Shown: piece after piece, positions 1-64,000 of the stretch
How the letters are laid out: each line of letters opens with the position of its first letter
How positions within the stretch are numbered: position 1 is the first letter of the stretch
Assembly: GCA_964291655.2 (NCBI GenBank)
Contig: OZ219801.1
Span: 384,001 to 448,000 of the forward strand
Source: Chloroflexota bacterium
Lineage (GTDB): Bacteria > Chloroflexota > UBA11872 > VXOZ01
Direction of reading: 5' to 3'
Length of the DNA stretch: 64,000 nucleotides
Translations under genes and position numbers: made by a program
The notes under the pieces: model-generated
The model's input: the letters and a program-made list of their open reading frames with translations, nothing else
Database searches by the model: none
What the model was told of the DNA's origin: nothing

Positions 1-535
1 CCTCGATGTAGGCAGTGGCACCGGCGGTTTCACGTGGCAACTCCTACAGCAAGGCGCGAAGCGTGTCTATGCGGTTGACGTAGGCGCCAATCAACTTCAT
101 CACGAACTACGGGCAGATCCCAGGGTTGCGGCCTACGAACAAACCGACGTGCGCGGCCTGACCGCATTCCCCGAGCCACCGCACGTTGCCGCGGTAGACG
201 TCTCTTTTATCTCGTTGCGCCTCATCTTGCCCCATGTGTGTACGCTTACGCGCCCCGACGCAGACCTAGTGGTTCTCCTCAAGCCGCAGTTTGAGGTGGC
301 AACCATCGAACTGACGAAGGGCGGATCCATTCATAGTCGAGAAACGCAGCGCGCCATTCGCCATGCTTTTGTTGATTGGTGCGCTGCAAATGACCTGGTG
401 GTCAAGGGCGAAGTAGAGAGCCCGCTTCGCGGCAAACATGGCACCCGCGAATTCTTCCTCCATCTCAATCACGCCTCGGTTGCGAGATTTTTTCCCGCGA
501 GGGAATCTGGTAGAGAGAGGCAGTCACGTCCATAG
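1..535 (+). CDS. tlyA: TlyA-family RNA methyltransferase (5' truncated by window edge)
   Basis: Frame from nt 2 reads LDVGSGTGGFTWQLLQQGAKRVYAVDVGANQL..., then DVSFISL and LLKPQFE...SPLRGKHGTREF, all TlyA hallmarks; continuous with ORF 149..535. Confidence 0.9.
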   Translation, partial: LDVGSGTGGFTWQLLQQGAKRVYAVDVGANQLHHELRADPRVAAYEQTDVRGLTAFPEPPHVAAVDVSFISLRLILPHVCTLTRPDADLVVLLKPQFEVATIELTKGGSIHSRETQRAIRHAFVDWCAANDLVVKGEVESPLRGKHGTREFFLHLNHASVARFFPARESGRERQSRP

Positions 536-573
536 GTATAGAAATAGGCGGCGCAGAGCGGGCGGCAACACAA

Positions 574-2157
574 TCAAGCCGACTCGTCGGCAGTGCCGGT
601 ATCCTCAGGTGGGGGGCTCGCCATCAGGACGCTAAATGGATGCAGCTTATGGATGCGGTGGTTTCCGGTATCCGCAACGAATACGCGATCGCGATCGTCA
701 ACGGCGACTCCATAGGGATCCGAAAATTGCCCCTGCTGACCGGCCACCTGAAGGCCCCATTGCGAAAGCGGCTCACCATCGGGCGACAACTCCTGAATGC
801 GGTTGTTCCAGGTATCCGCGACGTAGATTCTGCCGCGCTGGTCTAGGGCAATGCCGCTTGGATTGCGAAACTGACCTGGTTCCGCCCCTTCCTCGCCCCA
901 TTGTCCGCTGGGTTCACCGTCGGGATTGAGCTTCTGTACCCTATGGTTTCCGGAGTCGGTGATGTAGACCCATCCTGCCTCATCCAGAGCGACTCCAACC
1001 GGTGCACGGAATTCCCCAGGACCGTCGCCGTGGGAACCCCACATTGCAAGCACCTTACCGTCAGAGGAGAACTTCTGAATGCGGTTATTGCCGGTGTCGG
1101 CAACGTAGATGTTGCCTGTAGAGTCAACTGCAACGCCGTTGGGCGAACGGAATTGGCCGGGCTTTGCGCCTTGCTCGCCCCATTGCGCCAACGGCTGACC
1201 TTCTGCGGAAAGTCTCTGAATCCGATGATTGAGCGTATCGGCCAAGAGTACCTGTCCACTTATGTCAATAGTCAAGCCGCGCGGCGAACGAAATTCGCCT
1301 GCTTTTTGTCCCGTACTCCCCCACTGTGCTACCGCGTCCCCGTCGGGTGAGAACTTCTGCAGGCGATTATTGATCGTATCAACCACATGGACATTGCCCT
1401 GCTGATCGATTGCTACGTCATGCGGAGAACTGAACTGACCGGGCCTTGATCCAAGCTCTCCCCAAATCGCCTGGCTGCGGCGGCGCTGACTCGACTGGAC
1501 TCGGCGGACCAATCGGAATGCCCACGCCACCGAGACGACAAAGACTATAGCTGAAAGCGGGAGAATCCATAGTTCGCCAAGCAACAAGGGGAAGTCATAC
1601 AAACCGTGCAGCACTACCGGAATCACCCACGCCAAACGAGCATATCGACCCCGGCGCGCGGGATTGAATGCGCTCTGCGCGATGTAGTAACCCATAATGG
1701 CGCCGAGCGCGCCATGCACCGGCACCGAGGTGAGCCCGCGTACCGCCGCTCCCATTGTATCTCCTTCCATCACGTAGGCAATGTTCTCTAGCGCGGCAAA
1801 GCCAAGCGAAGCGACTACGCCGTAAACCACCCCATCGAACGGTTCTGCCAGCCGCTTACGCTGGCATGAGAAATTGGCAAGCACTACGTACTTAAACGAT
1901 TCTTGGAGAATTGCTGCGCCAAGGAACGCCTGGATAAACAGTACCAGCGGGAGGCTGCCTGTTAGATCGCCCAACACTGGATAGAGGATTGAAACAGGAA
2001 AGGCCAATATGATGACCGGCAGCGTGACCACGATACCCAGACCAAACGTCGCCCAAAGGGTAATGCGGGGTTGGGGAAACTCCGGCCGCGTGTGCAGGAA
2101 CCAAATCAAAATGAGTCCCGGCACCACTGCGGAAGAGAACATCAAGAGTGGTTGCAA
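574..2157 (-). CDS. PrsW-family intramembrane protease domain fused to a six-repeat NHL beta-propeller
   Basis: Hydrophobic N-terminal ~220 aa with QESFK, GFAALEN, VHG and LHGLYDF motifs; C-terminus has six GxFxxPxxxAxDxxGxxxVxDTxNxRIQ repeats. Confidence 0.85.
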   Translation of the reverse strand: MQPLLMFSSAVVPGLILIWFLHTRPEFPQPRITLWATFGLGIVVTLPVIILAFPVSILYPVLGDLTGSLPLVLFIQAFLGAAILQESFKYVVLANFSCQRKRLAEPFDGVVYGVVASLGFAALENIAYVMEGDTMGAAVRGLTSVPVHGALGAIMGYYIAQSAFNPARRGRYARLAWVIPVVLHGLYDFPLLLGELWILPLSAIVFVVSVAWAFRLVRRVQSSQRRRSQAIWGELGSRPGQFSSPHDVAIDQQGNVHVVDTINNRLQKFSPDGDAVAQWGSTGQKAGEFRSPRGLTIDISGQVLLADTLNHRIQRLSAEGQPLAQWGEQGAKPGQFRSPNGVAVDSTGNIYVADTGNNRIQKFSSDGKVLAMWGSHGDGPGEFRAPVGVALDEAGWVYITDSGNHRVQKLNPDGEPSGQWGEEGAEPGQFRNPSGIALDQRGRIYVADTWNNRIQELSPDGEPLSQWGLQVAGQQGQFSDPYGVAVDDRDRVFVADTGNHRIHKLHPFSVLMASPPPEDTGTADESA

Positions 2158-2490
2158 TACAGCCTCCCTGGTCTTGTCGCAGCGACTTGCGACCTCATGT
2201 TACGCAGGGAAGCTCCGTCACTAAGACTTCGTCCACGCAACTGCGTTACCTTTGCCTTCTGCTCTGAGTCGTGAACGATAGGCCTCCAGCCTACAGATTC
2301 CTACCAAATGTACTACAGATACTGGTGCAGCATGAAACTACATGGGAGTTGGATTTGGCAAGATGGGGTTCCGAAGGACCTCATTCCGGCTCCTCCGGAC
2401 ATAGCATTAGCTTCTAGCTTGCCCTTCTGTACCCGACCGCTATGCCTGCACTTCCCACCATAGAAATCAGGCAGTCAGGTCAGAGCGCCT

Positions 2491-4854
2491 CTACGGGTTG
2501 AACTCCACCCAGACGGGGCTTGACCACGCCCTCGGACCCCAAGCGGGGGCTACATTGGAGAGATGGCTCCGCCAGGCCATGGACTGTCCAACGCTGAGAT
2601 AGTAGAAGTGCTCGCCGGGCGCCGCATCATTGTCCGTATACTGGCCCGACGCCTGTTCGTCAGATGACTCCCACGACTTGATCGCTTCACCGTCGCGCAC
2701 TAGCGTGATGGTTGCGGGCAATTCCGTAAGCTGTACATTCCACTGGATTTCCGGCGCGTCCAGAGTTCTGCCTGCGCCTCCCATGAAGACGCCGTTAACC
2801 CAAAGCTGAATGCCAATGCGGGAACCGTCGGTCGCAAAACACCGATGCTTCCGCAAGGCATCGAGTATAGCCGTACGACTCAGGTCTTCAGCATAGATGC
2901 CGGTCAGACCGCCGCCAGTCCCTGCCGTACGACGATGACCGTCGCTGCAGCCAATGAACCCCAACTTGCGCCCGCTCTTCAGTACTTGATGAATCTTCTC
3001 CCGGTACGCCGGATCGAGCATGTGCACGCGCCAGCCGGAGCAGACTTCCATATTGGTTTCGGTCCACGAGTCGGACAAAAACTCCCAATGCTCGTGATGT
3101 GGGTGCAGGATCGCGCCGTACCGTTCAGCATGCGCGGCGAGTGCCGCAAGCGGTTCCCCTTCTACCTCGGTATAGCGTAAGAGCGGCAGCTGCTCTCTTC
3201 CGGCTATCACTGTGCGGTGATTCGAAGTCCTAGAGCCGGAAGCACGACTCATCTGTGACCACTCGAATGCCGGCAGCACCAGGAGGTCACTTAGGTGCCT
3301 GAAGTGAAGCGCAAAGTGATAGTCCAAATCGTATTCCGATGCCGTAAGACTGAGGAGGTGCTTGTCGTTGTCCGAAAACGCCACGCAGTCCAACTGAGCT
3401 ACATCGCGGGCATACGCTATCAGCTCGTCAACATACCCTTCCGCATCGGCGGAATGAGTAGAGTGGACATGCAAGTCTGCCCAAAAGAGGGTGAGTTCCG
3501 ATTCCTTTGTACCTGCTCGAGCATTCTCGCTGCTGATTTGGATTCCCCCACTAGGCCGGGAATCGGTTCGCGGCCCACTCGGTGAAGCCGGACTCCATCC
3601 GAACCAACGCCCTTCGTCGAGGAAGCGAGGTGCATCACCAAGGGTAAGAGCGACCAGGCAAACGTCTTCCACAGATATCTCCGGGGCCACACGCGCCGTT
3701 ACCCATAGTTCGTTGCGCCCATCAACAGCCTCGTTGGCAACCGGTGTATAGTATCGAGGCCCAACTGCAATAGACCGCGTTTCCTGAACATCGGGAGCAG
3801 ATTGGCCCTTGGTGGAATCGATATAGCGTCCACAAAGCACGCCCCCTGTCGTGGTGGTACTACCGTTAGGCAGTTCTTTCCGCTCCCAGAGCAACCAGAC
3901 GCCGCCATCCGGGCTTGCAACAACCAATGGCTTACGTCGTCTACCGAGATACCCCCATACGCCCAAGCCCTGCCATTCAAGCATGCCCCAGGCTAAGACT
4001 CCGAGGTCCGGCGATCCGTTGGCATCTTCTACAAGCTGCCACTGACCGTCTACACGCCGCGCCACTCTCGCCACAGGCCACTGGTCGAGCACATTCCCAT
4101 CGCTTACAACCTCCTGCCTGCAGAGCCACGTGATCCAAGGGTTGCCGTCATTGTCTATCGTGAGCGATGGCACAAGCTGCCAAGCTTCCTCCGTTACCAT
4201 TTCCGATTCAGCAGCCCGGTCGGTTACTACCTCCCGCGCGCCAATTGATCCATCTTGCTCAACGAAAACACAATAGATTCCGAATTTGCCGTCTACATAG
4301 GCATCCCAGGCAACCCAGTAACCGTTGCTCGTTACGGCGACTTCCGGCCGCTGCACCCAACCGGCGGCAGTAGTTATGTCTATGGGATCCGACCAGCCTC
4401 TACCCGTGTTGGCGGCGAAACGAACCTTATATGCTCCTGGCGTTGCGGCCTCACACCACACCGCGGCCATGCGTCCTGCGGCAGAATCTGCGTGCAAGGA
4501 AACGACAAAACCTTCACTTCCCAGCTTCTGAGGTGTTTCCCATCCCGAAATAGAACGTGTAGACCCGTATACGGCATAGGTTTCCCAAAGATCCTGGGAA
4601 ATCCAAACGCTCGTCGGCACGTCCTGCACTAGTCCAATGTAGGGCGAGTGATTCCTACCTTCCTTCGGGGTAACCGTTTCAAGGGGAGTCAGCTCACCAC
4701 TGTGCGAGGCCCGGGCGTAAATGTGCTCTTTGTCTTGCTGGTACCCCTGCCATACGGCCCACACTGTGTTACCGCTGCGCACGGCGTGGGGTGTGTGGCA
4801 TTCACGGCCATCAAGCTCCGTCGAAAGTACCGTGTGCGCGCTAAAGTTCGTCAT
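2491..4854 (-). CDS. PHP-like (CehA/McbA / DUF3604-type) metallohydrolase with long N-terminal beta-rich domain
   Basis: FWADLHVHSTHSAD, NHR, HPHH, GCSDGH, GLTGIYAEDLSRTAILDAL..RCFATDG and the C-terminal AWSSPVWV motif. Confidence 0.75.
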   Translation of the reverse strand: MTNFSAHTVLSTELDGRECHTPHAVRSGNTVWAVWQGYQQDKEHIYARASHSGELTPLETVTPKEGRNHSPYIGLVQDVPTSVWISQDLWETYAVYGSTRSISGWETPQKLGSEGFVVSLHADSAAGRMAAVWCEAATPGAYKVRFAANTGRGWSDPIDITTAAGWVQRPEVAVTSNGYWVAWDAYVDGKFGIYCVFVEQDGSIGAREVVTDRAAESEMVTEEAWQLVPSLTIDNDGNPWITWLCRQEVVSDGNVLDQWPVARVARRVDGQWQLVEDANGSPDLGVLAWGMLEWQGLGVWGYLGRRRKPLVVASPDGGVWLLWERKELPNGSTTTTGGVLCGRYIDSTKGQSAPDVQETRSIAVGPRYYTPVANEAVDGRNELWVTARVAPEISVEDVCLVALTLGDAPRFLDEGRWFGWSPASPSGPRTDSRPSGGIQISSENARAGTKESELTLFWADLHVHSTHSADAEGYVDELIAYARDVAQLDCVAFSDNDKHLLSLTASEYDLDYHFALHFRHLSDLLVLPAFEWSQMSRASGSRTSNHRTVIAGREQLPLLRYTEVEGEPLAALAAHAERYGAILHPHHEHWEFLSDSWTETNMEVCSGWRVHMLDPAYREKIHQVLKSGRKLGFIGCSDGHRRTAGTGGGLTGIYAEDLSRTAILDALRKHRCFATDGSRIGIQLWVNGVFMGGAGRTLDAPEIQWNVQLTELPATITLVRDGEAIKSWESSDEQASGQYTDNDAAPGEHFYYLSVGQSMAWRSHLSNVAPAWGPRAWSSPVWVEFNP

Positions 4855-5099
4855 CCTATTGCCATGACTTCCCAGGTGTCGGTACCCACGTTTCTTGCCC
4901 CTCTTGAAATGAACCTGTATTCAATGTGAATTCTCTCTGCTCAAATCACCACAGCGACCTAACTTTATCTCCACAACACTGACCTCAGCCATCACCAGCC
5001 CCATTTCACAAGGCCCAGCACGGCTATCGGTCGTGCAATCAGTCACGCTTTCTCGGGGCTAATCCCCCTTGCTGAACCGATTCTAGGTTGTTGTAGCGT

Positions 5100-6632
5100 T
5101 TATCCGAGGTCCTTTAGAATCTCGTGCGCCGCATTGTGACCGGGCACACCGCTAATCTCGCCACCCGGATGCTGTCCGGCGCCGCAGAGGTAGAGCCCAC
5201 CTAAGGGCGCCCGGTAATGAGAAATCTCCGGCAGCGGCCGATTCCAAACCAGGTGCTCGCCGGCATGCTGAACGTGCCAGATGCAACCGTCCGTCAAGCC
5301 GTTCTCGCGTTCCAGGTCGAGCGGGGTGCGCAATTTGTAGTCGCGTATCGACTGGCGAAAGTTTGGCGCGCACTCCGTGATTTGGTCGATGAGTCCTTCT
5401 GCTACCTGCTCCCGCACGTCGTCCCACGTTCCGTTCCGCAGCTTCCCAGGCGCCGCATAAATCCAGATGGACGCGGTATGGTATCCCGGCTGCGTAATGC
5501 TGTCGTCAACCCCAGACGGTATCGAGAAACTAATCAGAGGTCTGCGCGGGGGACGTCCGGCTTCCAAATCATCGTAACAGGCGGACATTTCCTCGCGGGT
5601 AAGGCTAATGACCACGGCGCCTTTGCTTGCCTGCTCAGGGTCTCCGTCCCAGGCGGTCCATTGCGGCAACTCAGAAATCACCGCAAGGAATTTATAGCAA
5701 CTGACGTGCGTAGTAAGTCCCTGAATGCGTTTGCGGAAACCACCGTCCAAGTGCTCCTCGGGCATGAGTCGCAGGAAGGTGCGTTTGGGGTCAAGATTGG
5801 AAGCAACGACCCGGCTGCGCACTTCGCCGCCATTTGCCAACTGAATGCCTACGACCTTACCGCCTTCTACCAGAAATTCCTCGACCTCGTGGTCGGTATG
5901 GATTGTCACACCGGCATCCTCTGCGGATTCTCTGAAGAGTTGGCTCACCACCCCAACGCCACCGCGCACGTAGCCGTTTGGCGGCTTGATGCCTGTTTCC
6001 TCATCCGCGGCATTGAGTGATGCGTAGGCAAGCTGAAAGCCCCACGGATTTCTGCCGATAGCGCCCGCTTCATAGCCGAGACGGTTCTTTAAATGACCGT
6101 CCGGCAGAAACTCGTCCTGCAGGTCGTAGATGCGCGTGGTAAGTGCTTTTTCCAGCACGTCGGCCGCGGGCGTTCCAGCGACTTTGGCGCGCACCTCTGC
6201 CAGCGTAGGCGGCGGTTGCAGCCGGTAGGGTGAAATCGCGCCCTGCAGTGTGTTCTTGAATTCCGCATAGCGCCGCTGCCCGTCGCGCTCCGCCGATGTC
6301 AGTTGCAGCGCGCGATTGCGGGGCGAATCGTGGGTGCTCGGCCCAAAGTACGTATCGTCCGGCAGCACCTGGATGCCCTGACGGGGAATCACCTCCAGGC
6401 CGCGTTCGAGGAGGCGGAAATCCCTATATATCTTTGGGTGTATACCGTGGACCATATGGGCGCAGGTGGAAAACTTGAAGCCCGGCCACAGTTCTTCCGT
6501 GATCGCGGCACCCCCGGTAAAGGGGCGGCGTTCGAATACATGCACCGCAAGTCCGGCACGCGCCAGATAGGTCGCGGCAACGAGACCGTTGTGGCCGCCG
6601 CCGACTATTGCTACGTCAATATCACCTGCCAC
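5100..6632 (-). CDS. Phytoene desaturase family (PYROXD2-like) FAD-dependent oxidoreductase
   Basis: VAIVGGGHNGLVAATYLA FAD fold, RTPLDLE, GLYLCGAGQHPGGEISGVPGHNAA; likely start GTG 6632 after GAGGGA RBS (ORF track start 6674). Confidence 0.85.
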   Translation of the reverse strand: MAGDIDVAIVGGGHNGLVAATYLARAGLAVHVFERRPFTGGAAITEELWPGFKFSTCAHMVHGIHPKIYRDFRLLERGLEVIPRQGIQVLPDDTYFGPSTHDSPRNRALQLTSAERDGQRRYAEFKNTLQGAISPYRLQPPPTLAEVRAKVAGTPAADVLEKALTTRIYDLQDEFLPDGHLKNRLGYEAGAIGRNPWGFQLAYASLNAADEETGIKPPNGYVRGGVGVVSQLFRESAEDAGVTIHTDHEVEEFLVEGGKVVGIQLANGGEVRSRVVASNLDPKRTFLRLMPEEHLDGGFRKRIQGLTTHVSCYKFLAVISELPQWTAWDGDPEQASKGAVVISLTREEMSACYDDLEAGRPPRRPLISFSIPSGVDDSITQPGYHTASIWIYAAPGKLRNGTWDDVREQVAEGLIDQITECAPNFRQSIRDYKLRTPLDLERENGLTDGCIWHVQHAGEHLVWNRPLPEISHYRAPLGGLYLCGAGQHPGGEISGVPGHNAAHEILKDLG

Positions 6633-6737
6633 CAAACGCTCCCTCAGTAATTTAATTCGACCCCGGTCGCGCAATCACTTGCCGTGAGCAAAGAAACCAC
6701 GTGGCCGGTCTTGGTCCTTTATCTACTTCAAGTGATA

Positions 6738-6877
6738 GGCCGCTCACTCGCCAGTCATATTGTTTAGCCACTCAGTCAACTGTCAATGTGTTTGGCCACT
6801 CACTCTAATGTCATTGAGTCTAGCCAATCACCCAACTGTCATAGTGTCTGGCCACTCACTCAAATGTCATTCCGAGC
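6738..6877. repeat. Five tandem 28-bp degenerate repeats, consensus RGCCACTCACTCAAMTGTCATWGTGTYT
   Basis: Units start at 6738, 6766, 6794, 6822 and 6850; the last unit runs into the REP at 6865. Confidence 0.8.
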
Positions 6878-6891
6878 GAAGCGAGGAATCT
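6865..6891 (+). repeat. REP-like palindrome TGTCATTCCGAGCGAAGCGAGGAATCT
   Basis: Hairpin ATTCC...GGAAT; related copies at 19799-19841 (reverse) and 44129-44199. Confidence 0.75.
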
Positions 6892-6994
6892 AGGATTCCC
6901 ATCGAGTATCCCATCCTCGCTTCGCCCATTGGACTTGCCAACCGAACCATAGACCAGCGCGCGGGCCGCCTATGAGCGGTCACCCGCTGCTAGC

Positions 6995-8416
6995 CTAAAG
7001 CCCTAGCTCTTTGCGCCAGTCCTCAGCAATAATGTTCATCTGCTCTTCTGCCGTGGCGAGAGCTTCCTGAATGCCCACCTCGCCGTTCCAGATTGAGCCG
7101 ACCCAACCGCCTGTAAGCACCTCAATGCGCATCTGATCGGAGCCGGGCACGCCAAAGCCCAGGGTCGAGGTGCGATATTGCATGTTCTCAGACATGTGGA
7201 GCACGAACGGATCGTTCTCGTGGAATTCCTCGGACAGCGTCGCCGACTTGCGCACCGGCACACGGTCGAAGGTCTTGGTGAACGCCAGCGTATTCTCCGG
7301 CCGGGCCAAGAACTCAAGCAATGCAAAGGACTCTTCCGCCACTTCCGTCCAGCCGGAGACCATATGGATCCAGGCGCCGCCGAGGCTTACTTGTCGCGCC
7401 GCATTGGCCGGCAAGGGGAATCCCGTGTACCCAAACTCATAGTCCGGGTCAATCGGGCGAATTTGCTGCTTGCGCTCGGCATACGTCATGTAGATGCTGG
7501 CGCACTTAGCATTGACGAGCGCTGCACCCCGGTCTCTGCCGGAGGGACGTGCTGATTCTTGGAATTCCTTGATGGAGGCGAATCCATCCTGCAGATCCCA
7601 CAACCGCTTAACGAATGTAAAGGCTTCAATACCCTCAGGTGTATTGAAAGTCATCTTGGTGCGGTCATCGTTCGTTCGACTACCGCCAAGCTGCAACAGG
7701 GGGAGCATGAAGAGCCACGTGCCGTTCGAGCCCCAGTCCGGCGGAAAACCCGCGACCGTGAGGTTGCCAGCAGCGTCTTTCTGCGTCGTCTTTTGGATGG
7801 CTTCCTCAAATTCGTCCCACGTCTGCGGTCCGACCGCCGGGTCCAGTCCACCATTGAGATAGAGATCGATGTTCATATAAAGCACGCGCATGTCTGGGCC
7901 GTACGGCATGCCGAACACCCGGCCGTCGCGCCAGATTACTGGCTCCATCAAGCCTTCCCAGACGTCGTCCATATCCAGGGCGGTAGCCTTGATGTAGTCA
8001 TTCAGATGCAGAACGGTGCCCTGCAGTCCCCGGTCAATCGGCGTGCCTTCGCCGCCGGTCACCACGTCATAGGGAATGTTCCCGGCGGCAGCCGCCGCGA
8101 ATGCCTCGTTACGGTTGCCCGTATAGGGTTCTACGAGCAGATTGATGTTGGAGAATTCTGCGCTGAATGCCTCCATCAAACCGTTAGATACGTGCCCTTC
8201 TTCGTGGAACCTGAATGCGGGATTCGGCACGAATACCACGTCCACCGGCTCGGCCGGTTGCGGCGCTGCTTCGGCCTTCTGTTCCGCTGGCTTTTCAGCA
8301 GCCATCTCAGGTTGTACTGTTGCCGTGCCGCAAGCTGCAAGGGCAGCCATAACAGGAATGCTGCTGGCTGCAACTAGCAGCTTTCGTCGCGTTATCGTTT
8401 CTGCTTTTTTGGCCAT
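6995..8416 (-). CDS. Carbohydrate-type ABC transporter extracellular solute-binding lipoprotein
   Basis: Twin-Arg-like signal (ITRRKLL), lipobox LAAC, Ala/Glu/Pro linker, GRVFGMP..LYMNIDL...GLDP..PQTWDEF SBP motifs. Confidence 0.88.
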   Translation of the reverse strand: MAKKAETITRRKLLVAASSIPVMAALAACGTATVQPEMAAEKPAEQKAEAAPQPAEPVDVVFVPNPAFRFHEEGHVSNGLMEAFSAEFSNINLLVEPYTGNRNEAFAAAAAGNIPYDVVTGGEGTPIDRGLQGTVLHLNDYIKATALDMDDVWEGLMEPVIWRDGRVFGMPYGPDMRVLYMNIDLYLNGGLDPAVGPQTWDEFEEAIQKTTQKDAAGNLTVAGFPPDWGSNGTWLFMLPLLQLGGSRTNDDRTKMTFNTPEGIEAFTFVKRLWDLQDGFASIKEFQESARPSGRDRGAALVNAKCASIYMTYAERKQQIRPIDPDYEFGYTGFPLPANAARQVSLGGAWIHMVSGWTEVAEESFALLEFLARPENTLAFTKTFDRVPVRKSATLSEEFHENDPFVLHMSENMQYRTSTLGFGVPGSDQMRIEVLTGGWVGSIWNGEVGIQEALATAEEQMNIIAEDWRKELGL

Positions 8417-8591
8417 TAGAGTCTCCTCTTACCCGTACTACAAAGAAACTAGACTGAGCTGCGCTTACCTCCTAACCACAATCCTGCTACCTCGTTCGCA
8501 AAGAGGGGCAGCCTCCTCTTGGTGCAGAGTATACCACGCTAAGACACATCCCATGGTGGCAATACTTCAGCATAGCGTCACTACTGTTCGT

Positions 8592-9422
8592 CTATGGCTT
8601 CTTCGCCGACGATAGCACTGCCGCCATAGGCAATCGGTAAACTCCATCCTCATCGAAACTAGCCACACCGTCGCGCACCTCCTGTCGTATGGCAGCCAGC
8701 GCTTCCGCTGACTGCGCCTGCAGAAGCGCTCCCGTGCGCACAGCGCCGTGCAAGAATGTATCAAAGAGCGTGTCCACATGCGGAAAGTCCCACTTGGTAT
8801 GCAATTCTTCCACGCGAGGAGATGAGAATCCGGCTTCCTTCAGGACGAGCCTGCTCTCAGCCGGATCGCTGAAGCGAAAGAAGGGCGGTCCGTCCGGCAA
8901 GGGCACGTCCATGTTGCCATGCTCGCCAATGGCATCGAGGATTATCCTAAAGCCCAAACTAATCTGGGGATCTGCCCACACGGAAAATGCGATGCGGCCC
9001 CCGGAGCGTAACACTCGATGCGCCTCCGCCACCGCCAACTCCGGCTGAGCAACGTGCAGCAAGCCGAAGTTCATAAGCACGGCATCAAACTGGGCAACCG
9101 GAAAGGGCAGCCTTTCGGCACTGGCAGTCTGAAATGAAATATCGGGGTATTGCTGGCGTGCCACGTCGACTGCCGCTTCCGCAAAGTCAATGCCGACCAC
9201 CTGGGCGCCGCGAACCGTTGCCGCTGCCGCCACATAGCCGGGCCCTGTGGCAACGTCCAGCACACGGCATCCGGCCTCTACATTACCGGCGTCCAGCAAT
9301 GGTTCGATGAAGCGCGTTGTGAGGGCTGCAAAGTAGCGGTGATAGTCTCCCGCTACTCGCTCCCACCCCGCTTTCTCGAATTCATAGAACTCACTGTCGA
9401 ATTCTTGACTGCGGCTCGGCAT
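8592..9422 (-). CDS. Class I SAM-dependent methyltransferase (UbiE-like)
   Basis: VLDVATGPG, SAERLPF..QFDAV, RVLRSGG; ATG 9422 preceded by GGGGGAA. Confidence 0.85.
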   Translation of the reverse strand: MPSRSQEFDSEFYEFEKAGWERVAGDYHRYFAALTTRFIEPLLDAGNVEAGCRVLDVATGPGYVAAAATVRGAQVVGIDFAEAAVDVARQQYPDISFQTASAERLPFPVAQFDAVLMNFGLLHVAQPELAVAEAHRVLRSGGRIAFSVWADPQISLGFRIILDAIGEHGNMDVPLPDGPPFFRFSDPAESRLVLKEAGFSSPRVEELHTKWDFPHVDTLFDTFLHGAVRTGALLQAQSAEALAAIRQEVRDGVASFDEDGVYRLPMAAVLSSAKKP

Positions 9423-9680
9423 AGCTTTCCCCCCTATGTTTAGCCTACACATACAACATTGTAACGAGACAAGCCGGCCATGACTCTCTCCAAGCTGCGG
9501 CGCCGTCGGTACCATCCGCCCGAGACAAGGTAGCGTGAAGTCGGGACATCCACCCTAGAATGCGGCTAGTTCGCAACTAATGTATAGCGCGACACAACAG
9601 TAGTCATTGCAGGTAGCAGCCCAAAGTCGCATTCCCTCGCAACCCTCAAAGCGCGAGCGTGTACGCTGCGTGCTCAAGAA

Positions 9681-9770
9681 TGCTATAGTATGGGATGATC
9701 TTCTGTGCAGCCACATGCGGGTGTTGATATCGCGCTCCACGCGAGAAGCACAACGCGGATGGCTGGACAG
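9681..9770 (+). promoter_or_regulatory. Putative extended -10 (TGcTATAGT) followed by a long stem-loop leader of the methylamine operon
   Basis: TGCTATAGT at 9681-9689; nested complementarity 9703-9770 (CTGT-CAGCCA/TGGCTG-ACAG, GTGTT/AGCAC, TCGCG/CGCGA). Confidence 0.4.
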
Positions 9771-9812
9771 TGGACACATACGAATCCCAAGCTGTAGTCT
9801 AAGGAACGTCGC

Positions 9813-10724
9813 ATGTGCGGCATAATAGGCTTTCTGGATAAGGCTGGCGAGGGGGCCGCGCCGGTTGGCAACACGGTGCTCACTATGCTCAATGCCTTGG
9901 CGTGCCGCGGCCCGGACTCTGCGGGTGTCGCGCTCTATACCGGCGCAAGCAACGGACATACCGTGCTGCGCGTTAAGTTGGGCGAGAATGGCACCTTTGA
10001 GGGACGCCGCGAGAACATCACCGAGCGCGTACAAACTCTGGGCGAAATACATGGTGAGTCAACCACGGAAGAGTACCTTCGCCTTGAGTTAGACTTTCAG
10101 GGCGATCCCCGTGAGCTCAGCGCGCTTATCGAGTCAGAGGCAGAAAACGTCGAAGTCGTAAGCATGGGCAATGCCTTGGAAATCGTCAAGCAGGTAGGTA
10201 CTCCGGAAAATCTCGAGCAGACTCACGGTGTCTCGCGCATCACCGGCACTCACGGTATCGGTCATACGCGCCTCTCCACTGAATCACGCGTAGACCTGAG
10301 TCATTCGCAGCCATTCTGGGCACACGGCATGCCTGACCTCGCGGTGGTCCACAATGGGCACATCACCAATTACCACAACTTGCGCAGGCTCTATGAGCAG
10401 CACGGCGTACGGTTCTATACGGAAAACGACTCTGAAGTCATCGGTGTCTACCTGGCAGACCGCATATCGCAAGGCATGTCCCTCAAAGAGGCGCTCACTG
10501 CCTCCTTGTACGACCTGGACGGCTCCTTTAGCTATCTGGCAGCGACTCAGCATGAGCTGGGATTTGCCAAAGACCGCTTCGCCCTCAAACCGCTCCTCTT
10601 TACCGAAACGGACGACTCCGTTGTGGTCGCCACCGAGGAGATCGCAATTGAGAATGCGTTCCCGGGCATAGGCGGTGTGCGTGAGGCACAAGCGAAGGAA
10701 ATACAGGTATGGCAGTTGAACTAG
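9813..10724 (+). CDS. mgsA: N-methylglutamate synthase subunit A (class II glutamine amidotransferase, GlxB-like)
   Basis: N-terminal MCGIIG, RGPDSAG, GHTRLSTES, VHNGHITN, TENDSE; context with GXGXG and FMN subunits. Confidence 0.85.
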   Translation: MCGIIGFLDKAGEGAAPVGNTVLTMLNALACRGPDSAGVALYTGASNGHTVLRVKLGENGTFEGRRENITERVQTLGEIHGESTTEEYLRLELDFQGDPRELSALIESEAENVEVVSMGNALEIVKQVGTPENLEQTHGVSRITGTHGIGHTRLSTESRVDLSHSQPFWAHGMPDLAVVHNGHITNYHNLRRLYEQHGVRFYTENDSEVIGVYLADRISQGMSLKEALTASLYDLDGSFSYLAATQHELGFAKDRFALKPLLFTETDDSVVVATEEIAIENAFPGIGGVREAQAKEIQVWQLN

Positions 10725-11422
10725 ATTGCTCCGGCAAGACTATCCGCCAGATCAACACTGCCATCAAAGCGCACATTGCCAGCGGAGAAGAAGAGGTCTT
10801 GGTACGCAATCCCGGCGCCCGGCACAACCTCGGTGTCGCGCTGCTCCAGCCCTCGACCGTAACTTTCGACGGTAGCGTAGGCTACTTCTGCGGCGGCTTA
10901 ATGGATGGCGCCACGGTGGAAGTCAATGGGAGCACCGGCTGGGGCCTGGCGGAGTCAATGCTCTCCGGCACAGTCACGGTCCGCGGCAGCGCCGGCAACG
11001 GAGCGGCAGCGACAATTCGCGGCGGCACCGTAGTTATACACAAACATGCGGCGGCGCGGGCCGGCGTGGCTATGAAGGGCGGCCTCCTGTTGATTGGCGG
11101 GAACTGCGGCTACATGGCCGGTTTCATGGGACAGCGGGGTACCATAGTCGTTTGCGGCGACGCGGGCGATGCCTTTGCAGACTCTATGTATGAGACCAAG
11201 TGCTATGTGGGCGGCAAGATTGGCGAATTGGGCAACGATGCCGTTATAGAGAACCTAAGTTCGGAAGACACTGCGTTTCTCGAAACCACCTTCGCCGCGC
11301 ATCTTCCCGACCGCTTGGCCGATCTGACTACGCGCTTGGCGGACTTCAAGAAGATCGTCTCCGGTCGCCGCCTGTGGAACTTCGACAAGACCGACTGGGA
11401 CGTTTGGCAGCAGGTGGTCTAA
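10709..11422 (+). CDS. mgsB: N-methylglutamate synthase subunit B (GXGXG / GltB C-terminal-like, GlxC)
   Basis: Repeated Gly-rich beta-helix motifs, GSVGYFCGG, SGRRLWNF C-terminal motif. Confidence 0.85.
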   Translation: MAVELDCSGKTIRQINTAIKAHIASGEEEVLVRNPGARHNLGVALLQPSTVTFDGSVGYFCGGLMDGATVEVNGSTGWGLAESMLSGTVTVRGSAGNGAAATIRGGTVVIHKHAAARAGVAMKGGLLLIGGNCGYMAGFMGQRGTIVVCGDAGDAFADSMYETKCYVGGKIGELGNDAVIENLSSEDTAFLETTFAAHLPDRLADLTTRLADFKKIVSGRRLWNFDKTDWDVWQQVV

Positions 11423-11652
11423 CCGAAGACGCTCTAGGTGTTCGCGAGCAATTCTCGCAGCAAAAAGAAACTAGCCCGCTCTTGCGCTTTGTTAGACATG
11501 AGGTTTGGCATTAATCGAGAGCAACCGCAACAAGATCCCACGATCGGGAGCTCCAAGAGCTAATCCATAGACTGGTTTAGGGAACAAGAACAGAAAACAT
11601 TAGCCGCATTCCCATTTGAAACAAGAAATCCTGGTAGGAGGAGCAAGGGACT

Positions 11653-13002
11653 ATGACAGACGGCGAAAACGGCCGCCTGCGACCTAGCGGAACATATACC
11701 CCTGAAGTAATCGCCGAAATTCAAGAGAAGGCGCAACTTGGGCGCTACATCATGCGCGGTTTCGGCACACTGCGGGAGCGCAACTGGTCGACGTTTGACG
11801 ACCTTACTTTCCTCCCTTGCACCTTGACCCGCATACCATTGGAAGGCTATCGCGAGCACTGCTCGACGAAGACCGTCATCGGTAGTCGCTACGCTGAGAA
11901 TCCGATCGAACTCGACATTCCCGTTATGATTACGGGCATGAGTTGGGGCGCGCTATCCTACAACGCCAAAGTAGCGCTGGCGCAGGGCGCGGCTGCCGTC
12001 GGCTCGTCAAACACTACCGGCGACGGCGGCATGTTGGAGGCAGAACGGGAAAACAGTAAGACCCTGGTCTACGAAGTCCTGCCCTCCCGCTACGGGATAA
12101 GTATCCACCACGCACGCGCCGCCGACGCCATTGAGTTGACGATCGGTCAGGGTGCAAAACCGGGCACCGGCGGTCTGCTGCTCGGCTCTAAAGTCTCGGA
12201 CGTAATTGCCGAGCAACGGGATCTCCCTGTCGGTGTGGACCAACGCAGCCCCGCACGCCATCCGGACTTTCTGGGTCCCGATGACATGATTATCAAGGTC
12301 GAAGAACTCCGCGAGGCCACTGACTGGAAAGTGCCGATCTTCATCAAGATGGGCGCGACGCGCGTATTCGACGACGTACGGCTCGCCGCCAAAGCGGGCG
12401 CCGACGCGGTGGTGGTGGACGGCATGGAAGGCGGCACCGGCGCGTCGCCGGAAATGCTGCAGGAACACACGGGCATCCCCACGTTGGCCGCAGTATGCGA
12501 GGCGCGCGCTGCTCTGGAAGACTTGGGCCTCTATGGCGAAGTGCAACTCATCATAGCCGGAGGTATCCGGCACGGCGTGGATGCCGCGAAAGCCCTCGCC
12601 CTTGGCGCGGACGCCGTCTATATTGGTACGTCCGCCCTCATCGCGCTCAATTGTAATAAGTCTCTATACGTAGAAGACTATGAAGCGCTAGGCACGAAAC
12701 CTGGCTTTTGCCACCACTGCCATACGGGTAGATGCCCTGTCGGCATTACGACCCAAGACCCGGAACTCATGAAGCGACTGCCTATCGACGAGGCCGCCGA
12801 GCGGGTCTCCAGCTATCTGCGCGCGATGGTCTCGGAAATGCAGATGCTGGCGCGGGCCTGCGGCAAGGCCGACGTACACGACCTGGACCCGGACGACCTG
12901 CGTGCGCTGACCTCGGAAACCTCGATGATTTGCGGTATCCCCCTCGTCGGCACGAACCGCATCGTCGGCGGCGGACCTGGCTGGGAAGAGCGGGGACACT
13001 AG
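11653..13002 (+). CDS. mgsC: N-methylglutamate synthase subunit C (FMN-binding glutamate synthase family, GlxD)
   Basis: GMSWGALS, TTGDGGM, GQGAKPGTGG, DGMEGGTGA, CHHCHTGRCPVGITTQD. Confidence 0.9.
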   Translation: MTDGENGRLRPSGTYTPEVIAEIQEKAQLGRYIMRGFGTLRERNWSTFDDLTFLPCTLTRIPLEGYREHCSTKTVIGSRYAENPIELDIPVMITGMSWGALSYNAKVALAQGAAAVGSSNTTGDGGMLEAERENSKTLVYEVLPSRYGISIHHARAADAIELTIGQGAKPGTGGLLLGSKVSDVIAEQRDLPVGVDQRSPARHPDFLGPDDMIIKVEELREATDWKVPIFIKMGATRVFDDVRLAAKAGADAVVVDGMEGGTGASPEMLQEHTGIPTLAAVCEARAALEDLGLYGEVQLIIAGGIRHGVDAAKALALGADAVYIGTSALIALNCNKSLYVEDYEALGTKPGFCHHCHTGRCPVGITTQDPELMKRLPIDEAAERVSSYLRAMVSEMQMLARACGKADVHDLDPDDLRALTSETSMICGIPLVGTNRIVGGGPGWEERGH

Positions 13003-13159
13003 CCGGGATGCCCTGCAACTAAGCACCTGAGTCTTTCGCTCATCTTTGGAATACACGTGTGGGTGATTTGAGCGCATTTGTCTTGTGGCCTTCCTCCAAG
13101 TTGGTAGAGACCTTGAGTCCTGAACAGGCCCTTAACCGTCAACCCTGTAAGGTATTTGC

Positions 13160-13420
13160 ATGTCTTTCCTGATTCCGTGTCCCAACTGCGGCAAGCGCAG
13201 CGTCTACGAGTTTCGCTTTGGCGGTGAGGTGAAGTCCCGGCCGGAAGCGGGTTCGAGCGACGAGGCGTGGCTGGGCTATAGTTACGCCACAGGTAACTCC
13301 GAGCGCTCTCAGAAGGAATGGTGGTTCCACACCTACGGCTGCCGCCAGTGGCTCTTTGCCGTGCGCGACACGCTGACGAACGAGGTGACGGGGACGAGTC
13401 TGCCCGAGGAGGAACTGTGA
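13160..13420 (+). CDS. soxD: Sarcosine oxidase / N-methylglutamate dehydrogenase delta subunit
   Basis: CPNCGKR..EF.FGGE, EWWFHTYGCRQW..RDTLTNEV zinc-site motif. Confidence 0.9.
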   Translation: MSFLIPCPNCGKRSVYEFRFGGEVKSRPEAGSSDEAWLGYSYATGNSERSQKEWWFHTYGCRQWLFAVRDTLTNEVTGTSLPEEEL

Positions 13421-16191
13421 GCCGCAATTCTGAATCTCGTCATTCCGGCGAAAGCGGGAATACATCTTCGGCCGCCTCGGATCGTAACGGACATTCCGCC
13501 GTGACTTTCCACTTCGATGGCAAGCCCATCGAAGCCCATCCACAAGATACGGTAGCTTCTGCACTTTACCGTTCCGGACAGCGCATCTTCAGCCGCAGTT
13601 TCAAGTACCATCGCCCGCGCGGCCTGCTGTGCGTTTCGGGTAGGTGTCCCAACTGCATGATAAACGTGGACGGCACGCCCAACGTGCGCGCGTGCACGCA
13701 GCCGGTCCAAGACGGCATGCAGATCACCCACCAGAATGCCTATCCTTCCTTAGAGTCCGACTTCATGGCCGTTGCCGAACGGTTTGCCTGGGCCATGCCC
13801 GTAGGGTTCTATTACAAGACCTTTACGCATCCCTGGATGTGGCACCTTGCAGAACCGCTTATTCGCCGCGCCGCAGGCTTGGGCAAGATTGACCGCGACC
13901 CAAAATCGGATGCCGAACACCCGTATGAGCACGTATTCCTGCATACCGCGACCGCCGTAGTTGGCGGGGGGCCCTTCGGATTGCGGGCTGCCCTTGACGT
14001 GGCAGAGCGGGGCGAAGAAGTGGTTCTGATCGACGATCAGCCGGAGTTGGGCGGTCACACACGCTATACGGGCTCCGGCAACGACAATTCGAGCGCAGTC
14101 TCATTCCCGGAAACCTCATCCGGTGGCCAATCCACTGATGAACTCTCAGCGCTGGTGAAGCGTGTGCATGAGCATCCCAAAGTCACCATCTTCACCGACG
14201 CCACCTGCTTCGGAATCTATGAAGACAATCTGCTGGGTATCGTGCATCAGGGTCCTGGATCCCCGGTAGCCCAGCGTCTCACGCAACTGCGTACTGAACG
14301 CATCGTCGTCGCCACGGGCGCCCATGAAATCCCGTTGTTGTTCGAGAATAACGATGTGCCCGGTGTCATGCTCAGTAGCGGCGTCCAACGCCTCATCGGC
14401 CTGCATGGAGTGAAGCCGGGCGAACGTGCCGTAGTGGTTGGCACGGCAGAAGCAGCGGGATCAGTAAGCGGCGCGCTAGAGGCTGCGGGTACTGCGATTG
14501 TAGGGACTGTCCCCTTGGACCAAGTTGTCAAAGCCGTCGGTCGTAAGCATGTCTCAGGTCTTCAGACTTCCGAGCAGCTACTCGCGTGCGATCTCGTCGT
14601 CATGTGCGGCGATTGGGTGCCGGACGCAGGCCTCGTCGCCCAGGCTGGCGGCAACGTGGCGTGGGATGATGAGCGGGCCGTTTTCGTTACAAGTGACTTG
14701 CCGGATGGTGTCACAGCAGTGGGAGCAGTGACCGGTGAAACGCTGCCTCCTGCTACAACCCTCTTCCAGAATTCCGATTCGAACCCTAAAAAGACATTCG
14801 TTTGCCCCTGTGAGGACGTTTCGCTTCATGACCTGCGTACAGCTATCGATGAAGGCTTCGATCACATCGAAACGCTCAAGCGGTACACCACTACCACGAT
14901 GGGGCCCTGCCAAGGCAAGATGTGTCACCAAGCCGCCATCGGGATCTGCGCGCAGCAGACCGGGCAGACAATACAAGAAACCGGCAGAACAACATCGCGG
15001 CCACCGACATCTCCCGTACCGCTCGGAGCGCTGGCCGGGCCCCACTTACATCCGGTCAAGCGCACACCCATGCATGTCAAGCACGACGAACTCGGCTGTG
15101 TCTGGATGGACATGGGCGAGTGGAAACGTCCGCTCTACTACGGTACGCCGGATAGCAAAAAGGAATCCGTGGAACAAGAGTACTGGGCGGTACGCCAGCG
15201 CGTCGGTCTAATCGACTTGAGCACCCTCGGCAAACTCGACGTCATCGGCCCAGACGCCGGCAAGCTCCTGGACAAGGTCTACACCAATCGCTTTTCCGAT
15301 CTGCGTGTAGGTCGCGCCCGCTACGGCGTTATCTGTGATGAGGCGGGCATTATCCTGGACGACGGCACCGTCTCCCGCCTTGGCGAAGACCATTATTTCA
15401 TTACCACCACCACCGGCAATATCGAGTTCGTGGAGGAGTGGCTGGAGTGGTGGCTCGCAGGCTCCGGCATGTGCGTGCACGTCACGAATGTCACCGGCGG
15501 CATGGGCGCCGTAAACGTGGCCGGTCCCAAGGCCCGTGAAACGCTCGCCAAGCTTACCGACCGGGACCTCAGCAACAAGCGCTTTGGCTACATGCGCTGC
15601 CGCAAAGCCGATGTAGCGGGTGTACCCAGTCTCATGTTGCGCATCGGTTTCGTCGGCGAGACTGGATGGGAGATTCACTTTCCCGCGGAATACGGCGAGC
15701 ACATCTGGGATGCCATCATGGAAACCGGCGCGGAGTTCGATATCCTGCCCTTTGGCGTGGAAACACAACGCGTGCTTCGCCTCGAAAAGAAACACGTGAT
15801 CGTCAGCGTCGATACCGACGCCACGAGCAACCCCATCGAGTCTGACCTGGCCTGGGTAGCAAAACTTGATAAAGAAGACTTCATAGGCAAAGCAGCCATC
15901 AGCCGCGCGAAGGACCGTGCCCCGCGGGAAAGGCTTGTGGGGTTTGTTATGGATGAGAATGTGCTGCCGCCGGACGGTTGCGTGATCATTGCCGACGGTC
16001 AGCCGGCGGGGCGCATCACGAGCGTGCGCTATTCACCGGTGAATGAGAGGATCATAGGCTTGGCCTGGGTTGCCGCAAGCCTTGCGGTCGCCGACCAGAC
16101 AATAGAAGTGCGTGTCGACGGCCGCCCGGTAACGGCCAAGATTAAAGACGAACCATTTTACGATCCCGCGCAGGCGCGACTCCGCCAGTAA
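13417..16191 (+). CDS. soxA: Sarcosine oxidase / N-methylglutamate dehydrogenase alpha subunit (Fe-S, NAD-binding and GcvT-like folate domains)
   Basis: SRSFKYHRPRG, GFYYKTF, VVGGGP.G, CPCEDV...KRYTTTTMGPCQGK, DLSTLGK, RIGFVGETGWE; GTG 13417 overlaps soxD stop, RBS GAGGAGG. Confidence 0.9.
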   Translation: MSRNSESRHSGESGNTSSAASDRNGHSAVTFHFDGKPIEAHPQDTVASALYRSGQRIFSRSFKYHRPRGLLCVSGRCPNCMINVDGTPNVRACTQPVQDGMQITHQNAYPSLESDFMAVAERFAWAMPVGFYYKTFTHPWMWHLAEPLIRRAAGLGKIDRDPKSDAEHPYEHVFLHTATAVVGGGPFGLRAALDVAERGEEVVLIDDQPELGGHTRYTGSGNDNSSAVSFPETSSGGQSTDELSALVKRVHEHPKVTIFTDATCFGIYEDNLLGIVHQGPGSPVAQRLTQLRTERIVVATGAHEIPLLFENNDVPGVMLSSGVQRLIGLHGVKPGERAVVVGTAEAAGSVSGALEAAGTAIVGTVPLDQVVKAVGRKHVSGLQTSEQLLACDLVVMCGDWVPDAGLVAQAGGNVAWDDERAVFVTSDLPDGVTAVGAVTGETLPPATTLFQNSDSNPKKTFVCPCEDVSLHDLRTAIDEGFDHIETLKRYTTTTMGPCQGKMCHQAAIGICAQQTGQTIQETGRTTSRPPTSPVPLGALAGPHLHPVKRTPMHVKHDELGCVWMDMGEWKRPLYYGTPDSKKESVEQEYWAVRQRVGLIDLSTLGKLDVIGPDAGKLLDKVYTNRFSDLRVGRARYGVICDEAGIILDDGTVSRLGEDHYFITTTTGNIEFVEEWLEWWLAGSGMCVHVTNVTGGMGAVNVAGPKARETLAKLTDRDLSNKRFGYMRCRKADVAGVPSLMLRIGFVGETGWEIHFPAEYGEHIWDAIMETGAEFDILPFGVETQRVLRLEKKHVIVSVDTDATSNPIESDLAWVAKLDKEDFIGKAAISRAKDRAPRERLVGFVMDENVLPPDGCVIIADGQPAGRITSVRYSPVNERIIGLAWVAASLAVADQTIEVRVDGRPVTAKIKDEPFYDPAQARLRQ
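13438..13463 (+). repeat. REP-like palindrome CGTCATTCCGGCGAAAGCGGGAATAC inside the soxA 5' end
   Basis: Same family as intergenic copies at 18186-18212 and 19641-19668. Confidence 0.65.
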
Positions 16192-16199
16192 GAGAATCA

Positions 16200-16874
16200 A
16201 TGGAATCACCACTTCGACAATCTCCGCTCCACCATGTTGCCTCCGAATTGGGCGCGACATTTAGCTCCCACCACGGTTGGAACATAGCGACGCAATTCGC
16301 AACGCCGGACGCGGAAGTTGCGGCCCTCAAGAGCGGTGTCGGCATGGCGGACGCGAGTTGGCTGGGCAAGCTGGAACTCAAGGGTCGCCAGCAAGAGTTG
16401 GAATCCATCACAATTGACGCAGGCAAGACATGGCGTCTGGCGCGAGGGCACTACTTTATTGCCTGTGATCCGATGAGCGGAGACGCAGTCATCGAGTCGA
16501 TAGAACGACAGGTTGCAGAGCGAGAAAGCACAGACCCGGCGTGGGCAGGCTGCGTTCACGTGGTAGACGTGACCTCCACCCTTGCGGGCATCCTACTCGC
16601 GGGCCCCCATAGCCGCGACGTGTTGCAGCGGCTGACTGCACCCGATGTTTCCGACTCCGCCTTTGCTAATGGAGCCTGCCTTAGCGCCAAAGTCGCCGGT
16701 CTGCACGCGCGGCTTGTGCGGGACGATCTTGACGCAACGCTGGCCTATGGGCTCTTTGTCGGCACCGAGTACGCCGCCTACGCCTGGGAAGCAATCATGC
16801 ACGCCGGGCATCAGTTCGGCATAGTGCCGGTAGGCCATGAGGCCGCGCAACGCATGCGGGGTGCCAAACCATGA
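16200..16874 (+). CDS. soxG: Sarcosine oxidase / NMG dehydrogenase gamma subunit (GcvT-like)
   Basis: RQSPLH, HVVDVTS...LAGPHSRDVL, YAAYAWEAI; position within the cluster. Confidence 0.8.
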   Translation: MESPLRQSPLHHVASELGATFSSHHGWNIATQFATPDAEVAALKSGVGMADASWLGKLELKGRQQELESITIDAGKTWRLARGHYFIACDPMSGDAVIESIERQVAERESTDPAWAGCVHVVDVTSTLAGILLAGPHSRDVLQRLTAPDVSDSAFANGACLSAKVAGLHARLVRDDLDATLAYGLFVGTEYAAYAWEAIMHAGHQFGIVPVGHEAAQRMRGAKP

Positions 16875-18136
16875 TCCAATTGTTTCGCAAGGAGCGCATG
16901 TGGCGCGCGCATGAACTCAAAAAAAGCTATGACGTCGTCATCATCGGCGCGGGCGTGCACGGTCTGGCTACAGCGTACTACCTGGGCAAGGACCACGGCA
17001 TCACCAACGTAGCTGTCCTGGAAAAGCGCTATCTCGGCGCCGGCAATTCCGGGCGCAACACTGCCATCATCCGTGCAAACTACCGCACGCCGGAAGGCGT
17101 CCCCTTCTTCGCCCGCTCGCTTCAACTGTATGAAGACCTGTCGCGCGAGCTTGAGTGGAACCTGCTTTTCAACCAATGCGGTCATCTGACCCTGGCCCAC
17201 ACGGATTCATCCGTGGACGGGCTGCGCGTGCGTGCCGAGACCAACCAGATCATGGGCGTGGACAGCCGCGTCATCTATCCGGAAGAAATTCAGAAGCTCG
17301 TCCCCGCGCTCGACATGAGCGACCGACCGCGCTTACCCGTGATGGCGGCGCTCTATCACCCGCCGGGCGGCATCATTCGTCATGACGCCGTGGTGTGGGG
17401 CTACGCGCGAGCGTGCGACCGCATGGGCATCGAGATTCACCCATTCACTGAGGCGACGAGCATTGGCATTGACGGCTCAACCGCGAGTGACCACGCCAAT
17501 GAACCCCAGCACCTCGGTACGCCGGAGGGCAAAATAACTAGCGTTGAGACTACCAATGGGAGCATTGCCACAGGCACCGTGATAAATTGCGCTGCCGGTT
17601 GGGCCACAGTGGTCTCTCGGATGGCCGGTGTTCCCCTGCCCATCGTGACTCAACCTTTGCAGGCCTGTGTCACAGAGCCGCTCAAGCCATTCCTCGACAA
17701 GGTGATAGTCTCGGCCAATCTGCACGTGTACGTCAGTCAAACCGACCGAGGCGATTGCGTCATGGGAGCAGAGGTTGATCCACTTCAGTCCTACAGCATG
17801 CAGGGCACGCTCCCTACGTTGGAACAAATGGCCACCTACACCTTGGAGCTCTTTCCACAATTGCACAGTGTGAGCGTCCTGCGGCAATGGGCCGGAATCT
17901 GCGATATGACTCCCGACTTTTCGCCCATCATCGGCGGAGTCGAAGGCTTGGAAGGCTATCATCTGGACGTGGGCTGGGGTACGTACGGGTTTAAGGCCGG
18001 CCCTGTTGCCGGGAAATACCTGGCGGAACTCATCGCAACAGGTCAGACGCCCGAGCTGATCGAGCCATTCCGGCTCTCGCGCTTCCGTGAAGAGGCGCTG
18101 GTCGGTGAAAAAGCCGCAGCGGCAGTTTCGCATTAG
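16871..18136 (+). CDS. soxB: Sarcosine oxidase / NMG dehydrogenase beta subunit (FAD)
   Basis: LKKSYDVVIIGAGVHGLATAYYL, GNSGRNTAIIRANY, RHDAVVWGYAR, GWGTYGFKA, C-terminal AAAVSH. Confidence 0.92.
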   Translation: MIQLFRKERMWRAHELKKSYDVVIIGAGVHGLATAYYLGKDHGITNVAVLEKRYLGAGNSGRNTAIIRANYRTPEGVPFFARSLQLYEDLSRELEWNLLFNQCGHLTLAHTDSSVDGLRVRAETNQIMGVDSRVIYPEEIQKLVPALDMSDRPRLPVMAALYHPPGGIIRHDAVVWGYARACDRMGIEIHPFTEATSIGIDGSTASDHANEPQHLGTPEGKITSVETTNGSIATGTVINCAAGWATVVSRMAGVPLPIVTQPLQACVTEPLKPFLDKVIVSANLHVYVSQTDRGDCVMGAEVDPLQSYSMQGTLPTLEQMATYTLELFPQLHSVSVLRQWAGICDMTPDFSPIIGGVEGLEGYHLDVGWGTYGFKAGPVAGKYLAELIATGQTPELIEPFRLSRFREEALVGEKAAAAVSH

Positions 18137-18185
18137 CACGTGCGCTACTTGTGTATCATGTAGACACAGATCAACGAACACAGCC

Positions 18186-18212
18186 CGTCATTCCGGCTTT
18201 CGCCAGTATCCA
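18186..18212 (+). repeat. REP-like palindrome (GTCATTCC family), degenerate
   Basis: CGTCATTCCGGCTTTCGCCAGTATCCA in the soxB-gmaS intergenic region. Confidence 0.55.
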
Positions 18213-18288
18213 GCGATGGGTGGGGATTAGACTGGTTACTGTATCAGCAACTCTTGGAAACGGTAATTGCACGTAAGGAGGCACACCC

Positions 18289-19623
18289 ATGACAATCGAC
18301 GAGGTCAAATCTCTGATTGCAGAGCGCGGCATCAAGTTCTTTCTCTGCTCGTACGTGGAGATGAGCGGCGCGCCTAAAGCAAAATTGATCCCGGCTACGC
18401 ACATCGATGACATGGCGGACGGCAGCGCCGGCTTCGCCGGCTTCGCTGCCGGCGACATGGGGCAGAGTCCCCACGATCCCGACATGCTCTGTCATCCTGA
18501 TTTCAATTCGACACTTGTCCTGCCGTGGCGGCCGGACATCGCCTGGGTATCGGGCAACATCCACGTCAACGACGTGCCTTGGCATTACGGGCCCCGCTCG
18601 ATCCTAGAGCAGCAGTTAGCGAAAGCGGAGCAGGCGGGCTATCTCATGAACGTGGGCACTGAAGCCGAGTTCATGCTGCTCAAGCAAGACGAGCACGGCG
18701 GCTATGCTCCCTGGGACGCGCTCGATACGCTCGACAAGCCCTGCTATGACGTGCGCGCTTTGTACCGGAACCTTGACGTCATCACGACCCTGGTTGGTCA
18801 TATGCAAGACCTGGGCTGGGAGCCCTATGCTTCCGACCATGAAGACGCTACTTGCCAGTTTGAACTCAACTGGCTCTACTCCGACGCAATGACCACCGCA
18901 GACCGCCACACCTTCTTCCGCTGGATGGTTAAGACGGTCGCCGAGGAAAACAGCCTGACCGCCACGTTCATGCCGAAGCCGTTCCAAGACCTCACCGGCA
19001 ACGGCGCGCACTGCCACGTGAGTCTCTGGGATAACGACAACACGACGAACCTCTTCCTGGATGAAGACGACGAAAACGGCCTTTCGCAGCTTGCGTATTG
19101 GTTCACCGGCGGCGTCCTACACCATGCCCGCGCGCTTACGGCGGTGACCTGTCCCATCGTAAACAGCTACAAGCGCCTAATCCGCGGCCAGCCGCGCTCC
19201 GGCGCTACCTGGGCGCCGGTGTACGGCACCTACGGCGGCTCCAACCGTACCCAGATGATCCGCATCCCCGATCCGGGACGTATCGAAAACCGCATCGTGG
19301 ACGGCGCGACCAATCCCTATCTTGCGTACACGGTATTGCTCGCCGCCGGCCTCGACGGCATTGCCAACAAGATTGATCCCGGCGTGCGCAACGACGACAA
19401 TCTCTACGAGCTTTCGGAAGAGGAACTTCACCGCCGCGGCATTACGTTCCTGCCCACCAGCCTCCCCGAGGCGCTTGACGAACTCGACAAGGACGACGTG
19501 ATCAAAGAGGCGCTGGGCCGCGAGTACGCCGATTACTTCATCGCGGTCAAGCGCGATGAATGGAACCGCTACCACCTCAGCGTGAGCCAGTGGGAATTGG
19601 ATAACTACATCGGCGTGTTCTAG
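18289..19623 (+). CDS. gmaS: Gamma-glutamylmethylamide synthetase (GlnT-type glutamine synthetase family)
   Basis: AKLIPA...GFAGFA, KPCYD, DHEDA.CQFE.NW, FMPKPF..TGNG.H, SGATWAP, NRTQMIRIP are GlnT/GmaS signatures; adjacent to mgs and mgd genes. Confidence 0.85.
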   Translation: MTIDEVKSLIAERGIKFFLCSYVEMSGAPKAKLIPATHIDDMADGSAGFAGFAAGDMGQSPHDPDMLCHPDFNSTLVLPWRPDIAWVSGNIHVNDVPWHYGPRSILEQQLAKAEQAGYLMNVGTEAEFMLLKQDEHGGYAPWDALDTLDKPCYDVRALYRNLDVITTLVGHMQDLGWEPYASDHEDATCQFELNWLYSDAMTTADRHTFFRWMVKTVAEENSLTATFMPKPFQDLTGNGAHCHVSLWDNDNTTNLFLDEDDENGLSQLAYWFTGGVLHHARALTAVTCPIVNSYKRLIRGQPRSGATWAPVYGTYGGSNRTQMIRIPDPGRIENRIVDGATNPYLAYTVLLAAGLDGIANKIDPGVRNDDNLYELSEEELHRRGITFLPTSLPEALDELDKDDVIKEALGREYADYFIAVKRDEWNRYHLSVSQWELDNYIGVF

Positions 19624-19640
19624 GCTGTGTGGGCATTTTG

Positions 19641-19668
19641 CCGTCATTCCCGTGAAAACGGGAATCCA
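19641..19668 (+). repeat. REP-like palindrome CCGTCATTCCCGTGAAAACGGGAATCCA
   Basis: Hairpin ATTCCCGT/ACGGGAAT downstream of gmaS. Confidence 0.7.
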
Positions 19669-19798
19669 TCTTCACGCGACACCGGATCGTGCTACTACGC
19701 GGAGTGGCGAGCGACCACATTCGCAAGGAGCATCTTTGCCAATTGCTTACTTTGCCACTTTGCGGAGCAAAACGAGAGACAATCCCGAACAAACGCTT

Positions 19799-19841
19799 GA
19801 GATTCCGCGAACCCCGTTCGACGCTTGCGCTCGGAATGACA
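19799..19841 (-). repeat. REP-like palindrome (TGTCATTCCGAGCG family, reverse orientation)
   Basis: Reverse complement reads TGTCATTCCGAGCGCAAGCGTCGAACGGGGTTCGCGGAATCTC; inverted relative to the 19641 copy. Confidence 0.65.
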
Positions 19842-19945
19842 CTGAGTGTCCCCAGAGCCTAGTCGGTATCTCCCGTTCTTGTGGCAATTGATCACAGCCT
19901 CGTTTAGGCCATGCGTCCAAGACGAATGTGGCGCATAACAAACAA

Positions 19946-19980
19946 GCCGTACTCTGGCAAAGGCCAGAGTACGGCCTTTT
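19946..19980 (+). terminator. Intrinsic terminator after the methylamine cluster
   Basis: GCCGTACTCTGGC-AAAG-GCCAGAGTACGGC 13-bp stem followed by CTTTT. Confidence 0.7.
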
Positions 19981-20080
19981 GCGTATGCATGGCATGGCGT
20001 CAATATCAATGGGGTATACTCTCTATCAAATGGACAGTCGTTACCACGCGTATGACGGTCAGTAAAAACTGGAGGAAACA

Positions 20081-21241
20081 ATGGCGCGATTCCACGATTC
20101 AGATTCCGGCATTACATTGGACAACGAGTTTGAGTGTGCTAGTGCGCGGGAGTTTAGCAGGATCGGTCCCGGGCACTACCAAGTTGAGTTGCTCATCGAG
20201 AACTATAGCCCAGACTACCCGGTGGTGTGGGAGTACATGTTCTGCTTCCGGGTGCGGTCGCAGTCAGACCAAGCGCAAACGGTTACCTTTCGCGTCATGA
20301 AGGGGCGGGGCGGCATCAGCTACCTGGATGGGCCGCACTTTGCCAAACGCAACGGCAAGTGGGGCCTCGTGCCCCGTTCCCAAACGCACATGACACAGGA
20401 TTACGTCGAGGTCACCCTCGAAGTTGCTGCAGGCGACGAATTCTTACTCGGCAATCATCCGTTTCCCACACCGGCGGAGGTGGAATCCGCGATGCATGCC
20501 ACTGCCGCTGCGCTGGACGATTTCTCCGTGCGCGAATTCGGACGGACGCCGGAAGACCGCCCGCTCTTGGCGCTGGAATCCCAGCCCCGCGACAAGACCG
20601 TCATAGTCTTCGACACGATGCAACCGGCCGAACCCGGCGACGTGCCGATGCTCTTCCTCGCCCACTGGCTGAGCAGTCGCTCCGCCGAGGCGGAAAGGCT
20701 CTTGGAGGAATACCAGTTTTGCCTCATGCCCTTGACGAACCCGGACGGCACGGCCCACGGACACTCGGTGACGAATGCGGCCGGGGAAGTGCCGCGCTGC
20801 CACTTTGAGGACGCCAAATTGGGCAAACCGGTCCCCGCTGAGGCCGCCACGACTTGGGAATACTTAGCGGAAAAGAAACCCACGGCGTTTATCGAATTCC
20901 ACATCCATTACCTCGTACACGCCCCGCACAAGCTGGTAGGCGTCACCGTCAATGAACCCTCGGATGAACGCGGCGTCGTAGCCTTGCCTGCGGCCACTGT
21001 GCTCTGGGGCGAGCTCCTAAAGCTCAACAGCAACTGGCGGGCGCGCCTCATCGAGGCCGAGAGCGAAACCTTTCGCAATGCCCTTGACGGCACGTTGGCG
21101 CGAGACTTCGGCACTTTGGCTTATGTCTATCAGATCTACGCCCCAACTGTTGAAGCCGCCTGCGCCCATGCCGTGGACGTGGTACGGGCGACGGTCAACG
21201 GAGTGCAGGCCGCCGCCGCACTCGATCTACAAAACGCTTGA
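20081..21241 (+). CDS. M14 zinc carboxypeptidase-family protein with non-canonical active-site residues
   Basis: N-terminal DNEFECAS domain, FGRTPEDRPL, MPLTNPDG, IEFH; HxxE site reads QPAE; RBS GGAGG. Confidence 0.7.
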   Translation: MARFHDSDSGITLDNEFECASAREFSRIGPGHYQVELLIENYSPDYPVVWEYMFCFRVRSQSDQAQTVTFRVMKGRGGISYLDGPHFAKRNGKWGLVPRSQTHMTQDYVEVTLEVAAGDEFLLGNHPFPTPAEVESAMHATAAALDDFSVREFGRTPEDRPLLALESQPRDKTVIVFDTMQPAEPGDVPMLFLAHWLSSRSAEAERLLEEYQFCLMPLTNPDGTAHGHSVTNAAGEVPRCHFEDAKLGKPVPAEAATTWEYLAEKKPTAFIEFHIHYLVHAPHKLVGVTVNEPSDERGVVALPAATVLWGELLKLNSNWRARLIEAESETFRNALDGTLARDFGTLAYVYQIYAPTVEAACAHAVDVVRATVNGVQAAAALDLQNA

Positions 21242-21495
21242 ACCGGCCTCCCAAGAAAACTCACAGTATTGGGTTGCTTTTCAGCTAATATGTCTAGACA
21301 GGTACGGCTACCTGGTGTAACCTACAGACACGCGGTGATTGACACTAAAGTGAGTAGGGAACACGGCGGCGGCACCGCATCTCTTGATCAAAGTACTTCC
21401 GCACAATCTGAATGGAGGCGCTAAAGACGGCAGCATCGCACCGTATTCCCTGTGCCCGGTTGCAACAGTGGAACGATAGAGAAAGGACGAGAGGA

Positions 21496-22926
21496 ATGGC
21501 AATTCACAATCGTCATCTCACACGGAGAAGCGTCCTCGCCGGCATCGGCAGCTCAATAGGCGTCTTGGCAGTCGCCGCGTGCGCGCAAGGAACAGCAACG
21601 CAGATGCCTGCCGAAGAGTCTGAGGAGGAGGCCAAGCAGGCTGAAGAAGCACCAGTGATGGAAACAGTATCGGTGCGCGCCGGTTGGATTTCCAACGATG
21701 CCTCAGTAATCGAGCCCTTCTACGGCGATCTGCTTGTCGCCAGCTTCGAAGCGGCGCATCCCAACATCAAGGTGGCGTGGGAAGGCGCGCCCGCCAGAGA
21801 GCACCATGCCAAGCTCGCGACCCAGTTGGCGGCCAACGAAGCGCCGGATGTCTTCCACAGTGACGGCGTTCGCTACGCGCTCTTCCGCGACTCCGGGTAC
21901 ATCAACGACCTCGCACCCTATTTGCAGCGCGACGCCGGGGCACTGCAAGGCGTGATCGGCCCGGAATTTTTCCGCGATCCCGACGGCAGCACATGGGGTA
22001 TCTCCAGCAGTATCGGCGGCGTCGCCACGGCCTACAACACCGCCCACTTCGATAAGTTCGGCGTCAACCGCCTGCCTGAAGGAGGAATCAATTGGAATCC
22101 GACCGATGGCGGTGAGTTCTTAGAAATAGCGCAAGAGCTCACCCAGCGCGGCAGCACCGAGGCGGACCCGGTCTGGGGCTTCTTCAACAACAAGCAAATC
22201 ACCGGCGACGTGCTGAGCCTGCTCGTGCAGAACGGCACGAATTTCCTCAGCGATGACTACCGCCGCTCGCGCATCCATGAACCGGAATTCATGGAAGTTG
22301 TGGAATTCCTGCACAACCTGGAATTCAAGTGGCAGGTATCCCCAAATCCCGAGCACGTCGCGCTGCTGCTGGAGGCCATACCAGAAGGGCAGACCTATCA
22401 CGCGCCGTTCGCGTTCCAACGGACGGCAATGATGAACCTGCTCATGGGTCAGTCCGGCCGTTGGGGCGGTCCCGATCCGGAGAGCTTGCCGGTGGTGGCC
22501 GTGAAGTTCCTGAGCGGTCCCCAGAACGACAAGGTGCCAAGCGGAGGCCGGGTCATGGAGCATTGGGGCAGTTCACAACAGCCCGATGAAGCATGGGACC
22601 TCATGCGCTTCTTCCTGACAGACCACGAGGTGAACATTGCGACCTTCACCATTCTCAAGTCCGGTCTGCCGCCCAACACGAACTTCTGGGACGACGAACG
22701 GCTCTATGTGAAATCGGGCAGACCGCCGCGTGAAATCGAGGCCTACATGGCCACACTGCGCGAAGGCAAGGGCTACTACTGGCAGGTGAACGGCGTCTGG
22801 AGCGCCTGGATCGGCGCTTACCGCACCGGTCAGGGTGCGATCTGGGCCGGCGAAGCCACAGTGGAGGAAGCGATGCAACAAGCCAGCAAGGAGGCGCAAG
22901 CGGCGCTGGACGAGTATTACGGCTAG
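21496..22926 (+). CDS. ABC transporter extracellular solute-binding lipoprotein (paralog of 24826-26268)
   Basis: LTRRSVL Tat-like signal, VAAC lipobox, APDVFH, AYNT; ATG 21496 after GAGAGGA. Confidence 0.88.
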   Translation: MAIHNRHLTRRSVLAGIGSSIGVLAVAACAQGTATQMPAEESEEEAKQAEEAPVMETVSVRAGWISNDASVIEPFYGDLLVASFEAAHPNIKVAWEGAPAREHHAKLATQLAANEAPDVFHSDGVRYALFRDSGYINDLAPYLQRDAGALQGVIGPEFFRDPDGSTWGISSSIGGVATAYNTAHFDKFGVNRLPEGGINWNPTDGGEFLEIAQELTQRGSTEADPVWGFFNNKQITGDVLSLLVQNGTNFLSDDYRRSRIHEPEFMEVVEFLHNLEFKWQVSPNPEHVALLLEAIPEGQTYHAPFAFQRTAMMNLLMGQSGRWGGPDPESLPVVAVKFLSGPQNDKVPSGGRVMEHWGSSQQPDEAWDLMRFFLTDHEVNIATFTILKSGLPPNTNFWDDERLYVKSGRPPREIEAYMATLREGKGYYWQVNGVWSAWIGAYRTGQGAIWAGEATVEEAMQQASKEAQAALDEYYG

Positions 22927-22971
22927 CGAGGCCACGGCCTCTGTTTGGTTGTCTATTGATACGCAAGATGT

Positions 22972-23010
22972 CATACGCGCCGCTTCTCGCAATGAGAAGC
23001 GGCGCGTATG
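22972..23010. terminator. Perfect 17-bp stem hairpin between convergent genes
   Basis: CATACGCGCCGCTTCTC-GCAAT-GAGAAGCGGCGCGTATG followed by TTTCT. Confidence 0.7.
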
Positions 23011-23084
23011 TTTCTAAATTCCATCTTGCCGGCACAGATGCTCCATCAAATGAAGCCTTTAGCCATCATTCTCTCTCTATTAAT

Positions 23085-24488
23085 CTAAATCGGCACTTTC
23101 TGTGCCATTGCCGCCAATCGTACATCCGCCTGCAAGCAGAGCCTACGCTCTTGCCGCTGCCGCTCGGAGAGTTGGCCCCGAGGATCGCAGACGACCACTA
23201 GGCTGTCCTTACCTTCCGGTATTCGGAAGGGCACCTCACACACCGCTTCCTCGCGTCCGATTACTGTCGGCACTAGTGCATGTCCCAGTTGCATGCCGCC
23301 GCCCTCGTCAATCGGCCCATCAAAGACCATCAGTGCCACGTCGTGTGCGTCAATCACCCCTCTGTTCACCACAGTTACCTGTACACGACCGATCTCTCGA
23401 TTTAACTCAGCTACCTCCACCGCTGCAAGTTCCAGGTCGCATTCCACGCGGTCGACTGACACAGCCGCATAGGCATCGATAAGGCCGTGGCCCATAAACG
23501 GATTCCAGCCGCTGCCACCGGCCGGCTGCTTCGCGGTGTTGCGTATTACCATCCTGACCTGCTCGGCCGTAAGGCCGGGATGTCGCGACCATACGAGCCC
23601 CGCGAGGCCGGAGACATGTCCTATTGCCATGCAGCCGCCCGACCACTCCACGTAGCCGCCGTGCTCACCGGTAATCGTACTAAGAACGCCGTATTCCGCT
23701 TGGGGATGAGCACCCAGCGCGGCTGCCATAACGCATTCTTCCGCCAGCGGCAAAATGCGCCGCGAGGGATCATTCGCAAGGTCGTAGTCACGCCAGCCGG
23801 ACGGCGCCGCGACCTCCGTGAGGTCGCCGTAGTCGCTAAAGTCTGCCATGCGGCCGCTCTTGTCCGCGGAAGCCACATTGACTACACCCGGGCAGAGCGC
23901 GGGATACTTGGCGACATTGTGGGCCTGATTGCCGCCGGTAGCATTGATTATGAGCACATTGTGCTGCTGGGCATACCGGCAGGCCTCCAGCAGTTCCTCC
24001 GAATGCGGCGGAGTCCAGGCGCTGTAGATCGTGGGCAGGCCGTGCTTGGTAGTGTACATGTAGCCCACGTCGCTCAAATTGATGACCCGCGCGCCGTTGT
24101 CCACGGCAAATCGGATCCCGCGCGCGAGCTCGCCATCGTGGTAGGTATTGACCCGCACGGGGAGAATACGGCACTCCGGCGCGACCCCGGCAATGCCGAT
24201 GCCGTTGTCTGCGCGCGCGGCAATTATGCCGCAAATGTGGGTGCCGTGATCAGTAGAGTCCTTGTGTTTGCGCGGTCGCGAGGTGTCGTCCAGGCTATCG
24301 TCATCCTCCCACAAGTCCCATCCCGGCAGAATCTGGCCCTCCAGGTCGGGATGCCCGACATCGATTCCTTTCTCGATGACAGCCACCACCACGTCCGGGC
24401 TGCCGCGCGTTGTTTCCCAGGCGTCAGGGGCCCTCATGAGCTGCAATCCCCATTGCTGTGCAAACAGTGGGTCATTAACTGGAACCAT
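23085..24488 (-). CDS. S8 subtilisin-family protein with Glu-His-Cys triad and C-terminal CARDB-like Ig domain; no signal or propeptide
   Basis: NDPLFAQQWGL, VAVIEKGID, HGTHICGIIAA.ADNGIGIAGVAP, INLS, GGN, YPA, FSDYG, SGGCMAIGHVSGLAGL, GHGLIDAYAAV. Confidence 0.88.
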   Translation of the reverse strand: MVPVNDPLFAQQWGLQLMRAPDAWETTRGSPDVVVAVIEKGIDVGHPDLEGQILPGWDLWEDDDSLDDTSRPRKHKDSTDHGTHICGIIAARADNGIGIAGVAPECRILPVRVNTYHDGELARGIRFAVDNGARVINLSDVGYMYTTKHGLPTIYSAWTPPHSEELLEACRYAQQHNVLIINATGGNQAHNVAKYPALCPGVVNVASADKSGRMADFSDYGDLTEVAAPSGWRDYDLANDPSRRILPLAEECVMAAALGAHPQAEYGVLSTITGEHGGYVEWSGGCMAIGHVSGLAGLVWSRHPGLTAEQVRMVIRNTAKQPAGGSGWNPFMGHGLIDAYAAVSVDRVECDLELAAVEVAELNREIGRVQVTVVNRGVIDAHDVALMVFDGPIDEGGGMQLGHALVPTVIGREEAVCEVPFRIPEGKDSLVVVCDPRGQLSERQRQERRLCLQADVRLAAMAQKVPI

Positions 24489-24825
24489 AGTCTTTATCCT
24501 TAATTGGCGCTTGGCACATGGCTTACCCTCAGTGTATACAGATTGATGTTGGAGAGGCTCAACCTGTTTTCACTATAACTTGCTTCAATAGCCTTGTCAA
24601 TCCCGTTATGGTGTGAATCCTTCTCTCTACTTGACGACAAGGTATTGAATAGTACATTATCGCTATGAGAATCAGCGTTCTGCAGAGCGCCAACTCTGTT
24701 TGTTTCGAAAGGGGGGTTACCACAGAACACTTTGGCAGAACTGTGTCCGTACTGGTTCGTCATGTGCCCAACATTCACTCTGGCGATCCGAATTGTAAAA
24801 CCCATTTGTAGAGAGAGGGAAAGAA

Positions 24826-26268
24826 ATGTCATTTGCACAAAGTCGCATTACGCGTCGGCGCATGCTTGCCGGTACTGGCGGCGTTCTTGGCGCGATCGCG
24901 CTGGCAGCGTGCGGCACCGCCATGCCGGCCGATTCCGGCGAAATGCCGGAGAAGGCTGCGGAGGAGACCAAGGCCGAAGAACCGGCACCAGCAGAGAAGG
25001 TCACGGTTTCGGTTAGGTGGATCTCCAACGACCTTACTCGCGTTGAGCCATTCTACGAGAATCTCGTTGTGGCGCGATTCTACGAGAACTACGACAACAT
25101 CGAGCTTGATTGGGTAGGCGACACCTACCGCGACACCATGAGCCAGCTCAATACGCAGTTGGCCGCCGGTGACGCTCCGGACGTATTCCACAACGACGGC
25201 GTCTTCTTCGCTCGCAACCGTGATGCAGGGTTTGCTCGGGCGATCACCGAGTATGTCCAGCGCGATTCTGCTCAGCTCCAGGGGGTCCGCGGTCCCGAAT
25301 TCTTTACTGACGAGAAGCAGGATGTCTACGGCGTCTCCATGGGTGTCGGTGGCGCAGCGCTTGCCTACAATACCGACCATTTCGATCGCTACGGCATCAA
25401 TCGCTTGCCCGCCGAAGGCATAGACTGGAACCCGGATGACGGCGGCACGCTGCTGGAGATCGCTTCAGAAATTACGGGCCGTGGCGAAAACGAAGATCCC
25501 AGGGTGTGGGGTTGGTTCAACAATAAGCAGGCCACTTTCGACATTCTGGGGATGCTGCTGCAGAACGGCACGAATTTCCTCTCCGATGACTACCGCCGTT
25601 CCCGCGCGCACGAACCGGAATTCATTTCGGTTATTCAATTCCTGTGGGACTTGGAATTCAAGAATCGTGTTGCACCGGATCCCGACGACGTCGCGGAATT
25701 CAATGCTTCCGTACCTGAAGGAACAACGTACCACGGACCCTTTGCCTGGCAGCGGTCGGCCATGATGAATCTCGGCCTTGGCCAGTCCGGTTCCTGGGGT
25801 TCGCCGGATCCAGATAGTCTTCCCATTGTCGCCGTGGAGTACATCCATGGCCCGGCAAACAACAAGGTACCTGGCGGTGGACGTGTGGTGGAAATGTGGG
25901 GCAGCACTGAAGTGCCCGACGAGGCCTGGGAAGTGATGAAGTTCCCCTTGATCGACCACGAAGTTCAGGTGGGAGTCTTCACGATTCTCCGTGACGGCCT
26001 GCCGGCCAATACCAACACCTGGGATGACGCTCGCCTGCTCGAGAAGAGCGGTCGACCGCCGCGTGAGGTGGAAGCGTACATGGCGCCCCTCAGAGAGGGC
26101 CGCGGCCAATACTGGCAAGTCAATGGCGTGTGGCTGGAGTGGTGGCGCGCATTCCGTGGCAATATGAACCGCGCGTGGGCCCAAGAGGTCACCGTCGAGG
26201 AAGCCATGCAGACGGCAAGCAAGGAATCACAGGTTGTGCTGGACGAGTACTACGCAAACCAAGAGTAG
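24826..26268 (+). CDS. ABC transporter extracellular solute-binding lipoprotein (paralog of 21496-22926)
   Basis: ITRRRML signal, LAAC lipobox; shares long blocks (QNGTNFLSDDYRRSR, KSGRPPRE.EAYMA, YWQVNGVW) with the upstream paralog. Confidence 0.88.
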   Translation: MSFAQSRITRRRMLAGTGGVLGAIALAACGTAMPADSGEMPEKAAEETKAEEPAPAEKVTVSVRWISNDLTRVEPFYENLVVARFYENYDNIELDWVGDTYRDTMSQLNTQLAAGDAPDVFHNDGVFFARNRDAGFARAITEYVQRDSAQLQGVRGPEFFTDEKQDVYGVSMGVGGAALAYNTDHFDRYGINRLPAEGIDWNPDDGGTLLEIASEITGRGENEDPRVWGWFNNKQATFDILGMLLQNGTNFLSDDYRRSRAHEPEFISVIQFLWDLEFKNRVAPDPDDVAEFNASVPEGTTYHGPFAWQRSAMMNLGLGQSGSWGSPDPDSLPIVAVEYIHGPANNKVPGGGRVVEMWGSTEVPDEAWEVMKFPLIDHEVQVGVFTILRDGLPANTNTWDDARLLEKSGRPPREVEAYMAPLREGRGQYWQVNGVWLEWWRAFRGNMNRAWAQEVTVEEAMQTASKESQVVLDEYYANQE

Positions 26269-26291
26269 TTTCCATCTGTATTTGGCATAGG

Positions 26292-26327
26292 AACGAGGAG
26301 GGTCTTGTGACCCTCCTCGTTTTTTCT
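26292..26327 (+). terminator. Intrinsic terminator
   Basis: AACGAGGAGGGTC-TTGT-GACCCTCCTCGTT followed by a T-run. Confidence 0.8.
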
Positions 26328-26701
26328 TGCAAGGCACACAACGCACGTGCAGTTACCGGCTTTTCTCACTATGCAGCGCATAGCGCCGGCATGGACAAAT
26401 TGAGGCCATTTCACCCTCAAACGTATGCAAGCATACACACGACTGTGAAAAACTGAGGTATTCTGATCTTAACAAGGGACCTTCATTCGATAAGAGCACG
26501 CAGACAAATCAGTGATGCCCAGCCATGCTCGATGCCCACAAGATGATTGCGCATCCTAAGCGCTGCCTCACTCACTCTAGAGGTGAAACCCTACCGATTC
26601 ATTCCTTCGCCAAGGCAGAGTCTAGCTATCAGACCTTGTTCGAGAGTTGAAACATTGCTGATTCAGCAGCACGCACGTGAAGTCAGGAGTACAACTGCGC
26701 G

Positions 26702-27415
26702 ATGACACCGCTCCTCACCGCCCTCGTCGCCTTTGGCGCCGGCATTGCCTCATTCCTCTCACCGTGCGTACTGCCGCTTGTACCGGCCTACATTGGTCAT
26801 TTGGCGGGAACGAGTGTGTCTGAGGAGCAGGACGCCCAAGCAACGATGCGCACCGTCGCCCACGCGGCCTTTTTCGTACTCGGCTTTTCTACCATCTTTG
26901 TGCTGCTTTGGACACTCATCGGCCTGGTAGGCTGGGCAATTCAGGGGTACACTTTCTATCTGCGTTACATCGGAGGCGTGATTCTTGTCGTTTTCGGGCT
27001 GCACGTTGCCGGAGTCTTTCGCGTGCGCTGGCTCAACCAGGAGCGCCGAGTCTACGTGGACCGCAGCCGCCCGCGCAGCTATCTTACTTCGTGGCTTGTC
27101 GGCCTTACATTTGCCGCAGGCTGGACGCCCTGCATCGGCCCCATCCTCGCCGGCATAATTGCCCTGGCGACGACACGGGAGACGGTGGGGCAAGGCTCAT
27201 TGCTCCTGGCACTCTACTCAGCCGGACTTGGCATCCCGTTCTTGCTTACCGCGGTCGGACTCTCCCGCGCGGTGCCCGCCATTCGCTGGATGAATCGGCA
27301 CGGCCATACCGTGGAGGTGGTCAGCGGCGGCTTCCTGATCGTGGTGGGCGTAATGCTGTTTACAAACACGTTCGCCCTTCTCAATGCCTACTTTGCGTGG
27401 ATCCCAGTTTTCTAG
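26702..27415 (+). CDS. ccdA: Cytochrome c biogenesis protein CcdA (DsbD transmembrane domain)
   Basis: SFLSPCVLPLVPAYI and FAAGWTPCIGPIL motifs; several TM helices. Confidence 0.92.
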   Translation: MTPLLTALVAFGAGIASFLSPCVLPLVPAYIGHLAGTSVSEEQDAQATMRTVAHAAFFVLGFSTIFVLLWTLIGLVGWAIQGYTFYLRYIGGVILVVFGLHVAGVFRVRWLNQERRVYVDRSRPRSYLTSWLVGLTFAAGWTPCIGPILAGIIALATTRETVGQGSLLLALYSAGLGIPFLLTAVGLSRAVPAIRWMNRHGHTVEVVSGGFLIVVGVMLFTNTFALLNAYFAWIPVF

Positions 27416-27444
27416 CCATGGGGTAACAGTGTCCGCTTAGTCCG

Positions 27445-27466
27445 GTAGCGCAGGTTTGCAACCTGC
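27445..27466 (+). repeat. GTAG-type REP GTAGCGCAGGTTTGCAACCTGC
   Basis: Matches (reverse complement) the palindrome in the 109-bp units at 33360-33684; degenerate copy at 51656-51676. Confidence 0.7.
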
Positions 27467-27516
27467 ATCCTAAGGTGCGGAAACGACCCGAGCATGCGCC
27501 ATCGCCCAAGAACCAA

Positions 27517-27545
27517 AAAGCGTGGGAACGATGTTCCCACGCTTT
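27517..27545. terminator. Hairpin between convergent ccdA and the molybdoenzyme gene (possible bidirectional terminator)
   Basis: AAAGCGTGGGAAC-GAT-GTTCCCACGCTTT, A-rich on the left and T-rich on the right. Confidence 0.6.
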
Positions 27546-27575
27546 CAAATTTGTCCCGCTCAGCACTCAACCGCA

Positions 27576-30359
27576 TCAAGGCATGCGATACACCTCAGCC
27601 GCCGGTTTTACCGGGCGTGGAATCCACAGCGGCCGGCGCAACGCATTCGTACCTTCTGCGGGGCGGGTCTTCTTCATCCACTCCAGGTACACTTGGTGAG
27701 ACCTATCAGTATCCACAAAGACATCGCCGTATTGATCGTCGGCGCCTGCCGTTTCGACGCACACCTTCTGGTGCCAGCAGTGCATGCCGCTCACCGGGTC
27801 CGGGTGCACCGGGAAGGTCATATTCTGATGCACGCCGGAATCTTTCCACCAGACGCGGTCTGAATCCGGGTCCGGGCTTTTGAATGGCCTCACGCCTTCA
27901 ATTTGCCGCATGAACCACTGCCCGTCCTTTACCTGCTTCAAGTCCACGTGGGCGGTCGACCAGCGCTCGCCGCCGCTCTCCTTCGAGAGTCGCCAGCGCC
28001 CCAGGTGGTGTGAACATGCCACAATCCCGGGACGTATGCCTTCCGTGACCCAGACACGTATGACGAAGTAGCCCACTTCCGTACTTACCCTGGCAAGATC
28101 GCCGGTTTCAAACACAAGCCGTTCGGCGTCCTTTGGGTGCACCCAGAGCGGATTGGTATGCGAAATCTCATACAGCCACTTGGCATTTCCCGCCCGCGTA
28201 TGGATGAGTGTCGGCAGACGGAACGTGGGCAACAGGACGTATTCACCCTTGCCGTGGTCGATGTTATCTCGATGCACATGACTCCTGATGTAGGTCGGCA
28301 CGGCGTATTCCGACCACTTGAACTCGCGCATTGTATCGGAGAAGAACTCCAGCTTGCGGGAAGGCGTATGGAACCCTTCAACCGCCGTGCCATCCACCTC
28401 TACTCCAAGCACTTCGCCGTTCTTCCGCACCTGGTGGGTAACGGGATCAATCTCTGCCCCGTCGAGCTGCTCGGCGGTCAGCGGGTTTTCATGCACAGCA
28501 TAGGTGTCCCGCTTCACTTCGAATGCGCCGTACTTGCGCATATACGCGAGGGGCGCAAGCTCCTCTTTCTCCGCAGCCTCCGGCAGTCCCGGTACACTAT
28601 TCTCGAATATCCACTGGTAGTACTCGCTTATCGTCAGCTTTTCACCGGGCCGGTATGGGGACTCGAAGAATTCCCGCACGCCCAAGCTGCCATCGGGGTC
28701 GATGCGCCAGGAGAGCTCAATCCAGAACTCATCCTCTTCCCACACCTCACCGGGATTGGCTTCGTAGGTGAACTCGACGGCATCGCCGTTCTTTTCACGC
28801 GCCACCCGCAGCACCGGTTGGCGGAAACCGATCCAAGCCCCGGCTTGCGTCTCTTGGCTCATGAGATCGTGGCGCTCGGCGCCGTTGCCCATGGGCAACA
28901 CGTAGTCCGCAAACCAGGCCGTCTCGCTCCACACCGGCGTCAACGCGGCATGGACACCCACCTTATCCTCGTCACTCAGCATTTCGATCCACGAGGCCCC
29001 ATCGGGATTAGTCCACACCGGGTTATAGACCCGCGTGAAGTAAGTATCTACCTTGCCGCGTCCTTCTTTAAGAAAGTGCGGCAACAGAATGCTCATCTCA
29101 TGGTGCGCCAGCGGAAATTCCTTCGGCCACAAAAGCTCGCTCCATACCTGCTGCGGCGGGGGTTTGATGTAGGGCGCGGGCGCGAACTTATTCCAACTAT
29201 TCGGCGACGTGCCGCCGCGCGTGCCGATGCTCCCCGTCAACACGCCGAGAAAGGTCAGGCAGCGGGAGACTTGCCAGCCGCCTTCATTGCCGGAGGCCGC
29301 ACTGCGCCACACATGGCTGGCAAAAGCGGTGCCCGCCGCGGCGATCTCGCGCGCCACCGCAACGATCTGGCTGGCGTCTACTCCACTCTCCTGCTCGGCA
29401 AACTCCGGTGTGTACGAGGCATAGAACTCTTTGATGGCGGCAATAAAATTGTCGAATGTTGCATCCACGTCAGGATGCTCAGTGCGCATGTACTCGTGCC
29501 AATTCAGCCACTTCTCCATGAAGTCGCGGTTGTAACGGTCTTCCTGCAAGATGATGTTTGCCATGGCAAGCAGCATTGCCGCCTCAGAACCCGGCCATGA
29601 CGACAGCCAGTAGTCTGCCCGCGAGGCAGTATTTGAAAGCCGCGTATCGATGACGGCAATCTTGGCCCCAGAGAGCTTGCCCTCAATGATCCGCTGGGCA
29701 TGGGGATTGAAGTAGTGCCCCGTTTCCAGGTGAGCGCTGATTAGCAGCATGAACCGCGAATTGGCGTGATCGGGCGAGGGTCGGTCCGCGCCCTGCCAGA
29801 GCGTGTATCCCAGACGCGCGCCTGACGAGCAGACGTTGGTATGGCTGTTATGTCCGTCCACGCCCCAGGCCTGGAGCACGCGGTCCATGTAGCCGTCGTG
29901 TCCGGGACGACCCACGTGATACATAACCTCAGTGCGCCGGTCTTCCTGTAGTGCGCGTCGAATGCGCGCTGCGAGCGAATCGAGCACTTCATCCCACGTG
30001 GTCCGTTCCCACTCGCCGGAGCCGCGGGGCCCGGTGCGCTTCATGGGGTAGAGTATGCGCTCCGGATCATGCACCTGGTTGATAGTCGCCGGGCCTTTCG
30101 CGCAGTTACGGCCGCGACTGCCGGGATGCGCCGGATTGCCCTCGAACTTGCGAATGCGCATGTCTTCTTTGTCGATGTACGCCAGCAGGCCGCACGCGGA
30201 CTCGCAGTTAAAGCATACGGTTGGGACCAGCATGTAGTTCTTCGGGACTTTCTGGGGCCAGGCTTCCGGGTCGTATTCAGTCCAGTCGTCCCACTGCTCT
30301 ACCGGAGGGTAGTTCGCAAGCTGGCCTGACTCGGGAAACTGTGGTTTGAAAACCGACAT
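27576..30359 (-). CDS. Molybdopterin (bis-MGD) oxidoreductase catalytic subunit, Psr/Ttr/Arr-like lineage, no Tat signal
   Basis: CFNCESACG...NCAKG FS0 cluster, HNSHTNVCSS putative Mo-Cys ligand, ETAWFADYVLP, C-terminal molydop-binding domain. Confidence 0.88.
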   Translation of the reverse strand: MSVFKPQFPESGQLANYPPVEQWDDWTEYDPEAWPQKVPKNYMLVPTVCFNCESACGLLAYIDKEDMRIRKFEGNPAHPGSRGRNCAKGPATINQVHDPERILYPMKRTGPRGSGEWERTTWDEVLDSLAARIRRALQEDRRTEVMYHVGRPGHDGYMDRVLQAWGVDGHNSHTNVCSSGARLGYTLWQGADRPSPDHANSRFMLLISAHLETGHYFNPHAQRIIEGKLSGAKIAVIDTRLSNTASRADYWLSSWPGSEAAMLLAMANIILQEDRYNRDFMEKWLNWHEYMRTEHPDVDATFDNFIAAIKEFYASYTPEFAEQESGVDASQIVAVAREIAAAGTAFASHVWRSAASGNEGGWQVSRCLTFLGVLTGSIGTRGGTSPNSWNKFAPAPYIKPPPQQVWSELLWPKEFPLAHHEMSILLPHFLKEGRGKVDTYFTRVYNPVWTNPDGASWIEMLSDEDKVGVHAALTPVWSETAWFADYVLPMGNGAERHDLMSQETQAGAWIGFRQPVLRVAREKNGDAVEFTYEANPGEVWEEDEFWIELSWRIDPDGSLGVREFFESPYRPGEKLTISEYYQWIFENSVPGLPEAAEKEELAPLAYMRKYGAFEVKRDTYAVHENPLTAEQLDGAEIDPVTHQVRKNGEVLGVEVDGTAVEGFHTPSRKLEFFSDTMREFKWSEYAVPTYIRSHVHRDNIDHGKGEYVLLPTFRLPTLIHTRAGNAKWLYEISHTNPLWVHPKDAERLVFETGDLARVSTEVGYFVIRVWVTEGIRPGIVACSHHLGRWRLSKESGGERWSTAHVDLKQVKDGQWFMRQIEGVRPFKSPDPDSDRVWWKDSGVHQNMTFPVHPDPVSGMHCWHQKVCVETAGADDQYGDVFVDTDRSHQVYLEWMKKTRPAEGTNALRRPLWIPRPVKPAAEVYRMP

Positions 30360-30378
30360 TGCGCGGTTGCTCCTCTCG

Positions 30379-31938
30379 CTAGCTCAGCGGCAGCGCTTGA
30401 CCGGCTCTTACCCAAATGTCTTCGAATAGCAGCAACCCTACGAGCGCGCCCGCGCCTGCAACGATCACTGCAGCCGGTGCAAGTCCCAATGGGATCGCGA
30501 TAAGCAGTATCACCGGCAATACGTGCCCAGCACCGACCACACCGGCCCAGAAGCGCTGCGAGTACTGGCCCCGCAAGATCATTTGCGCGGCCTTGGCAGC
30601 ATCCCTCGTGCCATGCGGCAACCACAGCTCGCCAACCAAGATGATGAATAGGTTGGCAATCAGGCCCCAAAGCAAGACGGTGCGCAAGAACTCCTCGGTT
30701 TGTACGGTCGTCTCGACTACTGTGCCAAGGAGTGCCAATGATGCGGCGCCAGCCAACGCGGCCTGCACCAAGAGGTGCACCGGCAACGCGGGGCTCAACC
30801 ACAGGTCGCGCGCTTTCGACTGCGCAAAGAGAAATCCCGTATATATAGCAGCGAGGATTGCCAACACGCCTCCCGGCCACCAGAGTACCTGCATCAGACC
30901 TCCCGCACCGGCCAGTGCAGCAAGTAAGCTTAGACCTACAACTACGGCAAAGAACAGCAAGATGTACGTGCCGATGGCAACCCATGATCGCCATTGCGGG
31001 CGAATGAGAATGGTATAGAAGCGGTCGGGGCGCTGGAGGTCCCAAACCAGTAGGCCGGCCGTGATTGCGAGGAATATCAAGGCCAGAATTGGGCCGCCCC
31101 ACGCCAGCAGCGGGTTATCCGCCACCAAGCCCAACGCGAGACCGGCAGCGGGCAGCAGAAAAGCGCCTGCGGCGATTGATTTCGTCCAAATGTACGCGCT
31201 GACTTTCCATCCCCAGGGCGTCGGGTGATCCACGTCGTACACCGTCTTGGCCGACTTTGCCACCAGGTCCTGGAGCAAGAACTCACTGTCCTGGAGCATG
31301 TTCGGGTTCTGGCCGTTGCCGTTGGCATTCGGCATTTCACTCCACATGCCGTAATCCTTGACCGGAGTCGCGGCCGAAGGGGTCAGGCTGCTCTCGTCGG
31401 CATCGATATAGAAGAGCTTCGGTACCGTGCCTTTCTCGGGCTTGCGCACCTGCACCGGCTCGCGTGAGATCAGCTTGGAGATGTAGCTCGTCGGATCGTC
31501 CAAGTCTCCCGATACAATGGCCTGGGTGGGACAAACCACCTGGCACGACGGTTCCAACCCAACCTCAACGCGGTGCGCGCAGAAGTTGCACTTCGCGGCG
31601 GTATGCGTGTCAGGATCAATGTGTAGCGCATCATACGGACATGCTTGGAGGCAGGCCTTACAGCCAATACACCGCTCGGGATCGAAATCGACGATGCCAT
31701 CTTGCTCGCGGCGGTACAGCGCAGTGACCGGACAAGACGGGATGCAGGGAGCATCATCGCAGTGGTTGCAGCGGAGTACGGTGAAGTGGCGGCGGTTATC
31801 AGGAAACTGGCCGGTCTCAACGTACTTCACCCAGGTGCGGTAGACGCCTAACGGCACGTCATGCTCGGATTTACACGCAACCGTACATGCATGACAACCA
31901 ATACACTTGCGGTTGTCGATAAGAAAGCCAAATCTCAT
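30379..31938 (-). CDS. Fused 4Fe-4S ferredoxin (NrfC/DmsB-like) and NrfD/PsrC membrane anchor
   Basis: CIGCHACTVAC, CNHCDDAPC..CP, CIGCKACLQACPY, KCNFC...PSC..VCPT; then WGWKVSAYIWTK, DLQRPDRF and multiple TM helices. Confidence 0.9.
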   Translation of the reverse strand: MRFGFLIDNRKCIGCHACTVACKSEHDVPLGVYRTWVKYVETGQFPDNRRHFTVLRCNHCDDAPCIPSCPVTALYRREQDGIVDFDPERCIGCKACLQACPYDALHIDPDTHTAAKCNFCAHRVEVGLEPSCQVVCPTQAIVSGDLDDPTSYISKLISREPVQVRKPEKGTVPKLFYIDADESSLTPSAATPVKDYGMWSEMPNANGNGQNPNMLQDSEFLLQDLVAKSAKTVYDVDHPTPWGWKVSAYIWTKSIAAGAFLLPAAGLALGLVADNPLLAWGGPILALIFLAITAGLLVWDLQRPDRFYTILIRPQWRSWVAIGTYILLFFAVVVGLSLLAALAGAGGLMQVLWWPGGVLAILAAIYTGFLFAQSKARDLWLSPALPVHLLVQAALAGAASLALLGTVVETTVQTEEFLRTVLLWGLIANLFIILVGELWLPHGTRDAAKAAQMILRGQYSQRFWAGVVGAGHVLPVILLIAIPLGLAPAAVIVAGAGALVGLLLFEDIWVRAGQALPLS

Positions 31939-32167
31939 AGCGGTTCCTGTGCACGTAAAGGAGTCATTCTGGTGCCCAATTATACAACAGAGCCTGCCGG
32001 GCTACCAATTTGGAAAGCCCGCACAGTTTGGCCTGCAAAACTCTCTCCCCGCAGCGGGTGGAATCAAATTGCCAAGGCAAGCCCTCAGGCTTTGGTGGGA
32101 AATTCCATTGAACGGTCTCAGCTTCAAATGCACTGTGTCCTATCCTTCTCCGCCAATGCAACTGGCT

Positions 32168-33220
32168 TCAAAGGGATTCAAGACTGGCGCTATCAAGTTC
32201 GTCACGCGGCGCGCGTTCCAGGAGTTCCACCGTTGCCTGGGCCACCGTGGTGCCGCCTTTGAGCACTTCATGCAGCAGCTCCGTAATCGGCAATTCCACG
32301 TCGAGACTACGCGCCAACCGCACGGCGGCACGGGTGGTCGGCACACCTTCAGCTACGTTGTCCATCGAATCGAGGATTTCATCGAGCGACTTGCCCTGCG
32401 CCAATTGTTCGCCAACGTGCCGGTTGCGACTCTGCCGGCTGGCGCACGTCGCCATGAGATCGCCGAGCCCTGCCAGTCCGGCAAATGTGAGCGGCTGCGC
32501 GCCCATCGCCACGCCAAGCCGCGTCATCTCCGCAACGCCGCGTGTCAACAGTGCCGCCTTCGCGTTGTCACCAAGGCGCAACCCATCGCAGATACCGGCC
32601 ACAATCGCCATGACATTCTTGAGCGCTCCGCCTAGCTCGACGCCAATGACATCTGTGCTCGTATAGACGCGAAAGCGCGGCAGCATGAGCTTCTCCCGCG
32701 CCCTGCGGGTCAATTCGGCATCGGTGCCTGCAAGCACGGCGGCAGCAGGCTGGCCTCTGGCAATCTCGCGGGCAAGATTGGGCCCGGAAAGCGCTAACAC
32801 GCCACCTGGAGCAAGCTCCGGTAGTTCTTCCCGGATCAACGCGGACATCGTCTTGCCGGCTGCGGTCTCAAGACCCTTTGTCGCCGAAACTAGGAGAGAG
32901 TCGGCCGTTACGCCCGGCGCAATCCAACGCAGGTTGCGGCGCATTGCTTCCGAAGGCACCACTAGCAGGATGATCTCGCTCCCCAGCAACGCCGCCAGGG
33001 GGTCGCCGGTGATGTCCACGGCGGGCGGTATGGGAATTCCCGGCAGGAAACGCCGGTTTTCTCCGCATTCCCGCAGTTGCTTCGCCTCATCGTCAGTGCG
33101 AGCCAGCCAGCGGACGGCGCGGTTTCCAAGGGCGAGTTGTACGGCCAGCGTGGTGCCCCACATGCCTGTGCCGACAACGGTGATCGCGCTTTCAACTTGC
33201 CGATTGGCGCTTGTCGTCAT
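32168..33220 (-). CDS. gpsA: NAD(P)H-dependent glycerol-3-phosphate dehydrogenase
   Basis: VGTGMWGT, TKGLE, LSGPNLA, GVELGGALKN, GLGDLMATC.SRQSRN, VAEGV. Confidence 0.95.
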   Translation of the reverse strand: MTTSANRQVESAITVVGTGMWGTTLAVQLALGNRAVRWLARTDDEAKQLRECGENRRFLPGIPIPPAVDITGDPLAALLGSEIILLVVPSEAMRRNLRWIAPGVTADSLLVSATKGLETAAGKTMSALIREELPELAPGGVLALSGPNLAREIARGQPAAAVLAGTDAELTRRAREKLMLPRFRVYTSTDVIGVELGGALKNVMAIVAGICDGLRLGDNAKAALLTRGVAEMTRLGVAMGAQPLTFAGLAGLGDLMATCASRQSRNRHVGEQLAQGKSLDEILDSMDNVAEGVPTTRAAVRLARSLDVELPITELLHEVLKGGTTVAQATVELLERAPRDELDSASLESL

Positions 33221-33359
33221 TCTAAGCTTCTCACACTCTTCTGCCAGCAGACTGAGGCAAACTGACACACGCGTAGCCGCACATATCCGACGTATCTACA
33301 CGTGTTACACGGCAATACTGGCCTCAAAGCGCTTTATCCAAAATACTGTCTAACCACTT

Positions 33360-33684
33360 GTGCCAAAAAGCCGGGGACTAGCCCCCGCGTTACGGCTTGT
33401 AAGCGAGGTTCGCGCTTACTTTGGCACGAAAACACGCGACGGTCGCAGGTTGCAAACCTGCGCTACTCGTGCCACAAAGCGGGGGACAAGCCTCCGCGCT
33501 TCGGCTTGTAAGCGAGGTTCGCGCTTACTTTGGCACGAAATCATGCAACGGCCGCAGGTTGCAAACCTGCGCTACTCGTGCCACAAAGCGGGGGACAAGC
33601 CCCCGCGCTACGGCTTGTTTACGAGGATCGTAATTGCATTGGCTCGCAAACATGTGACGATCGCAGGTTGCAAACCTGCGCTAC
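33360..33684. repeat. BIME-like array: three ~109-bp tandem units, each with two or three palindromes
   Basis: Units at 33360, 33469 and 33578; each has GCGGGGGACAAGCCCCCGCGCTAC-like and CGCAGGTTGCAAACCTGCGCTAC palindromes. Confidence 0.85.
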
Positions 33685-34640
33685 TAGTAGCCGGCTTCTT
33701 TGTCCACTACGTGCAACAGCTGTTCGCCATCGAGAAATCGTTGTAAATTCTGTTCCAGCAGATCGTAGAACCGATCGTCGTTGTGAGGAGCGGTTCCCGA
33801 CGTGTGTTGGGTAACGATGGCGTTGGGCATGTCCCACAGTTCAGAGTCCGGCGGCAAAGGTTCGGGATCGGTTACGTCGAGACCGGCGCCTGCGATCCAA
33901 CCTTCTTTCAGCGCCTGGAACAGCGGCTCCGCTTGGATGATCTTACCCCGGCCGATGTTATAGATGTACGCTGTCTGCTTCATGAGCCGAATCTCCGTTT
34001 CGCCAACCAGCCCTCTCGTCTCTTCTGTCAGCGGACAGCAAACCGCCACGTGGTCTGAACGCCGCAAGAGATTGTGCAGTCCCTCCGGTCCCACCAACTC
34101 AGCGAGATATGCCGGCCGTTCCTTGGGGTGGCGGCGAAGACCGATGACATGCATCCCCAAGTGGTGGGCCTTTTCGGCCAGGGCCCCGCCAATGCCGCCC
34201 GCCCCGATCACGCCGAGAGTCTGCCCCTCCAAACAGAAGGGGTGAAAATCAGGAGGCCGCCACACGTGATCGCGTTGCGCCTGAAGTATCTGAAGAAAAC
34301 CCCGCGCAAACGCCAGCATCATAGTCAAGACGTGTTCGGAAATCTGCGTCGCGTGGAGACTCTGCGCATTCGTCACAATCACGTCAGAGGCAATGATCTC
34401 CGGCGTCAGCAGGCGGTCGACTCCGGCTCCTTGGTTTTGGACCCAGCGCAGATTGCGTGCCTGAGGCAGCAATTCCTGAGGTAAGCGCCCGACCACAACG
34501 TGGGCCCGTGGCATCACCGCTGCATACTCAGCGTCGTTGCTTGGCACGACGAATTCGATCTGCGAGAATTTATGCCGTAGTTGCTCAACTTGATCCTTGC
34601 GGTGGCTCCATGTGGACATTACCACCGTAGTTGCTGCCAT
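33684..34640 (-). CDS. D-2-hydroxyacid dehydrogenase family protein
   Basis: GAGVD, ISEHV, GVIGAGGIG, NIGRG, GAGLDVTDPEPLP, TQHTSG. Confidence 0.9.
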   Translation of the reverse strand: MAATTVVMSTWSHRKDQVEQLRHKFSQIEFVVPSNDAEYAAVMPRAHVVVGRLPQELLPQARNLRWVQNQGAGVDRLLTPEIIASDVIVTNAQSLHATQISEHVLTMMLAFARGFLQILQAQRDHVWRPPDFHPFCLEGQTLGVIGAGGIGGALAEKAHHLGMHVIGLRRHPKERPAYLAELVGPEGLHNLLRRSDHVAVCCPLTEETRGLVGETEIRLMKQTAYIYNIGRGKIIQAEPLFQALKEGWIAGAGLDVTDPEPLPPDSELWDMPNAIVTQHTSGTAPHNDDRFYDLLEQNLQRFLDGEQLLHVVDKEAGY

Positions 34641-34715
34641 GGATAGAAGTACACCCTTTGCTATGCTAGTGCCATCACGGCAAGAGAAAGTCCACCTCAT
34701 GATAGCAGAGGAATT

Positions 34716-35750
34716 ATGATCCGGCTTGAGGACCTTGATTACGCCCTACCGTCGCACTTCATTGCGCAAAACCCGTGCGAGCCGCGCGACGCCGCCCGGC
34801 TGCTTGTATATCGCCGCGGTACCGGAATGATTCAGCATAGCCGCGTCGCGCACATAGCAGAGCACTTGCAGCCTGGCGACCTGCTCGTGGCTAACGACAC
34901 GCGCGTGATTCCGGCGCGATTATTCGGCCGGCGCGAGCACACCGGCGGCAAGGTGGAACTGCTCTTGCTGCGACCGCGAGAGCAGGACGCCTGGGAAGCG
35001 CTGGTGCGGCCTTCGCACCGTCTCAAGCCCGGTGCCCGGGTGCTTCTTAACAACCAGGATGGCGGAAGCCCGGATGTGATCGAGATCGGGGACGAGCTCC
35101 CACATGGCAGCCGGCTCGTGCGCTTCTCTGCTGACCCTGCCATCGTGCTCGAGCGCAGCGGCACGGTCCCGCTGCCGCCGTACGTCCGGCAGCCGCTGGC
35201 GGATCCCTCGCGCTACCAAACCACCTATGCCCGCGTGCGCGGCTCGGCTGCCGCTCCCACAGCCGGACTTCACTTCACGCCCCGGTTGGTTCGCGAACTA
35301 GAGAATTGCGGTGTGCGTTTTGCCTTCATCACGCTGCACATCGGCCTTGATACCTTCCAGCCCATCCGTGAATCAGACCCGTTGCAACACGCCATTCATA
35401 GCGAATACCTGGAAGTTCCACCGGAAACAGCGCAGATGATTGAGGAAACGAAGGGATTCGGCAAGAGAGTGGTGGCGGTGGGAACAACAAGCGTGCGCGC
35501 CCTTGAGAGCGCTGCCAATACGCAGGGCACTGTGCGAGCTTGGAGCGGCGACACGCGTCTCTACATCTATCCCGGCTATGAATTCCGTGTGGTTGACGGC
35601 ATCCTGACAAACTTTCACCTGCCCCGTTCAACCCTACTACTGCTCGTGGCAGCGTATACAGGCTTGCCTGAGCTTAAGCAAATCTACCGGTCGGCGATCG
35701 AGGAAAACTACCGGTTCTACAGTTTCGGCGACGCGAGCTTGCTGCTCTAA
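34716..35750 (+). CDS. queA: S-adenosylmethionine:tRNA ribosyltransferase-isomerase
   Basis: NDTRVIPARL, PLPPY, YQT.YA..GSAAAPTAGLHFT, VGTTSVRALES, TNFHLPRST, YRFYSFGDA. Confidence 0.97.
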   Translation: MIRLEDLDYALPSHFIAQNPCEPRDAARLLVYRRGTGMIQHSRVAHIAEHLQPGDLLVANDTRVIPARLFGRREHTGGKVELLLLRPREQDAWEALVRPSHRLKPGARVLLNNQDGGSPDVIEIGDELPHGSRLVRFSADPAIVLERSGTVPLPPYVRQPLADPSRYQTTYARVRGSAAAPTAGLHFTPRLVRELENCGVRFAFITLHIGLDTFQPIRESDPLQHAIHSEYLEVPPETAQMIEETKGFGKRVVAVGTTSVRALESAANTQGTVRAWSGDTRLYIYPGYEFRVVDGILTNFHLPRSTLLLLVAAYTGLPELKQIYRSAIEENYRFYSFGDASLLL

Positions 35751-35772
35751 GTGGGCGTATGAAAGCGGCGTG

Positions 35773-36225
35773 CGTTCATCCTTCGACAGGCTCAGGACGA
35801 ACGGTTACCAGTCATCCCAAGGAACACACCCCTCTTCCGTTCGTGGTGCGCCTCCTTCCGTTCGTGATGAGCTTCCTTCCGTTCGTGGTTGGCTTCCTTC
35901 CCTTCGTGGCAAGCTTCCTTCCGTACGCGGTGAGCCTCCTTCCGTTCGTGGCAAGCTTCCTTCCGTTTGTGGTCGGCTTCCTTCCGTGCGCGGTGGGCTT
36001 CCTTCCGTCCGTGATGCGCTTCCTTCCGTACGCGGTGGGCTTCCTTCCGTCCGTGATGCGCTTCCTTCCGTGCGCGGTGGGCTTCCTTCCGTTCGTGGTG
36101 CGCTTCCTTCCGTTCGTGGTGAGCTTCCTTCCGTTCGTGGTGCGCTTCCTTCCGTTCGCGGTGAGCTTCCCTCCGTGCGCGGTGAGCTTCCCTCCGTTCG
36201 TGGTGAGCTTGTCGAACCATGAACG
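35773..36225. repeat. Inverted REP doublet (35773-35804 and 36194-36225) enclosing an 18 x 21-bp tandem array (35834-36211), consensus CTTCCGTTCGTGGTGAGCTTC
   Basis: Left copy reverse complement CCGTTCGTCCTGAGCCTGTCGAAGGATGAACG versus right CCGTTCGTGGTGAGCTTGTCGAACCATGAACG; 18 heptad units counted from the translation. Confidence 0.9.
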
Positions 36226-36289
36226 GCGATTGGCTGAAAACCTCTCACACATCCTTCTGTTTGTGCAGGCCGTCACCTGGCAGCACCGG

Positions 36290-38485
36290 CTACGCAAGCT
36301 TCTCGAGGGGCGCAAACGAGGCAGAGAAGCGCTTGACGCCAATGTCGGGGAACGCCACGGTCACTTCCTCGTCAGTATCCGTAATCTTGCTGCTCACCAC
36401 GGTGCCCTCACCGAAAACGCTATGCCGGACTCGGTCGCCGTCGCGGTACTTCTGCGCCTCCGGCACCTGCGCTCGCTGCGGGCGGGAGCCAGACTGCGAC
36501 CCCTGCCAGACTGCCTCCAGCGACGGCTGTGTCTGCATCATGGGACCGGTTACGAGTTCCATGGGCAATTCAGCAATGAAGCGGGAGGGTATTCGACCAA
36601 CCGACTGGCTGCTATAGCGCCGTGCCGCGTAAAGTAGATAGAGCCGCTCTTTGGCCCGCGTGAGGGCCACGTAACAGAGCCGCCGTTCCTCCGCCAACTG
36701 CTCCGGATCGTCGAGTGAGCGAATGTGCGGAAAGAGCTCTTCCTCCATACCGGCTACAAACACCGCCGGGAATTCCAAGCCCTTCGCATTGTGCATCGTC
36801 ATGAGGGTCAGGCCGCCGTCTGTACCCATACGATCGACGTCGGCCACCAGCGAAGCCTCATGCAAGAACAAGCCCAAGCCTTGCGGCGGCTCAATGTCGT
36901 CAAAGCGCGCGGCGGCAGCCACCAGCTCATCAAGATTCTCTTCACGGTCCACTGCCTCCTCGACATTCTCGTTACTGCGAATGAGTTCCAGGTACCCGCT
37001 CTCCCTGACAACCGTCTTCACGAGCGTACTCAGAGGCGCGCGCGCCAACTCTGCGCGAAATCTTTCCAGTAAATGGCCGAGATTCTCCATGGCGGTCCGG
37101 GCCCGCGCCGTCACCGGCAAGGGGTCGGTGACGCTGCCCGCAGCAAAGCTCAGGACTGCCTCCGCGGCGGAGATGTCCTGTAATTCGGACCACATGGATA
37201 GCGCCGCAAACGTCTTGGCGCCAATACCGCGGGGCGGCACGTTCACCACCCGCCGAAAGCTCACGTTGTCACTCAGATTGTTGATCACGCGCAAATACGC
37301 AAGGACATCTTTGACTTCCCGCCGTTGGTAGAAGGCTACACCGCCAACCAACTGATACGGTATGCCATGGGTAACCAGTGCGTCCTCGAGAGCGCGAGAC
37401 TGCGCGTTCGTGCGATACATAACCACGCAGTCGCTGAGGCCAAGCCCTTCGTCCTGCAGGCGGCGCACGTTATTCACGATGAGGCGCGCTTCATCTTCCT
37501 CATCGAGTGCAGGTAAGACCACCAGCGGCGCGCCTCCGCCGTTCGTCGTCCATAGCCGCTTGTCGCGGCGATTCGGTAAGCGGCTAATGATGCCGTGGGC
37601 CGCGTCCAGAATATTCTGGGTTGAGCGGTAGTTTTGCTCCAGCTTGATGACGACGGCGTCGGGATACTCCTGCTCGAAGTTCAGAATATTGCGCAAATCG
37701 GCTCCCCGCCAACTGTAGATGCCTTGGTCGTCGTCGCCAACCACACAAATGTTGCGAAACTTCGCTGCCAGCATCCTTACCAGTTCGTACTGCGCATGGT
37801 TTGTATCCTGATACTCATCCACCATGATGTAGCGGAAGCGGTCCTGGTAGTGCTCCCGCACGTCCGGGTGCTCCCGAAAGAGCTGTACTACAAACATAAT
37901 GAGGTCATTGAAATCAAGCGCATTGGCCTTGCGAAGCGTATCTTGATAGCGCCGGTATATTCTGGCGGCGGCTTCTTCAAAGGGCCCCTGCGCGTGTTCG
38001 GCAAACACGTGGGGGGTGATGAGTTCATCCTTGGCGCGTGAGATCGTATTCAAGACTGAGCGGGGACTCAGACGCTTTTCATTGATGTCGAGCGCTTTGA
38101 GCACGTCCTTAATCACGGTCAACTGGTCGGCGTCGTCGTAGATCGTAAAGCCCTCGTCCCAGCCGAGCCGCCGTAGCTCGCGACGCAGAATGCGTGAACA
38201 GAACGCATGGAATGTGCTCAAGAGCACATTCTCGCCAATCGGCCCCGCCAGTTCCCGCACCCGGTGACGCATTTCGCCGGCAGCCTTGTTTGTAAAGGTT
38301 ACCCCGAGGATCTGCCATGGAGGCACACGCTTGGCGAGCATGAGGTATGCAATGCGATGGACTATCACCCGAGTTTTGCCGGAACCGGCTCCGGCCAAGA
38401 TGAGCACCGGCCCGTCCGTTGTTTCAACCGCGCTCTGCTGCGGTTCGTTAAGGTCTGCCAGCAGGGATTCGGGGTTTGTAATCAA
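36290..38485 (-). CDS. pcrA: ATP-dependent DNA helicase PcrA/UvrD
   Basis: LAGAGSGKT, TFTNKAA, VDEYQDTN, VGDDDQ.IY.WRGA, LEQNYRST, KGLEF, EERRLCYVALTRA, C-terminal Tudor-like V.H..FGEG; probable TTG start 38485. Confidence 0.95.
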   Translation of the reverse strand: MITNPESLLADLNEPQQSAVETTDGPVLILAGAGSGKTRVIVHRIAYLMLAKRVPPWQILGVTFTNKAAGEMRHRVRELAGPIGENVLLSTFHAFCSRILRRELRRLGWDEGFTIYDDADQLTVIKDVLKALDINEKRLSPRSVLNTISRAKDELITPHVFAEHAQGPFEEAAARIYRRYQDTLRKANALDFNDLIMFVVQLFREHPDVREHYQDRFRYIMVDEYQDTNHAQYELVRMLAAKFRNICVVGDDDQGIYSWRGADLRNILNFEQEYPDAVVIKLEQNYRSTQNILDAAHGIISRLPNRRDKRLWTTNGGGAPLVVLPALDEEDEARLIVNNVRRLQDEGLGLSDCVVMYRTNAQSRALEDALVTHGIPYQLVGGVAFYQRREVKDVLAYLRVINNLSDNVSFRRVVNVPPRGIGAKTFAALSMWSELQDISAAEAVLSFAAGSVTDPLPVTARARTAMENLGHLLERFRAELARAPLSTLVKTVVRESGYLELIRSNENVEEAVDREENLDELVAAAARFDDIEPPQGLGLFLHEASLVADVDRMGTDGGLTLMTMHNAKGLEFPAVFVAGMEEELFPHIRSLDDPEQLAEERRLCYVALTRAKERLYLLYAARRYSSQSVGRIPSRFIAELPMELVTGPMMQTQPSLEAVWQGSQSGSRPQRAQVPEAQKYRDGDRVRHSVFGEGTVVSSKITDTDEEVTVAFPDIGVKRFSASFAPLEKLA

Positions 38486-38842
38486 GGAATAACACTCCGT
38501 ATACCGATGGAGAAAGGCAATGGACCTCGCTGTTATGCGAGCGGTCCGGATGGAAGAGAAGCTGAGCCGCCCCCTCAGCGATTTTATCACCGTCACTTCC
38601 AGCTTGCACTCTAACCACAAGAGTCTTTGCTATGCTAATACACACTCGTTTGCTAGATGTTAGACTCTCTGCACTTCCTCTCTCCCACCAAGAACACACG
38701 ATCCAGAATGCACCAATACGCTGACTCTTTTCTTCGAGAGCACCAGAAAATCTATATTACAGGGAATGGAAGCCTCATTAGTGTACCGTAAGGTACATTA
38801 ATTTAATCCATAGTCGTTTTCTAGGGTTTATGCCAGATTCTC

Positions 38843-38897
38843 TTGACTCCTGTTGAGAAGTTAAGGTACCTTAACTTTTGCCAATGAGGCTAACCTC
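38843..38897 (+). promoter_or_regulatory. Putative promoter/operator of the iron ABC operon
   Basis: TTGACT (38843) N18 TACCTT, overlapped by the perfect palindrome AAGTTAAGGTACCTTAACTT (38858-38877); AGGCTAACCT DtxR/IdeR-like half-site just downstream. Confidence 0.5.
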
Positions 38898-39040
38898 TCA
38901 TGTCCTGACGTGCATGGTTAACGAACGCCAGGACAGTTCCTGCGAGCTGGCTGCCTGATTGGTGCACCTATGCGGATAGGCCTTGAAGCGCACGGCAAGA
39001 CACGGAATACACGCACAGGAATTGGCACGAAAAGGAACCA

Positions 39041-40096
39041 TTGTACGTGTACGTAAATCGTCGAAACTTTCTTAAGGCATCGCTCGCGATGCTTCCCGTT
39101 GCAGTGGGGGCGGCATGCGGCAGTATTGTTGTCACACCTGGTGGCACAACAGACACCCCTGAGTCGATGTCCACCACGCTCACGGTGTACTCTGGTCGCA
39201 ACGAAAACCTCGTGGGACCACTGTTGGAGCAGTTCGGCAATGACGCCGGCATCGATATTCAGGTCAAGTATGGCGGCACGGCTGAAATTGCGGCAACCCT
39301 CCTTGAAGAGGGCGCAAACAGCCCTGCTGACGTATTTTACGCTCAGGATGCCGGCGCTCTGGGCGCGTTACAGGCGGAAAACCGCCTAGCTGCGCTGCCC
39401 GATGCAATCCTCAACACTGTGGAGCCGCGATTCCGCTCCCCGCAAGGCCAATGGGTCGGCACTTCAGGCCGCGCCCGCGTCGTGGTGTACAATACTGAGA
39501 GCGTGAAGCCTGCGGACCTCCCGCCGTCAATTCTGAACTTTACCAATCCCCAGTGGAAGGGCCGTATCGGCTGGGCGCCGACGAACGGCTCGTTTCAGGC
39601 GTTCGTCACCGCCATGCGCGTCGCACTCGGAGAAGAGCAGACCCGAGACTGGCTGAAAGGCATCAAGGCGAACGAGCCGAAGGTGTATCCAAAGAATACG
39701 CCCACGGTGCAGGCTGCGGTGGATGGCGAGATTGCCGTCGGCTTCGTAAATCACTATTATCTCTTCCGCATCCGCGCCGAGCAGGGCGACGTACCGGCAG
39801 AAAACTACTTTCCGCCCAACGGCGATCTTGGATCGCTAATCAACGTGGCCGGCGCCGCTGTCATCGCGGGCTCGAAGAACCAAGCCGCTGCGGAACAGTT
39901 CGTAACGTACCTCTTGTCTCAACAAGCCCAGGAGTATTTTGCCACAGAGACGTACGAGTATCCCCTGGCTCATGGCGTAGCTGCTCACCCCGATCTTCCA
40001 GCGCTCTCCACGATTCAGACTCCTGACATCGACCTTGGCGATCTTGCCGACCTGCGCGGCACACTTCAACTCCTACAAGAGGTGGAACTCATCTAA
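39041..40096 (+). CDS. Fe(III) ABC transporter substrate-binding lipoprotein (FbpA/FutA family)
   Basis: NRRNFLK Tat signal, AAC lipobox, LTVYSGR, EGANSPADVF, NHYY iron-ligand tyrosines, YEYPL. Confidence 0.9.
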   Translation: MYVYVNRRNFLKASLAMLPVAVGAACGSIVVTPGGTTDTPESMSTTLTVYSGRNENLVGPLLEQFGNDAGIDIQVKYGGTAEIAATLLEEGANSPADVFYAQDAGALGALQAENRLAALPDAILNTVEPRFRSPQGQWVGTSGRARVVVYNTESVKPADLPPSILNFTNPQWKGRIGWAPTNGSFQAFVTAMRVALGEEQTRDWLKGIKANEPKVYPKNTPTVQAAVDGEIAVGFVNHYYLFRIRAEQGDVPAENYFPPNGDLGSLINVAGAAVIAGSKNQAAAEQFVTYLLSQQAQEYFATETYEYPLAHGVAAHPDLPALSTIQTPDIDLGDLADLRGTLQLLQEVELI

Positions 40097-40111
40097 TAGC
40101 TGAAAGATCCT

Positions 40112-41725
40112 ATGGAGATACCAATCCTGCTGCGGGAGACTGTGCGGAGCGGCCGGCGGACCTATCGGACCGCCGGTCCGCCTCTCTTACTCTTGGTTGC
40201 AAGCAGTGTGGTTGGAATCGGCATTCTCCTGCCCCTTGTTTACCTTGTGTTGCGTGCCGCAGGAGCGGGAGACGAGCTTTGGCGGCTCTTGCTGCGTCCG
40301 CGTACTGCGGTCATTCTTTTCAATAGTGTTGCACTATCCTCTGCCGTAACCCTAAGCACGATCGCTATTGCCGTACCCCTTGCCTGGCTCGTCGTGCGCA
40401 GCGACTTGCCCTGGCGAAGATTTTGGACTGGCCTTTTAATCGTGCCGCTAGCTGTCCCCAGCTACGTGGGCGGATTTGTACTGATTGGGGCACTTGGACC
40501 GCGGGGCATGCTGCAACGATTGTTGGAACCACTTGGCGTCGAACGCCTGCCGGAGATTTACGGCTTTCCCGGAGCTTGGCTGGCACTGACGCTGTTTACC
40601 TATCCCTATGTATTCCTTGTCGTGCGCGCCGCCCTGCAAGGCATGGACCACACGTTGGAAGAAGCCTCGCGCAGCCTCGGGCATAGTGGTTGGTCTACCT
40701 TCTGGCAGATTACGTTACCCCAACTCCGTCCGGCAATCGCGGCGGGTGGGCTCCTCGTTGCCCTCTACACGCTCAGTGACTTTGGCGCCGTATCGCTCCT
40801 GCAGTTTGATACCTTTACACGCGTCATTTACGCCCATTACCAGGGCTCTTTTGACCGCCATCTCGCCGCCGGCCTGGCCCTCGTGCTCGTCTTCATGACG
40901 TTGCTTATTCTCGCACTCGAGCATTGGAGCAGGGGACGGGCCTACTACCATCGCGGAGCCCAAAGCGGATTGAGGTCGCTGCGCCGCGTCAACCTTGGTA
41001 GATGGCGGCTTCCGGCTCTCGCCCTCTGTGCCTGTGTCGCACTCTTCGCGCTGGTGCTGCCGGGGCTTACTATCGGCTATTGGCTGTTCCGCAGCGTGAC
41101 ATACACGACAAGCTTTAGCTCCCTGCCGCTACTGGCGTGGAATACACTCTGGGTTTCTGCCGCTACCGGGATTGCCGCCGTTATCCTTGCCATACCGGTG
41201 GCCTACCTGACGGTACGATTCCCAGGCCGGCCTCTGCGCCTCTTCGAGTACGCGATTTACCTGGGCTATGGCCTGCCGGGCATTGTTATTGCCCTCTCCC
41301 TTGTCTTCTTTGGAGCAAATGTCGCGCCCATCATCTATCAAACCTTCTTTCTCTTGATAGCCGCCTATCTGATCCGCTTCCTGCCACAAGCGTACGGCAA
41401 TGCGCGGACCTCACTTCTGCAGGTGAATCCGTCTTTGGAAGAAGCCTCCCGCAGTCTCGGTCACTCCTGGCACGCCACAATCCGCGCTATCACCTTGCCC
41501 TTAGTACGAGGTGGAGCCACCGCGGGCGGTATTCTGGTCTTCGTAACAACTCTCAAGGAGCTCCCTATCACGCTGTTGCTCGGCCCGATCGGCTTCAAAA
41601 CACTAGCCACCGAAGTCTGGACAAATACCGCGGAAGGGTTCTTCGCCGAAGCTGCCCCGGTGATCTTGGTGCTGCTCGGCGTCTCGCTGCTGCCAACATT
41701 GCTTTTTGCGCGTAAGGAGCCTTAA
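40112..41725 (+). CDS. Fe(III) ABC transporter permease (FbpB family)
   Basis: Two EAA loops (LEEASRSLG twice), PSYVG, LSDFG, LKELP. Confidence 0.92.
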   Translation: MEIPILLRETVRSGRRTYRTAGPPLLLLVASSVVGIGILLPLVYLVLRAAGAGDELWRLLLRPRTAVILFNSVALSSAVTLSTIAIAVPLAWLVVRSDLPWRRFWTGLLIVPLAVPSYVGGFVLIGALGPRGMLQRLLEPLGVERLPEIYGFPGAWLALTLFTYPYVFLVVRAALQGMDHTLEEASRSLGHSGWSTFWQITLPQLRPAIAAGGLLVALYTLSDFGAVSLLQFDTFTRVIYAHYQGSFDRHLAAGLALVLVFMTLLILALEHWSRGRAYYHRGAQSGLRSLRRVNLGRWRLPALALCACVALFALVLPGLTIGYWLFRSVTYTTSFSSLPLLAWNTLWVSAATGIAAVILAIPVAYLTVRFPGRPLRLFEYAIYLGYGLPGIVIALSLVFFGANVAPIIYQTFFLLIAAYLIRFLPQAYGNARTSLLQVNPSLEEASRSLGHSWHATIRAITLPLVRGGATAGGILVFVTTLKELPITLLLGPIGFKTLATEVWTNTAEGFFAEAAPVILVLLGVSLLPTLLFARKEP

Positions 41726-41734
41726 AATAGTGCC

Positions 41735-42784
41735 ATGAGCATTAACCTCTTCGCGATCCGCTGTAAGAATGTCAGCAAGCGATTCGGCTCGGTACTAGCC
41801 GTAAGCGATGTTGACCTCACTGTAGCTCCTGGGGAATTCCTGGGCCTGTTGGGACCGAGCGGTTGCGGTAAGACGACCTTCCTTCGACTCATCGCCGGCT
41901 TTGAAGTACCTGACTCCGGTTCGATTGAGATCGGTGACGTCTGCGTCGTGGGCCCAAAGCGGTGGATTCTGCCTGAACGCCGCCGCGTGGGCATGGTGTT
42001 TCAAGACTATGCCCTTTTTCCGCATATGACCTTGGCGGAGAACGTCGCTTACGGCGTGCGCAAGTGGCCTGATCGGACGGAGCGAGTCGGAAATGCGCTG
42101 CGGCTCGTCGGCTTGGATGGTCTCCGCGAGCGGATGCCGAATGAACTCTCCGGCGGACAGCAGCAACGGGTGGCGCTGGCCCGCGCGCTGGCGCCGGAAC
42201 CGGACGTCATCCTGATGGATGAACCTTTCTCCAACCTGGATGTGGCCCTGCGCGCGCGCATTCGCGCCGAGACGCGGAATATCCTCGCCCGGGCGGGCGC
42301 CACAGTGATCTTTGTAACCCACGACCAAGAAGAGGCGCTCAGTATCGCCGATAGGGTGGCCGTGATGTGGGGCGGACAGCTTGCCCAAGTAGGAGATCCG
42401 GAAGAGTTGTACCGCAGCCCATCATCCAGAGATGTCGCCCAGTTCGTAGGTAGCGCGAATTTCCTCTATGCCAACGTCAATAACGGCTACGCACAGTGCG
42501 CGCTCGGCCGCTTTGCGCTCAACGGAGCCGCCCACAATGGCGATCTAGACCTTATGTTCCGTCCCGAGGACATTGCCCTGAAAGTAGCCCCGGATGGCGC
42601 TTCCCGCGTGGTGGATGCCACTTTCTACGGCCACGACAGTACGGTAACGATCCGACTCGAGACTGGCGAACACATTGAAGTTCGACTTCTCGGCGCCCCG
42701 CTCGCACCGGGCACGCGCGTCCACTGTCAGGCGACGGCTAAACCACGCACCTTTGTACGCTTGCCGCAAGCCGCACCTTCATGA
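41735..42784 (+). CDS. Fe(III) ABC transporter ATP-binding protein (FbpC family)
   Basis: GPSGCGKT, MVFQDYALFPH, LSGGQQQR, DEPFSNLD, VTHDQEEA, TOBE tail. Confidence 0.92.
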   Translation: MSINLFAIRCKNVSKRFGSVLAVSDVDLTVAPGEFLGLLGPSGCGKTTFLRLIAGFEVPDSGSIEIGDVCVVGPKRWILPERRRVGMVFQDYALFPHMTLAENVAYGVRKWPDRTERVGNALRLVGLDGLRERMPNELSGGQQQRVALARALAPEPDVILMDEPFSNLDVALRARIRAETRNILARAGATVIFVTHDQEEALSIADRVAVMWGGQLAQVGDPEELYRSPSSRDVAQFVGSANFLYANVNNGYAQCALGRFALNGAAHNGDLDLMFRPEDIALKVAPDGASRVVDATFYGHDSTVTIRLETGEHIEVRLLGAPLAPGTRVHCQATAKPRTFVRLPQAAPS

Positions 42785-42858
42785 TGCTGCGAGTCAGGTT
42801 ATAGTGTTAGGGACGATGTAGCCCTTGTGCGACAGCCAAGTGCCCCCTAAATCGACCC

Positions 42859-44016
42859 ATGCCTCCCTACGATTGCGCCTCAGTTCGAGAGACCATTCCG
42901 TTCCTCCAGGACCGTGTCTACCTTAACACCGGCACGGAAGGACTACTGGCCGAACCGGTCCTCGCCGACTACCAGGCGGCCATCGCCCGCCAGGAGCGTG
43001 AGGGACACGCGGCGCTCGAGTGGCGCTATGCCGAACTGGACCGCACACGCAAAATAGTTGCACGTTTACTGCATGCCCAGCCAAACACCATCGCTTTCAC
43101 ACGCAATGCCACGGACGGGCATAACATCGTGCTGCACGGCCTGCGGTGGCAGCCGGGCGATGAACTCCTCATCTCCAACCAGGAGCATCCAGCCCTCAGT
43201 CATCCGGCGGCCTATCTGCAAGAGCGTGACAAGCTTAGCGTGCGCGTCTTCGATATAGATGCCGATCCGCACGTCACGTTGCAGAATGTCCGCGCTGCAC
43301 TAAGTCCTGCCACACGCCTCATTGCCTTTAGCCACGTGAGCTGTGAGAGTGGAATCCGCCTGCCTGCCAAAGAAGTCTGCCGGATCGCGCATGAGCACGG
43401 TGTTTGGGCGCTCTTGGACTGCGCGCAGTCGCTGGGCGCCATACCCGTGGACGTTGTGGAGTTGGAATGTGATTTCTTCGTGAGCAATGGACACAAGTGG
43501 CTGTGCGGTCCCAAGGAAACCGGCATTCTCTATCTACGGCCGGACCGACTTGAAGCGCTGACCTTGGGCGCAGCCGGAGCCGGCACCTTTGAGCACTTTA
43601 CGTGGAACGGTGAAGCCTTTCGCCACGAACTCAGGCCGGACGCCCGGCGGTTTGAGTTTGGCACGCGCAACCACGCCACACTCGTCGGCCTGCGGTCCGC
43701 CATCACATGGCTCGAGGAGCTAGAACTTTCCGTCGTTCATGCGCACATTCGAGACTTGGCTCGGCAAGCCAAGTCGATGCTCGCTGAGACTCCCGGTATT
43801 GAGGTCGTCACGCCGCGATCTGACGACGAGTCGGCGGGGATTATTACATTTCACACGCCGAGCAAGCATCCCGCTGAAGTAACGCAGGCGCTCTGGCAGC
43901 AAGGAATCATTACGCGCCACACCACGACTCCGCCGGGCGTGCGTGCCTCCGCTGCGTACTTCAACACCGAGGGGGATTTTGAGCGGCTGGCAACGGCGCT
44001 GCGGTCAATCGTGTGA
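42859..44016 (+). CDS. PLP-dependent class V aminotransferase-family enzyme (C-S lyase / isopenicillin N epimerase-like)
   Basis: YLNTG, FTRNAT, EHP, DCAQSLG, GHKWLCGP, RRFEFGT, RAS..FNT. Confidence 0.85.
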   Translation: MPPYDCASVRETIPFLQDRVYLNTGTEGLLAEPVLADYQAAIARQEREGHAALEWRYAELDRTRKIVARLLHAQPNTIAFTRNATDGHNIVLHGLRWQPGDELLISNQEHPALSHPAAYLQERDKLSVRVFDIDADPHVTLQNVRAALSPATRLIAFSHVSCESGIRLPAKEVCRIAHEHGVWALLDCAQSLGAIPVDVVELECDFFVSNGHKWLCGPKETGILYLRPDRLEALTLGAAGAGTFEHFTWNGEAFRHELRPDARRFEFGTRNHATLVGLRSAITWLEELELSVVHAHIRDLARQAKSMLAETPGIEVVTPRSDDESAGIITFHTPSKHPAEVTQALWQQGIITRHTTTPPGVRASAAYFNTEGDFERLATALRSIV

Positions 44017-44128
44017 GAGAATACGCGAAGAGTGTAGCGCCGATGTCTACCACAATTGTAGATGTCAGGTAATTCGTTGACAGATTCGGAAGAAGAAACA
44101 TGGGAGCAGAACTCTGTGGTTGCCTGCA

Positions 44129-44199
44129 TGCATGTCATTCCGAACGGAGCGCAGCGGAGTGTCGAACCCTGTTCGACGCTGCGCTCGGAGTGACATGCA
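44129..44199. repeat. Inverted REP-like doublet (TGTCATTCCGA family) forming a long hairpin
   Basis: TGCATGTCATTCCGA...TCGGAGTGACATGCA with an internal GTCGAAC/GTTCGAC stem. Confidence 0.7.
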
Positions 44200-44368
44200 C
44201 CGTCAACTCTTCAGAATGGCAAGCGAATTCTGTCAACGAATTAATTGACTCTTACAATAATGACTCTTTGCTCTCAATTGCCTGCTGGGCGTACATTGGC
44301 GAAGAGTGATTGCCAACTGCATTATTCGTCGGGGATGTGCCCGACTAGGAGAGAGTGCCCCAACGCCA

Positions 44369-45562
44369 ATGACTGAAAGCAAGCGCACCGTGCGACTCCT
44401 CGTTTCCGGCGGCGGTTCCGGCGGTCATGTTACGCCTGCACTCGCTACGATAGAAGAAATCAAGGAGCTTGCCGAACGGGAGGGCACATGGGCGCCCACA
44501 TTCCTCTACGTGGGGAGCCACGGCGGAGTGGAACGCGAAATGGTCAAGGCGGCCGGCATTCCCTTCACCGCCATAGCGACCGGCAAACTCCGCCGCTCAA
44601 GTCACGTGCTGGGGCACTTCTCCTGGAGCAACCTTCTCGACGCCCTACGGCTGCCTTGGGGCGTGCTGCAGGCGTTGCTCCTCGTGATACGCTTCCGACC
44701 TCACGTTGTCCTAAGCACCGGGGGATTCGTGTGCGTGCCGCCCGTAATCGCAGCCTGGCTGCTGCGTGTTCCCGTGATCACCCATGAACAAACGGTGCAG
44801 ATGGGCCTGGCAAACCGCATCGCCTCTCGCTTCGCGAGACGCATCGCTCTGACCTACGAATCCGCGCGGGACTACCTGCCGGCACGCTTGCAAGCCCAGA
44901 CCTTCGTAACCGGCAATCCGGTGCGCCACGTCATTTTCAATGGCAGTCCGGCGACGGCGATGTCTATTGCGGGGTTCTCGAGTGGTGACACGTTGCCGAC
45001 CTTGTATGTGACCGGCGGGGCACAGGGCGCGCAACACATCAACCGCGCCGTGGAAGATGCCTTGCCGGACCTACTCATGTTTTGCCGCATCATTCACCAA
45101 TGCGGACGCCAGGCAACAGGGCCAACACGCGAGATTGAGCGCCTCCAGCGGGTTCGCGCGGCGTTGCCGGACCACCTGCAAGCGCGCTACCACGTGGTCG
45201 ACTTTGTTGCAGATGAGATTGGTCACCTCTATGCGCTGGCGGATGCGGTCGTGAGTCGCTCCGGTGCGGGGACGCTCGCGGAGATCTTTGCCCTCGGCAA
45301 GCCGGCAATCTTCATTCCCTTGGTGCCAACCGGCGGCGACGAACAACGGCGCAACGCCCAGCATGCCGCACGCGCCGGCGCGGCGGTGATAATTGAGCAG
45401 GAAGAACTCACTGGCGATACTTTATGTAAACGCGCGCGTGAGCTGCTTGCCGATCCGGTGAGGCAGAAAGCGATGGCATGTGCCGCCAAGGGGCTCGCCC
45501 GGACTGATGCCGCGCTCCTCCTGGCAGAATCTGTCATTGCATTGGCGAACCGGCCCGGCTGA
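44369..45562 (+). CDS. murG: Undecaprenyl-PP-MurNAc-pentapeptide N-acetylglucosaminyltransferase
   Basis: GGGSGGH, GKLRR, STGGFV, HEQ...GLANR, TGNPVR, GGAQGA, SRSGAGT, EQRRNA. Confidence 0.9.
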   Translation: MTESKRTVRLLVSGGGSGGHVTPALATIEEIKELAEREGTWAPTFLYVGSHGGVEREMVKAAGIPFTAIATGKLRRSSHVLGHFSWSNLLDALRLPWGVLQALLLVIRFRPHVVLSTGGFVCVPPVIAAWLLRVPVITHEQTVQMGLANRIASRFARRIALTYESARDYLPARLQAQTFVTGNPVRHVIFNGSPATAMSIAGFSSGDTLPTLYVTGGAQGAQHINRAVEDALPDLLMFCRIIHQCGRQATGPTREIERLQRVRAALPDHLQARYHVVDFVADEIGHLYALADAVVSRSGAGTLAEIFALGKPAIFIPLVPTGGDEQRRNAQHAARAGAAVIIEQEELTGDTLCKRARELLADPVRQKAMACAAKGLARTDAALLLAESVIALANRPG

Positions 45563-45579
45563 CGGTCGGCGCGTCTCAC

Positions 45580-46134
45580 TCACTCGTCGCCCACCGCATA
45601 AATGCTGAACATCGAGTCGCCGTGTTGACGGCGGCGTAAGAGCCGCAACCGTCCCCACTGCTCGTCAGGCACTTTCTTCTTCCAGTGCCCAACGACAATC
45701 ACCGTCTGTTCCTCAATTGCGCGCGATTCGGCAAGTGCCGGTAGCCAGTCTTCATGGTCCACGGTATGGTACGGCGGGTCTGCCAAGATGAGGTCGTAGG
45801 GCTCTTTCAAACGGTTGAGCACTCCCGGCACACGTGCCTGGATCACACGCGCCCTTTCACGCAATGACGCCACGCGCAAGTTCTCACGGATAGCGCGGCA
45901 GGACGCCGGTAGCACGTCAACAAAGTCACACCAATCGGCTCCCCGGCTTAAGGCCTCTATGCCGAGCGCACCGGTGCCCGCGTAGAGTTCCAGCACACGG
46001 CCGCACTCACCGTTTTCGCCGAGCGAATTGAAGATGGCGTGTTTCACTTTGTCGAGCGTAGGGCGCACCTGCTTCGACTTCGGCGCCCGCAAGCGCCGTC
46101 CCGCGGCAGTTCCACGGATAATACGCATATTCAT
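45580..46134 (-). CDS. rsmD: 16S rRNA m2G966 methyltransferase
   Basis: MRIIRG, RPT.DKVK..IFN, LYAGTGALGIEALSRGA, DPPY. Confidence 0.93.
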   Translation of the reverse strand: MNMRIIRGTAAGRRLRAPKSKQVRPTLDKVKHAIFNSLGENGECGRVLELYAGTGALGIEALSRGADWCDFVDVLPASCRAIRENLRVASLRERARVIQARVPGVLNRLKEPYDLILADPPYHTVDHEDWLPALAESRAIEEQTVIVVGHWKKKVPDEQWGRLRLLRRRQHGDSMFSIYAVGDE

Positions 46135-46280
46135 TAAGTTATCTCATGCAGTCTGGGCATCATCTTAAGGCAATACTCCGGGGATCTATTGTGAAGCCGT
46201 ATGCTTGGAGAGGCTTTCTCGTGAGACGTTGTAGTGGCGTGGTCTCTCATGTGCGCTGTCATGCCGAGGCGGTAGAGGTA

Positions 46281-46958
46281 TCAAATCGAGACATGTGGAT
46301 AACCCTTATAGAGCAGATCAGTCTGAACGCACAGCCGATAGAAGTAGCGGTCGGCTTGTGATGTAAAGTCGTCCGCTCGGACATCTTGTTCCGCCAGCCA
46401 CGCTTCGTTAGGGTGGCAGCGCTGATTACAGAGCGCCTTAGCCGAAATCGTTTCGCGTTTTCCCGATAGAAGCTCAAGCGCGTTCGGAACGGAAATCTCT
46501 AACAAGGCCGAGACCTCGGCAGGGCTTGGCGCGAAAGAGGAGAGCGGTAGATTAGCTCGATACAAGAAAACGAACTGCACCTCACAGTCACGTACGCCGG
46601 GCTCTATATCACTCGCGGCTTGGCGTACTCCTAACGGCAAGAGATCGCTCATTGAGAGGGCGAGGCCGATCTCCTCTTGGGATTCCCGCAAGGCATCCTC
46701 TACGGACTCCCCGGCGGTCAAGTGTCCCCCTACGGTCGCATCCAGTTTCCCCGGTGACGTATCCTTGGAATCCGACCGACGCTGGAAAATCACGTAGGGC
46801 GTGCCGTTGTGATACTGCCCCACTACCCAACAGTGGATAGACCGGTGCCAGTCGCCGTCGCGATGCACGTCCGCCCGGCGCTTGCGCAATCCCAGCGGTC
46901 GCCCCAACGAATCACAAACATCGAAAAGCTCATCGGGATCTGTATGGGATTCGCTCAT
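46281..46958 (-). CDS. NUDIX hydrolase (IPP isomerase type 1-like)
   Basis: VHRDGDWHRSIHCW, QRRS..KD..PG, GGHL.AGE...LRESQEEIG Nudix box. Confidence 0.85.
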   Translation of the reverse strand: MSESHTDPDELFDVCDSLGRPLGLRKRRADVHRDGDWHRSIHCWVVGQYHNGTPYVIFQRRSDSKDTSPGKLDATVGGHLTAGESVEDALRESQEEIGLALSMSDLLPLGVRQAASDIEPGVRDCEVQFVFLYRANLPLSSFAPSPAEVSALLEISVPNALELLSGKRETISAKALCNQRCHPNEAWLAEQDVRADDFTSQADRYFYRLCVQTDLLYKGYPHVSI

Positions 46959-49390
46959 GAAAGTTCGCTTTCCACACGCCAGAACGTGGCAACTCGCTGC
47001 GCGAGCCCCGCGTACCTTGGGTCTTGCAGCAACGGATCCGCATCAAATAGCTTCTTAGCTTCCTCGCGGGCAAGTTCTAACGTAGCGAGGTCGGAGAGCT
47101 TCGCCACTTTGAGTGCCGGGAGCCCGGCTTGGCGCGTACCAAAGAACTCACCCGGCCCGCGCAGCATCAGGTCCTTTTCTGCCAACGCGAAGCCGTCGCG
47201 TTGCTCCTCGAGGATGCGCAAGCGTTCATTCTCCGCCGCATTGGCCGAATCAGATAGCAGAAAACAATACGATTGGTGCGCGCCGCGCCCGACCCGGCCC
47301 CGGAACTGGTGAAGTTGGGCAAGGCCAAAGCGTTCGGCGCTCTCGATCATCATAACTGTGGCGTTGGGCACATCAATACCGACCTCGACGACAGGCGTAC
47401 TTACCAGAATGTCAGTTTCTCCTGCCGCAAACGCGCGCATGACCTTCTCTTTCTGTCTGCTGGTCAGACGCCCGTGGAGCAAATCCACCTTGAGTTGCGG
47501 AAAGACCTCTTTCTGCAGGCGATTGAACTCGCTCTTGGCGGCGCGCACTTGCAATGTCTCAGACTCTTCGATGAGCGGGAAGATGATGAAGGCCTGGCGA
47601 CCTTGCGCAACCTGCTTGGCGACAAAGGCATATGCCGGTGTGCGTTTCTCCGCCGGCACCCAACGGGTCGTGATCGGCAAGCGTCCTGTCGGCATCTCTC
47701 GAATCGTGGAAACGTCCAAGTCACCGTAGAGCGTGAGCGCCAGCGAACGCGGGATTGGCGTCGCCGTCATTACCAAGACGTGAGGGTTACGACCCTTGCG
47801 CCGCAGGACTGCGCGTTGCCGCACGCCAAAACGGTGCTGCTCATCCACGACCGCCAAACCCAAGTTGTCAAACACCACGTCTTCCTGGATGACGGCGTGC
47901 GTGCCCACCAGGAGGTCGAGCGCACCTGACTCCAAGTCGGCCAGAATTACTCTGCGTTCGCTCTTGCGCGTACTGCCGGTCAGCAAGGCGCTGCGCGCCC
48001 CGAACGGATCAAGAAAACCCTTGAAGGTCTGTAGGTGTTGTTCGGCCAGAACCTCCGTCGGCGCCATGATGACCGACTGGAGTCCGTGTTTCGCCATCTG
48101 CAGCGCCAATGCGGCCGCTACGACCGTCTTGCCGGAACCGACGTCGCCTTGCAACAAGCGGTTCATGGCCGCCGGCTTACCCACGTCGGCGAAAATCTCG
48201 GTTAGCGCCTGCAGTTGGTGGCGCGTCAGGGAGAAGGGCAACGAGTCGAGAAACGCCTGTGAAACATCGGGGTCGACACGTACCGGAACACCGGGTTGAT
48301 CGAGCTGCCACTCGCGGCGTCGTTGCAGCGTACCAAGTTGAATGAAGAAGAATTCGTCAAAAGCAAGGCGGTGGACCGCACGCTGACGCTGCTCATTACT
48401 CTCGGGGAAATGCATCTGGCGCAGGGCTTCTTGTGCGCCTATTAGGGAATTTCGCTTCAGAATGTCTTCCGGAACAACCTCTCTTACGGCATGAACGGCC
48501 AAGTCCAGCGCAGAGTGGACCCAGCGACGCATCCACTTGGCAGAGAGATTGGCCGTCAGCGGATAGACCGGCACCAGCCGTCCCACATGCAGCCCGTGCT
48601 CGGGGCTTTCGGCAAATTCGTATTCGGGCGAACGCAATTCCAGTCCGGAGCGGCTGATTTCCACCTTGCCTGCTACCGTAACGCGGCGCTTATTCGTGAG
48701 GCTGCGTTGTAGAAACGGTTGATTGAACCAGACCGCCTTGATGTAGCCCGTCTTGTCTGCCAAGGCAGCCTCGGTGATGACCATGCGGCCCTGGGTCACG
48801 CGCCGATTCTCCACCTGCATCACGTTGGCCATGATAGTGACTTCTTCACCGGGCTTGAGGTCGGCGATCGTTTTGATGCTGCTGCGGTCGATGTGCCGGT
48901 GCGGAAAGTGCTGGATGAGGTCGCCCAGCGTAGCAAGGCCCAACTTCTCCAGGCGCTTAGCGTCTTCAGCCTTCAGCATCGGCACTACAGTAAGAGGTGA
49001 ATCTAGACCTGCCTTCGGCTGCGCGCCACGTTGCTTTCGGGGCCGCGAAACCTTGGTCTCGGCCTTTGCAGCGGACGCAACGGCTTTCCGTTGGGGTGGA
49101 CCGTTCTGTGGAGGAGATGCAGGGCCTGGGCTTTCGTTCAGGACGTGCAACAGGCTCTGTACGCGAGACGCTCTTTCCGCTGGTTCAAGCGCGCGGTAGC
49201 CCCGCAATCCACGCTCGATTGCAGGAAAGACATGAACATCGCTGGCGGTGGTGATATTCTCGGCCTGCCAGTTTGCGACAAATCGCTCTAGGCCGCCAAT
49301 TACCGCGCCATCGTCATATCCCCGCTGCATCTCCTGCTCAAGAATGCGGCGCAGGATCTTGGCACGGTCGCGAGGTTCGGAGCGGGGCAT
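46955..49390 (-). CDS. recG: ATP-dependent DNA helicase RecG
   Basis: LQGDVGSGKT, DEQHRFG, MTATPIPR, QLHQFRGRVGRG, GPGEFFGTRQAG. Confidence 0.97.
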   Translation of the reverse strand: MPRSEPRDRAKILRRILEQEMQRGYDDGAVIGGLERFVANWQAENITTASDVHVFPAIERGLRGYRALEPAERASRVQSLLHVLNESPGPASPPQNGPPQRKAVASAAKAETKVSRPRKQRGAQPKAGLDSPLTVVPMLKAEDAKRLEKLGLATLGDLIQHFPHRHIDRSSIKTIADLKPGEEVTIMANVMQVENRRVTQGRMVITEAALADKTGYIKAVWFNQPFLQRSLTNKRRVTVAGKVEISRSGLELRSPEYEFAESPEHGLHVGRLVPVYPLTANLSAKWMRRWVHSALDLAVHAVREVVPEDILKRNSLIGAQEALRQMHFPESNEQRQRAVHRLAFDEFFFIQLGTLQRRREWQLDQPGVPVRVDPDVSQAFLDSLPFSLTRHQLQALTEIFADVGKPAAMNRLLQGDVGSGKTVVAAALALQMAKHGLQSVIMAPTEVLAEQHLQTFKGFLDPFGARSALLTGSTRKSERRVILADLESGALDLLVGTHAVIQEDVVFDNLGLAVVDEQHRFGVRQRAVLRRKGRNPHVLVMTATPIPRSLALTLYGDLDVSTIREMPTGRLPITTRWVPAEKRTPAYAFVAKQVAQGRQAFIIFPLIEESETLQVRAAKSEFNRLQKEVFPQLKVDLLHGRLTSRQKEKVMRAFAAGETDILVSTPVVEVGIDVPNATVMMIESAERFGLAQLHQFRGRVGRGAHQSYCFLLSDSANAAENERLRILEEQRDGFALAEKDLMLRGPGEFFGTRQAGLPALKVAKLSDLATLELAREEAKKLFDADPLLQDPRYAGLAQRVATFWRVESELS

Positions 49391-49396
49391 AGCACC

Positions 49397-51073
49397 TCAC
49401 TCAAGGGTCATCAGATATGGATAGTGCGGCTGGCCGCCGGAGATGACCTCAATTTCCAGCGATGGAAACTGCGTCTGAATCTGCGTGCTAAGAGAGTTTG
49501 CCTCGTCTTCTAAAACATCTATCCCGTGATAGCAAGTGAGGAGCTCAGCAGTATCCGTTCCCATGCGCTCGACAGCAGACTGCACCGCTGCAAAGAGGTC
49601 GTCATGAGAGGCGCAAACGTGGCCGCCTGCAAGTGCGAGCCATTGCCCTTGGAGAACGTCTACGCCATCCACGGTGGCGTCGCGGGTGGCAAGAGTCACC
49701 GCCCCGTACTGCGTGTTCTCCGCCGCGTCCTGCATCGCGCTTTCATTCACGTCGGGGTCTTGGCTCTCTTGGAACGCCAGCAAAGCGGCAATGCCGTGTG
49801 CCGAGGAGTACGTCGGCAGCACGTGAACATCTGTGTCCGACAAGTCCCGCGTCTGCTCCGCAGACAGAATCACGTTCTTATCATTCGGCAAGACGAAAAC
49901 GTGGCGTGCATTGGTGGCCTCGACGGCTTGGAAGATCTCCTGGGTGCTCGGGTTCATAGTGGGACCGCCGCTCACCACAGTTGCTCCGATGTCTTTATAG
50001 ATCTCAGCAAGACCTGCGCCATCCGCCACCGCGACCACGCACTGCTCGCGCGGCTCCGGCGCGGCTTCAGTTGGCGCCACGTCGATCCCCGGCAGGTCCC
50101 CGTCAGCTAACGCTGACTGCAACCGCTCGTACTGGTCGTCCATGTTGAAGATCTCGATGCGGTGGAGGTTACCCGCGGCGCGGGCAAGATCGAGAACGGC
50201 GCCCGGATTCTCCGTGTGCACGTGTACTCGCACCAAGTCCTCGTCTCCGACGACCACCACGGAGGTGCCCCGTTCGGCGACCGCGTGGCGCATGTCCATA
50301 ACGTCCAGATCGGCGCCGCTCACCAAGAAACCCGTGCAATAGCCGTACAGGGTCTCTGTAACCGCCGCAATCTCCGGGAGAAGCGCCCGTTCGCTGCTGG
50401 GCAGCTCTACCTGCTCAACCGACTCACCGGTGACGTATCGCCGCGCCCCTTCCAGCAAGAGCCACAACGCCTGTCCGCCGGCATCCACCACGCCGGCATC
50501 CCGCAGCACGTCCAGCAACTGCGGCGTGCGGGCGACAGACCGCTCCGCGGCGGCGACGGCCGTTGCAAGCACCGCAGGCATCTCAACGTCCGGGGCGTCA
50601 GCCTCACATGCCTCCGCAGTATCGCGTGCTACGGTGAGCATCGTACCTTCTTGCGGCTCTTGCAACGCCGCGTAGGAGGAGTCTGAAGCCGAACGCAACG
50701 CCTGCACAATGCCTGGGACAGTGATTTCATCAGACTCCGCCAGGGCATCAGCAATTCCGCGCAGGCACTGGGAGAAGATTACGCCGGAGTTGCCGCGCGC
50801 GCCCATTAACGCGCCGCGATAGATCGCCTGGGAGACCTCATCCGCCCGCGTGCTGCTTGCCTGTTTGCCCGCTTGCAGGGCAGCTTCCAGGGTAAGAAGC
50901 ATGTTGGTGCCTGTATCGCCATCCGGCACGGGAAAGACGTTGAGCCGGTTGATCTCCTCTTTGTTGGCGGCAAGGAGATGATAGCCGTACTCCAAAGCCC
51001 CGATGAGGCTGCGCCCATCGCACTTCACAGTGATTCCCTCGCGCACTTCCTGTCCGGTCTGCGCATCATCCAC
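49397..51073 (-). CDS. fakA: DAK2-domain fatty acid kinase subunit (FakA/YloV)
   Basis: NVFPVPDGDTGTNM, GARGNSGVI, VVDAGG, YGYCT, VHVH, GGPTMNPST, GGQPHY. Confidence 0.92.
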   Translation of the reverse strand: MDDAQTGQEVREGITVKCDGRSLIGALEYGYHLLAANKEEINRLNVFPVPDGDTGTNMLLTLEAALQAGKQASSTRADEVSQAIYRGALMGARGNSGVIFSQCLRGIADALAESDEITVPGIVQALRSASDSSYAALQEPQEGTMLTVARDTAEACEADAPDVEMPAVLATAVAAAERSVARTPQLLDVLRDAGVVDAGGQALWLLLEGARRYVTGESVEQVELPSSERALLPEIAAVTETLYGYCTGFLVSGADLDVMDMRHAVAERGTSVVVVGDEDLVRVHVHTENPGAVLDLARAAGNLHRIEIFNMDDQYERLQSALADGDLPGIDVAPTEAAPEPREQCVVAVADGAGLAEIYKDIGATVVSGGPTMNPSTQEIFQAVEATNARHVFVLPNDKNVILSAEQTRDLSDTDVHVLPTYSSAHGIAALLAFQESQDPDVNESAMQDAAENTQYGAVTLATRDATVDGVDVLQGQWLALAGGHVCASHDDLFAAVQSAVERMGTDTAELLTCYHGIDVLEDEANSLSTQIQTQFPSLEIEVISGGQPHYPYLMTLE

Positions 51074-51359
51074 GATTTCTGCAAACCTCTCTATACTTCG
51101 GAGAGACTATGTCTGACATGTCGTTTACTGAAAACCTGGGACTACAAGCTTCCCTGGCCTGCCATCCATTGGTGAGTCCATTCACAAACATGCAACCGAC
51201 ACAAAAGCCAAGATTGCAAACTCACTCGCCACACGTCAGGATTGAGTATGTTATCGAATCTATGCTAACATTGGGGCTTGGTGACACGATCATCATAGCG
51301 ATAGATGGATCGCATGGTCAAGAATAACACGGACGACCGGACTAACTGAGGACTAGCTC

Positions 51360-51572
51360 ATGGCTGTTTGTAACGTATGTGGAAAAGGCGCGCAAGTAGG
51401 TCACAATATTCAGCACCAGGCTTCCGGCCAGTGGCGCTATCGTGCGCCAAAGACGCGCAAGGTATGGAAAGCCAACGTGCAGAAAGTGCGGCTGCTCATT
51501 GACGGTCAGCTGAAGAAAGTCAACATCTGCACGCGCTGCCTCCGCACACAGGCGAAAACATCCGCGGTCTGA
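51360..51572 (+). CDS. rpmB: 50S ribosomal protein L28 (zinc-ribbon form)
   Basis: CNVCGK...GHN...KTRKVWKANVQ...CTRCLR; RBS GAGGA. Confidence 0.93.
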   Translation: MAVCNVCGKGAQVGHNIQHQASGQWRYRAPKTRKVWKANVQKVRLLIDGQLKKVNICTRCLRTQAKTSAV

Positions 51573-51585
51573 CTTTGACCGAGGA

Positions 51586-51648
51586 CAGGTGCATTATTGC
51601 ACCTGGAAACAAAGAGGGAGAATGTCGCCCTGACCTTCTCCCTTTCTT
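51586..51648. terminator. Two hairpins downstream of rpmB
   Basis: CAGGTGCA-TTAT-TGCACCTG and AGGGAGAA...TTCTCCCT followed by TTCTT. Confidence 0.5.
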
Positions 51649-51754
51649 CAATCCCTAGCGCAGGTTGCAATCCTACCCCAATTGAGGAATGCCAAACTGT
51701 TCTTGTATCAAGCTTGGCTTACGTTACTTACCTCGGGCAATGTACCAATTTGAA

Positions 51755-52057
51755 TTAGGCAAACACCTGCGACAGCGAATTAAGTGCGCCAACAGCAGCA
51801 GGAACTATCAAACCCAGATTGATGGTCATTCCTTGCTCAAGAAGCTTGAACTCTTGCTTGAGGTCCTCTTTAGTGACAAATTGCTGCAGATCGTCCCTAG
51901 TTGCAAGTCGAACTAAGTCGGTTTTGGCTGCGAATTCTTGGGCATTATCACTTGCTATGCCCCCAACAAGCAATGCCAGCCTGGCAGCTTGCTTAGGGTT
52001 GAAATCTCCATCTGCAAGAAACTCTCGCAATGCGTCAGAGCTGTGTACAGCCACCAA
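51755..52057 (-). CDS. Small DUF1640/CCDC90-like coiled-coil membrane-anchored protein
   Basis: LATRDDL..FVTKEDL...LEQGMTINLG plus hydrophobic C-terminus; RBS GGGGAG. Confidence 0.55.
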   Translation of the reverse strand: MVAVHSSDALREFLADGDFNPKQAARLALLVGGIASDNAQEFAAKTDLVRLATRDDLQQFVTKEDLKQEFKLLEQGMTINLGLIVPAAVGALNSLSQVFA

Positions 52058-52168
52058 TGCTCCCCTGATGAACTATGCGTGCCTATCCCGGAACAGTGAC
52101 CCCTGCAATTGATTCAGACATTGAGTAGCAAACCGGCACCGGGGCTACCATCAAGAGTAGCAACGATC

Positions 52169-52639
52169 TCAAACAGATGTGCTGTTGTCCGGGCAGTTCA
52201 CCACGTCGCGTTCGTAGATTGTGCCGAGCACACCGTTTATGAAGCGGGGGGAGTTGTCAGAGGCGTAGATCTTGGCCAGTTCCACTGCTTCATTTATGAC
52301 AACTTTAGGGGGTATATCGGGCACATAGAGCAACTCGTATACGGCAAGGCGCATGATGGCTTTATCGACCAGCGCCATTTGGCCCATAGGCCACATTGAC
52401 GCGGCATGCTGGATCTTCTCGTCGATCTGCGCCAGGCGAGCCCGGACACCGGAGACGAGACCCTCCAAGAGTTCGTGTGCCTCCGCCTTGGTTTCCGCCA
52501 TGCACTCCACTTTGCTCTGCACAACGTCCGGAGACTCATCAGACAAGTCTAGCGCGAAGAGCACCTGCATAGCAGCCACACGCGCATGGCGGCGCGGGTG
52601 AATTCGTCTATCGGAAACATTGGCAGTACTTGTCGTCAT
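52169..52639 (-). CDS. nusB: Transcription antitermination factor NusB
   Basis: [41 protein letters not shown]. Confidence 0.95.
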
Positions 52640-52748
52640 TCGTCGTCACTCACTTTCGCTCTGCAGAGCGACCGTCCCATAGACGCGGTATTACGCAGCT
52701 CCCGCGCAGCCATGACAAAGGTTTCTGCAAAGGATCGGAGTCGTCCGT

Positions 52749-54083
52749 TCATAGAAGATTGAGCATGTTCGCATCGAAACTGCCTTCCCGGAAGCTCTGT
52801 GCATGGAGGACTTTGCGGTGGAATTCAAGGTTCGTCTTCACGCCGTCGATGACACACTCGTCCAGCGCCCGTAACATGCGTGCTATGGCCTCAGCACGAT
52901 CGGGCGCCCAGGCAATTATCTTGGCAATCAGCGAGTCATAGTGAGGGGGAATTGTGTACCCGCTATAGAGGTGAGAGTCGACGCGGATGCCCGGGCCGCC
53001 AGGGGCGAGAAAGCTCGTCACTTCACCGCTTTCCGGCCGGAATTCATGTTCCGGGTCTTCGGAGGTTATCCGACACTCGATGGCATGCCCCCTGAAGCAC
53101 ACTTCCTGTTGGCTATACCTAAGGGTCTTACCGGCTGCAACGGCAATCTGCTCCCGCACAAGGTCAATACCGGTTGTGCTCTCCGATACCGTGTGCTCCA
53201 CCTGCAAGCGGCAGTTTATTTCCATGAAATAGTAGTTCAGCGCCGAATCGACCAGGAATTCTACCGTGCCCGCGGACGTATATCCAACCGCATTGACTCC
53301 TTGCAGTGCCGCCGCGGCGATGGCTTCCCGTACCGAGGAATCGAGCACCGATGACGGCGACTCCTCGATGAGCTTCTGGTACCGCCGCTGAATGGTGCAA
53401 TCGCGTTCGCCCAGTTGGATCGCGTTGCCTTGGCCGTCTCGGAGGATCTGAACCTCAATGTGGCGGGCAGGAGAGATGTACTTCTCCAAATACAGCCGCG
53501 CGTTGCCAAATGACGCCTGAGCTTCTGCCTGGGCCACCGGAAACGCCGTCGCCATCTCTTTCTCATCACCCACGAAGCGTATGCCCCGTCCCCCGCCTCC
53601 TCCGGCCGCCTTGAGTACCACCGGGTACCCGATGGAATCAGCATCCTCCAGAGCATCCGCTGCATTCCTGACCGGGGAGTCCCGGCCCGGAATAACGGGC
53701 AGACCCGCTTTGCGCATCTCCGCCTTGGCATTGGTCTTGTCGCCCATCGCGTGAATGACGTCGGGACTGGGACCGATGAAGGTAATTCCGTATTTCTCGC
53801 AGATCTCGGCAAAGTACGTGTCTTCTGCCAAGAAGCCAATTCCAGGGTGAATGGCCTCGGCGCCCGTAATGAAGGCGGCACTAATGATGCTCGGTACATT
53901 CAGATAGGACTTGCTCGCGGGGGCAGGTCCAATGCATACGGCTTCATCGGCCAAATGCACCGGTAAAGACTCACGGTCCGCATCCGAGTAAGCGACTACC
54001 GTGGAGATTCCCAACTCACGACAGGCCCGAATCACTCGGAGCGCCGTCTCGCCGCGATTGGCTATGAGGATTTTTTGAAACAC
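52749..54083 (-). CDS. accC: Acetyl-CoA carboxylase biotin carboxylase subunit
   Basis: FQKILIANRGE, GGGGRG, ERDCTIQRRYQK, RLQVEH, YDSLIAK; probable GTG start 54083. Confidence 0.93.
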   Translation of the reverse strand: MFQKILIANRGETALRVIRACRELGISTVVAYSDADRESLPVHLADEAVCIGPAPASKSYLNVPSIISAAFITGAEAIHPGIGFLAEDTYFAEICEKYGITFIGPSPDVIHAMGDKTNAKAEMRKAGLPVIPGRDSPVRNAADALEDADSIGYPVVLKAAGGGGGRGIRFVGDEKEMATAFPVAQAEAQASFGNARLYLEKYISPARHIEVQILRDGQGNAIQLGERDCTIQRRYQKLIEESPSSVLDSSVREAIAAAALQGVNAVGYTSAGTVEFLVDSALNYYFMEINCRLQVEHTVSESTTGIDLVREQIAVAAGKTLRYSQQEVCFRGHAIECRITSEDPEHEFRPESGEVTSFLAPGGPGIRVDSHLYSGYTIPPHYDSLIAKIIAWAPDRAEAIARMLRALDECVIDGVKTNLEFHRKVLHAQSFREGSFDANMLNLL

Positions 54084-54231
54084 CAAATTGCCTAGGTTCA
54101 GTTTTGTGGCAGCCTTAGAGAGGGTCTCCGCCTGAACAGCACCTGACCTCGCCGTACTGTAGCTCCTGGCCCTTCTTCTAACAATCGTCAAGGCCCAAGG
54201 CGGCGTGCCGCTTCAGACGCTTCACTCGCCT

Positions 54232-54972
54232 CTAATACATCATAATGCCGCCGTCTACGATGAGTATCTGACCCGTAATATATGAAGCTTCCTCAGAAGC
54301 CAGGAAGGCAACGGCAGCCGCAAGCTCGTGGGGATCGCCATAGCGTCCCAGGGGGATTATCTTCAGAATAGTATCGACCATGTCTTCCGGAATAGAGTCC
54401 GTCATGGGGCCGCCGAAATAGCCCGGCGCAACACAATTCGCCGTAACGTTTCGCGTCGCCACTTCGCGCGCAAGCGACCGTGTAAACCCCCAGAGCCCGG
54501 CCTTGGAGGCAGAATAGTTCGCCTGACCCGGCGCGCCCATGAAACCGCCAATCGAGGAAACATTGACGATACGTCCGTAGCGCGTCCGCAGCATGTTGCG
54601 CACAACCGCCTTACTGCAAAGGAACGCCGATTTCAGATTGGTATCGACCACAGCATCCCAATCTGCTTCAGACATGCGCACGAATAATGTATCCCGCGTA
54701 ATACCGGCATTGTTGACGAGAATGTCTATCTGTCCGCAATCGTTGTGGACGGACTTGACCATATCTTCAATTTCGTCGGAATTGGTTACGTCAGCCCGGG
54801 CTGCGCTGGCGCTGCCACCTTCCGCGACGATATCTGCTACGACTCGCTCAGCCGCCTCAGCGCCACTATGGTAGTGCACAACCACGTGAGCCCCCTCATT
54901 GCCAAGCCGCGCGCAAATGGCTGCACCTAAGTGACCGGACCCGCCAGTGACCAGCGCAACCCGCCCTTTCAT
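54232..54972 (-). CDS. fabG: 3-oxoacyl-ACP reductase
   Basis: ALVTGGS, NNAGITRD, GQANYSASKAG, SYITGQ..VDGG. Confidence 0.9.
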   Translation of the reverse strand: MKGRVALVTGGSGHLGAAICARLGNEGAHVVVHYHSGAEAAERVVADIVAEGGSASAARADVTNSDEIEDMVKSVHNDCGQIDILVNNAGITRDTLFVRMSEADWDAVVDTNLKSAFLCSKAVVRNMLRTRYGRIVNVSSIGGFMGAPGQANYSASKAGLWGFTRSLAREVATRNVTANCVAPGYFGGPMTDSIPEDMVDTILKIIPLGRYGDPHELAAAVAFLASEEASYITGQILIVDGGIMMY

Positions 54973-55125
54973 AGATCATCCTTCACGTAGTAAGACTGCT
55001 GTTTGCCAGAACACTTCGACCTGAATGCATGCGCACATAGAATCATGCAAACTACCTGAACCGCTCAACACAGTTTCGGACTGGCCTAACACTCGTGCCG
55101 GCGCTTCAGCATGACTACACCAGGT

Positions 55126-56106
55126 CTATGCGACCTCGCCGGATTCGGCCGCGCGCAGGGCCGCTTGCTGGGAATCTATCGCCGTTGCCGTGGTTGCCGC
55201 AGCGATGCTCCCGATCATTTTGGTCAATACGGCGCCCGGCCCAAACTCATAGATTGGATTCAGGTTTCTTCGCAAGAGCATGTCTATTGTCGCTGCCCAG
55301 CGCACCGGAGACGTGACCTGCACAGAAAGTTCGTGCCGCAAGGCCTCCACCGTGGTAACGATATTGGCGGTTGTATTGGCTACGACTGGAATACGCGGCG
55401 GCAGGAGCGACGCTGCAGCTACCGCGGCTCGCCATTCATCCTGCACCGGCGCCATCGCCTGCGTGTGAAACGCGCCGCCAACCCTTAAAGGCACGATGCG
55501 CCGTGCGCCGTGTTCCTTCAGCAGAACGATGGCGCTGTCCAATCCAGCCTTATCTCCTGCGATGACAACCTGTTGAGGCGTATTGAAAGTGGCAATAGTC
55601 ACAATGCTCCGCACATCAGCGCTCCGCGCTCGTGCGCAGAGCTGCATGACAACCTGGGGCGAGACGCCAATCACGGCCGCCATTCCCCCAGGCGCGTCTG
55701 CAACAGCGCGTTGCATAAGCTCTCCTCGAGTCTGCACCAGCCGCAGCCCGTCTTCTAAAGAGAGCGCTCCGGCTGCATACAGGGCGGTGAATTCACCGAT
55801 ACTATGTCCGGCAACCAAAGCAGGCTGCAGCGCGTCCGGCAGTTCCGATACTGCCTCCACGCCACAAGCCTCCAAATATGCAGCCAAGCATGCGGCACTG
55901 GCAGTGAAAATGGCAGGTTGCGCGTTACGCGTTTCGGAGAGAACTCCTAGCGGGCCTTCGAAGCTCAGCGCTGTCAAATCCGTGCCTAGGACGTCATCCG
56001 CAGCAGCGTAGACTCGCTTCGCAGCAGCAGAGTGTGCGGCGACATCCGCGCCCATGCCTACTCGTTGCACGCCTTGACCCGGGAAAATGTATGCTCTACT
56101 TCCCAT
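55126..56106 (-). CDS. fabD: Malonyl-CoA:ACP transacylase
   Basis: IFPGQG, AQPAI, GHSIGE, GAFH, SPVRW, EFGPG. Confidence 0.93.
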   Translation of the reverse strand: MGSRAYIFPGQGVQRVGMGADVAAHSAAAKRVYAAADDVLGTDLTALSFEGPLGVLSETRNAQPAIFTASAACLAAYLEACGVEAVSELPDALQPALVAGHSIGEFTALYAAGALSLEDGLRLVQTRGELMQRAVADAPGGMAAVIGVSPQVVMQLCARARSADVRSIVTIATFNTPQQVVIAGDKAGLDSAIVLLKEHGARRIVPLRVGGAFHTQAMAPVQDEWRAAVAAASLLPPRIPVVANTTANIVTTVEALRHELSVQVTSPVRWAATIDMLLRRNLNPIYEFGPGAVLTKMIGSIAAATTATAIDSQQAALRAAESGEVA

Positions 56107-56513
56107 CGCTCCGTTTCCGATCTGCACAAGTAGCGCTGCAAGGCACTTCTGCCCCGCCATGCTGACTTTCACCCAGCCAACGCATCAAGATACCACTCTA
56201 TGACACTGTACACGCTTTGGCCGAATCCCATTTGCAGCAACACCTGATTGCACATGGAATGGGCGAGTGGATGGGGACCAGTTACTAAACCCAATTTGGG
56301 CATCCTCCCCCCAGCATGCCGAAGCTAGTCATTGAGAATATGACCCGAAGTTGGCGCCTCGCCACTTTGAGGAATGCAGAAGCCCGGTAACAATACGACA
56401 AGCAAAACTCGCCGGACCACTACTTTCAACCCATGCGGCACTTGACCGCGCCATGGCAAAGCGTGCAATTGCGGCAATGCGGAAAGCAGGCAGGATACCG
56501 TCAAGAATTGGCC

Positions 56514-56705
56514 CTAGGAGCCCGGAGTTTCTATCTCCAAGACTTCCTGACCGCGGTAGTAACCGCAAAACGAACATACCGTGTGGGAAGGCACCGGTTG
56601 ACGGCACCTTGGACACGCTATCAAATGCACGCTCAGGTTGTTCAGATGCGAGCGTCGTTTGCCTTGTCGCGAACGCGAAATCTTCTTCTTAGGTTGTGCG
56701 CCCAT
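56514..56705 (-). CDS. rpmF: 50S ribosomal protein L32
   Basis: AQPKKKISRSR..RRSH, CPRC...HTVCSFCGYYRG. Confidence 0.95.
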   Translation of the reverse strand: MGAQPKKKISRSRQGKRRSHLNNLSVHLIACPRCRQPVPSHTVCSFCGYYRGQEVLEIETPGS

Positions 56706-56735
56706 TATCACCTCACAAATATCATGCGCTCATCT

Positions 56736-57290
56736 TCACGCCGGTCGCTCTTGCCCCATTTTCTGCAGCATATCCTGCAATGGCGCCAATCGCACGTCCG
56801 GCGTCTCATCCACACACTTACAAAAACTGTTATTCCGATCGCCGCCGCACTCCGGACATATACCGAGGCAATCCGGCTGGCACCGGGGCATGAGCGGTTG
56901 ACCGATCTCTATGTACTGTCGAACCGCCTCGCTGAGGTCTAGACGGTCGACACTCTCAATGAGAAACTCGGAATCAATGTCATCGTGATCGAGACGAATT
57001 GCCTTACCTGTTGCCAGGTCAAAGACCGGGTAGTACATCTCTTCAAACTGAATTAGCACATCTTCATCAAAAGCGTCTAAGCACCGGCAACACAGTAATT
57101 CTATCGTAGCATGGAGATCACTTCTGACAACAATGCCTTTCCCCGCACGGGCCAACTCAATCGTGCCTTCAATTGGTGTTACGAGGGAAATGTCTCTCCA
57201 ATTGGGAAGGAACCCTTCAATCTCGTGACAACGCAACGTGCCAGACACATCTTGGAGAAGCCCGGCCACATTTAAGGTCAGCCTATCCAT
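56736..57290 (-). CDS. DUF177/YceD family protein
   Basis: CCRCL and CQPDCLGICPECG motifs; canonical position upstream of rpmF. Confidence 0.9.
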   Translation of the reverse strand: MDRLTLNVAGLLQDVSGTLRCHEIEGFLPNWRDISLVTPIEGTIELARAGKGIVVRSDLHATIELLCCRCLDAFDEDVLIQFEEMYYPVFDLATGKAIRLDHDDIDSEFLIESVDRLDLSEAVRQYIEIGQPLMPRCQPDCLGICPECGGDRNNSFCKCVDETPDVRLAPLQDMLQKMGQERPA

Positions 57291-57298
57291 GGCTTGTC

Positions 57299-57805
57299 TT
57301 ACTCTGCCGAATCCTGCGAGCTACGATCGCCCCTTGTGCGAGCGGAAGTAACCGCCTCAGGTTCAGTGTCTGCCATTGCTTCCAGGAATATCTGCACGCG
57401 CTCATGCAGCTGTTCAAATCGTGTGCGCAGATCGGTCAAGGACCGCACAGCATAGGCGTCTGATTCTCGCTGGATTTCACTCGCCTGCTCTTCGGCTTCC
57501 TCCACAATTCCGCGCGCGTTATCTTCCGCCGCGCGAACGAGGCCGTGCTCGGAGAGTATCTCCTCCGCCTGCTCATGGGCAATCGCCACAATGCGTTCGG
57601 CCTCCAGGCGCGCCTGTTCGGGGATGCGGCTGCGCTCCTGAAGCATGCGCCTTGCTTGCCGCACTTCATCAGGCACTGACATTCGCATCTGCGCAATAAC
57701 GTCGAGGCACTCTTGCTCGTCCAGCATAATCTTATTGACAAAGGGAACCCGTTGGCCTGTGTTGACGAGCGCCTCTAAACGTTCAATTAGTGCAAAAATG
57801 TCCAT
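57299..57805 (-). CDS. Conserved coiled-coil protein (DivIVA-like, typically found next to coaD)
   Basis: IERLE...RVPF..K...MRMSVPDEVRQA...DAYA...L; synteny coaD-X-DUF177-rpmF. Confidence 0.75.
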   Translation of the reverse strand: MDIFALIERLEALVNTGQRVPFVNKIMLDEQECLDVIAQMRMSVPDEVRQARRMLQERSRIPEQARLEAERIVAIAHEQAEEILSEHGLVRAAEDNARGIVEEAEEQASEIQRESDAYAVRSLTDLRTRFEQLHERVQIFLEAMADTEPEAVTSARTRGDRSSQDSAE

Positions 57806-57889
57806 CCTGGCTACCCCTTTTGTCGGCCGCCCGTCTCATGCGTTCATTACAGATAACCCATATCCCGCATGAAGCCGCGCTATGAGCCT

Positions 57890-58369
57890 TCACATAGTCT
57901 GCACCTCACGCAATCGTGCCGCAACCACCTCCGGTACGAATGCGTCAACATTTCCACCCAGCTTGGCGACTTCTTTAACAAGACTCGCGCTTAAGAATGA
58001 ATACTTCACCGATGTCATGAGGCAGACGACTTCAAGGTCGGGACGAAGTTGCTGATACATGGCGGCAAGCTGAAACTCATACTCAAAATCCGTTACCGCC
58101 CGCAACCCTCGTACCAGCACTTGCGCGCCGAGTTCATGCGCACACTCCACCGTAAGGTTCGCAAAGCTCCTTACCTCAACATTGGGCCACTGCTTCACGG
58201 CCGTCGTAAGCATTTTCACGCGGTCTTCTAAGGAAAAGAGCACATCCTTCCTGGGATTAGCATAGACTCCAACGAAAAGCCCATCGAAGATTCGAGACGC
58301 CCTGGCAATTATATCCATGTGTCCGTTCGTAACTGGATCAAAGCTCCCAGGATAGAGCGCCGTGGGCAC
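57890..58369 (-). CDS. coaD: Phosphopantetheine adenylyltransferase
   Basis: YPGSFDPVTNGH, VRGLRAVTDFEYE, SASLVKEVA. Confidence 0.97.
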   Translation of the reverse strand: MPTALYPGSFDPVTNGHMDIIARASRIFDGLFVGVYANPRKDVLFSLEDRVKMLTTAVKQWPNVEVRSFANLTVECAHELGAQVLVRGLRAVTDFEYEFQLAAMYQQLRPDLEVVCLMTSVKYSFLSASLVKEVAKLGGNVDAFVPEVVAARLREVQTM

Positions 58370-58634
58370 GTCTTTCGCTGCCTTTCCCGTGCTAGTCGAA
58401 CCACATTATATAGCAATCGTAGCATTGCATCATACTAGTGCTCAACGACACTAGCAAATCATGCTACCGCAACGGAGAAGCGCCGGTTACACTTCCCTGC
58501 GGTATTCTACCAACGACGGAAATACTTTTCAAATCCCAATTGTAGGGTGGTGTGGTTGTTGCTACCGCAAGTTCTCACTTGATTCTGGCCAATTGCACAG
58601 GCTGGCGATGTCTGTTACTCTAGACCGAAGAAAA

Positions 58635-58720
58635 CTTCTCTTTAAACCCGTCCCGCGAGGCAGGTAAGAGGGGCCCAGATATACTTGGATGCTTCTTGCC
58701 TGCAGGCAGGAAGTTTTTTT
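58635..58720 (+). promoter_or_regulatory. PyrR-binding attenuator leader (binding loop, antiterminator, terminator)
   Basis: CTTCTCTTTAAACCCGTCCCGCGAGGCAGGTAAGAGGGG resembles the PyrR binding loop; terminator CTTCTTGCCT-GC-AGGCAGGAAG-T7 at 58692-58720; AGGCAGG of the loop can pair with the terminator 5' arm. Confidence 0.85.
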
Positions 58721-58728
58721 GTGCGTAG

Positions 58729-59334
<606 letters not shown>

Positions 59335-60282
59335 ATGCCTCTGGCGCATAGAGACCTCCTCGATCTCGATGACTACTCGTCCGAGGAAATCATGCTCCTG
59401 CTGGAGACTACCTCCGCCATGACGGAGATTCTGTCCCGACCGATCCGGCGGGTGCCTACATTGCGCGGCAAGACTATTGTCAACATGTTCTATGAAGCCA
59501 GTACCCGCACGCGCTCCTCATTTGAGTTGGCAGCGAAGAACCTCTCCGCCGATCTTGTGAATGTGTCCGCGAGCCAAAGCAGTGTCGACAAGGGCGAGTC
59601 GTTGGTTGATACTATGCGCACCCTACAAGCGCTGGGTGCAGACATGATAGTCATGCGCCATTGGGAAGCCGGCGCGCCCTACCTCGCCGCGTCCTGGCTA
59701 AACGCTTCCGTCATTAATGCTGGAGATGGCTGGCACGCCCATCCCAGTCAAGCTCTGCTCGATCTCTATACGGTCCAGCAGCGGCTTGGCACTCTCGAAG
59801 GATTGAAGCTCGTAATCGTGGGTGACATCTTACATAGCCGCGTGGCGCGATCCAATCTCTGGGGTTTTGGCAGATTGGGGGCTGAAATTGTGCTCTGTGG
59901 GCCGCCCACCCTTCTCTCACCTGAGATCCTCGGCATTACTGGGGACATGCCTCAGGTTTCGATCTCATATGATCTCGATGCAGCGATTGTGGACGCAGAC
60001 GTCGTTATGATGTTGCGTCTGCAGCGCGAACGCATGGCAAGCGGGTTGTTGCCTTCCTTGCGTGAATATGCCGTCCGTTTCGGACTCACCCGCCGGCGGT
60101 TGCAGCGCGCTCGTCCAAATGCGCTCATTATGCACCCCGGCCCTATGAACCAGGGCGTGGAGATCTCGCCTGAGCTTGCGTACGGCGAGCAGGCCGTTAT
60201 CGAGGATCAGGTAGCTAACGGAGTCGCGGTACGGATGGCAATATTCTATTTGCTCGCAGGCACGGCGGAGCGGTTGGTATGA
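59335..60282 (+). CDS. pyrB: Aspartate carbamoyltransferase catalytic subunit
   Basis: FYEASTRTRSSF, NAGDG.HAHPSQ, GDILHSRVARS, HPGP. Confidence 0.97.
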   Translation: MPLAHRDLLDLDDYSSEEIMLLLETTSAMTEILSRPIRRVPTLRGKTIVNMFYEASTRTRSSFELAAKNLSADLVNVSASQSSVDKGESLVDTMRTLQALGADMIVMRHWEAGAPYLAASWLNASVINAGDGWHAHPSQALLDLYTVQQRLGTLEGLKLVIVGDILHSRVARSNLWGFGRLGAEIVLCGPPTLLSPEILGITGDMPQVSISYDLDAAIVDADVVMMLRLQRERMASGLLPSLREYAVRFGLTRRRLQRARPNALIMHPGPMNQGVEISPELAYGEQAVIEDQVANGVAVRMAIFYLLAGTAERLV

Positions 60283-61616
60283 CCAATAATTGGCTGATCA
60301 CAGGGACACGGGTGCTCGATCCGGCGAACAACCTCGACCGTGTGCAAGACGTGCTGATCAGAGACGGTAAAGTCGCGGAAATCAACGAGTCACTCTCTGC
60401 GGCAGACTATCCCGTTATTGAAGCGGGCGGACTTGTACTCACTCCGGGGTTCGTGGACCTGCACTGTCATCTGCGTGAACCAGGCTTCGAATACAAGGAG
60501 ACCATTGCTTCCGGCACGCTGGCAGCCGCTCGCGGCGGCTTTTCCACTGTCTGCAGCATGGCGAATACGGATCCGGTAGTGGACACTCCGGCAACTATCG
60601 AGCTCATTCTGGAACGCGCGCGGGAATCCGCGGCCGCGCGGGTGTTTCCTCTCGCTGCCGTGACCCAGGGCTTAGAAGGCACGCAGCTCGTGGAGATGGC
60701 GGCACTGGCAGACGCGGGCGCTGTTGCTTTTTCCGATGACGGCATGCCGGTAGCCGATGCTCGCATGATGCGACACGCGCTCGAATACAGTCTTCTCGTT
60801 GGAAAGCCCATCGTAAATCACTGCGAAGAACCCTCTCTCGCCCAAGAGGGCGTCATGCATGAAGGCCTGACCTCCTTGCGACTGGGTCTGCGCGGGATGC
60901 CGGCCGAAGCTGAGGAGACGATGGTGGCGCGGGACGCTCTCTTGGCGCGTCGCACCGGCGCCCACATTCACATCGCCCACGTCTCGACGCGTGGCAGTGT
61001 CGAGATCATCCGCGCAGCGAAACAACAAGGCATTCGCATTACCGCGGAGGTAACGCCTCACCATCTCACGCTTACCGATACGCTTGTTGCTCAGAGACTG
61101 CAAAAAGACGCAGGCGAGGGTCTTGCTTACGACACGCACGCCAAAGTCAAACCGCCTCTCCGCGCTCAAGCAGACATTGAAGCACTCATTGAGGCTTTAA
61201 ATGATGGCACAATCGACGCCATTGCCACGGACCACGCACCCCACAGTACAACCGACAAGCTCTGCGAGTTTAGCGAAGCGGCCTCAGGCATCTCGTGTCT
61301 AGAAACTGCATTCTCGCAAGTCTTTCAGTTGGTGCAAGACGGCAGGGTATCTCTGGAAACGCTCATCAGCAAACTGACGTCAGAACCGTCCCGCGTGTTT
61401 GGCCTGCCGACGGGAATGATCACGGTAGGAGCACCGGCGGATCTAACCCTGCTCGATCTCGGTGCCGCGTGGACCGTAGACCCTGAAAAGTTTGCTTCGA
61501 AAGGCAAAAACACGCCGATCGCGGGAACAACGCTCCCCGGCTGTGTCGCGATGACGTTCGTCGACGGGAGGCTCGTCCATGCGGCTGACGGCTACAGACC
61601 AGGAGGTGCACAGTAA
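60279..61616 (+). CDS. pyrC: Dihydroorotase
   Basis: DLHCHLREPG, FSDDG, HCEE, HIAHVS, EVTPHH, PPLR, ATDHAPH. Confidence 0.95.
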   Translation: MTNNWLITGTRVLDPANNLDRVQDVLIRDGKVAEINESLSAADYPVIEAGGLVLTPGFVDLHCHLREPGFEYKETIASGTLAAARGGFSTVCSMANTDPVVDTPATIELILERARESAAARVFPLAAVTQGLEGTQLVEMAALADAGAVAFSDDGMPVADARMMRHALEYSLLVGKPIVNHCEEPSLAQEGVMHEGLTSLRLGLRGMPAEAEETMVARDALLARRTGAHIHIAHVSTRGSVEIIRAAKQQGIRITAEVTPHHLTLTDTLVAQRLQKDAGEGLAYDTHAKVKPPLRAQADIEALIEALNDGTIDAIATDHAPHSTTDKLCEFSEAASGISCLETAFSQVFQLVQDGRVSLETLISKLTSEPSRVFGLPTGMITVGAPADLTLLDLGAAWTVDPEKFASKGKNTPIAGTTLPGCVAMTFVDGRLVHAADGYRPGGAQ

Positions 61617-61618
61617 AC

Positions 61619-62824
61619 GTGTCAGACGCAGATACCTATCCTCACGCCCTGCTCGCCTTGGAAGACGGCAAAGTCTTCTTCGGCCGGGCATTCGGCTCCG
61701 CCAAGGATGCCGCCGGCGAGCTTTGCTTCAATACAAGCATGACCGGCTACCAGGAAATCTGTACCGACCCGTCCTACCGGGGGCAAATCGTCACCCTGAC
61801 GTATCCGCTCATCAATAACTACGGTGTCACTCCGGTTGACATGGAGTCGGTAAATCCATGGCTATCGGGTCTCGTTGTGCGAGAACTCTGCTCCCATCCA
61901 AGCAATTGGCGGGCCACGAATGATCTCGACGCATTCCTGGCAGACAACAATATTCCCGGAATATTTGGTCTGGATACGCGCGCGATTACCCAACACCTGC
62001 GCACTTACGGCTTCAAACGGGCCGTCCTTGCGGTAGCGTCGCCAGACGAGTTGCCGGATGATGCCTACGATCCTTATCTTTGGTCGAGTGGCCGAACCAC
62101 GGGCATTGAATCGTACGTAAATGACTGTGTCGCGCGCGCCCGGCACGTCACTCCGCTCTCGGACCACGATGTCGTGGGCGAAGTCTCGGTAAATTCAGGT
62201 GAGCATACCTCTCACGCGCCCTGGGAACCGTGGCAACTTCCGCCACAGTCCGCCGCGCAGAAACGCCTTGTCCTGATCGACACCGGGGGTAAACACAATA
62301 TTGCCCATTCCCTTACAAGCCGAGGCGCCGAGGTCCTGTGGGTGCCGTACGGCACTCGATATGAGGAGATTTGCAATCTGAATCCGGACGGAATCGTTGT
62401 ATGCAATGGTCCGGGCGATCCGGAAGTCGGCTCGGTCGCCGCAACCGTCGAGACTACGGCTCGGCTCATGCATCGCTATCCGATGTTGGGCATCTGTTTG
62501 GGCCATCAGATTATCGCGTTGGCCGCGGGCGCCCGAGCAAGCCGCCTCAAATTCGGTCACCGCGGCGCCAATCACCCGGTGCAGGATACGGAGAGCGGAA
62601 AGGTGCACATCACCACCCAAAATCATGGTTTTCAAGTTGACGCCAGCAGCATCCCTGAAGAGTCCGGATTCCGCGTCAGCCACATCAGTCTCAATGATGG
62701 GTCGGTCGAAGGCCTCCGCCACCAGGACTTGCCAATTCTAAGCGTGCAATACCATCCCGAGGCTTGCCCCGGACCACAAGACAATCAATATGTATTTGAC
62801 GAATTTGTAGAGCTCCTTTCATGA
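61619..62824 (+). CDS. carA: Carbamoyl-phosphate synthase small subunit
   Basis: [39 protein letters not shown]. Confidence 0.97.
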
Positions 62825-64000
62825 CGAATAGACCATCCAAGGTATTAATTGTCGGTTCAGGCCCAATCATCATCGGCCAGGCCGCTGAATTCGACTACGC
62901 CGGAACGCAGGCATGCAAGGCCATGCGCGAAGAAGGCGTGACCTCCGTTCTCGTCAACTCCAATCCCGCGACGATTATGACCGATGAGGACATCGCCGAC
63001 GTAGTCTACATCGAGCCGCTCACCGTTCCAGTCATCGAGCGCATCATTGCGCACGAGCGGCCCGACGGACTCATCCCCACGCTTGGCGGCCAGACCGGTC
63101 TCAATCTCGCCGTAGATTTGGCCGAAGCGGGAGTCTTGGACAAGTATGATGTGCGACTGCTGGGCACGCCCTTATCAGCGATCCGGAAAGCGGAAGATCG
63201 AGAACTCTTCCGGCAAACCATGACTCAGATCGGCGAACCCATCCCCGCCAGCCAGACCGTCCACTCCGTCCAAGACGCGGAAGCATTCGTGGCAACAATC
63301 GGGCTGCCTGTCGTCATCAGGCCTGCCTATACGTTAGGGGGAACCGGCGGCGGCATCGCCCGTACGGCCGCAGAGGTGCAAACGATAGTTGCAGGCGGCC
63401 TTTCCGCCAGTCCAATCAACCAGGTGCTGGTGGAGGAATACTTGCTTGGCTGGAAAGAAATCGAATACGAAGTCATGCGCGATAGCGCGGACAACTGCAT
63501 CACCGTATGCAACATGGAGAATTTCGACCCCATGGGCGTGCATACCGGTGATTCAATAGTGGTCGCGCCCAGCCAGACCTTAAGCGACCGTGAATACCAG
63601 ATGCTCCGTACTGCATCCCTCAACATCATTCGGTCATTGGGCATTGAGGGCGGCTGCAACGTGCAGTTGGCGCTGGACCCCCATTCATTTGCCTATCGTG
63701 TTATCGAAGTCAATCCTCGTGTAAGTCGCTCATCTGCTTTGGCGTCTAAGGCAACCGGCTACCCGATTGCGCGCATGGCGGCCAAGATCGCCATCGGACG
63801 CACCCTCGACAACCTGCCGAATCCTATCACGGAGAAAACTACCGCTGCGTTCGAACCGGCCCTTGACTACGTCGTGGTCAAAATTCCGCGCTGGCCGTTC
63901 GACAAGTTTCCGTCGGGCGACCGCGTGCTGGGCACGCAGATGAAGTCCACCGGCGAAGTAATGGCGATTGACCGCACCTTGGAGGCTGCTTTGCAAAAGG
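62821..64000 (+). CDS. carB: Carbamoyl-phosphate synthase large subunit (3' truncated by window edge)
   Basis: ATG 62821 reads [31 protein letters not shown]...[10 protein letters not shown]...GWKEIEYEV...[18 protein letters not shown]. Confidence 0.96.

What the first reader, a model, noticed from the sequence alone, without database searches (positions are those of the whole stretch)
23085..24488. Natural thiol-subtilisin / subtiligase-like S8 enzyme: Glu39-His81-Cys286 triad with Gly at the Pro225 position
Seen: the fold motifs are an intact subtilase, but the nucleophile motif GTSMAxPH reads GGCMAIGH (Cys codon TGC at 23633-23631; Gly290 codon GGA at 23621-23619). The acid motif VAVIDTG reads VAVIEKG (Glu codon at 24374-24372). 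The His (HGTH) and the oxyanion Asn (GGN, N187) are kept. There is no signal peptide or propeptide: the ORF starts at the mature-domain NDP...QWGL. Established: S8 proteases use Asp-His-Ser. Engineered thiol-subtilisin (S221C) loses most amidase activity but forms thioester acyl-enzymes. The engineered peptide ligase subtiligase is S221C plus P225A, where the small residue at 225 makes room for the sulfur. This protein changes the same two positions. Inference: coordinated changes (S>C, P>G, T>G, D>E) in an otherwise intact ORF look selected rather than decayed. They suggest a cytoplasmic cysteine-dependent acyl transferase/ligase, esterase or amidase built on the subtilisin fold. I know of no characterised natural example.
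Basis: partly seen in the sequence, partly recalled or inferred. Interest (0 to 1): 0.92.

Follow-up and report, generated by a model that had tools for sequence, protein, structure and literature searches.

The report
Natural cysteine-nucleophile subtilisin relative
This gene encodes a subtilisin-type enzyme that has no export signal and whose catalytic serine and aspartate are replaced by cysteine and glutamate; the changes are conserved and selected in a whole uncharacterised family, so they are not damage, and they look like a natural version of engineered thiol-subtilisin.

Summary
ORF 23085-24488 (-) encodes a 467-aa S8 subtilase homologue. It reads Glu39 (VAVIEKG), His81 (DHGTH), Asn187 (GGN) and Cys286 (SGGCMAIGH), with Gly290 at the Pro225 position. 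It has no signal peptide or propeptide.

It is not decay or error. All 29 full-length clade members examined, down to 38% identity, keep E/H/N/C. dN/dS is 0.07-0.10. Contigs of independent runs carry the gene.

Two corrections apply:
- Gly290 is a recent state of one subclade. The clade has Pro in 20, Gly in 9 and Ala in 5 of 34 sequences. The change coupled to Cys is Thr220->Gly: 153 of 154 Cys-type sequences have Gly, against 1 of 238 Ser-type.
- The protein is not alone. It sits in a strongly supported superfamily of leaderless Cys-type S8 proteins. A second copy lies in the same genome. That copy's family (Asp-His-Cys) has names from several phyla. All 120 listed members have Cys, and position 225 is Gly, Ala or Ser in 119 and never Pro.

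Best reading (about 0.55): a cytoplasmic thiol-dependent hydrolase (amidase or peptidase) that forms a thioester acyl-enzyme and sits in catabolic gene islands. Ligase, pseudoenzyme and metal-site readings remain open.

I found no curated family above cut-off, no solved structure and no paper describing it.

The parts
23085..24488 (-). Whole gene: leaderless 467-aa S8-fold protein with a Glu-His-Cys triad (stop codon 23085-23087)
   Evidence: AF2 model with pLDDT 93.1 and pTM 0.93; Foldseek to thermitase 1thm with TM 0.91 normalised to the target and rmsd 2.4
23454..24488 (-). Subtilase catalytic domain, residues 1-345
   Evidence: Pfam PF00082 on residues 32-335; alignments to thermitase cover residues 5-343
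24372..24374 (-). Glu39 codon (GAG), in the column of catalytic Asp32
   Evidence: E in 29 of 30 Cys-type sequences of the set that cover the column; D only in P0127. GAG and GAA both occur among orthologues
24246..24248 (-). His81 codon (CAC), the catalytic His64 column (DHGTH)
   Evidence: H in 30 of 30 sequences that cover the column
23928..23930 (-). Asn187 codon (AAT), the oxyanion-hole Asn155 column (GGN)
   Evidence: N in 32 of 32 sequences that cover the column; AAT and AAC both occur among orthologues
23634..23636 (-). Gly285 codon (GGC), the Thr220 column; this is the substitution most tightly coupled to the Cys
   Evidence: G in 153 of 154 Cys-type sequences, against T in 231 and G in 1 of 238 Ser-type sequences
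23631..23633 (-). Cys286 codon (TGC), the nucleophile Ser221 column
   Evidence: (TGC in all 18 genes compared)
23619..23621 (-). Gly290 codon (GGA), the Pro225 column; a derived state of one subclade
   Evidence: GGA/GGG in the window and L001-L004, L009, L019; CCN in 10 others; GCG in L014. P 20, G 9, A 5 of 34
23994..24071 (-). Insertion 1, about residues 140-165, directly after the NLS strand that lines the substrate cleft in subtilisins; poorly conserved
   Evidence: gap opposite thermitase and ordinary S8s; pLDDT 74-76; 4% of positions invariant
23691..23795 (-). Insertion 2, about residues 232-266, after AAPSGW; contains a helix at 251-257
   Evidence: 3% of positions invariant
23088..23453 (-). 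C-terminal domain of about 120 aa, all beta (beta-sandwich), shared by the whole Cys-type superfamily (NRGV.D motif); no Pfam match
   Evidence: DSSP strands 352-457; alignments; Pfam lists only PF00082
20081..21241 (+). Neighbouring M14-like gene with QxxE in place of the HxxE zinc motif; a possible functional partner (weak)
   Evidence: Pfam M14 at E 1e-6. Homologues of this subtype lie directly next to the sister-family gene in two metagenome loci, L068 and L069. Alignment

Best explanation
The gene encodes a cytoplasmic enzyme on the subtilisin fold whose nucleophile is a cysteine. Proposed mechanism, by analogy: His81, oriented by Glu39, forms a thiolate-imidazolium pair with Cys286. Cys286 attacks an amide or ester carbonyl, and the oxyanion is held by the Asn187 side chain and the Cys286 backbone NH. 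The resulting thioester acyl-enzyme is resolved mainly by water. Gly285, in place of Thr220, makes room for the larger sulfur, and in some lineages so does a small residue at 290. The protein belongs to an old, uncharacterised superfamily of leaderless Cys-type S8 proteins. It most likely acts as an amidase or peptidase on imported nitrogen-containing organic compounds, alongside other C-N hydrolases encoded nearby. Shown here: the residues, their conservation and selection, the fold, the absence of a leader, the superfamily and the gene neighbourhoods. Inferred: catalysis, thioester chemistry, cytoplasmic location and substrate class.
For: Residues and fold.

Conservation: among the 285 proteins P0001-P0285 (the query plus hits), 34 have Cys at the nucleophile column. 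All 34 belong to the wider family. Of those covering the columns, 29 of 30 have Glu, 30 of 30 His and 32 of 32 Asn. In 11 diverse members, the four catalytic residues are among only 54 invariant positions of 467.

Selection: dN/dS is 0.066-0.107 for the window against the 11 orthologues L002-L012 and 0.077 against L015, at dS 0.74-1.48. Synonymous variation occurs at the Glu, Asn, Gly284 and Gly285 codons.

Not an assembly error: the gene is found in 17 of 98 genomes of the class and in 15 loci of other MAGs. Contigs of runs from four studies cover it. None of the 40 listed differences falls in the Glu39, Cys286 or Gly290 codons; 70 more differences were not shown.

Coupled substitution expected if sulfur has to fit: Thr220->Gly in 153 of 154 Cys-type sequences against 1 of 238 Ser-type.

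Superfamily: in a tree of 51 rows, 29 Cys-superfamily rows separate from 22 ordinary S8 rows with SH-aLRT 100. Clade A (Glu-His-Cys) has support 99 and clade B (Asp-His-Cys) 100.

Clade B: all 120 listed members have GGCM. Position 225 is G in 104, A in 10, S in 5, E in 1 and P in 0. These are the residues that engineering of thiol-subtilisin selected. P225A restores activity, and Gly is the only other residue tolerated in screens (passages of PMC7921005 and of PMC9126251).

No leader: the conserved QQW motif starts at a median of 10 residues from the N-terminus in clade A (found in 23 of 29 sequences). In the outgroups it starts at a median of 110 (found in 5 of 16).

Hydrolytic catabolic context:
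- an M24/creatinase-like gene lies 63 bp upstream on the same strand in L014;
- M14-like genes lie within 1.9-4.5 kb in the window, L013 and L037;
- the own-genome paralogue is flanked by M24, CE4-like, MR_MLE and DUF3604 genes;
- a CN_hydrolase lies directly downstream of the clade-B gene in G045, within an island that has an ABC importer and the clade-A gene about 14 kb away;
- among 109 neighbour ORFs of clade-B loci, the top Pfam families are URO-D-like (9) and Polysacc_deac_1 (9). Genes of that cluster lie directly adjacent in 10 of 33 distinct loci.
Against: - No activity data of any kind.
- Triad geometry was not measured, because the AF2 coordinates are not exposed to scripts.
- Engineered thiol-subtilisin is a poor amidase (PMC7921005 passages), so hydrolysis of amides is not a given.
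- Most of clade A keeps Pro at 225, the residue said to crowd the sulfur.
- Asp->Glu lengthens the acid side chain, and its fit to His81 is unverified.
- The loop equivalent to subtilisin 99-104 is shorter than in thermitase, and a 26-residue insertion follows the NLS strand. Canonical extended-peptide binding may therefore be lost.
- The gene in the window is monocistronic, between two oppositely oriented solute-binding-protein genes. Synteny is conserved only within the genus.
- The contexts of clade A (4 independent ones) differ from each other, so the substrate class rests on weak association.
- One relative (P0164) lacks the Cys at the nucleophile column and one (P0133) has Ser.
- No RNA run was available.
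Confidence: 0.55

Rival explanations
1. Natural transacylase, peptide ligase or transpeptidase. The thioester acyl-enzyme is resolved by an amine rather than by water, as in subtiligase, so the protein joins or cyclises peptides or transfers acyl groups in the cytoplasm.
For: It has the same two positions as subtiligase in this protein (Cys286, Gly290). The sister family has G, A or S at 225 in 119 of 120 members. Thioester intermediates favour aminolysis, and small residues at 225 raise the synthesis/hydrolysis ratio (PMC7921005 passages).
Against: No precursor-peptide, RiPP, ATP-grasp or carrier-protein genes were seen in any of the neighbourhoods examined. The neighbours are catabolic hydrolases, oxidoreductases and importers. 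Subtiligase needs activated ester donors, and no source of these is evident. Most of clade A has Pro at 225.
Confidence: 0.13
2. Non-catalytic pseudoenzyme. The subtilase fold is kept as a binding or scaffold protein, and the Cys/Glu are tolerated replacements without chemistry, as in the Csp pseudoproteases of Clostridioides difficile.
For: Both the nucleophile and the acid depart from the S8 consensus. The substrate-cleft loops are remodelled. A relative (P0164) has lost the Cys at the nucleophile column. S8 pseudoproteases exist (PMC7200643; only the abstract in the search listing was seen).
Against: Pseudoenzymes usually drift at catalytic positions. Here E, H, N and C are invariant across 38-98% identity while 413 of 467 positions vary. 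The replacement set is chemically competent. Asn155 and the coupled Gly220 are also fixed. dN/dS is about 0.08.
Confidence: 0.15
3. Metal site. Glu39, His81 and Cys286 are all classical zinc ligands, and they could bind a metal ion. That would make the protein a metallo-hydrolase or a metal or redox sensor on a subtilase scaffold.
For: Only the identity of the three residues and the Asp->Glu lengthening, which could let the carboxylate reach a shared centre. This is inference from general coordination chemistry, recalled and not tested.
Against: In subtilases the acid and the nucleophile lie on opposite sides of the His ring, which does not suit a common metal centre (recalled). The sister family keeps Asp. 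The oxyanion Asn is conserved, which a metal mechanism would not need.
Confidence: 0.05
4. Sequencing or assembly artefact, or a recently decaying serine protease gene.
For: None found.
Against: The same codons occur in 18 genes from different assemblies. The gene is present in contigs of runs from four studies. Purifying selection is strong, and the frame is intact with no stops.
Confidence: 0.01

Closest known systems
Thermitase / subtilisin BPN' (MEROPS family S8, subfamily S8A; family naming recalled)
   Same: Same fold: Foldseek to 1thm gives TM 0.91 normalised to the target and rmsd 2.4. The order of catalytic motifs is the same. His64 and the oxyanion Asn155 are kept. About 30% identity.
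   Different: The nucleophile is Cys instead of Ser, the acid is Glu instead of Asp, and Gly replaces Thr220. There is no signal peptide or propeptide. There are two insertions (about residues 140-165 and 232-266), a shortened 99-104 loop and an extra C-terminal beta domain.
Thiol-subtilisin, subtiligase, peptiligase and omniligase (engineered S221C with or without P225A/G/N)
   Same: Cys at 221 and, in this protein, a small residue (Gly) at 225. The sister family has G, A or S at 225 in 119 of 120 members. The engineering literature reports P225A as activity-restoring and Gly as tolerated.
   Different: This protein is natural and under selection. It carries additional Asp32->Glu and Thr220->Gly changes. 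Most of its own clade keeps Pro225. It is leaderless and has a C-terminal domain. Whether it ligates is unknown.
Intracellular subtilisin proteases (ISPs of Bacillus; PDB 2x8j, 2wv7)
   Same: S8 proteins without signal peptide or classical prodomain, acting in the cytoplasm. They appear among the PDB sequence hits (E 2e-19).
   Different: ISPs use Asp-His-Ser and carry a short inhibitory N-terminal extension (recalled). No such extension is present here: the N-terminus is MVPVNDP.
Mycosin (type VII secretion subtilase, TIGR03921)
   Same: It is the best NCBIfam match, at 213.3 bits.
   Different: The score is below the curated cut-off of 278.75. This protein has no signal peptide and no C-terminal membrane anchor: the highest 19-residue hydropathy in clade A is 1.61. 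It has Cys, not Ser.
Picornain 3C-type proteases (chymotrypsin fold with a Cys-His-Glu/Asp triad; recalled, not tested here)
   Same: A natural case where a serine-protease fold works with a Cys nucleophile, and in some members with Glu as the acid. It shows that such a triad can be catalytically competent.
   Different: An unrelated fold (clan PA, not SB), viral polyprotein processing, and no homology.
Csp pseudoproteases (CspA/CspC, S8 with mutated triads; PMC7200643, abstract in the listing)
   Same: S8 fold with non-canonical residues at catalytic positions.
   Different: Those are non-catalytic signalling proteins with chemically incompetent replacements. Here the replacements form a competent set and are invariant.

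Membership tests
Peptidase S8 (subtilases), as a fold/homology family | Homology to the S8 catalytic domain | tested here: met
   PF00082 at E 9.4e-44 and 150.3 bits against a cut-off of 21.8; thermitase at E 2.9e-35; Foldseek TM 0.91 normalised to the target
Peptidase S8, as serine peptidases | Asp-His-Ser catalytic triad in that order | tested here: not met
   Glu39 in the Asp column and Cys286 in the Ser column; His81 is kept
Peptidase S8 | Oxyanion-hole Asn (Asn155 of BPN') | tested here: met
   Asn187 in GGN; N in 32 of 32 clade sequences that cover the column
Peptidase S8 (secreted subtilisins) | Signal peptide and I9-type propeptide | tested here: not met
   The ORF starts 4 residues before the position aligned to mature thermitase residue 4, and no upstream start codon lies in the open frame
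Subtiligase-like (thiol-subtilisin with relief at 225) | Cys at position 221 | tested here: met
   Cys286, TGC
Subtiligase-like | Small residue (Ala/Gly) at position 225 | tested here: met
   Gly290 in this protein. It is not conserved in clade A (P 20, G 9, A 5 of 34). It is nearly universal in clade B (G, A or S in 119 of 120)
Subtiligase-like | Ligase activity (aminolysis of the thioester favoured over hydrolysis) | not testable with these tools
   Needs an enzyme assay
Mycosin (TIGR03921) | Score above the curated cut-off | tested here: not met
   213.3 bits against 278.75
Cys-type leaderless S8 superfamily (defined here, no public name) | GGC at the nucleophile motif, a 440-480-aa leaderless architecture with a C-terminal beta domain, and monophyly against ordinary S8 proteins | tested here: met
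   Tree support 100 for 29 rows against 22 outgroup rows; motif counts; alignments
Catalytically active cysteine hydrolase | Cys-His within hydrogen-bonding distance, and thiol-dependent turnover | not testable with these tools

The most novel reading that the evidence does not exclude
The window's protein and its relatives (over 150 sequence clusters) are nature's own thiol-subtilisins. They would be a distinct cysteine catalytic type on the subtilisin fold, which would make a so-far serine-only clan mixed. At least some of them, above all the Gly/Ala-225 forms, may work as thioester-forming transacylases or peptide ligases rather than hydrolases. In that case evolution reached the subtiligase solution (S221C plus a small residue at 225, with Thr220->Gly added) long before protein engineers did.
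Probability: 0.13. Interest if true: 0.95.

Novelty: new variant of a known kind. Interest (0 to 1): 0.8.

Why it matters
Subtilases are a textbook serine-only protease clan. Converting their serine to cysteine has been a classic enzymology experiment since the 1960s, and it is the basis of commercial peptide ligases.

A large natural family under purifying selection carries that same change. It also carries Thr220->Gly, often Pro225->Gly/Ala, and in one branch Asp32->Glu. Three things follow:
- It would add a new catalytic type to the fold.
- It would show which second-shell changes nature uses to make a thiol work on this scaffold.
- It would offer ready-made, cytoplasmically folding, propeptide-free scaffolds for ligase or thiol-hydrolase engineering.

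Public annotation currently calls these proteins 'S8 family serine peptidase' (names). That name is probably wrong about the chemistry.

Tried and rejected
Artefact or decay: rejected.

Selenocysteine: the codon is TGC, not TGA.

Mycosin / type VII secretion: the score is below the cut-off, and there is no signal peptide or anchor.

Defence-system protease-effector modules (bioRxiv 10.1101/2025.11.14.688446; passages seen): the S8 proteases mentioned there are serine types fused to sensors, and the cysteine mentions concern caspase-like proteases. Not relevant.

Context as a guide to function:
- Within the genus the gene sits between two solute-binding-protein genes with no adjacent permeases.
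- NCBIfam named none of SBP1, SBP2, the M14-like protein or the CE4-like protein.
- A peptidoglycan-fragment or D-amino-acid peptide salvage idea was considered. It rests on an M14 MpaA-like protein, an MR_MLE dipeptide-epimerase-like protein, a CE4 deacetylase, an APH kinase and one M55 D-aminopeptidase among the neighbours. It depends on recalled functions of distant family members and is kept only as a lead.

Triad geometry: the model files are not in /data, so no distances were measured.

C-terminal domain: no Pfam hit. It was not folded separately.

RNA evidence: no RNA holder was listed, so this says nothing about expression.

No habitat claim is made.

The depth spikes at 24072-24118 and 24166-24212 come from short pieces of other contigs that match conserved S8 motifs. 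They are not a feature of this gene.

The family-B profile ranked engineered BPN' variants 7am3-7am8 above wild-type BPN' in the PDB. Calcium-loop-deleted variants such as 1gns rank equally high, so nothing is claimed from this.

The and pairwise alignments misplace the His in some clade-B sequences. The MSA shows a conserved HH there.

Supplements of papers were closed and not consulted. They might list S8 variants.
Full report
**1. What is there**

The ORF 23085-24488 on the minus strand encodes 467 residues. Pfam assigns residues 32-335 to Peptidase_S8 (E 9.4e-44).

The best PDB sequence match is thermitase (E 2.9e-35). In that alignment VVVAVIEKG lies over KIAIVDTG, and SGGCMAIGH lies over SGTSMATPH. 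Glu39 therefore occupies the catalytic Asp column and Cys286 the catalytic Ser column. His81 (DHGTH) and Asn187 (GGN) are kept.

The ATG at 24488 is the first possible start after the upstream in-frame stop and is preceded by AAGGA. Residue 5 already aligns with residue 4 of mature thermitase. There is therefore no signal peptide and no propeptide.

An AlphaFold2 model built on 74 sequences is confident: mean pLDDT is 93.1, pTM is 0.93, and pLDDT is 97-99 in the blocks holding the four catalytic residues. It superposes on thermitase with TM 0.91 normalised to the target and rmsd 2.4 A. After the catalytic domain comes an all-beta domain of about 120 residues.

I could not reach the coordinates, so the triad distances remain unmeasured.

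**2. Not an accident**

A search of 5.8 billion proteins gave a compact clade (P0002-P0028, 98-42% identity, 442-476 aa), followed by a sharp drop to ordinary S8 proteins at about 35% identity. An exhaustive HMMER search of 1.84 billion representatives added more distant members at 38-41% identity: P0122, P0123 and P0124.

I examined the 285 proteins P0001-P0285, which are the query plus hits:
- 34 have Cys at the nucleophile column, and all 34 belong to this wider family.
- Of those that cover the columns, 29 of 30 have Glu, 30 of 30 have His and 32 of 32 have Asn.
- The 238 Ser-type sequences all have Asp.

Across 11 diverse members only 54 of 467 positions are invariant. E39, H81, N187 and C286 are all among them.

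Against the 11 orthologues L002-L012, dN/dS is 0.066-0.107, and against L015 it is 0.077, at dS 0.74-1.48. The Glu codon appears as both GAG and GAA, and the Asn codon as both AAT and AAC.

The gene occurs in 17 of 98 genomes of the class: 14 of 16 other genomes of the same genus and 2 of 5 in one genus of another family. It also occurs in 15 loci of Chloroflexota MAGs.

Contigs of four runs from four studies cover it. None of the 40 listed differences falls in the three codons at issue; 70 further differences were not shown. Sequencing error and decay are excluded.

**3.

Gly290 is not part of a family-wide coordinated set.
- Among 18 genes, Gly (GGA/GGG) is confined to the window and six close relatives. 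Ten genes have Pro (CCN) and one has Ala.
- In the 34 Cys-type sequences of the set, the count is Pro 20, Gly 9, Ala 5.

The change truly coupled to the Cys is Thr220->Gly. Gly occurs there in 153 of 154 Cys-type sequences, against 1 of 238 Ser-type sequences. The residue after the acid also changes, from Thr/Ser in 224 of 238 Ser-type sequences to variable residues.

**4. It is not alone**

The same genome holds one other S8 homologue. It reads VAVIDLG ... GHH ... ADN ... EGGCMASAF, which is Asp-His-Asn-Cys.

Its family ('clade B') is much larger.
- 150 clusters match at E <= 1e-20 among the 8000 candidates scored, and the best 120 are listed.
- Source names include Armatimonadetes, Verrucomicrobiota, Kiritimatiellae, Isosphaeraceae and Anaerolineae.
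- All 120 have Cys in GGCM.
- Position 225 is Gly in 104, Ala in 10, Ser in 5, Glu in 1 and Pro in none.

In a 51-row tree, the 29 rows of the Cys superfamily separate from 22 ordinary S8 rows with SH-aLRT 100. The 29 rows are clade A (11), clade B (14) and four intermediates. Clade A has support 99 and clade B support 100. The Cys state needs only two changes on the tree (quick search, midpoint root).

The intermediates are:
- P0127: Asp-His-Cys with Pro225.
- P0194: a fragment with Cys.
- P0133: Asp-His-Ser.
- P0164: Cys displaced by one residue, with Gly at the nucleophile column.

The simplest history is one old Ser->Cys change with Thr220->Gly, a later Asp->Glu change in clade A, and repeated Pro225->Gly/Ala changes. 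The root is not established.

In a sample of 401 genomes of the phylum, clade B was found in 13. They belong to the same two genera that hold clade A.

**5. Parallel to engineering**

Passages of PMC7921005 state three things:
- S221C thiol-subtilisin forms a thioester that favours aminolysis but has drastically reduced activity.
- P225A restores activity by relieving crowding around the larger sulfur.
- In a 225X library, 14 of 20 variants, including Gly, outperformed 225P.

A passage of PMC9126251 states that in screens P225A was largely preserved and Gly was the only other residue tolerated. Clade B shows just this pattern in nature, and the window's subclade reached Gly independently.

**6. 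What it probably does**

There is no direct evidence. All families lack a leader. The conserved QQW motif starts at a median of 10 residues from the N-terminus in clade A, found in 23 of 29 sequences. A cytoplasmic, reducing location would suit a thiol nucleophile.

The neighbourhoods are catabolic and rich in other C-N hydrolases:
- Window: an M14-like gene two genes away, and two solute-binding-protein genes on either side.
- L014: an M24/creatinase-like gene 63 bp upstream on the same strand, and an Amidohydro_2 gene.
- L013: GFO/IDH/MocA oxidoreductases on both sides, DegT, and an M14-like gene 3.5 kb away.
- L037: M14-like, Amidohydro_2, SDR and GH38 genes.
- The own-genome paralogue: M24, CE4-like, MR_MLE, APH and DUF3604 genes.
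- G045: a CN_hydrolase directly downstream of the clade-B gene, with DUF3604, GFO, an ABC importer, and the clade-A gene about 14 kb away.

Among 109 ORFs within 6 kb of clade-B genes in metagenome loci, the commonest Pfam families are URO-D-like (9), Polysacc_deac_1 (9), DegT (4), GFO/IDH/MocA (4), DUF3604 (4) and MR_MLE (3). A gene of the CE4/URO-D-like cluster is directly adjacent in 10 of 33 distinct loci. An M14-like gene of the window's QxxE subtype is directly adjacent in two loci, L068 and L069.

I therefore favour a cytoplasmic thiol-dependent amidase or peptidase acting on imported nitrogen-containing compounds (confidence 0.55).

The loop equivalent to subtilisin 99-104 is shortened, and a 26-residue insertion follows the NLS strand. 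This hints that the non-prime side is remodelled and that substrates may be small. That is inference from alignment only.

Ligase or transacylase (0.13), pseudoenzyme (0.15) and metal-site (0.05) readings remain open.

**7. Known or new**

- No NCBIfam model reaches its cut-off for the window protein or for three clade-B and intermediate proteins.
- A profile search of the PDB finds only Ser-type natural enzymes and engineered variants.
- Five full-text searches returned no paper on a natural cysteine-nucleophile subtilase. The searches covered thiol-subtilisin with catalytic cysteine, 'subtilisin-like cysteine protease' and variants, subtilase with Cys-His-Asp, clan SB with cysteine nucleophile, and Cys-His-Glu with subtiligase.
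- The library lacks most subscription journals, and paper supplements were closed, so prior description cannot be excluded.

**8. Verdict**

It needs two corrections, on the role of Gly290 and on uniqueness.

The finding is a new variant of a known kind. It is of high interest to enzymologists and protein engineers, pending a simple biochemical test.

Noticed in passing
G000:C2:859927-861264 (-), locus L017:907-2247: Second Cys-type S8 homologue in the same genome (446 aa, Asp-His-Asn-Cys, EGGCMASAF). It is a member of a large multi-phylum family in which all 120 listed members have Cys and none has Pro at position 225.
   Followed up: yes
window 20081-21241 (+): M14-like carboxypeptidase homologue whose first zinc-ligand motif reads QxxE (TMQPAE) instead of HxxE. 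The same change is seen in its homologue next to a clade-B gene in L069 (SLQSAE), while the M14-like genes of L013 and L037 keep HxxE. It may be a pseudo-carboxypeptidase or have an altered metal site.
   Followed up: partly
window 9813-19623 (+): A run of genes: GATase_6, GXGXG, Glu_synthase, a SoxA-like fusion with a GCV_T domain, a small GCV_T protein, a DAO/SoxB-like protein, and a type III glutamine-synthetase-like gene (TIGR03105, 599.7 bits, above the cut-off). From memory this matches the N-methylglutamate pathway of methylamine use (mgsABC, mgd genes, gmaS). Most of the run (the SoxA-like to GS-like genes) is syntenic in the same genus; the first three genes found no match in those loci.
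   Followed up: partly
window 21412-22926 (+) and 24826-26268 (+): Two paralogous family-1 solute-binding proteins of about 500 aa flank the gene. The first carries a twin-arginine-like N-terminus (RRSVLAGIG). No permease or ATPase genes are adjacent, and NCBIfam gives no name.
   Followed up: partly
G045:C1:1446000-1468000 (L089, L014): One catabolic island holds both Cys-type S8 genes about 14 kb apart. It also holds CN_hydrolase, DUF3604, DAO, PhyH, GFO/IDH/MocA, an ABC importer, M24, Amidohydro_2 and a sulfotransferase.
   Followed up: partly
L077, L059, L063, L067 (metagenome loci): URO-D/MtaA-like proteins lie directly next to clade-B Cys-S8 genes in loci from different metagenome records; only L077's was scanned against NCBIfam, where it scored below the cut-off. 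They group by BLAST with CE4-like (Polysacc_deac_1) neighbours in other loci. Their function is unknown.
   Followed up: partly
window 26702-27415 (+), 27576-30359 (-): A 237-aa ORF followed by a 927-aa ORF. I labelled them CcdA-like and molybdopterin-oxidoreductase-like from their sequence alone and did not scan them. Both are syntenic across the genus.
   Followed up: no
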